From Cyanophora paradoxa CCMP329 (lineage: Eukaryota > Plantae > Glaucophyta), in assembly GCA_004431415.1 (NCBI GenBank), contig QPMI01000515.1, positions 62,001 through 126,000 of the forward strand: a stretch of DNA of 64,000 nt, in the 5' to 3' direction. This document shows, piece after piece, positions 1 through 64,000 of this stretch. The position numbers and the translations under genes were made by a program. Below the pieces are notes generated by a model, which saw nothing but the letters and a program-made list of their open reading frames with translations, had not been told where the DNA came from and ran no database searches. Numbering within the stretch: position 1 is the first letter of the stretch; each line of letters starts with the position of its first letter.

Positions 1-629
1 AGATGTGGAAACCACTCTTGAGTATCGATATCCCCCTCCTCTGTGCGATCTTGCACCTCGGTATCCTTTTTTACCCAGTTTTCATTAATATTCCAGCGCT
101 AGTGCTCAATGTCCGCGAACGATTGTGACCTGGCATGCTCTCGCAGGGCTCTCTCAGACTCTGCCGCCGAGATCGACAGGCACGTGCACGTCTGACCTCG
201 AGGCTCTTGTGCTCTTGCTCCCGCACTTCCCTCTCTAGGCTCCACTCTCTGGAACCTAGTGACTGCATGCGCACCCCACCCCTAGGCCTCCGCCGCGTCC
301 TTCTCGATCCTCTTGTCTGAACTTCAGCTAGCGCTCGTCCTAGATAGCACCCACCTTCTTCTCCGGATCCGGGCTTTTTACTCAACCTTTTCTCTTTGTC
401 TGCCCTTCTTCCTCTTGCCCCCCTTGCCCCCTCCTATATTCCTTTCCTACCAAGTCATACATTGCTTCAAAAGGCCACCCCCCCCCCCCCCCACCCCACC
501 CCACCCCCTCCTCCTCCTCGTCCTCCTCCTCCTTCCCCCCCCCCCCCCCCGCCCGCCCCCTCCACCTGTGCCCTACCTTAAGATATGCTTAATCTGCTTC
601 AGTTGCAATCGCTTCAGCCGTTTCTCCAG

Positions 630-1625
630 TCGCTCTGCTGAGAAGGGCGCAGTGCTCTCGATCGGAACGCAGGACCAGACTTCTTTCAGCTTCATGAAAC
701 TCAGCCAGTCTACCACTCTGGGCGCTCCTATGACCGTGGAGTTCTGGTGCGTCTGTCTCAAATCGCAATCGTTATATAACGCATGACCAGGATGCGCATC
801 AATGACGTCGCTCATCTCGGGAGTACATGGCCCTATCTGATGATACAGCACAACTATCCAGAGCCACCCGACCTTGTCACGGACAGCTCGCGAAAATGGA
901 ATGATGGATGGGGGATCGTCTGGAGAACCGAAAGCGCATATCCGGAAGGAACGTACATGCTAATTGCAAGAGGCATGAATAACCAACCTACAAACGATTG
1001 GTGTGAGACTCGGGTGGTCGCACCAAACGGATTCAGCTCAGACGTTTATTTTACGTCAGCTGTGGTCCGCTGCTTCCGCTCTTGCGCATGCAATTATCCA
1101 CCTTCGCCCCCGCCTTACACATACATCTTACCTACAACGCGCGCAGCAAGGCGTGTGGCGGCACTACGCGGTGCGCGCGCGTGTTTCTTTATTGTATCTG
1201 TCTTGGAATGCAGCGAATGCAAGCTTGCCATTTCACAGCTTTCCTTGTCCGCTGACGGAACATTGTCGTTCTACATAAACGGCGTATCCAAAGGCTCGAC
1301 TACCGTAGTTCATTGCAGCGGCGATAATGGCGGGCCCATAACGAACTATCTCGTCATTCCGACTATATCGCGGGCGACGACTGCTTTCGGCATCGGTGCT
1401 TGGGCCTTCGCCCCGATGGCTGAAGTTGATCTTTCCGGTGCGACGCGCTGTAAATATGCAACGGGCGGTCGTGGGTCGGATCTCTTTGAATGATCTGCGA
1501 GTGGGCAGAAATTAGAGCGTGGTCCGTCGCGCGCTCGGCCACGGAGATCGCGGCGAGCTGGGCAACCACCGTGGACCCCGCCTCGTCGGGTCTCGTCATC
1601 TACTTCCCCTTGGCCGGAGACTACG
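630..1625 (+). other. Laminin G / concanavalin A-like domain exons of gene 1
   Basis: Spliced peptides TLGAPMTVEFWMRI, GVWRHYA|LSLSADGTLSFYINGV and EIRAWSVARSATEIAASW...SSGLVIYFPL match the LamG-like motif pattern (TxExW; WxHxA; LYxNG; DExRIWxxARS). Confidence 0.75.
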
Positions 1626-4600
1626 TGAGCCGCATCGACCGCGCCCTGCTCGCGCCCCTCCATCATGATCATGATCACGACTGAATTGCGCGCGCGCGTC
1701 GTAGAACGGATATGCCAACGGTGTCGGGACTGCATTGCAGAAGCTTTCCTGGCAATTCACATTCGAGACATACAGTTGGATCCCACCCGCTATGATGTTT
1801 CCCCCGAGCACGCCAGGGACCCCCTGGTCCAACGTCAACACGAACATGGACGCCAACAACGGGATGTATGCCACGGTGTACTGGGGTCCTTCAGACCCTC
1901 AAGGCTCCGCAATCACGAAGGTACGAACGCTCGGGTATTTGTGGCTGCGCATGCTGTTCCTCTCAGACTCTGCCCGATGGGAATGCAGTACACTCTGACC
2001 ACTTCCATCAACAACAACGGGTACACGTCCTGCGCGTTCAACCGGTTCACTTCCGGGGCTGAGGACCTGTGGGGCACCCCGACGTCGCTCGGCCGCTACA
2101 TGTGCCCCGGTCCGCGCGCTGCTGTAGCGTTTCTGCACGCTTGCTTTCAGCACTTCAGCTCTGATTCGCTCTTGAATTTCTTAGGTTGGACCTACAGCTT
2201 CTCTGTCACGGCTGCAAATGGGATAGGGACGAGTGGAGCATCCGGCACGCACACATATACGGCCCCCAGTGCGCGCGCGCTTTATATTATCGGGCCGGTG
2301 TGCTTACCTAATAACCTTCGAATTTCCAGTCTACGACAGGAGGCTATGGACGGCCAACGCTCTGGCGGTCTCGGCAATTTCGACAACGTCGGTCAGTGTT
2401 GGAGTCTCCTGGAGCTTGATATACGGCAGGCCGGGCACGCCGGCGTACGCTTCGAACGCTGTCGCCACGACGTGCACGTCGACCAGCTCGCCGAGCGTGA
2501 CGCTGACGAGCACGCGCTCCCTCGCGGCCGAGTCGACGTCGGTCGCGGCGGGGCCGCTGTCGGGATTCCCCGAACTCTCGACCGCGTACACCATTTCGTG
2601 CACGTCGACCATCACGCAGGCCGACGGGCACTCTCTGACCACGTCGGGATCTCAATCGTCTTCCCCTGGTGCCCACCACCGCCTCTCGTCCTACCATAAC
2701 CATGGCGTATCTGAACCTTGCGCGCAGCAAAGACCGTCACTTCTTCGCTCTCCTTTACAGTGTCCGCTGCCTCTGCGACATCTGTCACGACCTCGGCAAT
2801 CAGCTGGACTCTCTCGGCCAGCGGAGCGGCCGGCTCGCCCACATTGAAGACGCTTCTGGTTTCCTGCACAAACAACGGCCTCACGCAGTCGACGACACGC
2901 ACGCTTTCGGTGTCGGGCACGACGTCCGAGGCCGCCGTCACGGTTTCGGGCCTGACGGACACCGCGTCGTACCACACGTACTGCACGGCGACCCTCTCTT
3001 ACTCGTACGCGAGCACTGCAACGGGCACCGCGAATATCATCGGTAAGTACTGAACAGCTTTACATGCTGAATGCTGCGATGATGAGAGCTGCAAACAGTG
3101 CCGGACAAGACCGTGCTGAACAACGCCCTCTCCATGATTGTGTCCCCCTCCTCGATCTCGTCCATCCTCGTCTCCGGCCTGGCGTGGACCCTCACGCCGG
3201 GCCTGTTCAGCACGCCGTCCTACCCGAGCCTCACCGTCGCCTGCACATGGAACGGCGAGACTCGATCCGCCGCGCTCACGGGCATAGCTCCCGTGTCCCG
3301 GTCGGCCCAGTCCTTCAATGTCAGCGGCTTCAGACCGAGCACCACGTCCTACCGCGTCAACTGCTCTGCGACTCTCCTGTACTCGAGCGGCGGCCCTGCG
3401 AGGGCGTCCAACGCGACCAACTCGACCGCCGGTGCGCCGGCTGCTCCGGCACTGGCGCTGACACCTGCGGCGCACCGACACTTTACTTGCGCAGCCCAGT
3501 ACTGCGTCCAGACGGCAATGACTACGCTGTGCCCTGGAGTGTCGGGCCTGCCCATGAACTCGACTCTCCTCCCGGTGTCCAGCTCGTGGTCGAACGCGTC
3601 GTCTTTCGAGTGCCTCTTGCCGTTCTACAACACGACGTCAGTCTTCTGCGCCACTTCGGACGACGCGCCGCAGTACCTGTGGGAGTCTACAAACAAGCCT
3701 CTGGTTCCAAACTCGCTGCTGACCTCGACGTCGTGGGTCGTTCCCGCGTACCGAACTGCCAGCCTGTACCGCTGCATCTCCCGGCTTGTCTTCCAAGGAG
3801 TGGGCTTCCAAGATGCCATGACGAGGCTAATCGAGCAAGCTTCGCCGACGACGTGCATTGTTCCCGCGGGTAAAAAATTTCCTGCCTCAATTGCAAGCGT
3901 GCACGTGCACGGACGAGACGAGGGGCGCTGACTGGCGCCTCCACAGCGCCCGCACGGTGGGTGCAAGGGGACGCGCTGCAGTTTACCGTCGCGGCGACGT
4001 CGACGACCTCGGTCGCGACGTCCGCCGTCGCTTGGGCTCTGCCCTCCGAGGGCGCCATCGACACGCCCATCTACGGCAACCTCACCCTGACGTGCACCGG
4101 CAACGGCGTCACTCGGTCAGCCACGTACGGCCCCGTCACGCCGGGTAGCTTCTCCGCTCCCGCCTTCACGATAGCTGGGTTCCCCGAGGAGCCTTTTGCG
4201 TACTCCATTGCCTGCACGGCCTCCCTCCCGTACGAGCCAGCAAGCACGGCCACCGCAACAAAAACAGTGTCGTCTCTGGCCGGTGCGCATTTCAGCTGCA
4301 GATGCAAAGCTGTTTCGAAATCAGTACGTTAACTCTTGCTCTCAACAGCGCGGTCGGTGACGAGCCCGCTTTCCTTTGAGATTCGAGTCTCGAACGCATC
4401 GGCGGGCGCGATTACGACAAGCGAGGTCTCCTGGTCCCTGTCGGCCGGCGGCGCCGCTGACTCGCCGGCCTACTCCGGCCTTCGGCTTTCGTGCACCAGC
4501 GATGGGCAGACCGAGACGAGCGTAGTTCTAGATGAAAACCTGCCGCGGCCCGGCTCGGCGTCGGCAACCAACGTGACTGTGTCTGGTTTGCCAGACATGT

Positions 4601-7600
4601 CCTTCTTCAATGTTATCGTAAATTGTACAGCGATGCTGCACTACTCCAACTCGGGCGTAGCCAGTGGAACGGCGCGGATCGTTGGTGAGCACAGGGAGCA
4701 GGAGCCTGCTTTCATTGTGCTTCAGGCGGTGCGGCTGACAGTGCTTGGCAGACTTGGTCGACTCGCGCGCGATTGGCCTGTGGACTTCGACCGCGACTGC
4801 TCAGGAAGCGTACGACGCCGGAGGGCTTCGGCACAGGATCGCGCTTTCCACCCCAGCTGTACTCGTGAACGGTGCCATGGATCGATCTTGCAACCCGTTT
4901 TCGACTCTGTTAACGTTTCGCCTTTGAAACGCGGGTGCAGCGGAGGGCAGCGTGCTCTCCGTGGCGGTGGACGTGGGGTCGGGCGAGGCCCGATCCTTGC
5001 CTCTGGAGCTGTCGGGCTCCTGCCTTTTCAACGACAAGGGCTGGATTTTCCGCGGCTTCGGGCGCGCGGCGTTCTTCGTCGCCCATACTGGCGACAGCTT
5101 TGAAGCCATCGACGGCTCGCGCATTCCAGCGGGATCACGGTGTCCCCTCCATTTACATGCGGCACTTTCTCCTTCTGATCACGAACGCTTGCCTCTTCTT
5201 CCTTTATCCTGCAGATACTACGAGTGGGGTCAGTGCATTGCAATGGGTTTTACGCATCCTGCTTCGCGCTGAGCTTACACTCAGGCGGGGACAACTCGAC
5301 ATGCTACGACGTGAACGTGGGCACTGCGGAGCAGATCAGCAGCCGCGCGCGCCGGTCCCCCGTCTCGGTCGTGTTTGGTGGCAAGGTGCTTGATGCATGC
5401 GGACGTGCCTATCGAATCGGTCTGAAGTAGCCCCGCGCGCAGCTGTTCGTTGCAGGTGGGCTGCGGTTCGATGCCGCCACCGGCAGCTACACGCCCACGA
5501 GCTCTATCATGTGCGCTGCCAGCCGCAATGCTCTTTCATGTCTTGGCTGACTGGGCACCGTCGAATGTCCGACCCTCCAGATTCTACGACCCCGCGGCCG
5601 CGGCTACAAGCACAGCCGGCTGGGGCACTCTCATTTCGCACACGGAGTCGGGCGGCCCAAGGACGGACATGGCGCAAGGCGCTGTGTACGGTTCGTGGCC
5701 CAATACGAAAGCATTCGAATTCCGTCGCGGTCTGACTGACCGCTTTGTTCGCGGCAGACGGCAAGCTGTTCTATTTCGGGGTAAGCAGACGTGCACGCGC
5801 GCGCCCGGTCCCCGTTGCAAACACGAGACTTATCCATTTCGCAACATATATAGGGGCGGGACGCGTCGTGGACGCCGACGGACGATCTCTTCTATGCGGA
5901 CCTCACTGGCGCCACGTCGCAGTGGATCACAGTGGCGCAGGTACGATTCGACGGTGACTGTAATATTTGTGGTCCACAGCTCAGACCATTTCCGCTGCAG
6001 AGAGGGGCAGAGGCGCGGCAGGGAGGCGGAGCGTGGGCGTGTGGACCGATGTTCTTCCTCGCGCGCGGCGGCAGCGGTGTGGAGGATGCATTCCTCAGCA
6101 CGGCCCGTGTCGCCAACCTCTCTTCCGTGCATGTTTCGAACGGCCAACAAGTCGGTGCATGCGCGCTGCTCGTTTCTTTCGAATTCGGAGCGCTTTGTAC
6201 TTACGTCAATATTCTTTGCGCCAGTTCTGTTCGACTTGGCTGCCTCGGACATTCCTGGAGGCGAAGGCTCACAGCCAGCGGTCACGGACCTCGAGCTCGA
6301 GCTCCAGTGTGGCAGCTACTTTGTCGGGTCGCAGGCCCCCGGCCTCGTCGTTCGGCTTCGTGCGCCCTTCGCTTTTCACTTTGTCTGCGTCTCGTCTTTA
6401 TTTGTTTGTTGCAGAGGCAAACGTGTCGCCGCTCGGCGTGCTGATGCTGAGCAAGCGCGTCGCCAACTTCACCGACTTCGTTGTCGAGCCCGTCTCTCCC
6501 ACGGCGGTCCGGACGACTCCTCTCTCCTGGGTTCTCACCGAGGACGGCGAGCCCGGCACGCCCTTCTACTCCGGACTCGTTGTCACGTGCTCGACCACGC
6601 ACGAGGGCCGCTCGTGGGAGCGCCAAGTCGTCGTCTCCGACATCCCGGGCGGCGCGTCCGGAATTCCCGACGGATTGATCTTGGACGGGTTCCCCGAATC
6701 ATCGACCTCATACAGCATCGCATGCAACGCGAAGCTGTCCTACTCTGGGCGGTCCGCCATCGGTTTTTCGCAGCCAGCGCTGTCGTCTGCGGGTTCGTGC
6801 TTCCGGCTGCAATTGCAACTGCTTGAAGCTGCTCGAGCTGGTGCTTACCGCCGCTCAGCTAAACGCGTGCTGGCCATCGACGCATTCACACTTCAAGAGG
6901 TCTCCAGCACCTCGGTGCGGACATCGGCGATCAGCTGGACTCTCAGCGCAGACGGTGCTCCCGGCTCGCCCTCGTACAGCTCACTGCGGGTGACGTGCGA
7001 GACGGACGGGTCGACGGCGAGCGCGTCGTTCGACGGCCCCATCGTCCCCGGCTCGACGACGGCGGCGGCCGCTGCGCTGCAGCCGAACGATACGACCGCT
7101 GGCTCCGGCGTTGTTGTCGAGGGCCTTCCGGACACGTCGCTCTTCAACGTGGTCATCGACTGCACGGCGGTCCTTCGCTTCTCGTCGGACGGCGTCGTCT
7201 CGCGATCTTCCCAGCTCATTCGTGCGACGATGCTATGCGCCGCAGCCGCGCCGCAGCAGCTGACTGGCGCGAGCACGCAGTGCTGAGGGCGCAGAGAGGC
7301 GCCACGGTCACGCCGACGGAGTACACAATCAGCTCGCTTCCGGAAGATCAGGAGGGCTCCGCTGGTCTTCAGGGCGGGCTAACCCTGTCGGCTCCACGCC
7401 AGCTGACATCCGGTGCGGGTTGTTTGTCGTGGCTGCTCAAAGTGATCGAATTACACTGGCTCTCATTATAATTAACTTTACTGACCGCTTCGGCAAACGC
7501 GCAGGTCAGGGCCAAGTGACCATCTTCCCCGGCTCGACAACAGCCAGCTGGGCCCCGCTCAATCCGCATCCATCATGTGCATTTAGCGACGGTGGCGCAA

Positions 7601-10600
7601 TTTTTCGCGCAATTGGCTCAAGGGCGCTCTTCGTGGCCCACACGGGCGAACCGTATGACGACGCCGACGGAAATCGCATCCAGCAGGGCGCGCGGTATTA
7701 TGAGTGGGGTGCGCATGCCCCAGCAGAGTGATTAAGCGTTCTTCCAACGTTAAGGAGTGCTCATCAGATGGCGCGAATTCAACGTGCAACGACGTGAACA
7801 TCAGAACGGCGGCAGAGATCAACAGCCGAGCCCGCCGCGGACCCCTGAGCGTGGTATTTGGTGGGAAGGTGCTTGATGCCCGGTCGCTGTCATCACGTAT
7901 CCATCCAAACTTAAGAACACTTTCTCGAAATTGCATCCAGTTGTTTATGGCCGGCGGGTGGCAGTTCGATGCAAGCAGCGGCGGCTTTATCTTATCAAGT
8001 TCACTAATGTCCGCAATTCGCGCTAAATTATCTCATGACCAGCGCATGTGCGCTCGCTGAAACAGTGCGCCGATCAGATACTACGATCCTACAGCTGTGG
8101 ACGGCAGCTGCTGGAGAGTGCTCATCGCTGCCTCTTCTCCTGGCCCCAAGACCGACTCTGCCCAGGGAGCTGTATACGATTCTAAGCTCTTTTACTTCGG
8201 GGTGCGCACGCCAGCTCGACTTGCGAAAGCCGCGGCAGCTTTGATCGACCGCTCTTGTTCCAGGGCCAGGACTCTTCGTTTGAGCCGTCGGCCTCTCTCT
8301 TCTACGCAGACCTCACCGCTTTTACTCCGCAGTGGATCGAGGTGGCTCAGGCGCGTCGTTTGGAATGACTGAAGCTTTGGCCGAAATAACTGATTGTTTT
8401 CTGCAGGGCGGGGCTGCCGGCCGGCACGGCGGGGGCGCTTGGGCATGCGGGAATCTGTTCTTCGTGGCTCGCGGGATGGTGTCCGCGAACGCAACATCAA
8501 GCGAAGTCTCGGGCTTCGCAACCGACGTGCTGTACACTGACCTGTCACCCATCACGTTTAGCGTCAATGAGGGTTAGTCGCAATTGCGTTCTGACAGCGG
8601 CTTTGCTGAATTTATTTTTATATTATATAACGCGTGCTCGCGGTCGCAGTATCCTTTGTGCAGGCTGGTGCTGGCCTCCCGGCAGGATCAGGATCGCAGC
8701 CGGCCGCTCAAGCCGATCTCGAAGGGAAGTGCGGGGCATATTTTGGGGGCTCGGACGTTCCGGGCCGCATTCTGAAAATAGGTGCGCCTGCTCCGCTTAA
8801 GCTTGTCTGTAATTATAAAGCCCGGTCTTTTCCGTGACCTCGCGCATCACAGAGACGAACGTCGCGCCCGACGGATCCGCGCTCGTCAGCAAGCGCGTCC
8901 TGTCGTTCAATGCGTTCTCCGTCCAGGCCGTCTCGCCGACGTCCGTGCGGACGACGGCCCTCTCGTGGACGCTGACGGACGAGGGCTCTGCCGGTACTCC
9001 GTTCTATCGGGACCTGACCGTCACCTGCGCCTTTGGCGAGAACAGCACGCGCTCTGTCGTCATATCTCCCTTGGAGGCGGGCTCGACCGGCGCGCTCCAG
9101 GGCGTGACCGTCGCTGGCTTCCCGGAATCCGACAGCGCGTACGACATCTCCTGCTCGGCCAGCCTCGCGTATTCGGGCCGCTTCTCCACTCAGATAGCAG
9201 CCCCCATCTCCTCAATGTCGAGTGAGCGCCGATGCATTTCTTGTGCGCCGCGGAGCTCGATTTGACGCACAGCGGTCCCGCAGTCCGAACGGTCACGCAA
9301 GTCAACCCGTTCTTAATCACGCTGCTCGACAGAACGACGGTACAGACCTCGGTAATCACTTGGGCGCTCTCCTTCTCGGGCGCTCTGGGCTCTCCATCCT
9401 ACACGAGTCTGAAGCTCACGTGCCTGAACGACGGGGAGGCGCTGTCCGTCCTTAATGCGACGGCGATTCCCGACGGGGCCACGAACTCGACGGCAAACTT
9501 TACTGTCGACGGGCTGCCGGACACAGAGTGGTTCGACGTCTCGTGCACGGTGACGATTCTGTACGGCGACGGGAGATACACGGCAAGCGGCACAAGCGTT
9601 CTCTCCCGTGCGCACGAGCGTTTATTTTTGGATTACCCATCCATTCCCAAAGTGATCCCTGTCGCAGCTCGCCCTCGGACTGTATACCTGACGCGGGTTT
9701 CCATAAGCATCCCCGGGGCGCCGAACGAGGTCCGGCGCCGGGCATCGCTCGTTTCCCCGCAGCAGCTGGTTGTGGGTGCGCCTGATATCGATGAATTGAT
9801 ATACAAGTCAAATAATGGCCGAGACGTTCAGCTTAACACGAGCGCAGGTCAAGGCGGCGTGCTCTCTGTTGCTCTGAAGCCTGCATCGAACACTGCAGGC
9901 TGGGCGGCACTGGCGCTCGACCCTTCCTGCGACTTTACCGACGAAGGCTGGGTCTTCCGCGGCTTCGGCTCGAGGTCATTCTTCGTTGCTCACACCGGCG
10001 ACGGCTACGAAGCGGCCAGCATCAGTGGCAACAGCAACGGCACTCGCATCTTGGAGAATGCGCGGTCCGTGCTTCTATTAGTTTTGTGGACGCTCGCCTG
10101 CCTCACAGCTGCGTGCTTCTTTCCGTGCTGTGGACATCGTTCAGCTACTACGAATGGGGTTTGTGCATCTCATCCACATGAGCTCTTGACAGGGACACTC
10201 ATCGCGAAGCAGATGGGGATAATTCGACGTGCAACGACGTGAACGTGGGTACTGTGGAGGAAATCAACAGCCGCGCGCGCCGATCCCCCGTCTCGGTTGT
10301 ATTTGGCGGCAAGGTGCTTGATGCGGGTGTGCCTACCGAATGGGTCTGACTCAGCCCCGCGCGCAGCTGTTTGTGGCGGGCGGGCTGTGGTTCGATGCCG
10401 CCACCGGCAGCTACGCACCCACGAATTCCATCATGTGCGCTGCAGCTGCCTGCCCTGATGCGCCTTTGCATCTCGCGCGTTTGATGGGCTGACCGACCGA
10501 TCTTTCAGATTCTACGACCCCGCGGCCGCGAATTCAAGCGCAGCCGGCTGGGGCACTCTCATTCCGCACACGGAGTCGGGCGGCCCGAGAACAGACATGG

Positions 10601-13600
10601 CGCAAGGCGCAGTGTACGGTCCGTGGCCCGATACGATAGCATTCGAATTCCGTCGCGGTCTGACTGCGCGCTTTGCACGCGGCAGACGGCAAGCTGTTTT
10701 ATTTCGGGGTAAGCACCGAGCACGTCCGGCACCCGTCGCAAACACGAAACTTATCCATGTGGCGACACAGGGGCGGGACGCGTCGTGGACGCCGACAGAC
10801 GATCTTTTCTACGCGGACCTCAACGGCGCCACCTCGCATGCGCAGTGGGTCGCCCTTGTCCAGGCCCGCCCTTTTCGCGCTCTCCATCTCCATCCTTTGA
10901 GACTCGAGCGAACTTGCCGCTGAGCGTTTGCGCACAGAGTGGAGCCGAGGCGCGGCAGGGAGGCGGCGCGTGGACGTGCGGTCCGCTGCTTTTCTTGGCG
11001 CGCGGCAGTAGCGGCATAGACGGCGGTTTCGTGCCGAGCGCCATCTACGCAAACCTGTCGACGGTGTCAATCCAGAACACGTCCGCTGCAGGTACTCACG
11101 TCGGCCTATCTGGAAAAGAGCTGCCTTGAATAAGCTGTCTTGCTGATTGCTTTCGATTAGGCGTGCTCCTCTTTTCGAAAGCAGTCGGGAACGTGCCTGT
11201 CGGAGAGCTCTCACAGGTCGCGTCAATGGAATCTGCGGGCCGATGCGGAGCCTATTTTATGAACACGAAGGACAGCACAGCAATATTGAAGCTAGGTTTG
11301 TTGAATCCATCGGAGGTTTCTCATCGCCGACCCTTCTCGCTGATGCGTGCTGGTGCAGAGGCCAACGTTCTTTTCACCGGTCTGCCGGATAGCAACAAGC
11401 GCGTCACAACGATCAACGCCTTTACAGTTACTCCGACCTCGAGCTCCTCCGTCCGCACGTCGGCATTCAGCTGGCGCCTGTCCATCACCGGCGATGCCGG
11501 GACGCCGGAGTTTGTCGGGATGACAGTAACGTGCTCCATTCTCAGCCTCGCCCAGAGCCGGTCGGCGTTCGTCGGAGAGATTCCCACGGCCAGCATCCGA
11601 CTCGCTGCAGTGGAGGTGGTAGGATTGCCGGAGCGGGCGGAATCCCTGCCCATCGTGTGCACGGCCGAACTGGTTTTCTACGGAGGCAGCGTGACAAGGG
11701 ACTCGGCAGCTGTCGCCTCGATCCCGGGTATCGCTTTCTCGCTCGTGCTCTTTTCGTTTAGATACTAATTCGTGCACAGCGCGAAACGTAACAAGCATCG
11801 AGCTGCTCAGCGTTGTTGCTAGATCTACGACTTCCGTCCAGGCCCCAGCTCTGGCCATTAACTGGACCCTGTCGGCGGCGGGCGATGCCAACTCGCCGGC
11901 CTACACAAGCCTGACATTGACGTGCACGGGGATGAACGTGACGCAGTCGTCTGTCGTGCCTGCCTCGGAGCTGCAGCCGGCTTCAACATCATACAACGCT
12001 TCCATTTCCGTCGGAGGGCTGCCCGAGTCCTCCAGCTCGTACCCAATCACATGCACGGCTAGCATCGCTTTCTTTGGAGGCGCAAGCATGGCAGTCAGCA
12101 CCGAACTCACGCTTCAATCCATGCCTTGTGCGTGTCACTTATTATATAATCACATAAGCTTTAATTTTATTTCTCAACGACATCCGTGAACCGCGCACCG
12201 CAGCGAAGCAAGTTTCGGCCCTTGGCCACTTTGACATACTGGTCAACAGCTCCACCTCAATAACGACTTCTCCCATCTCCTGGATGCTCTCAGCAGCCGG
12301 CCAGCCGGGAACGCCCAGCTACCGCAGTCTTTTTCTCGTGTGCTTGAACGGGAACTACACGGCCAGCGCAAAATACTACAGTTCCATTCCAGACGGGGCC
12401 ACAAGGACAGACGCGGGCATCTATTTGAACGGGCTGTTCGACACTGCTAATCATCATGTTTACTGCACTACTGAGATGGAGTTCGCTTCAAATGAGACGC
12501 GTTCAGGAGAAGCGTCCTTGATTGGTGCGCAATTGTTACAGACCCCTATCTTTTAACATCCTTCATAGCATACCATTATATATATATTGCTTACCAGTGC
12601 ACCGTTCTCACGTCTCTGATTTTTTTCACCGACAGTGCCGGACAAGGTTGTGGTGAACAACTCCCTCTCCATGGCGGCTGCGCCCTCCTCGATCTCGTCC
12701 ATCCTCGTCTCCGGCCTGGCGTGGACCCTCACGCCCGGCCTCTTCAGCACGCCCTCCTACCCGAACCTCACCGTCGCCTGCACGTGGACCGGCGAGACTC
12801 GGACGGCCGTGCTGCAGGGCATCCCCGACGTGGCCACGTCGGCGCAGGCGATCAACGTCACGGGCTTCACGCCGAGCACGTCGTCGCACCCCGTGAGCTG
12901 CAGCGCGACTCTGTACTACTCGACGGGCGGACCCGCGACGGGTGCCGCCTCAACCGTGTCGACGGCCGGTGCGCGTGCCGCGGGCCGGCGCGCTCGTGGA
13001 ATACGCGCTGACCGCTGCGTGCAGCGACGTACTGCGTGGCGAGCAACGTCACGATGGCGTGCCCTGGCCTGACGGGCCTGGCCATCAACACGACCCTCAT
13101 CCCGTCGTCGACCTCGTGGCACACGACCTCTTACGAGTGCATCCCGCCGGCTTTCGAGACCGTCAGCGTGTCCTGCACGGGGCCCAGGGCGGGCTCGGCG
13201 ACGTACAAGCAGAACAGCACGGCGGGCGCTGTCGCGTCGAACGAGCCGTCGGCGTTCGTGGGTGTGGCCGTGCCGCCGCTGGCGGGGAGCGTGGCGTACC
13301 AGTGTCGGTCCACGCTGCACTATGTCGGGGTCCGCTTCAATGCAACCGCAGCGCATCTTGTGCAGGCAGCCATGTCGACTTGCGCCGTTCCTGCGGGTGC
13401 GCGCTGCCCAGCTGCCATGTCAGGTTCAGAATCCGGATCTGACTGCGTCAACCTGCAGCTCCGGTGCGCTTCGTGGCTGACAACGCACTAGCGTTGACCG
13501 TAACGCCGACCTCAACGACATCCGTTGCAACATCTTCAATCTCGTGGCTGCTGCTGCCTTCGGCCGGCGCGATCGACACCCCTGTGTACGGGAACATGAC

Positions 13601-16600
13601 GCTCACGTGCACCGGCAACGGTATCACCCAGGTCGTAACAGCATCACCACTGGCGGGCGTCTCCAGCGCGGCACCAATGAACGTGACCGGCCTGCCGGAG
13701 ACGCCCACCAGCTACGACATCACCTGCAACGCTAGCCTCCCTTACGGCTCCGGGTCCGTAGCGGCGGCATCGATTGTCGTGCCCTCGGTAGCGGGTGCGC
13801 CGCTGCGCATGCGCTGGCATGCGCATATCGCCAGTGGCAGATGCTGAGTCGGGCCCGATCGCGCAGCCAAGGATGTGGCCAGCACGCTTGCGTTCAATGT
13901 GAGCGTGCTGAACGCCACAGCCGTCGTCACGACGCCCATCGTGTGGGCCTTGACCGACAGCGGGGCGGCGGACACGCCGGCGTACAAGAGCCTCACGGTG
14001 AACTGCGAGAGCAACGGCGTCATGCGCACAGCAGTGCTTGGGGTTCGCATTCCGAATGCGGCCACGACATCGGAGAGCGGACTGGTCATTACTGGCCTTC
14101 CGGACACTGCTTCGTATCACGTATATTGCACGGCCTCCCTGCTGTATTCGTATGCAGGGGTGGCGACCGGGTCCACGGCAGTGATTGGTGCGCTCTGCAG
14201 CTGCTCGCGATCGTCATTGACCGTCGCTGCAATTGCAGTCGCTGCCATTCCGTTCTTGCTTGACGCCCATGCGCAGTGCCGCACAAGGTTGTGGTGAACA
14301 ACTCCCTCTCCATGGCGGCTGCGCCCTCCTCGATCTCGTCCATCCTCGTCTCCGGCCTGGCGTGGACCCTCACGCCCGGCCTCTTCAGCACGCCCTCCTT
14401 CCCGAACCTCACCGTCGCCTGCACGTGGAACGGCGAGACGCGGACGGCCGTGCTGCAGGGCATCCCCGACGTGGCCACCTCGGCGCAAGCGATCAACGTC
14501 ACGGGCTTTACGCCGAGCACATCGTCGCACCCCGTGAGCTGCAGCGCGACTCTGTACTACTCGACGGGCGGACCCGCGACGGGTGCCGCCTCAACCGTGT
14601 CGACGGCCGGTGCGCGCGCCACGCGCTGGCGCGCTCGTGGAATACGTGCTGATTGCTGCGTGCAGCGACGTACTGCGTGGCGAGCAACGTCACGATGGCG
14701 TGCCCTGGCCTGACGGGCCTGGCCATCAACACGACCCTCATCCCGTCGTCGACCTCGTGGCACACGACCTCTTACGAGTGCATCCCGCCGGCTTTCGAGA
14801 CCGTCAGCGTATCTTGCACGGGGCCGAGGGCTGGCTCGGCGACGTACCAGCAGAACAGCACGGCGGGCGCTGTCGCGTCGAACGAGCCGTCGGCGTTCGT
14901 GGGTGTGGCCGTGCCGCCGCTGGCGGGGAGCGTGGCGTACCAGTGTCGGTCCACGCTGCACTATGTCGGGGTCCGCTTCAATGCAACCGCAGCGCATCTT
15001 GTGCAGGCAGCCATGTCGACGTGCGCCGTTCCTGCGGGTGCGCGCTGCCCAGCTGCCATGTCAGGTTCAGAATCCGGATCTGACTGCGTCAACCTGCAGC
15101 TCCGGTGCGCTTCGTGGCTGACAACGCACTAGCGTTGACCGTAACGCCGACCTCAACGACATCCGTTGCAACATCTTCAATCTCGTGGCTGCTGCTGCCT
15201 TCGGCCGGCGCGATCAACACCCCTGTGTACGGGAACATGACGCTCACGTGCACCGGCAACGGTATCACCCAGGTCGTAACAGCATCACCACTGGCGGGCG
15301 TCTCCAGCGCGGCACCAATGAACGTGACCGGCCTGCCGGAGACGCCCACCAGCTACGACATCACCTGCAACGCTAGCCTCCCTTACGGCTCCGGGTCCGT
15401 AGCGGCGGCATCGATTGTCGTGCCCTCGGTAGCGGGTGCGTCGATGCGCATGCGCTGGCATACGCATGGCAGATGTTGAGTGGGGCCCGATCGCGCAGCC
15501 AAGGATGTGGCCAGCACGCTTGCGTTCAATGTGAGCGTGCTGAACGCCACAGCCGTCGTCACGACGCCCATCGTGTGGGCCTTGACCGACAGCGGGGCGG
15601 CGGACACGCCGGCGTACAAGAGCCTCACGGTGAACTGCGAGAGCAACGGCGTCATGCGCGCAGCAGTGCTTGGGGTTCGCATTCCGAATGCGGCCACGAC
15701 GTCGGAGAGTGGGCTGGTCATTACTGGCCTTCCGGACACTGCTTCGTATCACGTATATTGCACGGCCTCCCTGCTGTATTCGTATGCAGGGGTGGCGACC
15801 GGGTCCACGGCAGTGATTGGTGCGCGCTGAAGCTGCTCGTGTCGTCGACCGTCGCTGAAATCTCAATCGCTGCCATTCCGTTCTTGCTTGACGCATGCGC
15901 AGTGTCGGACAAGACCGTGCTCAACAACTCCCTCTCCATGGCGGCTGCGCCCTCCTCGATCTCGTCCATCCTCGTCTCCGGCCTGGCGTGGACCCTCACG
16001 CCCGGCCTCTTCAGCACGCCCTCCTTCCCGAACCTCACCGTCGCCTGCACGTGGAACGGCGAGACGCGGACGGCCGTGCTGCAGGGCATCCCCGACGTGG
16101 CCACCTCGGCGCAAGCGATCAACGTCACGGGGTTCACGCCGAGCACATCGTCGCACCCCGTGAGCTGCAGCGCGACTCTGTACTACTCGACGGGCGGACC
16201 CGCGACGGGTGCTGCCTCAACCGTGTCGACGGCCGGTGCGCGTGCCGCGGGCCGGCGCGCTCGTGGAATACGCGCTGACCGCTGCGTGCAGCGACGTACT
16301 GCGTGGCGAGCAACGTCACGATGGCGTGCCCTGGCCTGACGGGCCTGGCCATCAACACGACCCTCATCCCGTCGTCGACCTCGTGGCACACGACCTCTTA
16401 CGAGTGCATCCCGCCGGCTTTCGAGACCGTCAGCGTATCTTGCACGGGGCCGAGGGCTGGCTCGGCGACGTACCAGCAGAACAGCACGGCGGGCGCTGTC
16501 GCGTCGAACGAGCCATCGGCGTTCGTGGGTGTGGCCGTGCCGCCGCTGGCGGGGAGCGTGGCGTACCAGTGTCGGTCCACGCTGCACTACGTTGGCACGG

Positions 16601-19600
16601 GCTACAACGCTAGCGAGGTCGCCCTGACGCAGTCAACGGCAACCACCTGTGTGGTACCGCCTGGTAAGTGTCTTTGCTTTGAGACGCTCGCCATGTAGCA
16701 CGGCTTACCGCGTTTTCCCTGCAGCCCCTATCCGCTGGGTAGTCGACGATAGGATTGCATTCTCCTTCGTTACGATATCCACGACCTCAATTCTCACGTC
16801 AGAGATTTCGTGGCTGTTGCCCGATAATGATGCGGTTGTGCGGGCAGTCGACACCCCTGTGTACGGGAACATGACGCTCGCGTGCACCGGCAACGGTGTC
16901 ACCGAGTTCGTTACCGCATCACCACTGGCGGGCGTCTCCAGCGCGGCACCAATGAACGTGACCGGCCTGCCGGAGACGCCCACCAGCTACGACATCACCT
17001 GCAACGCTAGCCTCCCTTACGGCTCCGGGTCCGTAGCGGCGGCATCGGTTGTCGTGCCCTCGGTAGCGGGTGCGCAGCTGCGCATGCGTTGGCATGCGCA
17101 TATCGCCAGTGGCAGATGCTGAGTCGGGCCGGATCGCGCAGCCAAGGATGTGGCCAGCACGCTTGCGTTCAATGTGAGCGTGCTGAACGCCACAGCCGTC
17201 GTCACGACGCCCATCGTGTGGGCCTTGACCGGCAGCGGGGCGGCGGACACGCCGGCGTACAAGAGCCTCACGGTGAACTGCGAGAGCAACGGCGTCATGC
17301 GCGAAGCAGTGCTTGGGGTTCGCATTCCGAATGCGGCCACGACGTCGGAGAGCGGACTGGTCATTACTGGCCTTCCGGACACTGCTTCGTATCACGTGTA
17401 TTGCACGGCCTCCCTGCTGTATTCGTATGCAGGGGTGGCGACCGGGTCCACGGCAGTGATTGGTGCGCTCTGCAGCTGCTCGCGATCGTCATTGACCGTC
17501 GCTGCAATTGCAGTCGCTGCCATTCCGTTCTTGCTTGACGCCCATGCGCAGTGCCGCACAAGGTTGTGGTGAACAACTCCCTCTCCATGGCGGCTGCGCC
17601 CTCCTCGATCTCGTCCATCCTCGTCTCCGGCCTGGCGTGGACCCTCACGCCCGGCCTCTTCAGCACGCCCACGTATTCGAACATTACGGTCGCATGCACA
17701 GTAAACGGATTGACTCTCGAAACTATCGTGAAGACTCTCGGTCCCGCGACCACACGGCCCGTGTCCGATTCTGCCGAAATCTCTGGCTTCCAGCCTGCCT
17801 TGATTTCACTCCCTGTCAACTGCACCGCGACTCTGTTTTACTCGTCTGGAGGGGCACGCCCGGCAGTCGGCTCAGCCTCTGCCATGTCGATCGCAGGTGC
17901 GCTCCAATATCTCTCGCGAAGCTGGTCGATCTATGTTAACACTTCTTGTAGCGCCTTACTGTACGCCGAGCCACGTCGCTGTCGCCTGTCCTGGTCTGAC
18001 GCGCCAGTCGATTCGCACTACATCCATTCCTTCGTCGACTTCCTGGCGCACGAACGTGCAGGAGTGCATTCCTCCCTCGTTCCGGACAGTCAGCGTTTCC
18101 TGCACGGGACCAGAGACGGGCTCGGCAACGCTCCAGCAGAACAGCACGGCGGGCGCTGTCGCGTCGAACGAGCCATCGGCGTTCGTGGGTGTGGTCGTGC
18201 CTCCGTTGGCGGGGAGCGTGGCTTACCAGTGCCGGTCGACGCTGCACTATGTTGGCGTGGGGCACGATAGCACTGTCGCGGCCTCAGTCGTCCAGGTAGA
18301 CCCTACAATTTGTTACGTTCCAGCTGGTAAACCGTGATCTTGCGATCGCCAGTGTTCGACTAATTCTGATTTACATCAATTTCCTTCTCGCAGCCCCCTA
18401 TCGCTGGGTGCTCGGCGACCTGCTCAGCTTTTCGGTGGCGCCAGCGAGCAACTCGACGGTTTCTATTTCGGACATCACGTGGTCTTTGCGGGCGATTGGC
18501 GCAATCGACTCGCCTGTTTACGGAAATCTCAGCATGGCATGCACGGCGGAAGGCACCTCGATTTCACAAACGCTGCTGGTGACTTCAATAGCGCCTGGCA
18601 GCTCGCACGTAAGCGCTTTCAATTTGACGGACACACCGGACACGTCCTCGTTCCCCGTTACTTGCATGGCACGTCTCCCTTATTTCCTGGAGAACGAACG
18701 CGAGTTTGAGGCACGTGGACGAGCTTCCTTTTCATGTGCGAGCCTGTACTGTTTACATTTTGCAGTCTATAGTTTCGCATGCACCGTTCTCACGTTTCGA
18801 GCTCTGATTTACTTCGCCGACAGTGCCGGACAAGACCGTCCTCAACAACTCCCTCTCAATTACGGCTGCGCCCTCCTCGATCTCGTCCATCCTCGTCTCC
18901 GGCCTGGCGTGGACCCTCACGCCCGGCCTTTTCAGCACGCCCTCCTTCCCGAACCTCACCGTCGCCTGCACGTGGAACGGCGAGACGCGGACGGCCGTGC
19001 TGCAGGGCATCCCCGACGTGGCCACCTCGGCGCAAGCGATCAACGTCACGGGCTTTACGCCGAGCACATCGTCGCACCCCGTGAGCTGCAGCGCGACTCT
19101 GTACTACTCGACGGGCGGACCCGCGACGGGTGCCGCCTCAACCGTGTCGACGGCCGGTGCGCGCGCCACGCGCTGGCGCGCTCGTGGAATACGTGCTGAT
19201 TGCTGCGTGCAGCGACGTACTGCGTGGCGAGCAACGTCACGATGGCGTGCCCTGGCCTGACGGGCCTGGCCATCAACACGACCCTCATCCCGTCGTCGAC
19301 CTCGTTCCACACGACCTCTTACGAGTGCATCCCGCCGGCTTTCGAGACCGTCAGCGTGTCCTGCACGGGGCCGAGTGCGGCCACGGGCTCGGCGACGTAC
19401 CAGCAGAACAGCACGGCGGGCGCTGTCGCGTCAAACGAGCCGTCGGCGTTCGTGGGTGTGGTCGTGCCTCCGTTGGCGGGGAGCGTGGCTTACCAGTGCC
19501 GGTCGACGCTTCACTACGTTGGCGCGGAGTACAACGCAACTAAAGCGATTGCGGCACAGCAAGCGCCGACTGCCTGCATTGTCCCCGCAGGTAAGCGCCC

Positions 19601-21183
19601 AAGTGTTTGCGTTAACTGTTAATTTCACACAGATGCTGACCTGCGCATGCCGTGCCCTTCCGCACAGCTCGCGCCCGGTTGGTGGCCGAGGACACTCTAA
19701 CCTTTTCGATCATTCCGATCTCAACGACGGCCGTGTCCACATCTTCCATCACATGGGCGCTCACAAAGCAGGGCGCCATCGACACGCCCGTCTACGGCAA
19801 GCTCGAGGTGACCTGCGCGGGGCTCTCCTCCAACGCGTCAGCCGCTGTCCTTTCCATTCCGGCGGCGTCCGCATCTGCTGCGCCCGTCAACGTGACCGGT
19901 CTCCCCGAGAGCTGGAAGGTCTACCGCATCTACTGCACCGCCGTCCTCGCCTACGGCGAGAACCGCACGGCTTCCGGCATCGCTTCGGCGCTGTCGCTGC
20001 TCAACGCCACTCTGAAGGACGCATCCAACGGCCAGGCGCTTCCGACGTACACCGCTACGCCCACGCCCAGTCCCAACGCGAACGCCTCGGCCCCTTCGAC
20101 GGCCTCCTCCACCATCAGAATCGGCAACCGAACCTACGAAGTGTCGGCTGACGGGAGCAGCGAGAACGAAATCGTGATCAGCATGCAGGAGCCCGTCGTT
20201 CAGATTCCGCAAAACGTGCGGCGCTCCTTGCTTTGCTCTAATTTGCGCATCCGAGCTTTGCCCGCAAATTAAACTGACCCCCGGCCCGGCAGGCGAGCGA
20301 CGAAATCGTGACCATCTCTTTGGAGGGACTTGTGGTGCGATGCGCTCCGCGCATGCGTTGCTACTGCTACGCCCAGCTCTACTGATTACTACGCGTGGCC
20401 CGCATGCGCAGAACGCGCGGAGCGGAGAGAACGAGGAGTCCGATGCCGGCGACGTCGAGGTATACTTGCTGAGCGGGGAGGGCGCACTCTCGGACAGCGA
20501 GGCGATAATGCTCGACGCCACGATGCAGAACAACGAAGTCCAATTCCGTGCGCGCCTTCCCACGCGCGTGCAGCAACTTATAATGAAGCTTGCTGCGCAA
20601 CGTCAACGGGCCAGGCCCCAGCCTGAAAACTGAAAATTCGAACGCGGCGCGCATGCAGGGGTGCCGTCGCTCAGCGAAGGCAAACGAAGGCGAGCACTGG
20701 CGCAGTTCGAGGCGGGCCGCGCGTACGACGTGCAGATCAAATCCAGCACCGACGCCTTCCCCTCGCTCCGCATCGCCAACGTGCGCAAGTGCCGCCTTAA
20801 GCTTGCAACTGCCCCTTGCCAGCTTTGGACTGAGCAGGCGGCGTGCGCGTCACTGCCGGCAGGCCCTCTCGTGGAGCTCGGAGGGCGGCGCCGGCTCCAG
20901 CTCCAGCTCCAGCGGCGCAGTCGAGTCGGCGTATGCGACCGCCGGCCCTGGCGATCGCGACTGGGCGCCGGCCGACGCAGACACAAACCCGTTCGCTCGC
21001 AGGATCAAGCTGCTTCAGAACTTCGTGCGCTCCGCATTTCAAGCTTTTAGGTTTCCGAATTTCCGGACTCATGGCGACCGCTCACAGGTGCTTCGCCCGC
21101 TCATGATAAGCCTGGGATTCGGCGGCCTTGTCGCGGTCCTCATCGTCATAATCGCCGGAGTCTGCCGCGTCGAGTTCGAGTAG
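630..21183 (+). CDS. Giant multi-exon type I membrane/surface protein (LamG-like + FN3 + ~31 Ig-like beta-sandwich modules + 3 kelch modules + C-terminal TM); 5' end unresolved, probably upstream
   Basis: Exons join in frame across short GT-AG/GC-AG introns wherever I traced them. The C-terminal hydrophobic helix LMISLGFGGLVAVLIVIIAGVC lies at ~21100-21165. The stop at 21181-21183 assumes no further intron; an alternative last exon near 21395-21430 is possible. Confidence 0.85.
1795..2269 (+). other. Fibronectin type III domain exons of gene 1
   Basis: PPSTPGTP...ATVYWGPSDPQGSAITK|YTLT...PG|WTYSFSVTAANGIGTSGAS is the canonical FN3 signature. Confidence 0.8.
4940..6357 (+). other. Kelch-repeat module 1 of gene 1
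   Basis: Spliced ARRSPVSVVFGGK|LFVAGG...FYDP...GW and PRTDMAQGAVY|DGKLFYFG|GRD...DDLFYADL carry the kelch GG doublet and D-L/W pattern. Confidence 0.75.
7505..8781 (+). other. Kelch-repeat module 2 of gene 1
   Basis: Paralogous to module 1 (FVAHTG, RYYEW, SVVFGGK|LFMAGG, QGAVYDSKLFYFG). Confidence 0.75.
9848..11295 (+). other. Kelch-repeat module 3 of gene 1
   Basis: Paralogous to module 1, with similarity extending into introns (e.g. 10314-10366 vs 5386-5442). Confidence 0.75.
12636..19590 (+). repeat. Tandem ~1.64-kb four-exon cassette repeat (A-B-C-D) inside gene 1, about 4.3 copies
   Basis: A exons start at 12636, 14277, 15903, 17552 and 18824. Exons and introns are nearly identical between copies. 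An older, diverged A-B-C-D copy lies at 3099-4685. Confidence 0.95.
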
Positions 21184-22039
21184 CCCCCCGAAACTCCATC
21201 CCCCCCTCCCGCCATTTGCATGAAACCCCCATATGCATGGCCACCCACCCACGCACCCGCCCCAGGCCGCGCGCACTGCTCGCTCGCTCGCCGGCCCTTC
21301 CGTCACTCCCTTTCCACGTTCCCCCCTCCCCTCCCCCCCTCCCCCCCCCTCGCCCTCCTCCTTCCCCCCTCCCCCTCGCTCCCGCAATTTGCAGTCCCCG
21401 CCTTCCTTGGCATATGAGCTAGTTCTTTAAATATATATAGGACACGTCGCTTACACGATCAAGATCAAACATGATCACTAGATCTAGATGATCCTGTACA
21501 TGTGTCAGATTATGTAATTGTATGCAGATCATCGCGATCGGATGCAGCTTATGATTATAATGTAGCTTTGCTATTGCAATCGTTGTTTTCTAACGGACTC
21601 TTACTCTAAACATTGTACTGTAGCTTTGCTATTGCAATTATTTATCGGCCGGCCCGCCGGGCCGGGCCTGCACGCCTGAGGCGGATTCCTCAGAGCCGCT
21701 GAGCGCTCGAGCCCGAGGCTTTAGCTTAGGGCAGGGGCAGGCCCCCGCCGCCTGCGAGGGTGAGGTCAGGCGCGGGGCCCGGGGGCGATGCCGCGCCGCC
21801 CCTCGACGAGCCGCGCATCCGCGGGCGGGCGATTGCCGCTCGCGATCGCTCCGGGCACCACGGAAGGACGAGCCGAGCCGAGCCACGAGCGCCGCGGCGC
21901 CGCGGCGCCGCCGATCGCGAGGCGGCCGCCGATGCGCTCTGATTTCTTCCTCGCCCTCCGGATCCAAGGCTCATGGTCAGCTCAGCGGCTGGCCATATAT
22001 AAAGGCTCAGCGGCTCGAGCCTCGAGCCCGGCGCGGTCG

Positions 22040-22596
22040 CTGCACGTCGACGCGCTGGCGGGCCTGCAGTCGCTGGCGGCCGCGGCGCTCGGGCTCGGCG
22101 GGCGCGGCCTCACCGTTTACCTCTTCGCCGGGGGCCTCAAGCAGGTGGGCGACTCACTGAAACCAGTGAACCATGGCCAGTGAAAGAAGCTTAAACAATT
22201 AAGCGAAGCACATAAAAAGGAATCATTGAATCCAGATTGTGAGAGGGGAAGCAATGGAGTTCCTATATTTATATATATCTTCCTAACTTAGTAATGTGCT
22301 AATGGCAATATAAGAAGAGACTTAAATGTGCACTGAATGTGCAGGTGGGCGACTCGGCGACTAGAGCTCGCTGAACCAGCGAACCAGTGGAAGAAGTTCG
22401 CTTAAGCGATAAAAAGCAATCCAGATTGGAAGAAGGGAAGGATCGAAACATTTATTTATTGATAGAAGAAGAGCGGAATCTGCGTACTGAACATCACGTG
22501 CGCCCCTCGCCCGCGCAGAAATTCTCGGGCGTCCGCGCGCTGCGCTTCTGGACGCGGAGGGGCGGCTTCGGCAGGCGTCGTGGGATGGGCACATGA
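22040..22596 (+). pseudogene. Possible gene fragment with a decayed ~200-bp internal duplication
   Basis: Coding-like LHVDALAGLQSLAAAALGLGGRGLTVYLFAGGLKQ ends at CAG|GTGGG, and a later cgcag|KFSGVRALRFWTRRGGFG follows. The sequence at 22141 is duplicated, diverged, at 22341. Confidence 0.3.
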
Positions 22597-23196
22597 TCAT
22601 ACATAACTTTAGTAGTATAATGATGCGCGCCGACTCGGTGAGATTCAAAGCAGCCTAGGCCGCTCCGAGCTATCATAGTATAGACCTGCATCTTCCGTGT
22701 TGACTCAAATGTCCCCATCAGACTATATTTATGTTTCTTTATATCAGGCTACATCTTTATAATTATATCTCATAGTCTCGTCGAGCCTCGGACTCCGGGA
22801 GAGAGTTTAAATCATTCTGAATCGATATCATCGTAGTAGTAGTATCAGGTGAATTCCCCAAGTTCATTTATCATCGATATCCCAGATCTGGTCATGTGGC
22901 CCAGTGCACCTGGGTGACTCTGCACTGGGTCATGATGTGCAGATATCGATGTAGCTGTACGGTAGATCCAGCTGATCTAGAGGTATCCGCCTTGCCAAGT
23001 TGACATGCTGACATTGTCTGACATGTACAATAATTGTGATGCTTCTAGATTATACTATGATCATGAGTTACTGCAGCTGAGCGTATCATGCCTTGATTTT
23101 TTCACATGTACAGCTATCGGTAGGCCCTGAAGGCCCCTGATTATGAGGCCTTGACCAGAGGATGACATGCACAACGTTAGCCTCATATACTAAAGT

Positions 23197-24126
23197 TGCA
23201 AGGGGGGAAAGAAGACCGAAGGTCTTCCCCCCTTGCTTCCCGTTCCCTCGCTTCAGCCAAAATTTCTTCTATGAGGCCGTTTTCGAGGTCCAGTTTGCAA
23301 CGCGGGAAAAAAATGGGCCGAAATTCGGTTGCAGCGACACGTGTTTGTCGCTGCGGCCGTCCATGCAAAAAAAGGTTTTCGAGGGCGAAGACCAGTTTTC
23401 GTTGACTTGAAGCCTGGAAACCAACTTCTCTCTCATTCCGATCTTCGAATTCCTTCCGCGGTTCTAGCGAAGACCAGTTTTCCTCGACTTGAAGCCTGGA
23501 AACCAACTTCTCTCTCATTCCGGTCTTCGAATTCCTTCCGCGGTTCTGCATGGAACCAGTTCTCCCTATAGCTAGCTGTCTCCTGTAGATTTCGGCTTCC
23601 TCGCAGTGCGTCGCGTACGCCTTGCTCTTCGTTGCGCGGTTCTGCATGGAACCACTTCTCCCTAGCTGTCTTGCTCGATCTCCTCTAGATTTCCACTTCC
23701 TCGCACTGCGCCGCGTACGCCGCACGGAATTTCTTAAAAATTCTCCCTAGCTGTCTTGCTCGATCTCCTCTGGATTTCCACTTCCTCGCAGTGCGCCGCG
23801 TACGCCGCACGGTACCCGTGCCGCCTGATCTACTTTTGACTGCATCAAGATTGCACCGCAGCACGTGCACCGAAGCACGCGCAGCCCGTGGGCCGGATTG
23901 GCCCGTACCGCGTAGCTTTTCCTCGCGATCCAGCCTCTGCCCGCAGCCGCATCGCTGCGCCGACCTCGTAGCTCGTTGGCGCCCCGGCCGCTGTCCCTTC
24001 GCGCCGGGCGGTCTTGCGAGCTGACCAGCTCTTGCGAGCGCATCAGCGGCAAACCGATCGCGAGCGTTCGAGTTGCATGTTCGTGCCACTACTACTCTTT
24101 CATTACATCCCGATTCCCCCCTTGCA
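23197..24126. mobile_element. 930-bp LTR-like or TIR-bounded repeat element (TG...CA ends, 13-bp perfect terminal inverted repeat)
   Basis: TGCAAGGGGGGAA (23197-23209) and TTCCCCCCTTGCA (24114-24126) are reverse complements. Internal direct duplications at 23387-23545 and 23660-23810. No target-site duplication seen. Confidence 0.5.
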
Positions 24127-24179
24127 CCCCCGGCGCGCCAAAACGCGGCCGGGCCACTAGTACAGGCTAATTTAAATTT

Positions 24180-26040
24180 AATACTATGATTTAGCCTAGC
24201 GGCTACCGGTAGGCTGTAGCGCTAGCCTTGTAGGTCCGTCCTCAGGGGCCAGGGCCTGCATGGGGGCGGGCGCCCGGCGACTCCGAGGCTCGGCGGCGAT
24301 CGCGAGTCGAGTCATGATCATGATCATTGCCGACTCGACGCCGAAGTCGACATACCCCTACAACGACTAGGCGTACGCATAATTATCATCTTATTAACAT
24401 GAACTCAACGCCGATTGGCAATGTCATTCCGATTCACGGAGCTCGCGATTGATGGCGCAATTGCAACTTCGCAAGTCGACGCAATTTAATTGTGGACCAA
24501 TTATCAGCGTTCCGACAAATCATCAGCGAACTCGCACCGTCACGGAGTCGCACGCGCGCGGCGCGCGCGCGATATCGGAATTCGAATTCGAAGAGTCGCG
24601 ATTTAATTAATTGAAGACCCGGCACTGCATGGGCCGGCAGTCACTGAGTTATCATAGCATCGGATCGGATATAAAATGTGTGCAGCAGTGTTCTGCACAC
24701 CGGGTAGTCCGACGGTCGGTAATTATTAGTCCGGTAATTATAATTGGCTCATCCAATGACCTCGGTTCAAATCTTGCTGGTAGGAATCTCGCCCGGCCGG
24801 GCGCGCGCTGCAGCTGCCGCACGTACGTATACCGTTTATATATTATTACGTATATATATACGTATACGTTGTACAGGCCCGCGCGCGCACACACGCACTA
24901 GCACTAGTACTGCAGCTGTGCACGTGGCCGCAGCGCTAGCGCTAGCTAGCTAAAGGCCGCACTAGGCCGCACTAGGCCGCAGCGCTAGCTAGCTAAAATA
25001 TAAATAAAGGGTGCATATGATATCGATCAGCCGGCGCCGCTGTCATGTCACGCTAGCGCTGATATCGATCGATCATGAGCAGCATGCGCATATGCGCAGC
25101 TGCAGAGTGCGCCAGAACCGATATCGATACATGTACCCCAAACCCAGGCCTGGAGCCGCGGCTTTTCATGAGCAAGCCTGGCTAGCTCTCGGCTTTACGC
25201 CTAGCTATCAGTGCTACTCGCTGCCGGCGCCGCAGTGCCCGGCAGTCTCAGAGTCTGCGCGCGCCGGCGCGTGCCGGCGCGGCACTACTCAGTGACTACT
25301 GCCGCGGCACTACTCACTACTGCCAGACAGTGCCAGTACTCTAGAGTCTAGATCCGATGATCCCGGCCAGAGTCCGATCTGCCAGGCTGGCTGCCGCAGT
25401 ACTAGTGCCAGGCTGGTGAGTCAGTGCCACTCAGTTGTGACTCACTGAGTCAGCCCGCTAGTGCAGCTGCAGGCTGCAGCCTGCAGGCTGCGCGCAGCCT
25501 GCAGGCTGCAGCTGCAAGCCTGCAACTGCCGCAGTGCACTGTGCTGCCTGTGCAGTGTGCACTCAGTGACTGCAACTCTGCAGCCACTGCCAGCCAGTGC
25601 ACTGCGGCAGCTGCAGTGCACTGCGGCCCCGGGCGCCGGCCGCCGGGCTGCGGCACTGCGGCATGCGCAGGCAGCGCAGTCTGCGCATGCGCCGCAGCCG
25701 ACTCTAGATCTGCGGCACTCTGCGCGGCGGTACCGTCGCGTACGGTACCGGTAGCGCGCCGGCCTTAAGCTTGGCCGGGTTGGCCCTACTAGCCTCTAGG
25801 GCACTGCGCTGCAGTCTGCAGGCTCTCATAATCAGCGGCTCAGCTGTGCAGGTCAGTGCAGGCTGTGCAGCTTCCATATGCATCGACACGCGTGCAGTTC
25901 AAAGCATGCTTGCTAGCTGCAGCCTTTGTCGGAGAGCGCTCGAGCCGAGACAGATCTATAGCTAGCTATAGGAATATTAATGATCATGAGCGCGCACCTT
26001 TACGTATACCGCATGCGTGCGAGAGGAGCACGATTTAGAT
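24180..26040. repeat. Palindrome-saturated low-complexity intergenic DNA
   Basis: Chains of CTGCAG, GCTAGC, GATATC and TGCGCA; a perfect 40-bp palindrome at 25473-25512; an 18-bp palindrome at 24847-24864. Confidence 0.8.
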
Positions 26041-26042
26041 CA

Positions 26043-29000
26043 ATGTTGCGGCAGAGGAGCGCAATTACTGTTCTGCTTCTTGGCCTCCTTTCCTTCGCGC
26101 GCGCGGCATTCAATGGTTCGTGTCTCACTTTTCTCACTAACGCGTACGCGCGACGCCTCGGCCAGGCCATGGCCATGGCCAGCATATGCGTTAGCAGAAC
26201 CTTGCAAAGCTCAGTTGCAGGCCGTCCACGCTGCGCGCTAGCTGCTCTGACCCTTGAGCGCGCATGCGTATATGCAGGCCATGAGATGCCCGGTATCAAA
26301 AGTGAGTAATCCTGCTGGCCGTCAGGCCATAGCCAGCCTGGCAGCCTCCGCACGCATGCGCGCGCGTGCGGCTACGCAAAGAGCGCTAACGAGAGCGCGC
26401 GCGCAGCGACGCTCTACGCGGCGCCGCTTCCGACGTGGGACTATCCCGTGGGCGCCCGCGGGCCGAGCCTGCTCGTCGTGGCGCGCGATCTGGACGACGA
26501 CCTCGTCGTGTGCGAGTGGAGCCTGGACGCAAACATGTGCCGGACCACGCGCCCGTACACGCTTCTGCTGAACGAGAGCTCCAGTGAGGTGCGCCCCCCG
26601 CAGGCTGCGCTTCGTTCTTCGGCTTTGATTTGCCGCCCCCCCTCCCCCATTTCTAGCTCGGCCTTGTGAGTCCCCAGCAGGCTTGAAAGCTTCCTTCCCC
26701 CCTTAAGCTTGTCCTCCGCCCCTCTTCGCGCTCTTTTATGCGCCCCGCCCCCCACCGCCCCCGCCCCCGCCATCCCTTTCTCCGCCCGCCCCCCCCCCCC
26801 CCCCCCACACACCCACACCCCCCGCCCTCCCCTTCCCCCGAACCCCGAGTCCCCTGTCGAGGGCTAGGGCTCCGGACCCGAGCCCCCTGTCGAGGGCTCC
26901 GGAGCCGAACCCCTGGCGAGGGCTCCGGACGGACCCCGCCCCCGCCCCGCTACCCCCCCCCCCCCCCCCGCCCCCCTTCTTCCACCCTCTCCCTTCCCGG
27001 GTCCCACTCCTTCCAATTTAAAATTTACAATCAATATTGTAGACTTCGAAATTGCACATTCGAATTCTGTACTCACGCACAGCTGCCGGAGCGCAGTCGT
27101 CGAACCCTGCGAGCGCCACCTTCGATCCGGTGGCATTCTCCTTTTCCTCGTTCACGCCGTTTCCCGGTCGGGTGCGCATGCGCAGTCTCCCTGCTTATAA
27201 GTATGCTCGAGCGCTCTAGGTCTTGACTTGGCTTTGCGGTTGCAGGATATCGATGCTCGGCCACCTCGCGTCGGGGACGGGGAATTCTTGCGAGGCATGG
27301 CCACCTGGGCGGGCCAGAACAGCGATGTGCGGTTCCTTCCCGCTGGCATCGCCGGCTTCGCCGGAGGGAACAACGTCAACTCGGCCAAGTACACGGCTGC
27401 CTGCGCCGTGCGGGGGGAGTCGTGGCGCAGGAATCCCGACTGCCAGAGCTGGCACCCCCTCAACTTCGTTTCTTACGCTTTCTCGGGTCCGGACCGCGCC
27501 CCGACCCGGCCGGACTATGCGGTGGTTTCTGTGACGCCGCGCCCCAGGCTGCGAGACGTGCTGCGACGCAAAAGGCCAGAATTATACGGAGAGCTCCGAC
27601 TGGCCCGCCGAAGCCACCGCCACGTGGCCCGGCTGCAGCGCCAGCCCCTACCGATTCGTGGAGCTCGGGCGCAACTTCAGCATGGACGAGAGGTCACCGC
27701 CCGTCACTTCACCCGAACTTCTGCATGCACTCGGGCTCGAATTTTGACTCAACTGCTGCGGTCGCAGGTGGTACAACGCATACTTTGAGGCTTCTCACTA
27801 CTCGGCGGTCTCGCAGTACCAGCTCGGCTCGACGGGCGAAAGGCGCGCTGTCGACTTGTATACGTATCTGCGCACGTTTAGAGTGCTCACTCCTACTACT
27901 TCGGCGCCAGATACGAGTGGCTCGGGACGTTAGGGACCTTGCTCATGCTTCGCTGGGACCCGGTCATCAACATCGCGGGGTTCATAGGCGTCCGGTTCAA
28001 CAGGACGTACATCTACCAGTCGGACCTGTGAGCTCGAGCGCACGCGTGCACCGTCTGCGCTGCCGTCGAGCTCGCGTGTCTGACGGGGCACCGGACCGCA
28101 GGAGCACTTACAGCGGCCTACGCCGCGTGAACCTCGCAAGAAATATGGCCCACAGGCTGGACCTGGCGGGCAGCAGGCTCAGATGCTTCCCTGCGGTGGA
28201 CGAAGTGAGCTTCGACTGCCCTGGCTGCGGCTGGCTGGGCAGCTTCAAAAAGTCCGGCATCGTGAGCTACGTCCAAATATCTCAAATCTTCAGCTTCTGG
28301 TCCGTTCCCAATAAAACATTTTATTAGGAAAATCCGACGTCGTCTATCAATACGAATGCTGTCGGCAGGCAACGCGGCGTGGCGTACTTCTCGAGCGTGG
28401 CCGTCGGCAACGTCAACGTTCAGCTGCGCATCATTCTGTGCCGCGTAGGCGGCACGGTCGCGCTCCCTATCATGGAGCACGTGGCCTCGCTGGCGCCCGC
28501 CGGCGAAGTCCAGCTGGTGGGGACCACCACGGGGCAGACGCGGACGTACTACCACACGACGAACGCTAATGGCATTCTCCTGGAGAACCGAGAGCCGTGC
28601 GCTAATTTCAATTTGCTTCAATTCTCTTCAAAGCAATAAATATTCGCGCTCGCGCAGAACGTACGGCAAAAGCTCGCGCGACACAGAATGGCTGATCAAC
28701 ACGGAGTCGCTGCCAGTGGCCGGCACGGCGCACGCCATGGTGGCGGACGGGCGCCTGGAGCCAGGCGGCCCGCTTGTGTACCACGCGATCTTGCGGTATG
28801 CGCAATCTTTGCAAGCTATAGCTACATTCCACTTGCACTTCCCAGACTCTAATCAAAGCTCTCGCGTCATAGCATCCCGTTCTTCCCGCCTACCTGCAAG
28901 TTTGAGTCATGCAGGCGCCAGCTCTGCCAGCCGTTCTGCGTTGTGACGAAGCAGCCGGACCTCGACTACCCCTGCGCTAAGGTGTCCGTGTACGGGTCCT

Positions 29001-32000
29001 TTGACGACACGGTCCGCGGCGTGTGCCCAGACGCCGTCGTCAAGCACGTGATCGCCCTGTGGTCGTGGAACGTCGTCGGGACGTCCGCGTCGCTCCGGCG
29101 CGCGCCAGTTCGCATCGCCGAGCGCTCGGTCCCCCACAAGGACTCGTGCATCGTCCAGAACGGGCACGTCGGCGAGGCCGGGGCGGGCATCGGCGCCCTG
29201 GAGGGCAAGTTCGTCGAGGGGCACGGACGGCCCTTCTCTTACTACGTCCTGGGCGACGGTTCGCGCGTGGCCATGGCCCGCAGGGGCGGCTGGGCCTCTT
29301 GCCTTTTCTGGCTGATTGATGCCGTGCGTTCGATGCTGCGCAGAGATCGTTCGGCTGAGGTGCTGCTTTCTTTAATTTGCAAATCTAAGAGAGCCTTTCT
29401 TTTCGCAAGTATTAATTGACTGACAGGCGCCCCGGCACCTTCGAGAGCGGAATCGGTGGGGAGGTGAGCGGGCGGCTGCGCTTGCAGCCGGAGGGCTGGG
29501 CCCCGAGCCTCGGCGAGTGGTACTCGGTCCGGGCCGCGGTCTACTCGCGGGGCTCCCTCTTCGTCGTCCGCCAGAGGCACACGGCGGAGGACACGGATTG
29601 CCAGCAGTACCTGCAGAGGGACATCGTCACGACCGGCTTCTCGAACCGGATGCGGAGCATTCTCAGGCCTTCCTTCGGGCCAGTCGAGCTTCTGAAGGTC
29701 CCTCCGCTATAGCTATTAGTGCTTTGAGCGTGGCCGGCAATGAGCTTGCACTGCTCCCAGATTGAGAACGTCGAAGGAGAAGTGATGGGGCCTGTCCGCG
29801 TCGCCATCAGGAATTTCTACAAGGAAATAACGTGCGCCAGCTTTTCGTCTGCAAATTTGCATCGCTTTCTGTTGCTTTTCCGGTTAACTGATGAGCCGCA
29901 TGGTGCGACCGCAGGGGCGGCTACGTAACCGACAACCTTGGGTGCGTCCCTAGGGGCCTGGAGCCTGCGGCCTCTGTCAACGACGTCTACCTCTGTCAAC
30001 GTTGACACGTTGCGCAGAGCGATGGACTCGTTCGATTACCGCTCGCCCTTTCCCGAGACCCCTTACATCGTTCTGTACAACAAGCAGCCGTGCGCGCGTG
30101 CCTTACGCTGTACATGTGGTCGCCGATCGCGAGTGCATCTCACGTCTCCTGCAGGGCACGCGTCATCAAGATCTACACAGACTGCCCCGCCGGGCAGGCC
30201 TTCAACGCCCCTTCAGTCTTCGGAGATTCGGTCGGCGACAACTGCGTGCCCCTTCCCCCAGGTAGCTGTCGATAGGGCACTTGGATTTTGCAGTCAAGCA
30301 GGCTCGTTTTCTTACGCGAGGCTCCGCGCGTGCAGGCCTCTACTCGAACAGAACGGGCGTGATCAGCGAGGACGAAGCGGACGTGTGTCCCACGGGCACC
30401 TTCTCCGAAGAGGGCGCGACGTCGTGCACAGGCCCGCCCGCCCGCCCGCCCTCTCGCGCTTTTCCCACTGCTATATATATCTTACGATTGGTGGTCGCGC
30501 AGCGTGCCCCGCTGGAACGTACAGCGAAAGGGGCGCCGGGTCGTGTTATGGTGCGCGTTCGCTCTTCGTCGTGTGCCGGTTGAGATCTGATCATTACGTG
30601 GTTCAAAATCGCAGAATGCCCCCAGAACACGTTTTCGCAGACGCCCGGCACTCCCTGCGCACCTTGCCCTGCGAACGCATTTACTCAGACCAAGAAGTGG
30701 ACCTCGGAATGCGCTGGTTTGTGATTTAAGTATACCATGTGTTCCGGAATTACATGACATGCTGGTGTTAACAACTGGCCGCGCAGTCTGCGAGCCGGGA
30801 ACGTACCTGCCGTACACGGGAGCGACGGTTTGCCTGGCGTGCCCGGCCCAGACGTGGGCCCCGAGAGGTTTGAGATTCTAACTCTGGCATACGTTCATTA
30901 TTCATTATAACGGTTTTCGATATCATGAACAGGAACCCTCGGATCATGCTTGTCCTGCGAGCAAGGAGCAGTGCCTTCGGCCGACGCGTCGCACTGCGAA
31001 AAATGGTGGGCCCCGCAAAAGTAAAACACTTCGAATCGCACTGACAAATTCGAAACAGCCCTGCTGGCACGTATCAGAAAGAGAACCGTACCGCGTGCAT
31101 TCTCTGCCCTGAGCTCACGTTCACATCGAGCGCGGGCACATTCGGACAGTGCACGCCCTGTAGTCCTGGTTCGCAGTGTCCTCGCGTCTTCCAACAGTCG
31201 GACAATGACGGCGCGCCGCCTCTCGCAATCGCAGGCACCGTGAGCGTAGACGCGCGGACCGAGTGCAGAGCGTGTCTGCCGGGCTACTTTTCTTATGGGG
31301 CGGAGTGCTTGCGCTGCTTCGGAAACAGCATCGCGCCCGAAGCGGGGCGGTCGAACTGCACGGAGTGCCCCCGCGGACAGGTGGCGACCGAAGATAAGCA
31401 AAACTGCATCGCGTGCCCTGGTCAGTATTACTATAACTAGCACTAAGTATATCGCTCTCCAAACCGTTGAGTTCAAAGAAGCGTATTCGTTGACTCGAGT
31501 GCTGCAGCCGGCACCTTCTTCACCGTGGCGGCGGGAAGCGACGTGGCGACGTGCGAGAAGTGCCCCATCAACACGATCACCAGCACCGCGGGGCTCGACG
31601 CATGCACGCCCTGCAAGCTCGGCGAGGTCGCCGCCGCCGACTCGCAGTCTTGCGTGCCCTGCGGCGCCGGTGCGGAACAGGCCGAGAAATGCGCCCTACT
31701 GCCGGCCAAACTTGACACGAGCTTTATTGCAGGCACGTACCGCGCGGAGAACATGTCAGCGTGCACTCCCGTGCCGCCGAGATCCGTCGCGCTGCAAGGC
31801 GCAGAAATCTACACCGAGTGCGCTCCCGGAGAAGTCCCGAGCAGGGCCAAGACCGAGTGCCTGCAGTGCCCTGGCGGTGCGATTTTCGTCAAGAAAGTCA
31901 CTCAAGTATCTTTATCCTTCGCTTAATCGCTCCGACTCGGCGACAGGGAGCTACCAGAAGAACGACACGTGCGAGAGGTGGGTCTTGCCTGCATCGCAGT

Positions 32001-35000
32001 CCGACAGTCTCCAGGACGCGCCTGACGCAGTATATAAACAGATGCCCGCTCAACACCGTCGCGAGCGCGCCGGGCCGGGCCGAGTGTACGCCCTGCCGGG
32101 AGGGCGAAGCGGCGTCGGCGGACAGCCAGACGTGCGAGCCGTGCCAGGCCGGCTTCTACCGGACGGCGGACATGGCGAGCTGCGCGGTCGTGCCCGAGCG
32201 CGCCGCCGCGCTGGAGCGCTCGCCGCTCTACGTGAACTGCAGCGCGGGATGGATCCCCAACCTGGCGCGCAGCGAGTGCACGCCCTGCCGCGCCGGCTAC
32301 TTCCAGAACCAGGACGTCTGCGAGCGGTACGTGGGTCCCTCACAATCGCCCGTCGTGAACGCGCGGCTCGGCATTGACACAGACGCCGACGTCGACGCAG
32401 TTGCCCCAAGCTAACCGTCTCGTCAAGCGAGGGCAGTGACCGATGCACGCCGTGTGCCGCTGGCTACGTGACGGTGCGCGATGTTTCTTTTCCGCCTTCC
32501 AGTGATAGCACAGAACGCTTTGGCGAGCAGGCGGAGGACCAGCAGTCGTGCATTCCTTGCGGAGTGGGTGCGCCACACTTTAATCTTTGTGGTTACTTTA
32601 AATTGTCGGAATCGCTGATTATATTTCCAGGCACGTACCGCACGTCCGACATGTCCGTCTGCACGGCGGTCCCGCACCGCGCCGTCGCCCTTTCTGGCTC
32701 ATCAAACTACACGGAGTGCTCGCCCGGCGCGGTCCCCGATAGCGCCAAGGCGCAGTGCGTGCAGTGCCCCGCAGGCTCCTACCAAGTCGGGGAGATGTGC
32801 GAGCGGTGAGATCACTTTACAAATTGAGCATACATTAAAGCTGCGGCTGCCTGAAACAGCGCCCAGTTGCCCGATCAACACCGTGTCGAGCCTCCCGGCC
32901 GCAACAAACTGCACGGAGTGCCTGCCTGGCGAGTTTTCAGCGACGGACTCACAGGTATTCCTCCTTCCTTTGTGTATGTACACTGATTTCCATTCCATTC
33001 ATAACACTTGCGCAGACATGCATCCCCTGCGCCGCGGGAACGTATCGCGCAGCAAACATGCCGGCGTGTCTGCCCGTTCCTCCACGAGCGGCTGCGCTGC
33101 CCGGCTCTCCGTTGTACACAAACTGCTCCGCGGGATTCGTGCCGAACGCAGCGCAAAGCGAATGCTACGCCTGCGCTGCTGGTGCGGCTACTGCTTCGGA
33201 TTTCGTGTATTTAATTTCCTTTGATTCTTTGATTTTCGAACAGGGTCCTACCAAGACGGAGACGTCTGCAAGCGCTGTCCAGATCTCACGATCGCAGCGT
33301 TCCCCAACAGCACCGTCTGCGCTCCGTGCCGCCCCGGCACGGTCCCCGCCGATGACCTTCAATCCTGCGTCCCCTGCGGGGCCGGAACGTACCGCGCGCC
33401 GGATATGCTCGTCTGCACGCCTGTCCCCTTCCGCGCTGTCGCTCTACACGGCTCTGCAAACTACACCAACTGCTCGGCGGGATGGATTCCCGACGCGGCG
33501 AAGGCGCAATGCTTTGAGTGTCCTGCTGGCTCGTTCCAGACTGGCGAGACTTGCGAACGGTCTGCTTTGGAGCTTCTATTCTACGTTTAAATTTCAATTG
33601 TTTCTTACTTCTCTCAACTTTGCAGATGCGCGTTGAATTCCGTGACCGGGTCGCCTGGCCAGACGAGCTGCCGCATCTGCGACTTGGGATATGTGTCTGC
33701 AAGCGATTCTCAGACGTGCCTCCCTTGCCCTGTAGGTGCGTGGATGTTGACGTCGGCGCCGGTAACTGTGCTGCCCAAATCCCGTCCGACGCTTCGGCAG
33801 GGACATACCGAGGCGCCGGCATGGACGCCTGCACGCCCGTGCCCGAACGCGCGGCCGCGCTCCAGGGGTCGTCGGCCTACACGGCTTGCGACCCGGGCAG
33901 CGTCCCGAACGCAGCGCTGAGCGAGTGCCTCGCGTGCCCCGCCGGTGCGCGTCAATGCCATGGCCACCGTACTCCGTACACCGCTCACGTTGTGGCATGC
34001 GCCCGCAGGCTCGTACCAGGTTGGGGACGTGTGCCTCCGGTGCCCGGAGCTCTCGGTGGCATCTTCGCCGGGCAGCACCTCCTGCCGCGCCTGCGACCTC
34101 GGCCAAGTGCCCGCCGACGACCTCCAGTCCTGCGCCGACTGCCCCGCCGGCACCTTCCGCGGCGCCAACGCGTCCGTCTGCGAGAACGTCCCCTGGCGCG
34201 CCGTCGCCCTGCCGGGCTCGGCGAACTACACGGCGTGCCGGCCCGGCGCGATCCCTGACACCGCGCTGGCCCAATGCGTGGACTGCCCCGGCGGGTCGTA
34301 CCAAGTCGGTGACGCCTGCGAGCGGTCCGTCGCCTATTCTGATATCGATTGCGTGCTCTGCCTGCAAATGATTCGAAAATTCTGATTTGATCGCAATTAT
34401 CCAGGTGTCCCGTGAATTCTGTCACGAGCTCGCCCGGCCTTGCAGCGTGCACACTCTGCCTGGAGGGATTCGTCTCTTCCAGCGACTCGCAGGCAAGCGC
34501 GCGCAGCACAGAACAGCACAGCTTTTCAAGCCACGCTGATGCGTTTTCGAATTCCGCGCAGCTGTGCCTCCCGTGCAGGTCGGGCACGTTCCGCGCCACA
34601 GGAAACACGACGTGCCTGCCTGTCCCTGTCGCCTGGCTCGATTCCCTGGCCTTGCGGTGACTTAGTGACTAGAGCTAGTTGGTGCCTGACGTAGTCTGAG
34701 AGCCCTGGCATAGTCTCTCTTCCTGTAGGCTTACCTCTCGGTAGCCTACGCTGGCCTGCCTCTACCTGTCTTAGGGGTACAGAGTCAGTAGTCTTCCGGG
34801 TACACAGTGAATACACCAGCCTGCATCTACAGCTTCTCCAGCACTGGGAGCCGGCCCCGCGCAGTACTGCGCGGGTGCCTAATCGGGTGGGAATACCTCC
34901 CATCCGACAGGCGCCACTGCTCACGGAACTGGGCCCGTGGGCAGCCTCCGACAGCATCAGCCCGTCATCTTCGGCGACCATCAGCGATGCGCACGCATCG

Positions 35001-38000
35001 CTAGTAGCTCTAGAAACATCGTTTCAGTGCCGATCGGCGACCCCCGCGCACCGGCGGGCCCGGATCGGCGTGCGATCGATACGCACACAGCGATCAGCCT
35101 CAGCGAGCCGCCAGGCTCTCCGTCAGCGCACCGGAAACGTAGAACTAGCTCTGGAGAACCGATAAATGCGGTCGGACGCGCCCTCCCGTCGCCCTCGCCG
35201 ACGGACGCCGCAGATCTTGTCCAGATCCCCGAGGGACAACCTCGACGCCCATGCCCGTACGCGCGCCCCGCCGCGCAGCGCCGCGCGTACGGCCTCGAGC
35301 AGATAAAAGAAGACCTTTACGACGACCGGCGACTGGCGAGCCTCGCCCTGGACCGAGGCGTGCATGAGTCTGGTCGATCGGCTGTGCTGGCTCTCGCTAG
35401 CCTTGCACTCCGAGCCCAGCGCTTCGCGCCGGAGTTCTTCACGGCCTGTGCTGGCGCAGCGCACGCGCACGGCCCTCGGGGTGCGCGCCTGGCCCTCGCC
35501 CTTGGGATTTGATCTGCTGGGGTCGGCAGATTTGATCCTGGCACTGGACGCGTACGGGCTCGGACCTCGCCTGCGCCGCGCGCGCCCCACAAAGCGCGGG
35601 CGGTCGCTGGCCAGCTATAGAGAGCCAGGCGAGCCGCTCGCCCGCAGATCCTTCAGCGGATCTGGAGGAGACGTGGGGGCAGCCGCGTGGCTTAGCCTGG
35701 CGCCCACGGCCGCGGGCTGAGGTTCTGGCTCAGCGCGGTTACGACGGCCAGAACTTAGTCCTGTGGAAGCCAGGCCCGCGCGCGAATACCCGAGGGTGCT
35801 ATTCCCGGTCGGATTCGTCGACGCCGCCTGCGCGAGCTGCCGTGCGAGCCCGAGGGTGCTATTCCCGGTCGGTCGCCAGTCACTCGCCGCGACGCCAGCC
35901 CTCTACGGCTGCTGCGATCGTGCTGGACAAGCTCGAGTGGACCGGATCGAGAACTGAGGCCGCGCGCCCGAGTTCCTTCCGGCGAGTGGACCGGATTGAG
36001 AACTGAGGCCGCGCGCCCGAGTTCCTTCCGGGCGAGAGGAAGAGCGATCGGATCGATGGCTGAGGCGTGCGCGCCCGAGCTGTCTCCAGAATCGCCGCAG
36101 CCGAGCTTGCTCGCCGCTGCTGTGGACCACGACGGCCTCGGATCTCGAGTGAGGCACATTATCTCATGGACTAGCGTGGCTTTACGCCGTCGCTTGACCT
36201 GAGAATGCCCTCAAGACCTGGAGCTCAAGGGCACCGACTGCAGAGCGGACCCACCTGCTGCCTTGCCTGCAGGCAGGGCCCTCTTGCCCCGCCATGGCCA
36301 AGATCTCGAGCTTGAGAGCATTGGCCTTCCCTCGGCTGATGCTTCTCTCGGCCTCAACTCTTGATCATGATCATGAGCGCCTGCACGCTGGCCATGGCCT
36401 CGGATCCGACGCAACGCCGCGGTGACGGTGATGCACTCGGCGCCAGCGGCACACACATCGAACGTCGACGCAAGGCTCAAGCTTGATCAATTATAAGCTG
36501 AAGGCCTAGCTATGAGACGCGGTCTCGAGCTCACTTCATGATCAAGAGCTTGAGCCGCGAAGCGATATCGATATCGATAGCGCGGCCCTCAGGGGCTCGA
36601 GCCGCTTTATCTTTCGCATTCCGCTGTGCACTAGCTATGCGCTAGCCGTCTGCCTCGAGCTCAAGCTTGCGGCAGCTGCAGCTAGCCGGTACCTGGCACA
36701 CCGTGACACCTTCTCTCGCGGAGCACCGCGGACGGTGCTAGCAAGAAGGGGGTGTGACGCCATGATCATGATATCGATGGCAAGCCGCGGCAGTACCGCA
36801 TGCGTATGCACGTGCACAGTACGCGAGCTGCTGATCATGATCATGCATCTGATCATGCATATGCAAGATCACGAGCTCGAGCTGTAAAATCGAATTCAAA
36901 CGCGCCTCGCAACGCCTCCCCCGCGAGCCGCTGAGCTCGCCAAGCTCGCCGCGTCTGCGGGGTTCGCGAAGCTTAAGGCCAAGGCCCCCGCCACGTGCAA
37001 GCAGGCGCGGCCGCAGGCCGCCCTGTGGCCAGAACGCTTTGCGCCGACGGTGCCTGGGCCAGCCCCGCCGCCTCAAGCTCCGAAGCAACGAGAGCCGGGC
37101 CCGGCCGGGCCCCCGCCGCTGAGGAGCGCGAAATTCCCTCTGACGAGGGATGCCCGACGACCCCGGCCGGGGACGCTCCGGGCAAGGCCGGCGACGAGTC
37201 GCCGCCTGGTGGGCCCGCCCCGCCGGACGCCTGTGACGCCAACGACTTTCCCCTCGCGCTTGCCGAGGAAGTCCCAAAGCGCTCAGAGACTGGACCTCGT
37301 CGGTGGGGCGCTCGAGGGTTCGCCGAGCCGCGGCCCCTGCACCCTGACGAGATCTTTCCCCGCGGCCCTGCCCTGAGGTGGCAGCCCTGGGACGAGTACA
37401 ACACGCGCCACTGGCGCTCGCCGGCCGATCCCGAGGACCGGCTGACTCCCGATCGATATCCGCATCGGGTGGAATTCGAAGCCGGAGTTCCGGGGTCTGC
37501 CGTGCCAGGCCAGCCCATGGCCGGCGCCATGCACATGGCACCGGACACTGAGTTCCACTAAGTAAGCTCTGGGTCGGGCGGCATCGGCCGCCTCGAACGC
37601 CCAGCGGCCAGCTGTAATTTGGGCCCACTTCCGGCTTCCGGCTCCAGCTGTAATTTGGGCCGCAGAGCTAAGCTCTAATGTCGGCCCCGGCTGATTGCAA
37701 CTGGCATCCGGCTCCAATCCGGCCGCTATCGCCGCTTTGGAATCCGCTAGTGCTGAACCGCATATCGAGCTACCAGCCGGCTTTGCGACCGGCGGCTAGA
37801 GCCCCTAGCCTCGAGCTCAGAGCTCGAGCTCAAGGGTGCGCGCCAGACGCTCGAGAGGGCCAGAGCTGATGCCCTGATGCCGGGCCCACGCACGACCGGC
37901 GAACCCCATCGCGATTGCGACTGCCTGCCTCGAAGCTGCCAGGCTGCTCGACTGCAGTCGCGATCGAGAGCCAGGCTGAGCGTTTAGGTTTCGCAGCAAG

Positions 38001-41000
38001 CTCCTTCGGGGCCTTGACTGCGAAATTGGAAATTTACCCCGCACGAGCTTCAAGCTCGGATCAGGGCCGCCAGGCCTCGCAACCGGCCCCTAGGCCTGTC
38101 CGACGGTCTTCCCGCAGCACTGCGTGCTGCATTCGGGAGCGCCGGTCGGCATCCTGAGGCCTTGATGCTCGAATTCGAGCCGCTACCCGACCAGGCCCGG
38201 AGCTAGAGGCCCGGCCTGCACTTCTGAGGCTCGTCGAGCCTCGGAGAGTGGCGCGTTTCACGCACAGCCGGCCCATGCGGCCCCCGAGCTCGAGGTTCAC
38301 CTGGCTACCTAGCATGGGCCCCATGGTCCTCGAGAGCTTGAGCTCGAGCCTAGCGCTAGCGCTAGCGCCGACGGCGATATCAACTGCGGATTCGAGCTCG
38401 AGAGGCGAGCTCCGGCCCGCGGCTCAAACCGTAATCACGCCGTCACGAGCCCCAGGCTCGAAAGGGACCCGAGTTGCTGAGGCTCTCTGCCTACAGCTGT
38501 CGCAAAAAGCGCAAGACGCCCCGCATGCGCAGTCGGGCCTGGCCCAAGATTGAGGGCGCCGCGCGGCGCACCTCTCACTGCGAGCCAGCACCTGGCCTGG
38601 CCATGGCCTGCTCGATGCAAGCTCTCAACTCCGGATCCCGAGGCTCTCCGATCCGGACTGGAAGCTGTCAGGCCGAGACCCGGATCTGCCGGGCCGGACC
38701 CCGAAGCTCACGCTTGCTTTTCGAGCGAGACGTCGACGCTCTGGGCCCCGGTTGACTAAGCCTCGGAGCAAGCCGCCACTGTGCCAGCTCAAACGCCCGG
38801 CGGCCCGCCCGGCCCGGCGCCTCGCGATCGAGCTCGAGCTCGCTTCCGAGCCCTGGATCCGGTTACGAGTCGATTTCGGCTCTCATGATCAGGACCTGCT
38901 GGCACTGCGAGTTCGGCTCCCGCCGTTAACGTTGCCGCTGCGTGCACGTGCCATGGGCCAGCGGGTACAGCTCGAGCTCAGCCGCGAGCTGAGGGCCGGA
39001 AGTCACGTGCACGAGCACGTGCACGTGCACTGTACCACGCGTACGGCTCAGAGCTGCCCAGCCTAGGCCCCGAGGCTCCACAGCCGCTGAGCCCTAGGCC
39101 TGCGAGCGACTGGCAGTGCCAAGGCCCGGTTTCAATTTATGAACTGAGTCTGGAGCTTCGCCAGGCACAAATTCGAAGCCGTTCCGGTCTCGGCCGCCGA
39201 CACCCGTCGGTCGCGGTCTCGGCCGCCGGGCCCCATCGAATTACGCTCAGCGACTCGCCCTCGCGGTTGCCCTCGCCTTCGCGGTCAAGGGTCGCGACCG
39301 CCGAGCTGCCGTTCGCATCGCCGAGCTGCCGTTCGAGCCGGCCGGGCCCCGGCCCCATGGTCAGAGGAGCGATTGCGAAGCTGCGCAGCACGCCCGGACC
39401 AAGGGCGCTTATCACAGCGCACGGATCGAGCCCATGGCTGATCTCGCGTGCTGCGACGTCGGGATCCTTCGAGTTCCCGCGCGCGCGTCCAATGCCGTGC
39501 CTCACGATCGATATCGGCCTGCGGCCCCCAGGCCTCGGCCCTGTATCTCGCGCCGCTACGAGCCTCCAGAGGCCTGAGAACAGCGTCTCTCGCGCCGCTG
39601 CGAGCAAGGAGCGCTGCAAAGCCGGGTCACAGCCCTACGCCGACCCGGGTGACCGATCGCAAAATCGCGGGCCTTGAAATCGAACTTTGAATTCCGAAGT
39701 TCCAACCCGGCCTCGGCCTCCGATCCGTGAACGTGGGATCGCCCTCGGCTCGAGATCGAAGCTGGTCACGTGTACGTACACGCTTACGACAGCGCCGTGC
39801 ACGCGGCACGGCGCCGGCCCGCTGTCGACGTCGACGTCGCGACCGCCTGCCTCGTGACCTCGAACTCGAGCCTCGGAGCCGTTGAGCCCGTTGAGTCTCG
39901 CCCTCTCTCAGAGGCGGAGGCACCCGGCCCGGCCCCAGGCATCATGGCATATTGGCTCTGCCCCCCCACCCGCACCGCGGCAGCTGGTGGGCGCAGATCG
40001 TGATCGCACGGCCATGCGAACGCCTGTAAACATTCAAGCCGATGCGTATACGGCCCCGTTAAATAACGGCCGCCCGGCCTCGCCCTCGGCCCGGGGCCCC
40101 GCAGTCCACGGCCGGCCGCGGCTTGCCGCTGGGCCCGGAGCCCTGGAAGTCCTCTGCAAATAGCTGCGGTCCCTGGCCTCGAATCCAGAGGACGAGCTCA
40201 GCCTACGATCGGCGCTTGCAATTGCCTGCGAACAGCTGGCGGCAGCGTCCCGGAGGCCCTGCCCTCAGCCTGGCAGGGCCCGCGGCCGAAGCTGACAGCG
40301 GCACCCGCGCCCCGCGCCGAAGCGTCCAATGCGCCTGGCGCCCCGATGCGCGGGCGCCTCGCGATCGCCGACATCGTGCCACGGTGGTCTCGTTGCCCAC
40401 CGTTGAACGGTTCAATTAAGCCAATTCCGAGCCCGACCAGTGAACGAGCCTCGGAGCTCGGGCACTGCGCTTCGAAGTCGTCTCGAGCCGCCTCTGGCCA
40501 AGGCGAGCTCGAGCTCACAATCAAAGTTACGCTAGCTCGCTCGGATTTAAACCCAGAGCCCGCCGCACGCGCTCCAGCCCGCCTGTGGCTGCCGTGCACG
40601 TGCCTGGCCATGCATATGGGGTCCAATGACCCGCGAGAATCCGATAATCGAGATCCGTCAATTTGCAATCGTTGCCCGATTCAGGGTGCCGGCCTGCGAA
40701 TTTGGATCGCAAGGAACGACTATCCGATGATCGCGAGCTTCGCGATCGGGTTTGGAGCAGCTGCGATCGCAGGCGGCCCTCGGCCCTTTTGAGGTCTGAG
40801 GTTGCCCGGGCTCGCAGCTCAGGCTCCCTTCTGCCAGATCTAGACCGCCCCCACCGCCGGGCTGGCACTGCGGAAGCCGTGCCCGTTCGATATCGCGAAA
40901 ATCCGATAATCGGGACCGGACTAAAGATTCGCGATCGAATATTCCGAGCCTCGGAGTGCCCGGCCAGCCCGAATCTGACGGACGGCCCGTCACATTCGAG

Positions 41001-44000
41001 CCCGCGCAATTGCGAGGCCTGAGATCGGAGTAGTCGCAATTTCAGGCCGCCCTCAGCCCTCGCCTGGCATGTCCCCTCGCGAGCCTCTCGCCCCAGGGCC
41101 TCCTCGTAAGCGCCTGTGGCGACCCGCATCGGAATTCCAGCCCCACCGGGCCGCACCGGCCTGCCCTGCGAAAACCGGCACGGCCACGAGCCCAGCGAAA
41201 TTCGCGGCGAGCCTAGGCCCCGCGAATATCCGCGTCGCGAATCCACGATCACGCTCGATCGCTGGACGTCGCAAAGCTGTGAATTAGGGCCTCGCCCCTA
41301 CGAGAACGCGGATTGTGGCCCCCGGCCCAAACGCGAATCGATATCGAAGCTCGCAACGGGCTCGACTCGTCCTCCCGAGTCCCAGGGAGACCGAGGCCAA
41401 TTGCGAGCGTCAAGCTAGCGACTGGAATCGAATGTCGGGCTCCCACGCGTGGGCCAGCGCTACAACGTACAGCGGGCCCCAGAGCCGCTTGTCGAGCCGT
41501 GCACGACTCTTTGCACGTGCAATCGCGTGGCCGCGGACGCGGACACCGATCGCGAGCGCCACAAATATTCAAGCCGCAGCCACCATGGCCAGCGGGAATA
41601 AAGGCTGCAACCGTTAAACAAAACTAAACGGCTAGCCCTACCTTGCATAAACCGCGTGCACGTGCACGTGTGTGTTGCAGGCGCGGGTCTCAGCCCCGGC
41701 CAGGCCCACAGCATATGCATCGATATCGCGACCGGATATCGGATGCAGCCGCTGAGCAGCCGCGCTGAGCGCCGCGAAAAATTCGAAGCCTGAGCACTTA
41801 TGCGGTAGCTTTCTCAAAAAGGCTGCGCACACGGCCCCGTGGCCCCGGACCGACTCGCGAAACGACGACGACTCGCGATCGCGAACGGACGATCGGCTGC
41901 GCTGAACAGCGCCCGGCTCTCTCTGCCAACGCCGGCACGCCGCTCGGCGAGCGCTGATGAGGCGCTGTAATGGAGCGCCGTGCTACAGAGCGCCGATCCA
42001 GCCATCGAATGTACGGTCGCGATTTGCAGCGGCATACATCCGTGCGAGCACTCCGAGAACGGCGCTGGCGATGCCAGCCCGCCAAGGGCAGCGCTAGCTC
42101 GAAAAGAGCATTGCCGCCGCCCTGAGCCGGAACCTGTGCACCACTTCGCCAAACCCAGCGATGCTGCAGCTGGTGCTGGCTGCAGGCATTTTTCGCACCG
42201 TAGCGCAGCCTTCAGGGCTCGCAGCCCGGCCCGCGAAATTTACACGCAACCGCACGGCGGCAGGCCCAGGCCTCGAGCTCGGCACGGCCGCTCGCCGCCA
42301 AGCCTGCGCACGCGGCCTTCAGCCCAACCCGCCTTGCGGCACGTTCATGCCTCGACCTTCCGCTAAAATGCGGTGGGAGAGAGAATGAGGCAGGGAAGAC
42401 TGCATGAGCTGCAGAAATCGTAATTCGCTACCGAGCAAAGCGAACCTGTCGACCGCACTGCGGCACCCAAATTCGAAAGCATCGCAATTCGAATTCGGAA
42501 TTCAATGATTCGGGACCGTGGGCGCGGCGCCGGATCCGATGATCCCCAGCCCGTTCTCGATCGGCGCGGCAGTGAGCCCTAGTGGCTGGCCCGTGCACAA
42601 GCCACGCGTACGGTATCCAATTTTCGGAAAGCCGTTCCCACCTAGCTGGTGGAATCTGCCGGCTTCACACTCCGGAACACCCGCCACGGCCAACGAGAGA
42701 CAGCGAGCAAAAGCCGCTGAGCTTCATCGTCTGCTCTCTCAAAAGCCGCCACGGCCCACTGCGAGACAGCGAGCGAGAGCTCTATCGTCAGTTCTCTCGA
42801 GAGCACCGGGGCCCGGCCCCCGGTCCGCTAAGGGAACGCTTGCGATCGTGCATGATATCGTCGGCACGATATTGACGCTCGTATGCACGAGCACGGCTCC
42901 TGCAACCGGCCGCTACCGGTCCCGCTCCTGCAGCTGGGAACCAATCGCGTCGGTTGCACGCCGCGGCGCCCACCTGCCGATCCCTGTGGTGCTGCTACAC
43001 TACGTACGGCGGCTGGCGCCCAGCCATCAATACCACGGCATGCGCAGCCGCGCCCTGCACACGCACTTGTGCCCGGCGGCCGCAGTGCACGCCCGTGGCC
43101 GGCTGCTGCGGTGGCGAGGCCGTCACGGCGCACGCCAGCGGACGTGAGGGCGCCCGCGTGCACAATCTTCGCGCCGGACGTTTCCCGGGCCCTCTAGATC
43201 TGTGCATGCGAATCACTTCGCGACGCCACGAAAAGTTTGCAGCACCAGAGTGCGGCAATTTAATTTCGCGCCCACGTGTGCGTGGCCATGCCAAGTGGCC
43301 CGGCCATTGCACGGCCCTTCGGCCAAGCATATGCATCATCCTCAGCCTCAGACCAGCCGCTGAGCCTGGTTCTGACGCTTACTAAAGCGGTCACGGCTCT
43401 CGCGACTCACCCGAGTCCGACGGTTGACCTCGATCTCGCGATTCCGCCCCGACGCCGCGCGCGGCTCGGAACCGAGATGTAGGCTACGCGTACGCGGCCC
43501 GCTCGAGAAGGCCAGACCGTCGGACCGCGCACGCACGGCCGATTTCGTACCTCTCGGCTCGCGAAATTTCGCGAGGGCCCAGCATGGCGAAAGTCGTCGA
43601 TTTTCTCTGGCGACCCGCCGGCCGGGCTCTCGTCCCGAGCAGCGGCGCGGATTTTCTCAAATTCTGCCCCGCAACCCGGACCATCGGACGTTTGCACGTA
43701 CCAAGTCACGCGGGCCCGGCTGCATGCAGCTGGCGCTCCTGCGAGCGAACGAGTTCGACATAGCTGTCAAATTCGTTTCGCGCTGGGCGGTGGCGACCCG
43801 GGATCTTATTCCCGGCAGTGGCGCACCCACCGTCACCAGCTTCATTCACTGAGGCCGCTCCCATAAATCTGGGTGCTGGCATGGCGCCCCGGCGCCTGGC
43901 CTAAAAACCGCGAAAAGCGGCAACACGGGCCAACAGACACGAGCATACACAGCCGAGCGCTATATATGCAAAATCGTGTTTCGGAAGCTCGGCCCAGGCC

Positions 44001-47000
44001 TTGAGCTGATCGACGACCGCTCGAGACTCGAAGCTCCGAGGCTCGATGCCCTCGTGCTCGACACGACTGGCGTCCGATCGAATCGCGAAATTCGAACGGC
44101 GAGCACTGCAGTGCGATTGACTCGCGACCGGCACAATCGTGGCCGGCCGACGCAATTGCTCAGTTGCCCACAACTCAATTCAAATCGAAGCCAGCATCCA
44201 TTCAACCTCGCTCTGGCCCCGCGGCTCACGCTTGCCCCTCGAGCTCGATTGAGCCCGAATCGAGAGCAAAGCGGCCCGGGACGCCATGGAATACAACGAA
44301 AGAAAGACGGATACGGTCGTGTACGATCAAGCCTCTCCGTTCTTTCCACCCACACTCGCGAATTTCTTCACCACGGCCATGCTGTCCCGATCCAATCACG
44401 GATCCCCGGGCCCAGCGGCCTCAGCGTGCCCAAATTTTCGCGGAAGACGCGTACGGTGGAGCACCGGGGACGGTGCTTAACCGAAGAGGAGTGGCATCGG
44501 AGGCAGTTTGCCGTGCTACGGCTTCCGCTCTTCAGCGGAAGAGGAGTACGCGCACAAGCGCTCGAGCCGAAGGCTGCCTCTTGGCCCGACGCCTGAGCCC
44601 CTCCTCGATCGGCGTATGCCTGCCACGCCCCGACTTCCCCTCTTCAGCGGAAGAGGAGTCGGGATCATGATCAGACTCGAGCATGCAGTCGACGTCGCGC
44701 CTAGACCTGCTGTGGAGCAGTACGCCCCAGCGCGCGCTGCCGTCTGCAGGCTGATCGAGCACAAGCGAGCGAACCTAGCCAACCGCCTTGAGGTCTCCTC
44801 ACGCGGCGGCTCGCCGGGATCCAGGTCTCGCCGTTGGCGAACCACATTCCGCCTCGGAAACCCATCGGTGGCGATGCTACTGGGGCTGATGGCCCTCAGG
44901 CCCTGTTGTTACGTGCACAGCCAGTGACCGTGTCCGGAACGGACCGGCAAGTGCTGTTTCGACAGAGCTTGAGAGCCCAGCTACGGCCAGTGCACTCGCT
45001 CGCACTACTCACCGATGCGGCCTCCTAAGGATCGGAATCGGATCTCAGCAGCCGACTGCACGCCGTGTCGCGGTCCGGCTACGCACAGAACACGAATTCG
45101 GATCCCCGATCAAGAGATCTGAGTCTCTGAAGGATTCGCCGTTCGTCAGCTTCGCCTGATCGCCTGGTATTGGGATGCGATCGAAACGAGCCCACGGCGA
45201 AGGCTGGCGAATCGGTCGCAAATCCGAGGGTCTCGGCACCGCGAACATGCAGTCTCGCGGATCGCTGCAGAACCCCTTCCCGTGATCATGACCCGCCAAG
45301 CTCGCCAACGAGCCTGGCTGCGGCCGGATCCCAGGAAGACCAGGCCGAGGGAACGACTGATGGGATTCGCGGCCAGCACGCGCGCCTTCGATTGACGGCC
45401 GCGTCTAGCTGGAGCGTCGACGTCGACACCTGGCTTCATCGCCAGCAGCTGAGCGCTGCGATGTCACGCACGTCGCGAACGCGAGGGCTCGGTCTCGGGT
45501 CCTCGCCCCATCTCTCGCCCCAGGCCACACACAGCGCCAGTACCAGCGTACACTGATGTACGTCCGCCAAGGGACCCGGACCTCCTCCAGGGAATCCCGC
45601 GCCGCGGCTCTACGTACACGCGTACACTGCAGCCCTCATGATCACGCCGTAGCGCGTGCTTGACGGCCTGGCGTATGCTTCACGAGCTCCAACCTTGCAT
45701 GCTCCCACCGACAGTCGCGAAGGGCTGCTCGCCCGCGATCAGCTGAGGCGTTGAGCTCGGCAACTCGCCCGTCGGCCTCGTGATCCAACCACGAGGGTGC
45801 AGCTGCTGAGCTGTGCACCCTGTGGTCCCAGCGATCAGAACCGGGAGCCGCGCGGATTGGACCCTGCACTGCAAGCTGCGCGACCTCGACAGGAGCGCCA
45901 ACGCAGTCACGGGATCGTCGAAGCATTTCTACTCTTCGATGATGTGCGGCTCAAGGGCTCGTACCTTTATCGCGTGCACCTGGTCGCGAGCTCGAGCTCG
46001 AGACGCACGTGCAAGTGCATACAAGGTCGCCGCTCACATCGACGTCGACTGCACGCTTCATAAATCCACATCAGCTGCGCCAACGCCGTCTGAGCTCGGA
46101 TTCAAATATTCCGCTCGACGCAGCTGCACGCTGCAGCTGGCTGTGGATCGGAAGCCTGCATGTGCAGTCGCAAATCCCGTCTTCTTGACGTGCGAAACGG
46201 ACCTCCTACGAGCCTCAGCAGACCCTACTCCCAACCAAACGTCCCGAACCAAATCTATACCTTGCCCCATACGTCGGCGCCGAGGGTTCCTGTGTGGGAC
46301 GCCGAGGGCGACGCTAGAGATGAGAAGAGACGGACGCAGGGCAGATTTCTTTGCCAGCTTTGCCTCAACCCTGACTTGCGAGGTGGGACGCGATTCGGTT
46401 GGGGACCGTTCGCGGGCGCCATCTGGGTCTTTCGTTCACTTTTCTGGGACATGGGCCCGGCGCTCGTGGAGAGTGTCCAGGTGTTGGCCTGCTGGGCGCG
46501 TGCGAGTCTCTTGGGGGGACTGGGCGCTTGCGAGTAGGGGCACCTGGACGTGCCCTGTCCTTTCGTTGGGCTTGATGGGTGGCCCGAATACCTCCTCGCT
46601 GGTTTCTTCCCGAGGCGGTGAAACTTCCCATCCGTGCCACTCTCCAGCGGCCCTCGCCGTTTGGAGTGAGTTTGGGCCAGCGTTTACACCTTTCGAGTTT
46701 TTATGCTTTTCCCTTTCGAGCTTTCCCGCATGCACGCATTTGCCTCACCTGCCATGCCTTGCATACGACCTGGACGGGATCGATCTACAGCTACCTGGCC
46801 TTCTACCTGGCCTGCAGCTGTCTGCGTTCCTGTCCCCGGGCCGTGGCTCAGGTTCCTCGTCTTGGGGCCTGTCGGTACCCTCGAGCGGTGCACCCATCGG
46901 CGGTGTTGGGGACGCCCTCTTGCGGTTATACCGACTGGAGTCACGGTTTGACTGGCTACGTCGCGCGGACGCGACGTCAGCGGAAGAGGAGTTGTCGCCT

Positions 47001-50000
47001 GGCTCGATTCCCTGGCCTTGCGGTGACTTAGTGACTAGAGCTAGTTGGTGCCTGACGTAGTCTGAGAGCCCTGGCATAGTCTCTCTTCCTGTAGGCTTAC
47101 CTCTCGGTAGCCTACGCTGGCCTGCCTCTACCTGTCTTAGGGGTACAGAGTCAGTAGTCTTCCGGGTACACAGTGAATACACCAGCCTGCATCTACAGCT
47201 TCTCCAGCACTGGGAGCCGGCCCCGCGCAGTACTGCGCGGGTGCCTAATCGGGTGGGAATACCTCCCATCCGACAGTCCCTGCCCGCTCTGTCGCGCCCC
47301 CGGGCTCCTCGTGGTGCGACTCTGTTCATTTCGATTCTTCTCATTTTTGCGCACCCACGCTTACGCACGTCGCCGTCAAGGTACGTGGAGTGCGCCCCTG
47401 GCTGGGTCCCCGACAACGCGCTGAGCTACTGCGAGCCCTGCGTCGCCGGTGCTTAAGCTTGCAGCCGCTCTGCTAACTCTCGCTCCTTTATTTCCAGCGC
47501 CTCTGACTTTCTTTCAGGGACGTACCAGGTGAACGACACTTGCGAGCTCTGCCCCGTCAACACCATCACGAGCGCCGCCGGCCTCGACGCCTGCTCCGAG
47601 TGCCCCCCCGGAACCGTCTCCGCTGCGGACAGCCAGAGCTGCATCCGTGCGCCCCGGCCCTCGCTCGACCTCTGCCGTAGTTTCGGTCTATGTCTTACGC
47701 TGCGCAGCGTGCCCGAGCGGCACGTTCCGCAACGGGAGCATGCTCGCCTGCGCCGTCGTTCCGACGGGCTCCATCGCTCTGCAGTCCTCGTGGTTCTTCA
47801 CCGTCTGCCCCCGCGGCACCGTCTCGAACTCGCCGGGCGACGAGTGCGTCCCGTGCGGCAAGGGCCGCTTCGAGGTGGACAGGGTCTGCCGCCCGTGCGC
47901 CGGCAACACGCACAACCCGAACGCGACGGCAACCGAGTGCATCGAGTGGTGCGATTCGTAATTTTAGAACCGCGTATAAAGCTGTCCCGCGAGCCCACTG
48001 CTCGCGACGGAAAAGCCCCGCTGATAGCGATTGCGTTTTCCGTGCGCGTGCAGCGCTCCGGGCACGGTCACGAGCGCCGACCGCCAGACGTGCCAGGCCT
48101 GCCTCCCCGGCCAGTATCGGTCCGAGGGAATGGTCGAGTGCGCGGCCTGCCCGTGGGGTGCGTGCGATTCCTATTGCTTGCTCAAGCTCGAGATTTCGTG
48201 CTTTTGTTTGCTCGGTCCGACTTCAGACGCGCGTGCAGGGACGTACAGCATCGGCGGGGCCCCCGCCTGCACTCAGTGCCCGCCCGGGACCGTCAGCAGC
48301 GAGGACCGCACTTCGTGCGACGCCTGCGAGCCCGGCTTCTACGAGCGGAACAGGTTCGCTCGAATTCCTAATATATATATAATGAAAAAATGCTTCATGC
48401 TCAATATCTAGATCTTGTTTGAAAATGCGTTTGCAGGACGTGCTTGGAATGCCCTACCAACTTTGTCACGCCGCAACCTGGGGCCACGTCCTGCCAGCCG
48501 TGCGAGCCAGGATACATTTCCTCTCTGGACCGGCAGAACTGCCTCGTGCGCCAAGGCTGCGCTTTGATCTCTTTAACAAAAACAAATCAAAATTAAATCG
48601 CCCTGCAGCCTTGCCTGCAAGGGACGTATCGCTCGGCAGAGAACTTCAGCTGCCAGGCGTGCCCCTTCCGCCACTACACGTCCTCGTCCGGCAATTTCAA
48701 CTGCACGCTGTGGTGAGTTCGTGTTAAGATCAATTATATAAGTATGAGCGTTGTAATGGAACTTTGACGAATCTGGATCGTAGCCCGCCTGGGACGGAGA
48801 GCACGGACGACCGCACCGAGTGCAGGTTCGTGTGGTTTTGCACTGCCATCTTTCGCATCTCTCGCGTAGTTGTACACCCTTCGCTGACGAAGGCCTATCC
48901 GCGCAGGCCCTGCTCGCGCGGGTTTTACGAGAGAGACGGACTTTGCTGGCAGTGCCCAGATGTGCGGCTTCTGGTTTATATTATTTATTTTTCATGATCA
49001 TCTCCTTCCGATGTCGATTGCAATACAGGGATCAATCGCGCCTGTCCCTGAGATGACGGCGTGTGATCGATGCGAGAACGGTCCGCAACCGGTACCGCGT
49101 CGACATTCGCACGTTCGCTTGCGCCCAAACCTTTCCCGCAGGAACGATTTCCAACGAGGATAACACCGTCTGCCGTACATGCCGTGGCGGAACGTACCAC
49201 GCTCCTGATCAGGCAAGCTATTCATGATGCCTCTGCAGCTGCCCTTCTGATCTTTGATCGGGTCATGTTTTATGTTCTTAGAACGTGTGCCTGCCATGTC
49301 GCATCGTGCGTTCCTCTGCGAGCGTTGCAGCTGCCGGGGCCGACTGGCATGGCGTTGCGCAGGGGCTCTGGGCTCCTCCCAAAACATACGGCGAGTGTCT
49401 GGAGTGCCCCCAGGGGTACTACGCCTCTCCGGACAGCACGTACTGCATTCCATGCGAACCGGGCCAGTTCATGCGCAACGGCAGCGCCGTCTGCGAGGCG
49501 GTGCGCGGCTCACTTCGGTTATCCAACGGTTCGCGTTCATCCGCTTAGTTTGAGGCCGTGCGGGGCCGGGCGCAGTGTCCTGCGAACACATTCACGGATG
49601 TGCCCGGACAGACCTCCTGCAAGGCCTGCCTGCCGGTACGGCCGCGCGCTGCTGCTTCGCTCTCTTTGGATGTGTCCGACGCATGGCTGCCCCGCCCGCT
49701 TAGGGCTTTGTATCGGCTCCGGACGGACGCTCGTGCATGCCCTGCCGGCCGGTGCGCACCGGTTTCATCAGTGGGACCGCTCGTCGCCAAACTCTAGATC
49801 TGAGCTGGGTCGCGCAGGGCTTGTTCCGGAGCGCCAACATGTCGGCCTGTGAAGCCTGTCCACCGGTGAGGCCTACGCATCTCACATCTCATTCAATGTC
49901 TTCCGCCGTCTTTCGCTTAATAACAGTCTCCTGTATATGCGTCCGGACGATATCCCATGATAATAATCGTCCCACTCGCGCAGGCAACCATCGCCCCATC

Positions 50001-53000
50001 TTTCGGATCGAGCGAATGCCTACCCTGGTGCGCATGTTTGGTGTTCGTGTCGGAATGTGCAGGCGGTCTGAATACTCACGTGCCTGTCGCAGCCGCTCCG
50101 ACCAAGTTCCTCGCGAGGACCGGTGCGCTGTCGGCCCCGGGCTTTATATATATTTTGGTCCCTGCGCTTTCTGATCTGACATGTGTTCAACAGGGCCGAG
50201 TGCATTGGCGCGCCCCGCCCTCAGACCCTGCGGCTCATGATCAACGCTCAGCTAATCGGACGTCGCAGCGTGTCTGCCTGGCTACGTACCGTTGAACAGC
50301 GTAGAGTGCCGGATGTGCGGGCCGCTCGAAATCGCCCCTTCCGCGGGTTTGAGCACGTGCCAGGCGAGCCAGCCAGCGACTGCAATAGCCGACTCCCTGA
50401 AACGAAAGCCTCTTTTAATTTGGCCTTGAACCCTGCTTTTGCAGGCGTGCCCGGCCGGCCACGTCGCGGACGCGAACCGCGTTGCGTGCCTCCCCTGCGA
50501 TGCAGGCGCGTCCGCTCTGTCTCCTCCGTTCCCGTCTGCACACGTGAACTGAAAGTGCGCGTGTACAGGGACGCACATCCCTGCAAACGGCACGGCGTGC
50601 GCGAAGTGCCCGCCAAACACGATCAGCGAGGCCGGCGCAGCCGCCTGCACCGCGTGCCCCGCAGGAGAAATCTCCGAGAGCCGCCTCTCCTGCTCGCAAT
50701 GCGTGCCAGGTTCGTTGCCGTGTCGCGCCGCGTTTAATATCGTCTCGTCTGGCTCGTCTGACGCGTACAAAAGGAACGTTCCGAAACGCGTCGATGTTGA
50801 ATTGCGAGGCTTGGTAACCGTCTCTCTGATTCCCTTTCTTATATTTCCGATCGTGATCATGACTGCCGGCGGGGCCAGCCCCACCGGCACCTACGCCAAG
50901 GACGCCGCGAGCGCGGGCTGCCTCCAGTGCCCCCCCAACAAGCTCTGCCCCATCGGTGCCAGCGCCGGCGCGGCGCCGACCGACGCGCTCGCTGCGTCGT
51001 CTTTAAGCTTTGCCGCTCACTGTGTGTGGGTGCGCGCGCGCAGCGACCGTCGATTCGGTCGACCTCGGCCTGCTCACGGACCTTGAGTTTGACTCGGGAT
51101 CGGCCGCCGGCGACGGCGCTGGGGCGGGGACGGGAACAGCGGTCGGCATCGCCCGACGGCTCCTCGAAGCCATCCCCATCGGCCGCGGCCGGAGGCTGCC
51201 GCTGCAGGCCGCGCGCACGAAACCGGCCTCGAGAGTCAAGGCGGCCATTCCGTTCGCGGGCGATTCGCTGGCCCCTCAGCAGCAGGTGGACGAGGTCGTT
51301 CTGGGCCAGAACACGGCCACGGTCAGTGAACGCTAGCGCTGCCCCGGCCCGGAATTCCAGTGCCGGCGCCGCTGTACAGCCGTTTAATACATGAAAAACG
51401 CCGCGCGACGCAGGTGACGCAACCGAGCGTGAAGACGGAAGAGCCGGTGCCCTCTTCTGTTATGTGATTCGCTCTTTTCTCCTTTACGTGTGTTGAAGGC
51501 GAGTGTGCGTGCACGCAGGTTTTATCGGCGCTCAACAGGCTCTTCCTCATCATCCTCGCCTGCGTCTTCGGCTTCGGCGGCCTCGTCGGCCTCGCCATCT
51601 ACGCGTACCTGCGCCTGATTCCCGTGAAATCGCCCGAGGAGCGAGCCGAGCGCTACCGCCTCCTGCAGCGGCTGCACTTCCTCTACCGCGGTGCGTGCGT
51701 GCGCGCGCGGCAGCGCCGCCCTTGCGATTCCTTTTTGAGCGCCGCGCGCCCCAAGCCGACGCTGACGCCGACGCCGACGCCGCTGCGCTGCAGACGAGTT
51801 CGAAGAGCACAAGGAGGAGCTGGAGAAGGAGAAGGAAAGGCTGCGGAAACTAAAAGCCGCGGGCCGCGTGGGCAAGGCGTCTGTCGAGGAGGAGGAAAAG
51901 GAGGGCGCAGCGAAGCCGCCAGAGGACTTGCACGGCCGTACGGTCTCGGGCGCCTTCTTCTCGGTGCTCCCGTCTCATCGGATGGGCTCGCGATCGCGAT
52001 TTCTCTGACGCGCTATTTCTTCTGCGCTGTTCATCAGATCCTGGGAGTTCTTTTCGTGCTGGCCGCCGTTAGTTTCGTTGTGGTCCAATGGGGGGTCGCG
52101 AACTATGTCGTGCGCTTCGCTTTTCCGTCTAATTTCCATCTTCTTCGTGGTTTTCCGTCCGCGTTTCCGTCTGATTTCCGCCTTTTCCGCGGCTGCAGGT
52201 CGTGCAATCGCTCAACCCTGGGACGAGCCCCTCGGCGAACCTGATCCGCGGAAATTTCAGCTTTTCCGCCACGTTCCGGTTCGGCGCCGCCAGGCCAAGT
52301 TGGCGTGCAGAGCTTGCGGTGCGCTGATCGCTCCGATGCAGGGGCTACACGGGCCCGTGCGCTGCGTCGGATGCCGGCTACGCCTCGGCCGGACTGGAGG
52401 GCGCGCAGAGCCTGTCGGTCGCGTCGTACCTGCCCACGACCTGCACGTGCGTGTTCGGGGCCGCGTACGATGTCGATGGCGCGCGTGTTGACGGCGGTGG
52501 CGCCGGTGGTGCCGCGCGCGCGCAGGCTCAACTGGACGTGCAGCGACTGCCGCGTCGCGTCGATGGACGATGCTTACGCGCGGCTGCGCCTCGCCTCGCG
52601 GCCAGCCTACGCAATTGCCGTGAACTACACAGCGACGGTTGGCGTTCGCATCAATTCTAGATCTGACGATTAAAATCAGCCTTGCGAGCGCTGATTCCTG
52701 TACCCGCCAGCTCCCGGAGCAGGTGGTGGTGAGGGGCATGATGCAGCCGTCGTCGAACAGCTCCGTGTTCCGCGGGGCGACGCCCGTCGAGCTGCCCCTC
52801 GACCTCGTGCGTGCGATCCGCACGCGCCGCGCCGCGCCGCGCCGCCGTGCGAACGCGCCGTCGACGTCGAATTTCCGAATTTCCGGCAGACGGCGATGCA
52901 CTTCACGTCTCCTCTCGACGGGAAAGCGCGCTACTACACAACGGTCGCGTCCTCCGACACGCAGGTGCCGCCCGCTTCATTTTCGTTTTCGCCCCAGCCC

Positions 53001-54692
53001 GCCTGGTCCGCGCTGCGCTCTTCTTGGGGCTCATCAGACGGGCGCAGGCCGGCGAGCGGAGCGGGGCGACCTTCGTGCGCAGTTGGTTTAATTTATTTAG
53101 AGGACCGCCCATCAGCAGCCGCTCATGCGAGCGTCCCCATTTGCGCAGGGCCTGTGCCCGCCGGGGCGCCCCCTCGTCTCCTGCCCGAACGAGGCCGTCC
53201 AGTTCGGCGTCCGCTACCGCACCTCGCAGGTCTACACACTCGTCGAGCGCAAGACAAGGTCGACGGTGCGTCTCTCAGACTCGTCGCGTGCCGCATCATC
53301 CGTCTCTTAGACTCGAAAGCCTCTTGTCGAGCCTCACTTTGCCGCGCCGCCCCATTCGTCGTCTCAAGCTTCTCTGTCGTTTTTCGATTTTTATCTGATT
53401 TCGATTGCGACGTTCGATCCAGGTCCTGGACACCGTCGCGAACGTCTTTGCGATCGCGACGGCCGCGTTCGCCCTGATGGCCCAGGGCATCGTCGCCTTC
53501 AACTTCTCCCGGCGCCTCCTCAAGGCGCGGCCATGTGCTTTCACATTATACAGGCAAGTATTGATTATCGTGTATGGGGCGCAGAGGAAGGGCATCGGCG
53601 TGGACGACTCGGCCGACGACGTCCTCAAGACGGCGAGAAGGCCGAATTCGACTTCGAAGCCGGACAAGAGGAAGAAGAAGAATCCTGCGAGGGATTCGGC
53701 AGGGGCAAATGACGACGACGACGACGACGAGGTCTCAGCGGCGAATCTGAAGACGGACAGAACGCGGACGCCGTCGCCGCCGCCCGCGGGCGCCGGTGCC
53801 GGCACCGGCGCGTCGGGTTCCAAAGAGAAGCGGGCGGCGGTCGTGAGAGTGGTGCGCCGGCGGTCCGCCAATGCTTAGCTTAAGAAGGCGGCTCTGCTCT
53901 GCTCCGCTATGCGATGCTTTGTTCCGTTTACTGATGGCCTCGCAGGCATCCCCCGATCCGGAGGTCGAGACGATCCAGTTGGACCAGGAGGAGGGAGAGG
54001 GGTCGACGTCCGCGTCCGTGGCCGGCGCGGCCAGGCCCGCCGGCGCCGCGCCGATGACGCCGCCGCCGCCCCCGCCCCCGCCGCCACCACCACCACCTAA
54101 GTCGGGCCGCTCCCTGCGCGAGAGCGTGACGCAGCGGTCGGCGTGGAGCCGCGCGCGCTCGGAGAGCATGCCGGACCTCTCCCACCACGTCCTCTCGTTC
54201 TCGCCGACGGGATCGGCGGCGGGCTCCGGCTCCGACGCCGACGCGCACGGCATCCACCAAAGCCACCACCACCACCAGCACCTCCGGGCGAGCTCGGGAT
54301 CGCCCCGGCGCCCCCCCGTAATGAGCGACTTCGACGTCGACGACGCAGAGGCTGGCGATGGCGTGGGGCCGGCGGATCCGGAGCCGGAGCCGCCCGGGTC
54401 GGCCGGCCACGATATCGATCGCGACGCAGTGCCGCCCCTGCAGCTGGGCTCCTTCTCCCACGGGCAGCCGCAGCGGAAGCCCCGCCGGCGGGCGTCGCCC
54501 CGGGCCTTCAGCTCTGCCGAGGAAGCCCTGCGCATCACCGTGACGGGGGCCAGGTGGCCTATGCCCGACCCCACGCCGAGGCCCTCGAATTCGGGCCACG
54601 AGTTGCCATCGCAAGGTGGACTCGCGGCCCCGAGCCCGCAAACCGGAGGCGAGACGCCCGAGCCCGGCAACGTCCCCGTAGAGTTTATGTGA
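26043..54692 (+). CDS. Giant multi-exon Cys-rich (GCC2/GCC3 / ephrin-receptor-like CxxCPxGxY repeat) multi-pass membrane protein, interrupted by an exonic LTR insertion
   Basis: Signal peptide MLRQRSAITVLLLGLLSFARA at 26043. Dozens of CxxCPAGTY/CPxNT repeats from ~30180 to ~50960. TM-like segments at ~51540-51620, ~52038-52105 and ~53423-53500. Low-complexity Pro/Ser tail ends at TGA 54690-54692. The frame continues exactly across the insertion (CLPVP/ARSVAPPGSSW|YVEC). Confidence 0.85.
26851..26935 (+). repeat. Short intronic tandem repeat (about 3 x CCCCTGTCGAGGGCTCCGGA...)
   Basis: Three imperfect copies inside the C-rich long intron of gene 2. Confidence 0.6.
34627..34909 (+). repeat. 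5' LTR (283 bp)
   Basis: Identical by eye to 46993-47275. TG...CA ends; internal palindrome CCGCGCAGTACTGCGCGG and a 3' hairpin. Confidence 0.95.
34910..34922 (+). promoter_or_regulatory. Primer-binding-site-like sequence
   Basis: GGCGCCACTGCTC lies directly after the 5' LTR and resembles the (T)GGCGCC start of tRNA-primed PBSs. The cognate tRNA was not identified. Confidence 0.55.
43745..45990 (+). pseudogene. Degenerate integrase / GPY-F / chromodomain-like remnants of the LTR element
   Basis: Faint motifs in gypsy order: AVKFVSRWAVA...APTVTSFI (~43760), VVYDQASPFF (~44316), SVPKFSRKTRTVEH (~44423), ARLRLTAASSWSVDVDTWLHRQQL (~45380), IVEAFLLFDDVRLKGSYLYRVH (~45914). Judged by eye only. 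Confidence 0.4.
46978..46992 (+). promoter_or_regulatory. Polypurine tract of the LTR element
   Basis: CAGCGGAAGAGGAGT lies immediately before the 3' LTR. Confidence 0.75.
46993..47275 (+). repeat. 3' LTR (283 bp)
   Basis: Identical by eye to 34627-34909 and followed by the TSD GTCCC. Confidence 0.95.
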
Positions 54693-55211
54693 TGGGCTCG
54701 CCTGTACTTCACAGGCCGGCCGACGACTTACAGTATTTATCATTTTCCTTAAAAAGTGCACTTTCGGGGTTTTCTTTCGTTACGTATACGTATTTGTCGG
54801 TACAGAGGTATGCGAATGCACAGTATACGTAGCTATAGGCTTAACTAAGCTTAAGAGAGCACAAGAATCGGATCTAGGCCTAGGCGTCATCTAGCTATAT
54901 AGATATAGATAAATGCAGCAAGAGCTCGAGCTGCTCTGAGCATCGATATCATTAGAACTTTGCAGTTCAATGATTCCATTATTGTATGGTTGTGAAGCTT
55001 TTGCACGTTCTTCGCGTGTCGTACGCCACACTAGGAAAACAACGTTTCGTGCGCAAATCACGCTATAGCTATAGCTAGGAAAAAGATTGAAAGCATTAAA
55101 ATATTCGAAATCGAATTTCCGAGTCACGATAAGGCAACTTGCTCAGGGCGGAAAGGAAGAAAGAGCCGCGAGAGGGTCTGGCAAAGGTCGCCGCAGCACT
55201 ATAGCTAGTGG

Positions 55212-55965
55212 GCGCGTCTCCCGCGGCCGCGGCGGGCGCAGGGGCGCGGGGGGGTCGCAGGGGCGGCCGCCGCAGCGCGCGCCCTGCGCCGCCGCCGCCG
55301 CCGCCGCGTCTCCCGCAGCCGCGGCGAGCGGGCGGGCGGGAGGAGGGACGTGGGAGGGCGAAGGGGCGGCCGCCGCAGCACGCGCCCTGCGCCGCCGCCG
55401 CCGCCACGTCTCCCGCAGCCGCGGCAGGCGGTGCGGGCGGGGGAGGGAGATGGGAGGGCTTAAGGGCGGCTGCCGCGACGCACGCCCCGCGCCGCCGCCG
55501 CTGCCGCGTCTCCCGCGGCCGCTGCGGGCGGGGCGGGCGGGGGATGGACGTGGGAGGGCCCAGGGGCGGCCGCCGCAGCGCGCGCCCTGCGCCGCCGCCG
55601 CCGCCGCCGCGTCTCCCGCGGTCGCGGCGGGCGGGGCGGGCGGGGGAAGGGACGTGGGAGGGCGCAGGGGCGTGCCGCCGCAGCACGCGCCCTGCGCCTT
55701 CCGCCGCCGCCGCGTCTCCCGTGGCCGCGGCGGGCGGGGCGGGCGGGGGAGGGACGTGGGAAGGCGCGCGGCAGCCGCCGCAGCAAGCGCCCTGCGCCGC
55801 CGCCGCCGCCGCGTCTCCCGCGGCCGCGGCGGGCGGGGCGGGCGGGGGATGGACGTGGGAGGGCGCAGGGGCGGCCGCCGCAGAAGCGCCCTGCGCCGCC
55901 GCCGCCGCCGCGTCTCCCGCGGCCGCGGCGGGCGGGGCGGGCGGGGGAATGGACGTGGGAGGGCG
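55212..55965. repeat. GC-rich ~100-bp minisatellite, about 8 copies
   Basis: (G)CGTCTCCCG anchors recur at ~55214, 55306, 55407, 55507, 55609, 55711, 55811 and 55910, with (GCC)n and G-run segments between them. Confidence 0.9.
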
Positions 55966-56783
55966 AAAGAGGACCAGGGCGCACGGCAGCGAGGCGGCGC
56001 CAGCGCCAGCGCGGCGCCGACCGCTCCAGTGAGCGACCTGCAGTGCAAGCGCGCATCGTCAGCTCTGCGCTCGCGTGCCGCTGATCTGAAGCTATGCTTG
56101 CGCAGCGGCGATGCCGGCCGCGCGCGCGGGCGCACCCGAGGTGATCGTGACCGGCGGCGGCCCGCTGACCGCAGATCTAGATCTGGGCCTGGCCGTTGGT
56201 TTTTAGATCCCCTTCAGGCGGCAGACCGCTGATCGTGAACCGGGCCGGGCCGTCTGGTCGACGTCGGAGCAGATGCGCCTATCACTGCGAACATGCACCG
56301 CTGGCCGTGGTTCCTTGGCGCTGCTCAGCCGCGCGCGGGCGGCGCGCCCCGGCCCGGACGCGATAGGATGCGGCGGGTCGCCGAGTCGACGTCTCGCCCC
56401 GACGGCGGCGGCCGCTCTAGAGCTCCGCGCGCTTCGCACGCCTCATCGCGAAACGCAGCGGAAGGAGGACGAAACGCAGCAAGCACCCATGCCTCTTTCC
56501 AGAGCCCCGTCCACCGCGCGCCCCGTCCCCTGCGACGATCCTGCGCACCTGCGTGAGTCTTGAGGCTCGCAGAATGCGCACTCGGGGCCACACGACGCAC
56601 AAAGTGCTCCCCGGGGCATCGAGCACGTTACATTCCTTCCGCGCTTCCGAGGCGCTTCCCGCTTTCAGAAGGCTGCCGCGCGCGCGCGGAGTGCGGAGGC
56701 GAGAGGCCAACGAGGCCGTACCCCCCCACAGGAAGGTCCCCCTCTGTTCCGCTCTTTGTTGCGGTCCCCGAGAATTCGAAGCG

Positions 56784-58063
56784 ATGGGCCGCGTTATCTA
56801 CATCAAGTCGCAGCAGGAGTTCGACGCGCACACGAAGAACAAAACTGACGGAAAGCTCACGTGCGCACCCCGCGAGGCCGAGCTCCCCGCGAGCATTCGA
56901 CGTCATTCGACGTTCGCCGGTCTGACGCCCTTCGCCGCAGGGTCATCGACTTCACGGGTGAGTCGCTCCGGGCCTTGCGGCGGGCTCGTGCCGCGCGGCC
57001 CACGTGCCCCGGGCTTCCGCGGCATCCGTTGGACTGACGCGAACGCGCATTCGACCGCTTTATATGCAGCCAAATGGGTGCGTTCGCCGAGCCGCCGCTC
57101 GTCAGGGGTGCTCGTCGCTCATCGCTACTCCCGCGGCCGGTCCCGGCGCCGGCCCGCAGTGCGGCCCGTGCCAGATGATCGGCCCCTACTTCGACCAGCT
57201 ATCGGAGACGAACACGGATGTCGTGTTCTTGAAGGCACGCGCTCTCCCTCGATTCGCGCCCCCGAGCCCGGATCCGGATCAAAAGTGGCCGCCTTGAGTG
57301 ACGTTGCCTCTCGCCTTAGGTCGACGTGGATGAGTGCGCGGAGCTGGCGCAAACTGAGGGCGTGAGCTGCATGCCCACCTTCCACTGTGCGGAGCCGCCC
57401 GCGCCCCTCGCCCCGCCGCTCGCCGCCCGCCGCCCGCCGCCCCGCTGACTCCGGCGCTCTCTGTCAGTCTGGAAGGGCGGCAAGAAGGTCAACGAGTTCT
57501 CGGGTGCGTAGCGCTTGCAGAACGAGCCTAGGGATGCCCTGAAGCGATTAGCCCGCGCCCCGGTCCTGCCCTTCTCTCTTCCCCTAGACACACGCCGCCC
57601 TGCGGCGTCCCGCGCTTCCCCCCCCCCCTCCGCCTCCACCCTCTTTGCCCCTCCTCCTCCTCCCCCCCCCCTCCCCCCCGGCGCGGGCATGCTCTCCGCC
57701 CCTCGCCTGTGACTTCCTTCGCCCGGACCTTCCGCCCCCATCTCTTTGCACCCCTCGCCTCGCATCCGCTCTATCCCCCAACCCCCCCCCTTCCCCCCCT
57801 TCGCCCCCCTTCCCCCCTCCCGCCACTGCATCCCTCTGCCCCCTCCGCGCCCGGCTCCGACCTTTAAGGCTCCGCCGGCCACGCCGCGGCGCCCTCTGTG
57901 CCACTCCCCCTCCCCCCGCCCCCCTCCTACCCCCCCCCCCCCCCCCCCCCCGGTGCCCGGCCCGCCGCCCTGTTCATGAATGCGTGCCTCCATGCCCCGC
58001 CCGCCCCCCGCAGGTGCCTCTAGGGACAAGCTTCGCGACTTCATCAAGGATCTGAGCGCCTAA
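56784..58063 (+). CDS. TRX: Thioredoxin (cytosolic type, WCGPC), 109 aa, 7 exons
   Basis: Exons 56784-56860, 56941-56957, 57070-57077, 57160-57234, 57320-57386, 57468-57503 and 58014-58063 total 330 nt. They give MGRVIYIKSQQEFDAHTKNKTDGKLTVIDFTAKWCGPCQMIGPYFDQLSETNTDVVFLKVDVDECAELAQTEGVSCMPTFHFWKGGKKVNEFSGASRDKLRDFIKDLSA. Confidence 0.96.
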
Positions 58064-58613
58064 TTTTAGATATGAGCGCCTTTTGGAAATTAAAGTCTGT
58101 CGCATTCGTACACACTTGACAACAGCTCCCCGCTCCGCGCCTAAACGGATACTGTGATGCTGACTGCAGGAGGAGATAGACAACAAGAGTGCTATAGCTA
58201 CAGCTAGTAGTCGTGTCGAGCTGGTGCTTTTGCTGTAGTATACCGAGTCGCCTCCAGAATATAATATGCGCCGGTCCGGATCCTCTCGCAGTGAGCACGG
58301 CATGGTGAGCTGCGCGGTCCAAGATGCCCGCTTGCATTGCTAGTGGAGGAGGTGCGGCGTCGTGGCGCTCGTCGTCGTCGCCGCCATATGGGGCACCTAA
58401 GGGCTTAACTACTTTTATGATTGATTTCTTTTAAGGAAGGCGCTTCGAAAGGTTTCCGAAGTTCGCCGTAGCGCTCGTCGTCGCCGTCGCCGCCGCCGTT
58501 CGAAGGCGAGACGAGACGCCGCGCTCCGAGACCCCCCCCCCCCTCCCCCTAGGCCTCCCCCCCTCGAGCTCGCTAGCCCCCCTCGCTAGCCTCGCTAGCC
58601 TTAGTATTTCAGG

Positions 58614-58865
58614 ATGCCGTGCCCCGAGGGGTCGACATGGAGAAAGCGGTATGTGGCTGATTGTCGCAGTGATGAGTCTGATGAGCTGAGAAGATGGCGG
58701 GCATACCTGGACGGGCAGAGCAAGTTTGGAAGAGCCAGAGGGAGAGATCGCGCACATTTCTGGGAGTTATTGGAGTATGCTGCTGGGCTTTCGAGGGTTG
58801 ATCGGCCGGCGGCGTTGGCGGCGGTGGCGGCGGCTAATTTAGATATGAGCGGCTTCTACACATAA
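58614..58865 (+). CDS. Hypothetical 83-aa ORF or orphan exon
   Basis: ATG-to-TAA ORF with protein-like composition, purine-rich unlike its flanks. No recognisable motif. Confidence 0.25.
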   Translation: MPCPEGSTWRKRYVADCRSDESDELRRWRAYLDGQSKFGRARGRDRAHFWELLEYAAGLSRVDRPAALAAVAAANLDMSGFYT

Positions 58866-59293
58866 TCTGTGCCTTCAAGAGCGCGCGATCGACTGTTCAA
58901 TCCGCCGGCCGCGCCGCCGCCCGTCTCTCATCCTCTCCGCCTGGCGCGGCGAGCCGCGCCGCCGCCAGCCGCGCCCCCGCCCCGCCAGACGACTCGGCCG
59001 CAAGCCGCGCCGCTGCCCGCCGCGTCCCCGCCTCGCCCGGCGAGCCGCGCCTCCGCCCGCCGCGCCTCCGCCCCGCCCCGCCCGAAGCTTACTACTAAGT
59101 TAAGAGCCGCGCCGCCCGCCCGCTGCGGCCCTCGCTCTCGCTAGATCTAGATGCCTCGAGCTCGCTGCTGGTCAATTGCAAGCTCGCTGCCGGTCTATAG
59201 CTATAGCTAGCGGCTTCCTCCTTGGCCGCGGGCTTGGCCATGGCCCGGACGTGGCCGCGCTTGCAAATCTAGATGATGCGGCGGGGCCAGTCA

Positions 59294-59374
59294 AAACCGT
59301 AAAAAGACTTTTGCCGACGGAAACCGTAAAAAGACTTTTGCCGACGGAAACCGTAAAAAGACTTTTGCCGACGG
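59294..59374. repeat. Perfect 27-bp tandem repeat x3 (AAACCGTAAAAAGACTTTTGCCGACGG)
   Basis: Three exact head-to-tail units with no spacers. Confidence 0.95.
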
Positions 59375-59826
59375 AAAAAAGGCCGACTTGCGAACTGGCC
59401 GGCTTAGGACAGCGTGACAGACAATCCGACGGGTAGCAAGGGGGGTTTGAGCAGCTGACACCCCCCCCCCCTGCAATTATGAGCTTAATTCCCTAAGCTT
59501 GTCGGACCGAGAGCCAAGCTGAAGCGCGGCTAAAGCGCTGGCAGCTTGGCGCTTCAACAGCAATATTTTAATAGACGTTTAATGTGCCACCCTGCCGGCC
59601 GCGCTGGCTGCCGCCCCTGCGGCGCCGGCCCAGCCTGCAAAAATCCTTCTATTTACGCGCATGGCGGCCCATTGCAATTGGCGGGGCATCCCCCCCCGCG
59701 ACCGAAGGCACAGTGGAAAGGATCCGGAGGAGAGCAAGCATGCGCACCGCAGCGCACGAGGAGGTCGACAATTTGGAAGTAGTCGAAGTCCGAATTCTAA
59801 AACTTAAACGAAGTTCGGAACTACTA

Positions 59827-61139
59827 CTGTAAGGCTATTATTATAGGCGGGTTCAAACTTAGACGTTTGCCGTCTCCGCGTGATAGGCAGGGTTTAATAT
59901 AGACGCGTGTATTCGGATAGACGAGGGGGGGGTACCCCCTGGCGCGCAGCGCCAGGCGGGGGGGGCTGGCAGGGCTCTACAGCTGCGAAACAGAGGTGCG
60001 GAGGGAGCCCAGGCCGCACTCCTGCCAGGAGGCGACGCCGACGGTCTTGTTGGCGCGGAGGTCGTTCCAGCTCTGGACCATCCAGGTGAGGTGCGGGTCC
60101 TGGGGTCATGTGTAAGCGAGGAGAGGGCTAGGCCTAGGGGCGGACCTTGATGCGGACGAGGGAGACGTCGACTTGGAGCTTGAACTTCGCAGCGAGCGCG
60201 GGGTTCTTCTCCTCCAGCTCCTTCTTCTTGTTGAGCAGGCGGCACATCTCGTTCGAGTACCACTCGATGAAGCGCTTCTTGATGCCTTGCTTGAAGGCGG
60301 CGTTGAGCACTGCGTCGCAGGGCTGCAGCTCGGCTGGGGGGCGGGAGGGGTCAGAGGGGCGGGTCAGAGGGGCGGGAGGGGTGGGCCGGGGGGAGGGGCG
60401 CACAGGTGCAGTTGGGCGGGAGAGTGTAGGGGATCCAGCCGTCGGCGACGAGCAGGTCCCGGAACTCCTGGCCAGTCTCAGCGGCGCCCCCGCCCCCGAG
60501 AGCTGCTTGACGTACTCCGCGAGCGCATCGTCAAGGTCGTTGCCGAGAAGCAGCGGGCGTCCGGCACGCTTGCCGGGCCAGATCTGAAGCTCCTGCGCCT
60601 TCTTGCCCTGCTCCTTCGCTGCCGCCGCGAGCTTCGCCTCCCACTTGCGGACAGCCGACTCGCGCAGCTCGCCATAGCCCTCCTCAGCTACGCGTGCTTT
60701 GAACTTGCGCAGCGTGAAGCGCGGGTGCGACTGCAGCTGGTACTGCGCTATCTCAAGCTTCAGCTCCGGCGGCACGCTGGACTTCTTGGCGCGCTTCTTC
60801 TTCTCCGGCCGAGTAAGCAGCTCCGCCGCCACTGCAGCGTTGCACGCCTCCGTCCGCTGCCGCTGCGTCGCGCCACCAGTCGGCTCTGGCAAAGTCACAC
60901 CAGGCACGACGGGCCTCGGAACTCGCTGAAAGAACCTAGTGAGCGGAGCAGACACGCCGTTCTTCGCTGCGGACGCCGCGCGCCGCTGCTGCTCCTCGCT
61001 AAGACTCATCGCGTTCGAAGTTTGGCGCGCTTTCGCTGCTGCGAACGAAGCGCACGAAGTGAAGTTCTTATTTAGACGAATGAGGTAGCTCGTCTATTTA
61101 CGCCTATATTAATACCCGCCTAAAATAATAGCCTTACAG
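59827..61139 (-). mobile_element. Internally deleted pogo-superfamily DNA transposon (1313 bp)
   Basis: TIRs CTGTAAGGCTATTATT(A/T)TAGGCGGGT at both ends (26 bp, 1 mismatch), each flanked by TA (59825-59826 and 61140-61141). It encloses a transposase remnant. Confidence 0.92.
59977..61009 (-). pseudogene. pogo-type transposase remnant (Brinker-like HTH, start of CENP-B HTH, C-terminal part of DDE_1) with two introns
   Basis: PELKLEIAQY...ESAVRKW and GRPLLLGNDLDDALAEYV are joined out of frame at ~60480 to ETGQEFRDLL...TLPPNCT|SELQPCDAVLNAAFKQ...RIK|DPHLTWMVQSW...SWQECGL. Introns at 60334-60403 and 60100-60145 are GT-AG on the minus strand. Confidence 0.88.
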
Positions 61140-61418
61140 TAGTCTACTACTGCTGAAAACAAATCCATATATAGAGCCAAAGAGCAATTTCTGAGCAAAG
61201 TTCTCAGCAAACGTCGATCTGGCTGCAATTCTTTTTTGTTTCTGGCTGGCGAAACGTCGATCTGGCTGGCTGCGGCAATTCCGGCAATTTTGTTTTTTTC
61301 TACGGTCGTCTCTGACGTCGATGGGTCCGCTGAATAAAAATTGACGTCAGGTTCGAGAAAAAAACCCGAAGCTCGGAACTACGAAAAACCGAACTTCGGA
61401 ACTGCCGTAATTAACCTA

Positions 61419-61717
61419 CCGTGTAATAATCGATCACCGCGCCACAATAAAATTACCGCGCGCGCTCTAGAATTTGTGCGCCGATAACTTGCGATAAGCG
61501 CTTTAACGCGGCACCAAATTACCGCGCGCGTTTTCATCAAACCGCTCGAGCTCATAGAAAAGTTTTAGCTAGCGCTATAGTCACTGAGTAAAAGACAATT
61601 ACGTATACTGCTCTGCCAAATTTCCGCGTTCTCAAACTTTTGAGCGCAATATACGTAATATTGACATATTATATTGTAGCGTAGTACGTATACTAGTAGT
61701 TATGTCAGCGCGGTAAT
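61419..61717. mobile_element. Decayed copy of the MITE family found at 62099-62592
   Basis: TA|CCGT start and collinear motifs ACCGCGCCACA, ATTACCGCG, GCGCTTTA, CCAAATT, TTTTGAGCGC and GTCAGCGCGGTA. The right TIR is missing. Confidence 0.6.
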
Positions 61718-62098
61718 CGGAAGTTCGGAACTACAAAAAATTACTATCACGAAAAAAATCGAACTTCGGAACTAGCTCTGCGGCGTCTGCGCCGACTCTA
61801 GATCTAGGCTCATCTAGCGCTGGGTGCCGCAGCACTGCCGCTGGCTATGGCTCTACATCAGACTAGTAGAGACTCAATACTAGAGAGACTACCGTAGTAC
61901 ATGCCATAAATCCCATGATGCTACCATTGCTACCAATGCTACGTAGTACGTACTGGTCTACCGTAGACTCCGTAATACTACGGCGTATACAGTATACGTA
62001 TACACGGTCTACCGTAGACTCCCGGAGTCCGTATACTGTATATATTACTCCGTAATACTACGGCGCGGTACACTGTGGCAAATACGTATGCTATGATA

Positions 62099-62592
62099 CC
62101 GTAGACGACTTAAATACCGCGCCACATACCGTGTAACACTATATTAAGGTACTCACTTTATTATGTCATCCCCAAATTATGTCGCCTCGGACATGACATA
62201 ACGACATAATTTGGGACCGTCATAAAACGGGTATAGTAAGTCGCCCGTACAATTGACCGCCCCATACAAGCCCAAAAATTTCATGCCGACATAATTTGGG
62301 ACCGTCATATTTCGCATAGAGAAGGGTCGGGTTTTATAACGACATAAATTTGACCGTCATAATATAGTGTCACACGGTATTACCGCGTTCTAAAATTTCG
62401 GCGCCGGTATGCGCTTTACCGCGCTTCCAAATTACCGCGTTCCATCGTCTTCGAAAATGTATTATTTGTTAGCAAAGGGGGTATAATACAGTACTAATAC
62501 TGCGCTACCAAATTACTGCGTTCTAAAAATTTTGAGCGCGGTAATTTGGCAGCGCGGTAGTTAAGTCAGCGCGGTATATAACTCGTCTACGG
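62099..62592. mobile_element. pogo-type MITE (outer element of a nest)
   Basis: 24-bp TIRs CCGTAGACGA(C/G)TTA(A/T)ATACCGCGC with TA on both sides (62097-62098 and 62593-62594). Confidence 0.85.
62129..62377. mobile_element. pogo-type MITE (249 bp) nested in the outer MITE
   Basis: 18-bp TIRs CCGTGT(A/G)ACACTATATTA; TA duplication at 62127-62128 and 62378-62379; internal GACATAATTTGGGACCGTCATA repeats. Confidence 0.85.
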
Positions 62593-62688
62593 TATGGCAG
62601 TGACTGCCAGTGAGTCGCCGACTCGCCGCCGACTCGGCGCCGGTGAGTCGCCGCCGACGTCGACTCGAGCTCGCCGGTGACACGCCTA

Positions 62689-62817
62689 CCAGTATAACAC
62701 CATAATATGACGGGCACTTTACTATGTCGGCACCAAATTATGTCGGTTCGGACATGTTAAAACGACATAATTTGGGACCGTCATAAATCGGGTACAGTAA
62801 GCCGCCCCACACAATTC
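62689..62817. mobile_element. Truncated, diverged copy of the inner MITE
   Basis: 62716-62817 aligns by eye with 62155-62255 (CCAAATTATGTCG...CGACATAATTTGGGACCGTCATAAA). Confidence 0.65.
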
Positions 62818-63248
62818 GATGCATGCGCATGCGCATGCGCAGTGCGTGCATCCGATGATCACGGTGCATGTACATGTCAAGAATTCGGTGCGTTGATTTC
62901 TATCCGCGCTAATTAACATTATATAATTACTAGGAGCGCGGTATATGTACTAGTATATATGTGTGTTTGTACGGAGGTTTTAGCAGCAGTAGTTTAACTA
63001 CGTATACTCAGAACCGTGACAGAAGTTCACAGAACGACGACGTACGCGTTGGACGTCACGCGTCGACTCTGAGCTAGCGACGAAAAGAAAGCAACTGAAG
63101 GGCCGTGATCGTGAAGGCCTAGACTGAAGGCGTAGGCTGAAGCTAGTATCGGAGTAGGCCGAAGCCACTTTGTCCGCTAGCTATAGGGCGTCCGGATCCT
63201 TGCATGCGTATTCGTTGCTGCGGCGATCGGCCGGCGCAGGAGGTGCCG

Positions 63249-63920
63249 ATGCGGGCGCCAAATAAACCGATGTGGCGGTCGGTGCTCGTGGTGAACGCTC
63301 TGATCTACGCGCTCCTTTTGACCGCGGGCCGTGCCGAGGATGGCTACATCGCCCGTCCAGCGCGGACTCCGCCCTGCGGGGCCGCGTCCCCCGCCGCGAT
63401 CGACGCGACTGCCGCGGCGTCGGAGGGGGGCGTGGATGTCAGCGGAACCACCTCCGGGGGCGTCAGCGTGAATCCGTTCGGCATCACGAAGTCTTACGTG
63501 CTCAATTATCCGTCGACAAGTGATAGCTTCGATGGGACCAACTCGCCACCAGCATCTCGGCCGGACAGGCCAGAGCCCGTGTACTACCACGGACACCCGG
63601 CTCGTGAGCAACTCTGATGCAAGCGGCCTTCAAAGGCTTCGCGCTGCATTGAAGATTTATGTGTAACCGGCCCCGAATGCAGCGGAGAGGTGGTACACTC
63701 TGACACTCTTCGAAGACGCGTGCGTGAGCACGCATTGTGTTTCACTTGCGTATCGCTGACTGCAGCTGGCTGGCTGCGAATTCGCGCATGCGTAGGGTAG
63801 TCAAGATCCGACCGGACGCCACCAAAATCAAATGGACCAACGAATTTATGCTATACGTCTTCAGGAGCGATATCTGCTCCGCAAACGTCACGGCGGAGTA
63901 TGCCTTGTTGCACCATGGCA
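63249..63920 (+). CDS. 5' part of a secreted or membrane protein gene (continues past the window)
   Basis: Signal-peptide-like MWRSVLVVNALIYALLLTAGRA (ATG at 63249 or 63270). Exon to ~63603, a 10-nt exon at 63683-63692 and an exon at 63796-63920 join in frame (HPA|PERW|VVKIRPDATKIKW...). Confidence 0.65.
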
Positions 63921-64000
63921 GTGCGCGCGCTAGCTCTTCCGGATTTAGAGAGCGAGATCGATATCACTTGCGTGCGCCTTTGATTCTAGGTCTCATTGAA

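Follow-up and report, generated by a model that had tools for sequence, protein, structure and literature searches.

An LTR element of 12,649 nt was found at positions 34627-47275 of the window, i.e., of the whole 64,000-nt stretch of Cyanophora paradoxa DNA that was analysed. Its two LTRs (5' LTR, 34627-34909; 3' LTR, 46993-47275; both on the plus strand) are 283 nt each, have TG..CA ends (TGTCG...CGACA) and enclose an interior of 12.08 kb. When aligned to each other, they were 100% identical; the direct repeat spanned 34627-34910 and 46993-47276 at 100%, and the LTR proper accounted for 283 nt of it. A 5-bp target duplication (TSD), GTCCC, was present at 34622-34626 on the left and at 47276-47280 on the right. 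Thus, the identical appearance of the LTRs and the perfect TSD described in the initial annotation were both confirmed. Comparison of the element with the window by blastn gave two LTR matches only and no second copy or solo LTR within the window.

The 5' LTR is adjoined by a PBS-like site, GGCGCCACTGCTCACGG (34910-34926, plus strand), recognised by reading the sequence. This site starts with GGCGCC and would correspond to a primer 3' end of the form ...CGTG-AGCAGTGGC-G-CC(A). It appears to match a tRNA 3' end in the 9/4 (selenocysteine-tRNA) register only; selenocysteine-tRNA priming, if true, would be an unusual choice of primer. No tRNA genes were detected in the window by ARAGORN. A polypurine tract (PPT), GCGGAAGAGGAGT, lies at 46980-46992 (plus strand) directly 5' of the 3' LTR, with GGAAGAGGAG abutting it. 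An internal PPT motif, GAAGAGGAGT, occurs three times on the plus strand within 44484-44659, ending at 44493, 44547 and 44659. Between the PBS-like site and the PPT extends a non-coding internal domain of approximately 12 kb (34927-46979, plus strand). It contains a tandem repeat with a 49-bp unit (2.2 units, 35934-36040, plus strand), the unit number of which varies among family copies; the corresponding joint, 35929->36035, was deep in all DNA runs. No Rfam family reached the gathering score anywhere in the window.

The insertion site and the host exon

The insertion is recent and in the sense orientation, and it interrupts a coding exon midway; this exon belongs to a giant Cys-rich repeat (surface-protein) gene. 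The 5' half of this exon (34562-34626, plus strand), the final 5 nt of which are the left GTCCC, was delimited by an RNA splice and by paralogous modules. Its 3' half (47281-47313, plus strand) follows the right TSD and is itself followed by the splice donor GTGCGA at 47314; the next exon starts from 47380. In a spliced RNA contig, 34492 was joined to 34562 across a GC..AG intron, and the contig continued into the LTR, where the host frame halts after 10 codons (VAWLDSLALR, then stop). The empty-site peptide, read by joining the two host exon halves in silico, aligned with paralogous modules, one of them at 33019-33108 (57% identity, E 4e-10), and the alignment extended over the insertion point. 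The exon blocks were 100% identical to the C. paradoxa model tig00020944_g16356, found as a EukProt match; Chlamydomonas, which had been considered as the source, was dropped on the strength of this match. Insertion into an intron, with the TSD serving as splice donor, was considered and rejected: it is at odds with the reading-frame phase, and the paralogous modules run uninterrupted through the site.

Because identical LTRs are prone to collapse in assemblies, it was considered whether separate LTRs or elements had been joined by misassembly or ectopic exchange. The reads covered the 5' junction, and the flank contigs of three DNA runs entered the LTR for 28 nt with 0 mismatches, a length below the 31-letter bridging criterion; all of the runs possibly derive from one culture lineage. 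However, a recombinant of two elements would show unrelated flanks, whereas here the 5-bp TSDs match and the flanks join into one exon that aligns with the paralogous modules. The 5' junction was moreover present in short-read contigs of all three runs and in one RNA contig. An artefact or recombinant is therefore extremely improbable.

Coding capacity of the interior

The interior had been described as having no long intact ORF, and this was found to be the case. The longest ORF (415 aa, 45813-47057) extends into the 3' LTR, and a homologue search revealed no protein relatives of it; the same search for a 309-aa piece on the minus strand (36741-37667) also gave none. Pfam was run on all plus-strand stop-to-stop pieces of at least 100 aa, on four of 90-99 aa and on the 20 longest minus-strand pieces. 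No retroelement family was matched at E<=0.1 in any of the scanned interior pieces, which holds for RVT, RNase H and rve as well as for Chromo, gag families and protease. Three sub-threshold chance matches were obtained: At4g08330 (E 0.064), UBA (E 0.05) and CATASP (E 0.068). Regular expressions for the Zn knuckle, HHCC, YxDD and chromodomain patterns gave 0 matches in the interior, and a phmmer search of 40067-40789 against 1.84 billion representative proteins gave 0 matches.

These results bear on the reading of the interior as a Ty3/gypsy chromovirus in which palindromic insertions had ruined the coding region and expanded it to 12 kb; under this reading, recognisable pol remnants should persist in gypsy order. 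Faint RNase H-, integrase-, GPY/F- and chromodomain-like traces had been listed in its support. The peptide PVNIQADAY is indeed present in the interior, on a 101-aa piece; however, a Pfam scan of this piece (E<=0.1) matched it to none of the retroelement families, and the traces as a whole found no support in Pfam, motif patterns or phmmer. By the same three approaches, remains of a gypsy element or chromovirus were recognisable in no frame of the pieces searched, and the order of RT, RNase H and integrase in pol that marks a Ty3/gypsy chromovirus was not found. Codon periodicity was not retained either: the median period-3 signal was 1.08 in the interior, whereas the host gene gave 2.25-3.46 and shuffles gave 0.85. 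In favour of this reading, gypsy and copia integrases are both consistent with a TSD of 5 bp, and LARDs presumably all derive from some autonomous element; the part of the reading that concerns palindromes is considered below.

Alternatively, the element could be autonomous, with proteins that are unrecognisably divergent or split by introns. Profile libraries sample glaucophyte mobile elements poorly, and one 351-nt window at 36900 had a period-3 signal of 6.8. However, this window overlaps G+C simple sequence with GCCGGGCCC repeats, and its ORFs have no relatives. RT and integrase rank with the most highly conserved folds and, to our knowledge, are detected by Pfam in all known LTR elements. 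Furthermore, Met is absent from the translation of the leader piece, no ATG-started ORF follows the leader, and 1-nt indels are frequent among copies. The translations of the plus strand were rich in R, A, P, G and S (13 of the longer pieces were checked). An autonomous element of this kind is considered highly improbable.

Copies of the element in read contigs

Short-read contigs of three DNA runs (X1, X13 and X7) were compared with the sequence over 34300-40299, and contig k-mer depth was taken as a rough stand-in for copy number. The flank depth was 54.7, 40.7 and 8.6 in X1, X13 and X7, respectively, and the depth of exact-match interior contigs was 250-620, 144-357 and 17-54. By this measure, each exact variant of the interior over 34.9-40.3 kb was present at approximately 5-11x single-copy depth in all three runs. 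The X1 contigs on this stretch comprised 100 with at least 99% identity, 95 with 95-99% and 57 with lower identity, and variant copies of 34.9-40.3 kb spanned 85 to 100% identity. The copies differed by frameshifting 1-nt indels that were themselves found at high depth. A deletion derivative, 36383->40266, was present at single-copy depth. When JGI metagenome contigs were scanned for exact matches to the LTR end together with the PBS-like site, 0 were found.

A depth of 5-11x combined with frameshifting indels among copies indicates a multi-copy non-autonomous family, and the presence of many copies with the same long non-coding interior over 34.9-40.3 kb indicates that copying probably involves the unit as a whole. 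Therefore, over 34.9-40.3 kb the element is a member of a multi-copy non-autonomous (LARD-type) family rather than one decayed gypsy element. The high depth could instead have come from unrelated repeats nested between the two LTRs. The summed depth along 34.9-40.3 kb varies about 6-fold, and the contigs are short, so that they bear only indirectly on the continuity of the segments in other copies. Nevertheless, neither nested LTR pairs nor terminal inverted repeats of at least 20 nt were found inside the interior, the exact-match contigs stayed at a comparable 5-11x throughout the stretch, and distant parts of the interior are tied together by the deletion joint. Such a patchwork is thus unlikely.

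In the RNA contigs, which came from one RNA run, the element was represented by the LTR and leader only. No full-length element RNA was seen in this run, and there were no contigs over 35700-39700.

Small palindromes in the element and in its flanks

The palindromes quoted in the initial annotation were all located in the interior: GAGCTCGAGCTC at 37820 and 40505, CACGTGCACGTG at 41659, GATATCGATATC inside 36563-36579 and GTCGACGTCGAC at 39824 and 45416. The interior contained 530 palindromic 6-mers, compared with 283+-14 expected, and 36 palindromic 12-mers, compared with 6.1+-2.4. For 9-mers of the form X.rc(X).X, the observed number was 108 and the expected number was 8.9. Accordingly, the claim of a palindrome-riddled interior stood insofar as the excess over chance is real. 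It did not stand as a property of the element, since the flanks were enriched too. In the left flank (22000-34626), 506 6-mers were found against 264 expected and 25 12-mers against 5.1; X.rc(X).X units were about as dense in the left host DNA as in the interior, and the right host DNA was also enriched in them. Given this enrichment in the interior and in both flanks, the small palindromes are characteristic of the genome at large rather than of the element. The idea of an element-specific pathology is thereby corrected, and copies of transposable elements become usable for studying the genome-wide signature. A literature search found no published description of such a palindrome-writing process.

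The enrichment of micro-palindromes in the interior, together with the 6-nt rc(X).X insertions by which copies differ (three of the four six-nt indels seen between copies), would be expected of a chromovirus expanded by palindromic insertions. However, when collapsible events were counted, the perfect X.rc(X).X events numbered 97 and covered 582 nt, i.e., 4.8% of the interior. The size of the interior could not be attributed to palindromic insertions on this basis, and the same signature marks the host DNA on both sides. Considering also the lack of any RT, RNase H, integrase, chromodomain, gag or protease signal in the scanned pieces, a destroyed and inflated chromovirus is an improbable origin of the interior.

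Relation to known elements and significance

Taken together, the findings very probably identify a full-length copy of a LARD-type non-autonomous LTR family of C. paradoxa, in which LTRs, a PBS-like site and a PPT surround a large non-coding domain. The initial annotation had proposed a LARD-like element mobilised in trans. What was retained of this proposal is a young non-autonomous insertion with intact LTRs, PPT and PBS-like site; the gypsy remains and the palindromic inflation were not.

According to PMC4350172, which cites Kalendar et al. (2004), LARDs were defined in barley and other Triticeae. As characterised there, they have a PBS, for which the present element has a candidate, and they resemble this element in having LTRs, a PPT and a TSD around a non-coding internal domain of >4 kb, and in being multi-copy with a conserved interior and presumably mobilised in trans. 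The Cyanophora element differs from barley LARDs in its very short LTRs (283 nt) and very long interior (12 kb), and from Triticeae LARDs in that its host is a glaucophyte. Barley LARDs have LTRs of ~4.5 kb and interiors of ~3.5 kb. In rice, the non-autonomous element Dasheng has the LTR, PBS and PPT in common with its autonomous gypsy partner, RIRE2. Dasheng resembles the Cyanophora element in that its non-coding interior is large and its copies, with LTRs that are nearly identical, arose in a recent burst, whereas the partner of Dasheng is known and has the same termini and the Cyanophora partner is putative. TRIMs are <2 kb in length, and TR-GAGs are <4 kb with a single gag ORF retained (PMC4350172). 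Both are likewise non-autonomous and keep only cis signals; however, at 12,649 nt the Cyanophora element is above the length of TRIMs (< ~2 kb), and it differs from TR-GAGs in the lack of a gag family and Zn knuckle and in a leader piece without Met. Among algae, LARDs have been annotated in Ectocarpus and Tisochrysis lutea; these assignments were made by pipelines in genomes of a stramenopile and a haptophyte, and they place the same class outside land plants and show no sequence relation to the Cyanophora family.

Amplification of the family would proceed as follows. A transcript that starts in the 5' LTR and ends in the 3' LTR would be packaged; reverse transcription would be primed by a tRNA beside the 5' LTR and at the polypurine tract beside the 3' LTR; and integration, with formation of the 5-bp duplication, would rely on Gag, RT and integrase that a putative autonomous element provides in trans. 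Separately, a genome-wide process probably adds rc(X).X beside a trinucleotide X in non-coding DNA, and the lineage of the family's interior would have gathered micro-palindromes as other non-coding DNA does. It is tentatively suggested, with slightly less than even confidence, that the interior represents a retroelement lineage which is old and purely non-coding and which carries the genome's full X -> X.rc(X).X load, rather than a recently dead gypsy element, and that its copies show the process at work.

The element itself is of an ordinary kind. What is new here is the presence of a copy inside a coding exon and the spliced host RNA running into its LTR. These data add a characterised non-autonomous LTR family to the C. 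paradoxa genome, for which LTR elements were reported at 1.77% and 'unknown repeats' at 11.5% (PMC6704402); the latter fraction probably consists in part of elements like the present one. In the strain that was sequenced, recent retrotransposition in C. paradoxa was strong enough to interrupt coding sequence within one exon of the giant gene for a surface protein, and the split exon is relevant to the gene model and to any study of this protein. If the suggested history of the interior is true, the family would serve as a clock for the rate and mechanism of palindrome-writing mutation in Cyanophora.

Structure of the element and its RNA contigs

A repeat search of 33000-49000 returned a single direct-repeat family (34627-34910 and 46993-47276, 100% identical), and blastn agreed. 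According to the ends read from the sequence, the 5' LTR occupied 34627-34909 and the 3' LTR 46993-47275, each starting with TGTCG and ending with CGACA; the 284th base common to both repeats was a chance agreement between the first base of the primer-binding site (PBS) and that of the target-site duplication (TSD). The identical LTRs and perfect TSD described in the initial annotation were thus both recovered, with 100% LTR identity over 283 nt and GTCCC at both ends of the element (34622-34626 and 47276-47280). A polypurine tract (PPT), GCGGAAGAGGAGT, adjoined the 3' LTR at 46980-46992, and a PBS-like site, GGCGCCACTGCTCACGG, lay immediately 3' of the 5' LTR at 34910-34926. The element also contained three copies of the motif GAAGAGGAGT within 44484-44659 and 2.2 copies of a 49-bp tandem unit at 35934-36040. 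No LTR copies other than these two were found by a window-wide search and blastn.

The PBS-like site implied a primer tRNA with the 3' end ...CGTG-AGCAGTGGC-G-CCA. C61 is a conserved position of the tRNA T-stem, and the 9/4 acceptor/T-stem register is that of selenocysteine tRNA (tRNA-Sec). In the standard 7/5 register, the T-stem of the implied tRNA would presumably start with G rather than C61, which would be kept only in the 9/4 register. As judged from sequence, the site would therefore fit a candidate primer of 9/4 register, as in tRNA-Sec.

In the mapped region 34300-40299, contigs from X15, a probable RNA run, covered the LTR and leader, the coverage up to 35549 coming from a diverged copy; almost nothing was found further on. 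At 34625-34677, X15 contigs linked at least two further upstream sequences to the beginning of the LTR, and a further downstream sequence to its end. Therefore, other copies or solo LTRs are present in transcribed loci.

Insertion into a coding exon

The element lay within a giant Cys-rich repeat gene (roughly 2.3-53.5 kb, + strand), between two exon halves at 34562-34626 and 47281-47313 (+ strand). Upstream, a spliced X15 contig supported a GT..AG intron at 34325-34404 (donor GTCCGT), and its second joint, after a 5-nt ambiguity was resolved, a 69-nt GC..AG intron at 34493-34561. The same contig ran from 34562 across the TSD and ended 28 nt within the LTR. The flanks were translated, and the empty site was read in a script by joining both exon halves. 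The joined halves encoded CLPCRSGTFRATGNTTCLPVP|ARSVAPPGSS, and this peptide aligned over the insertion point with a paralogous module of the same gene at 33019-33108 (57% identity, E 4e-10); the modules at 33366-33458, 34131-34223, 33797-33874 and 31729-31803 also aligned across it. Beyond the element, the split exon extended to 47313, where the donor was GTGCGA; the following exon began in phase 2 at 47380, and the exon junction read ...PPGSSW-YVECAPGW, matching the paralogues. Because the modules were contiguous over the insertion point, the element lies within a coding exon, in sense orientation. In the present sequence, the frame continues for ten LTR-encoded residues and then meets a stop; a two-TM module of the gene lies downstream, at 51.5-53.5 kb. 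This exon disruption is one of two points worth retaining.

A misassembly, or a recombinant of two LTRs or elements, was ruled out, since the two flanks belong together and form one exon. No empty allele was visible in the DNA runs X1, X13 and X7, in which flank contigs entered the LTR unbranched at 34629, the expected divergence point.

Beyond the host gene, the ORF piece 60137-61093(-) had a single protein match, EukProt tig00020944_g16356.t1, with exon blocks 100% identical; the two differed only at the model's intron, where the window was open (residues ~176-255). Identifiers of this tig type come from the 2019 assembly of Cyanophora paradoxa (PMC6704402). The piece matched no Pfam family. 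The ~1.1-kb segment 55087-56232 was 80-88% G+C, equally in three codon phases; several frames were open, and the translations resembled repeated simple sequence (PRPPRPRETRRRRRR-like).

A multi-copy family with a non-coding interior

The longest ORFs of the interior were 150-415 aa on both strands, as expected for 65% G+C, so that the reported lack of a long intact ORF held; three database searches gave no protein relatives. Stop-to-stop pieces were scanned against Pfam (E<=0.1), covering all + strand pieces of >=100 aa, a further four of 90-99 aa and, on the - strand, the 20 longest; the scan returned no retroelement family and only three sub-threshold chance matches. The peptide PVNIQADAY was located, and its piece had no RNase H match. 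Pattern searches of the element for Zn knuckle, HHCC, YxDD and chromodomain gave no matches; a single LDSGS resembling a protease motif, found on the minus strand, was no more than expected by chance. G+C was flat across codon phases throughout the interior, whereas it reached 0.75-0.90 in one phase of host exons. The median period-3 signal of the interior was 1.08; shuffles gave 0.85, and two host-gene stretches gave 2.25 and 3.46. The interior translations checked were R/A/P/G/S-rich, and the piece downstream of the PBS was without methionine. The interior has no coding capacity; the RNaseH-, integrase-, GPY/F- and chromodomain-like traces of the initial annotation were not borne out, nor was its gypsy/chromovirus origin.

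Copy number was studied with Logan contigs of X1, X13, X7 and X15 mapped to 34300-40299, which spans the 5' junction and the adjoining 5.4 kb of interior sequence. Word depth was 54.7 (X1), 40.7 (X13) and 8.6 (X7) in the single-copy flank, and 250-620, 144-357 and 17-54, respectively, in interior contigs with 0-1 differences. Each exact interior variant therefore had roughly 5-11 copies by depth ratio, and summed depth was higher still. X1 contigs were spread over identities of >=99% (n=100), 95-99% (n=95) and lower (n=57); therefore, both young and older copies exist. Copies differed by 1-nt indels at high depth (e.g. +G at 37146 and 38027) and in the number of 49-bp units, and one derivative with a 3.9-kb deletion occurred at single-copy depth; these differences are incompatible with a conserved ORF. 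Over the first 5.4 kb, the interior is the part that gets copied, and the element is a family member.

Large retrotransposon derivatives (LARDs) exceed 4 kb, have lost the coding region and keep cis signals (PMC4350172), and the element agrees with them in size and in the loss of coding sequence, and retains LTRs, a PPT and a PBS-like site. Its identical LTRs, TSD, PPT and multi-copy non-coding interior bear out the young, LARD-like insertion first proposed. The element is genuine and young, and belongs to a LARD-type family; elements of this kind are known, but this is a new description for a glaucophyte. In the 2019 assembly, LTRs make up 1.77% and unknown repeats 11.5% of the genome (PMC6704402).

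Micro-palindromes

Palindromic 6- to 12-mers were ~2- to 6-fold above dinucleotide-shuffle expectation in the interior. The left flank had a similar excess and the right flank a smaller one, whereas at 2.3-20 kb, in the exon-rich array, there was hardly any. The initial annotation was thus correct that the interior is palindrome-rich, but the flanking host DNA is enriched as well. The sharpest signature was the 9-mer X.rc(X).X with |X|=3, observed 108 times in the interior (expected 8.9+-2.7), 95 in the left flank 22000-34626 (7.0), 72 in the right flank 47276-59000 (11.7) and 36 at 59-64 kb (2.3). Over five window stretches, the excess was 4- to 16-fold over dinucleotide shuffles, with the minimum in the exon-rich array; no enrichment was found for |X|=4 or 5.

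Perfect events in the interior (n=97) amounted to 582 nt, or 4.8%, which is far too small to stretch a 5-kb element to 12 kb, so the proposed growth by palindromic insertions does not account for its size. Event density in the interior, 8.0 per kb, was on a par with the 6.8 per kb of the host DNA on the left side, which suggests a long non-coding history for the interior. Three of the four six-nucleotide indels ('left out') between the element and other copies were exact rc(X).X insertions (36770, GAT>GATATCGAT; 36807, CAC>CACGTGCAC; 38522, GCA>GCATGCGCA). Therefore, the process was active during diversification of the family. No literature on such a process in Cyanophora was found. The pattern resembles the product of a specific mutational process, such as hairpin or snap-back repair, or the scar left when an element that makes a 3-bp target duplication is excised. 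This genome-wide micro-palindrome signature is the second point worth retaining.
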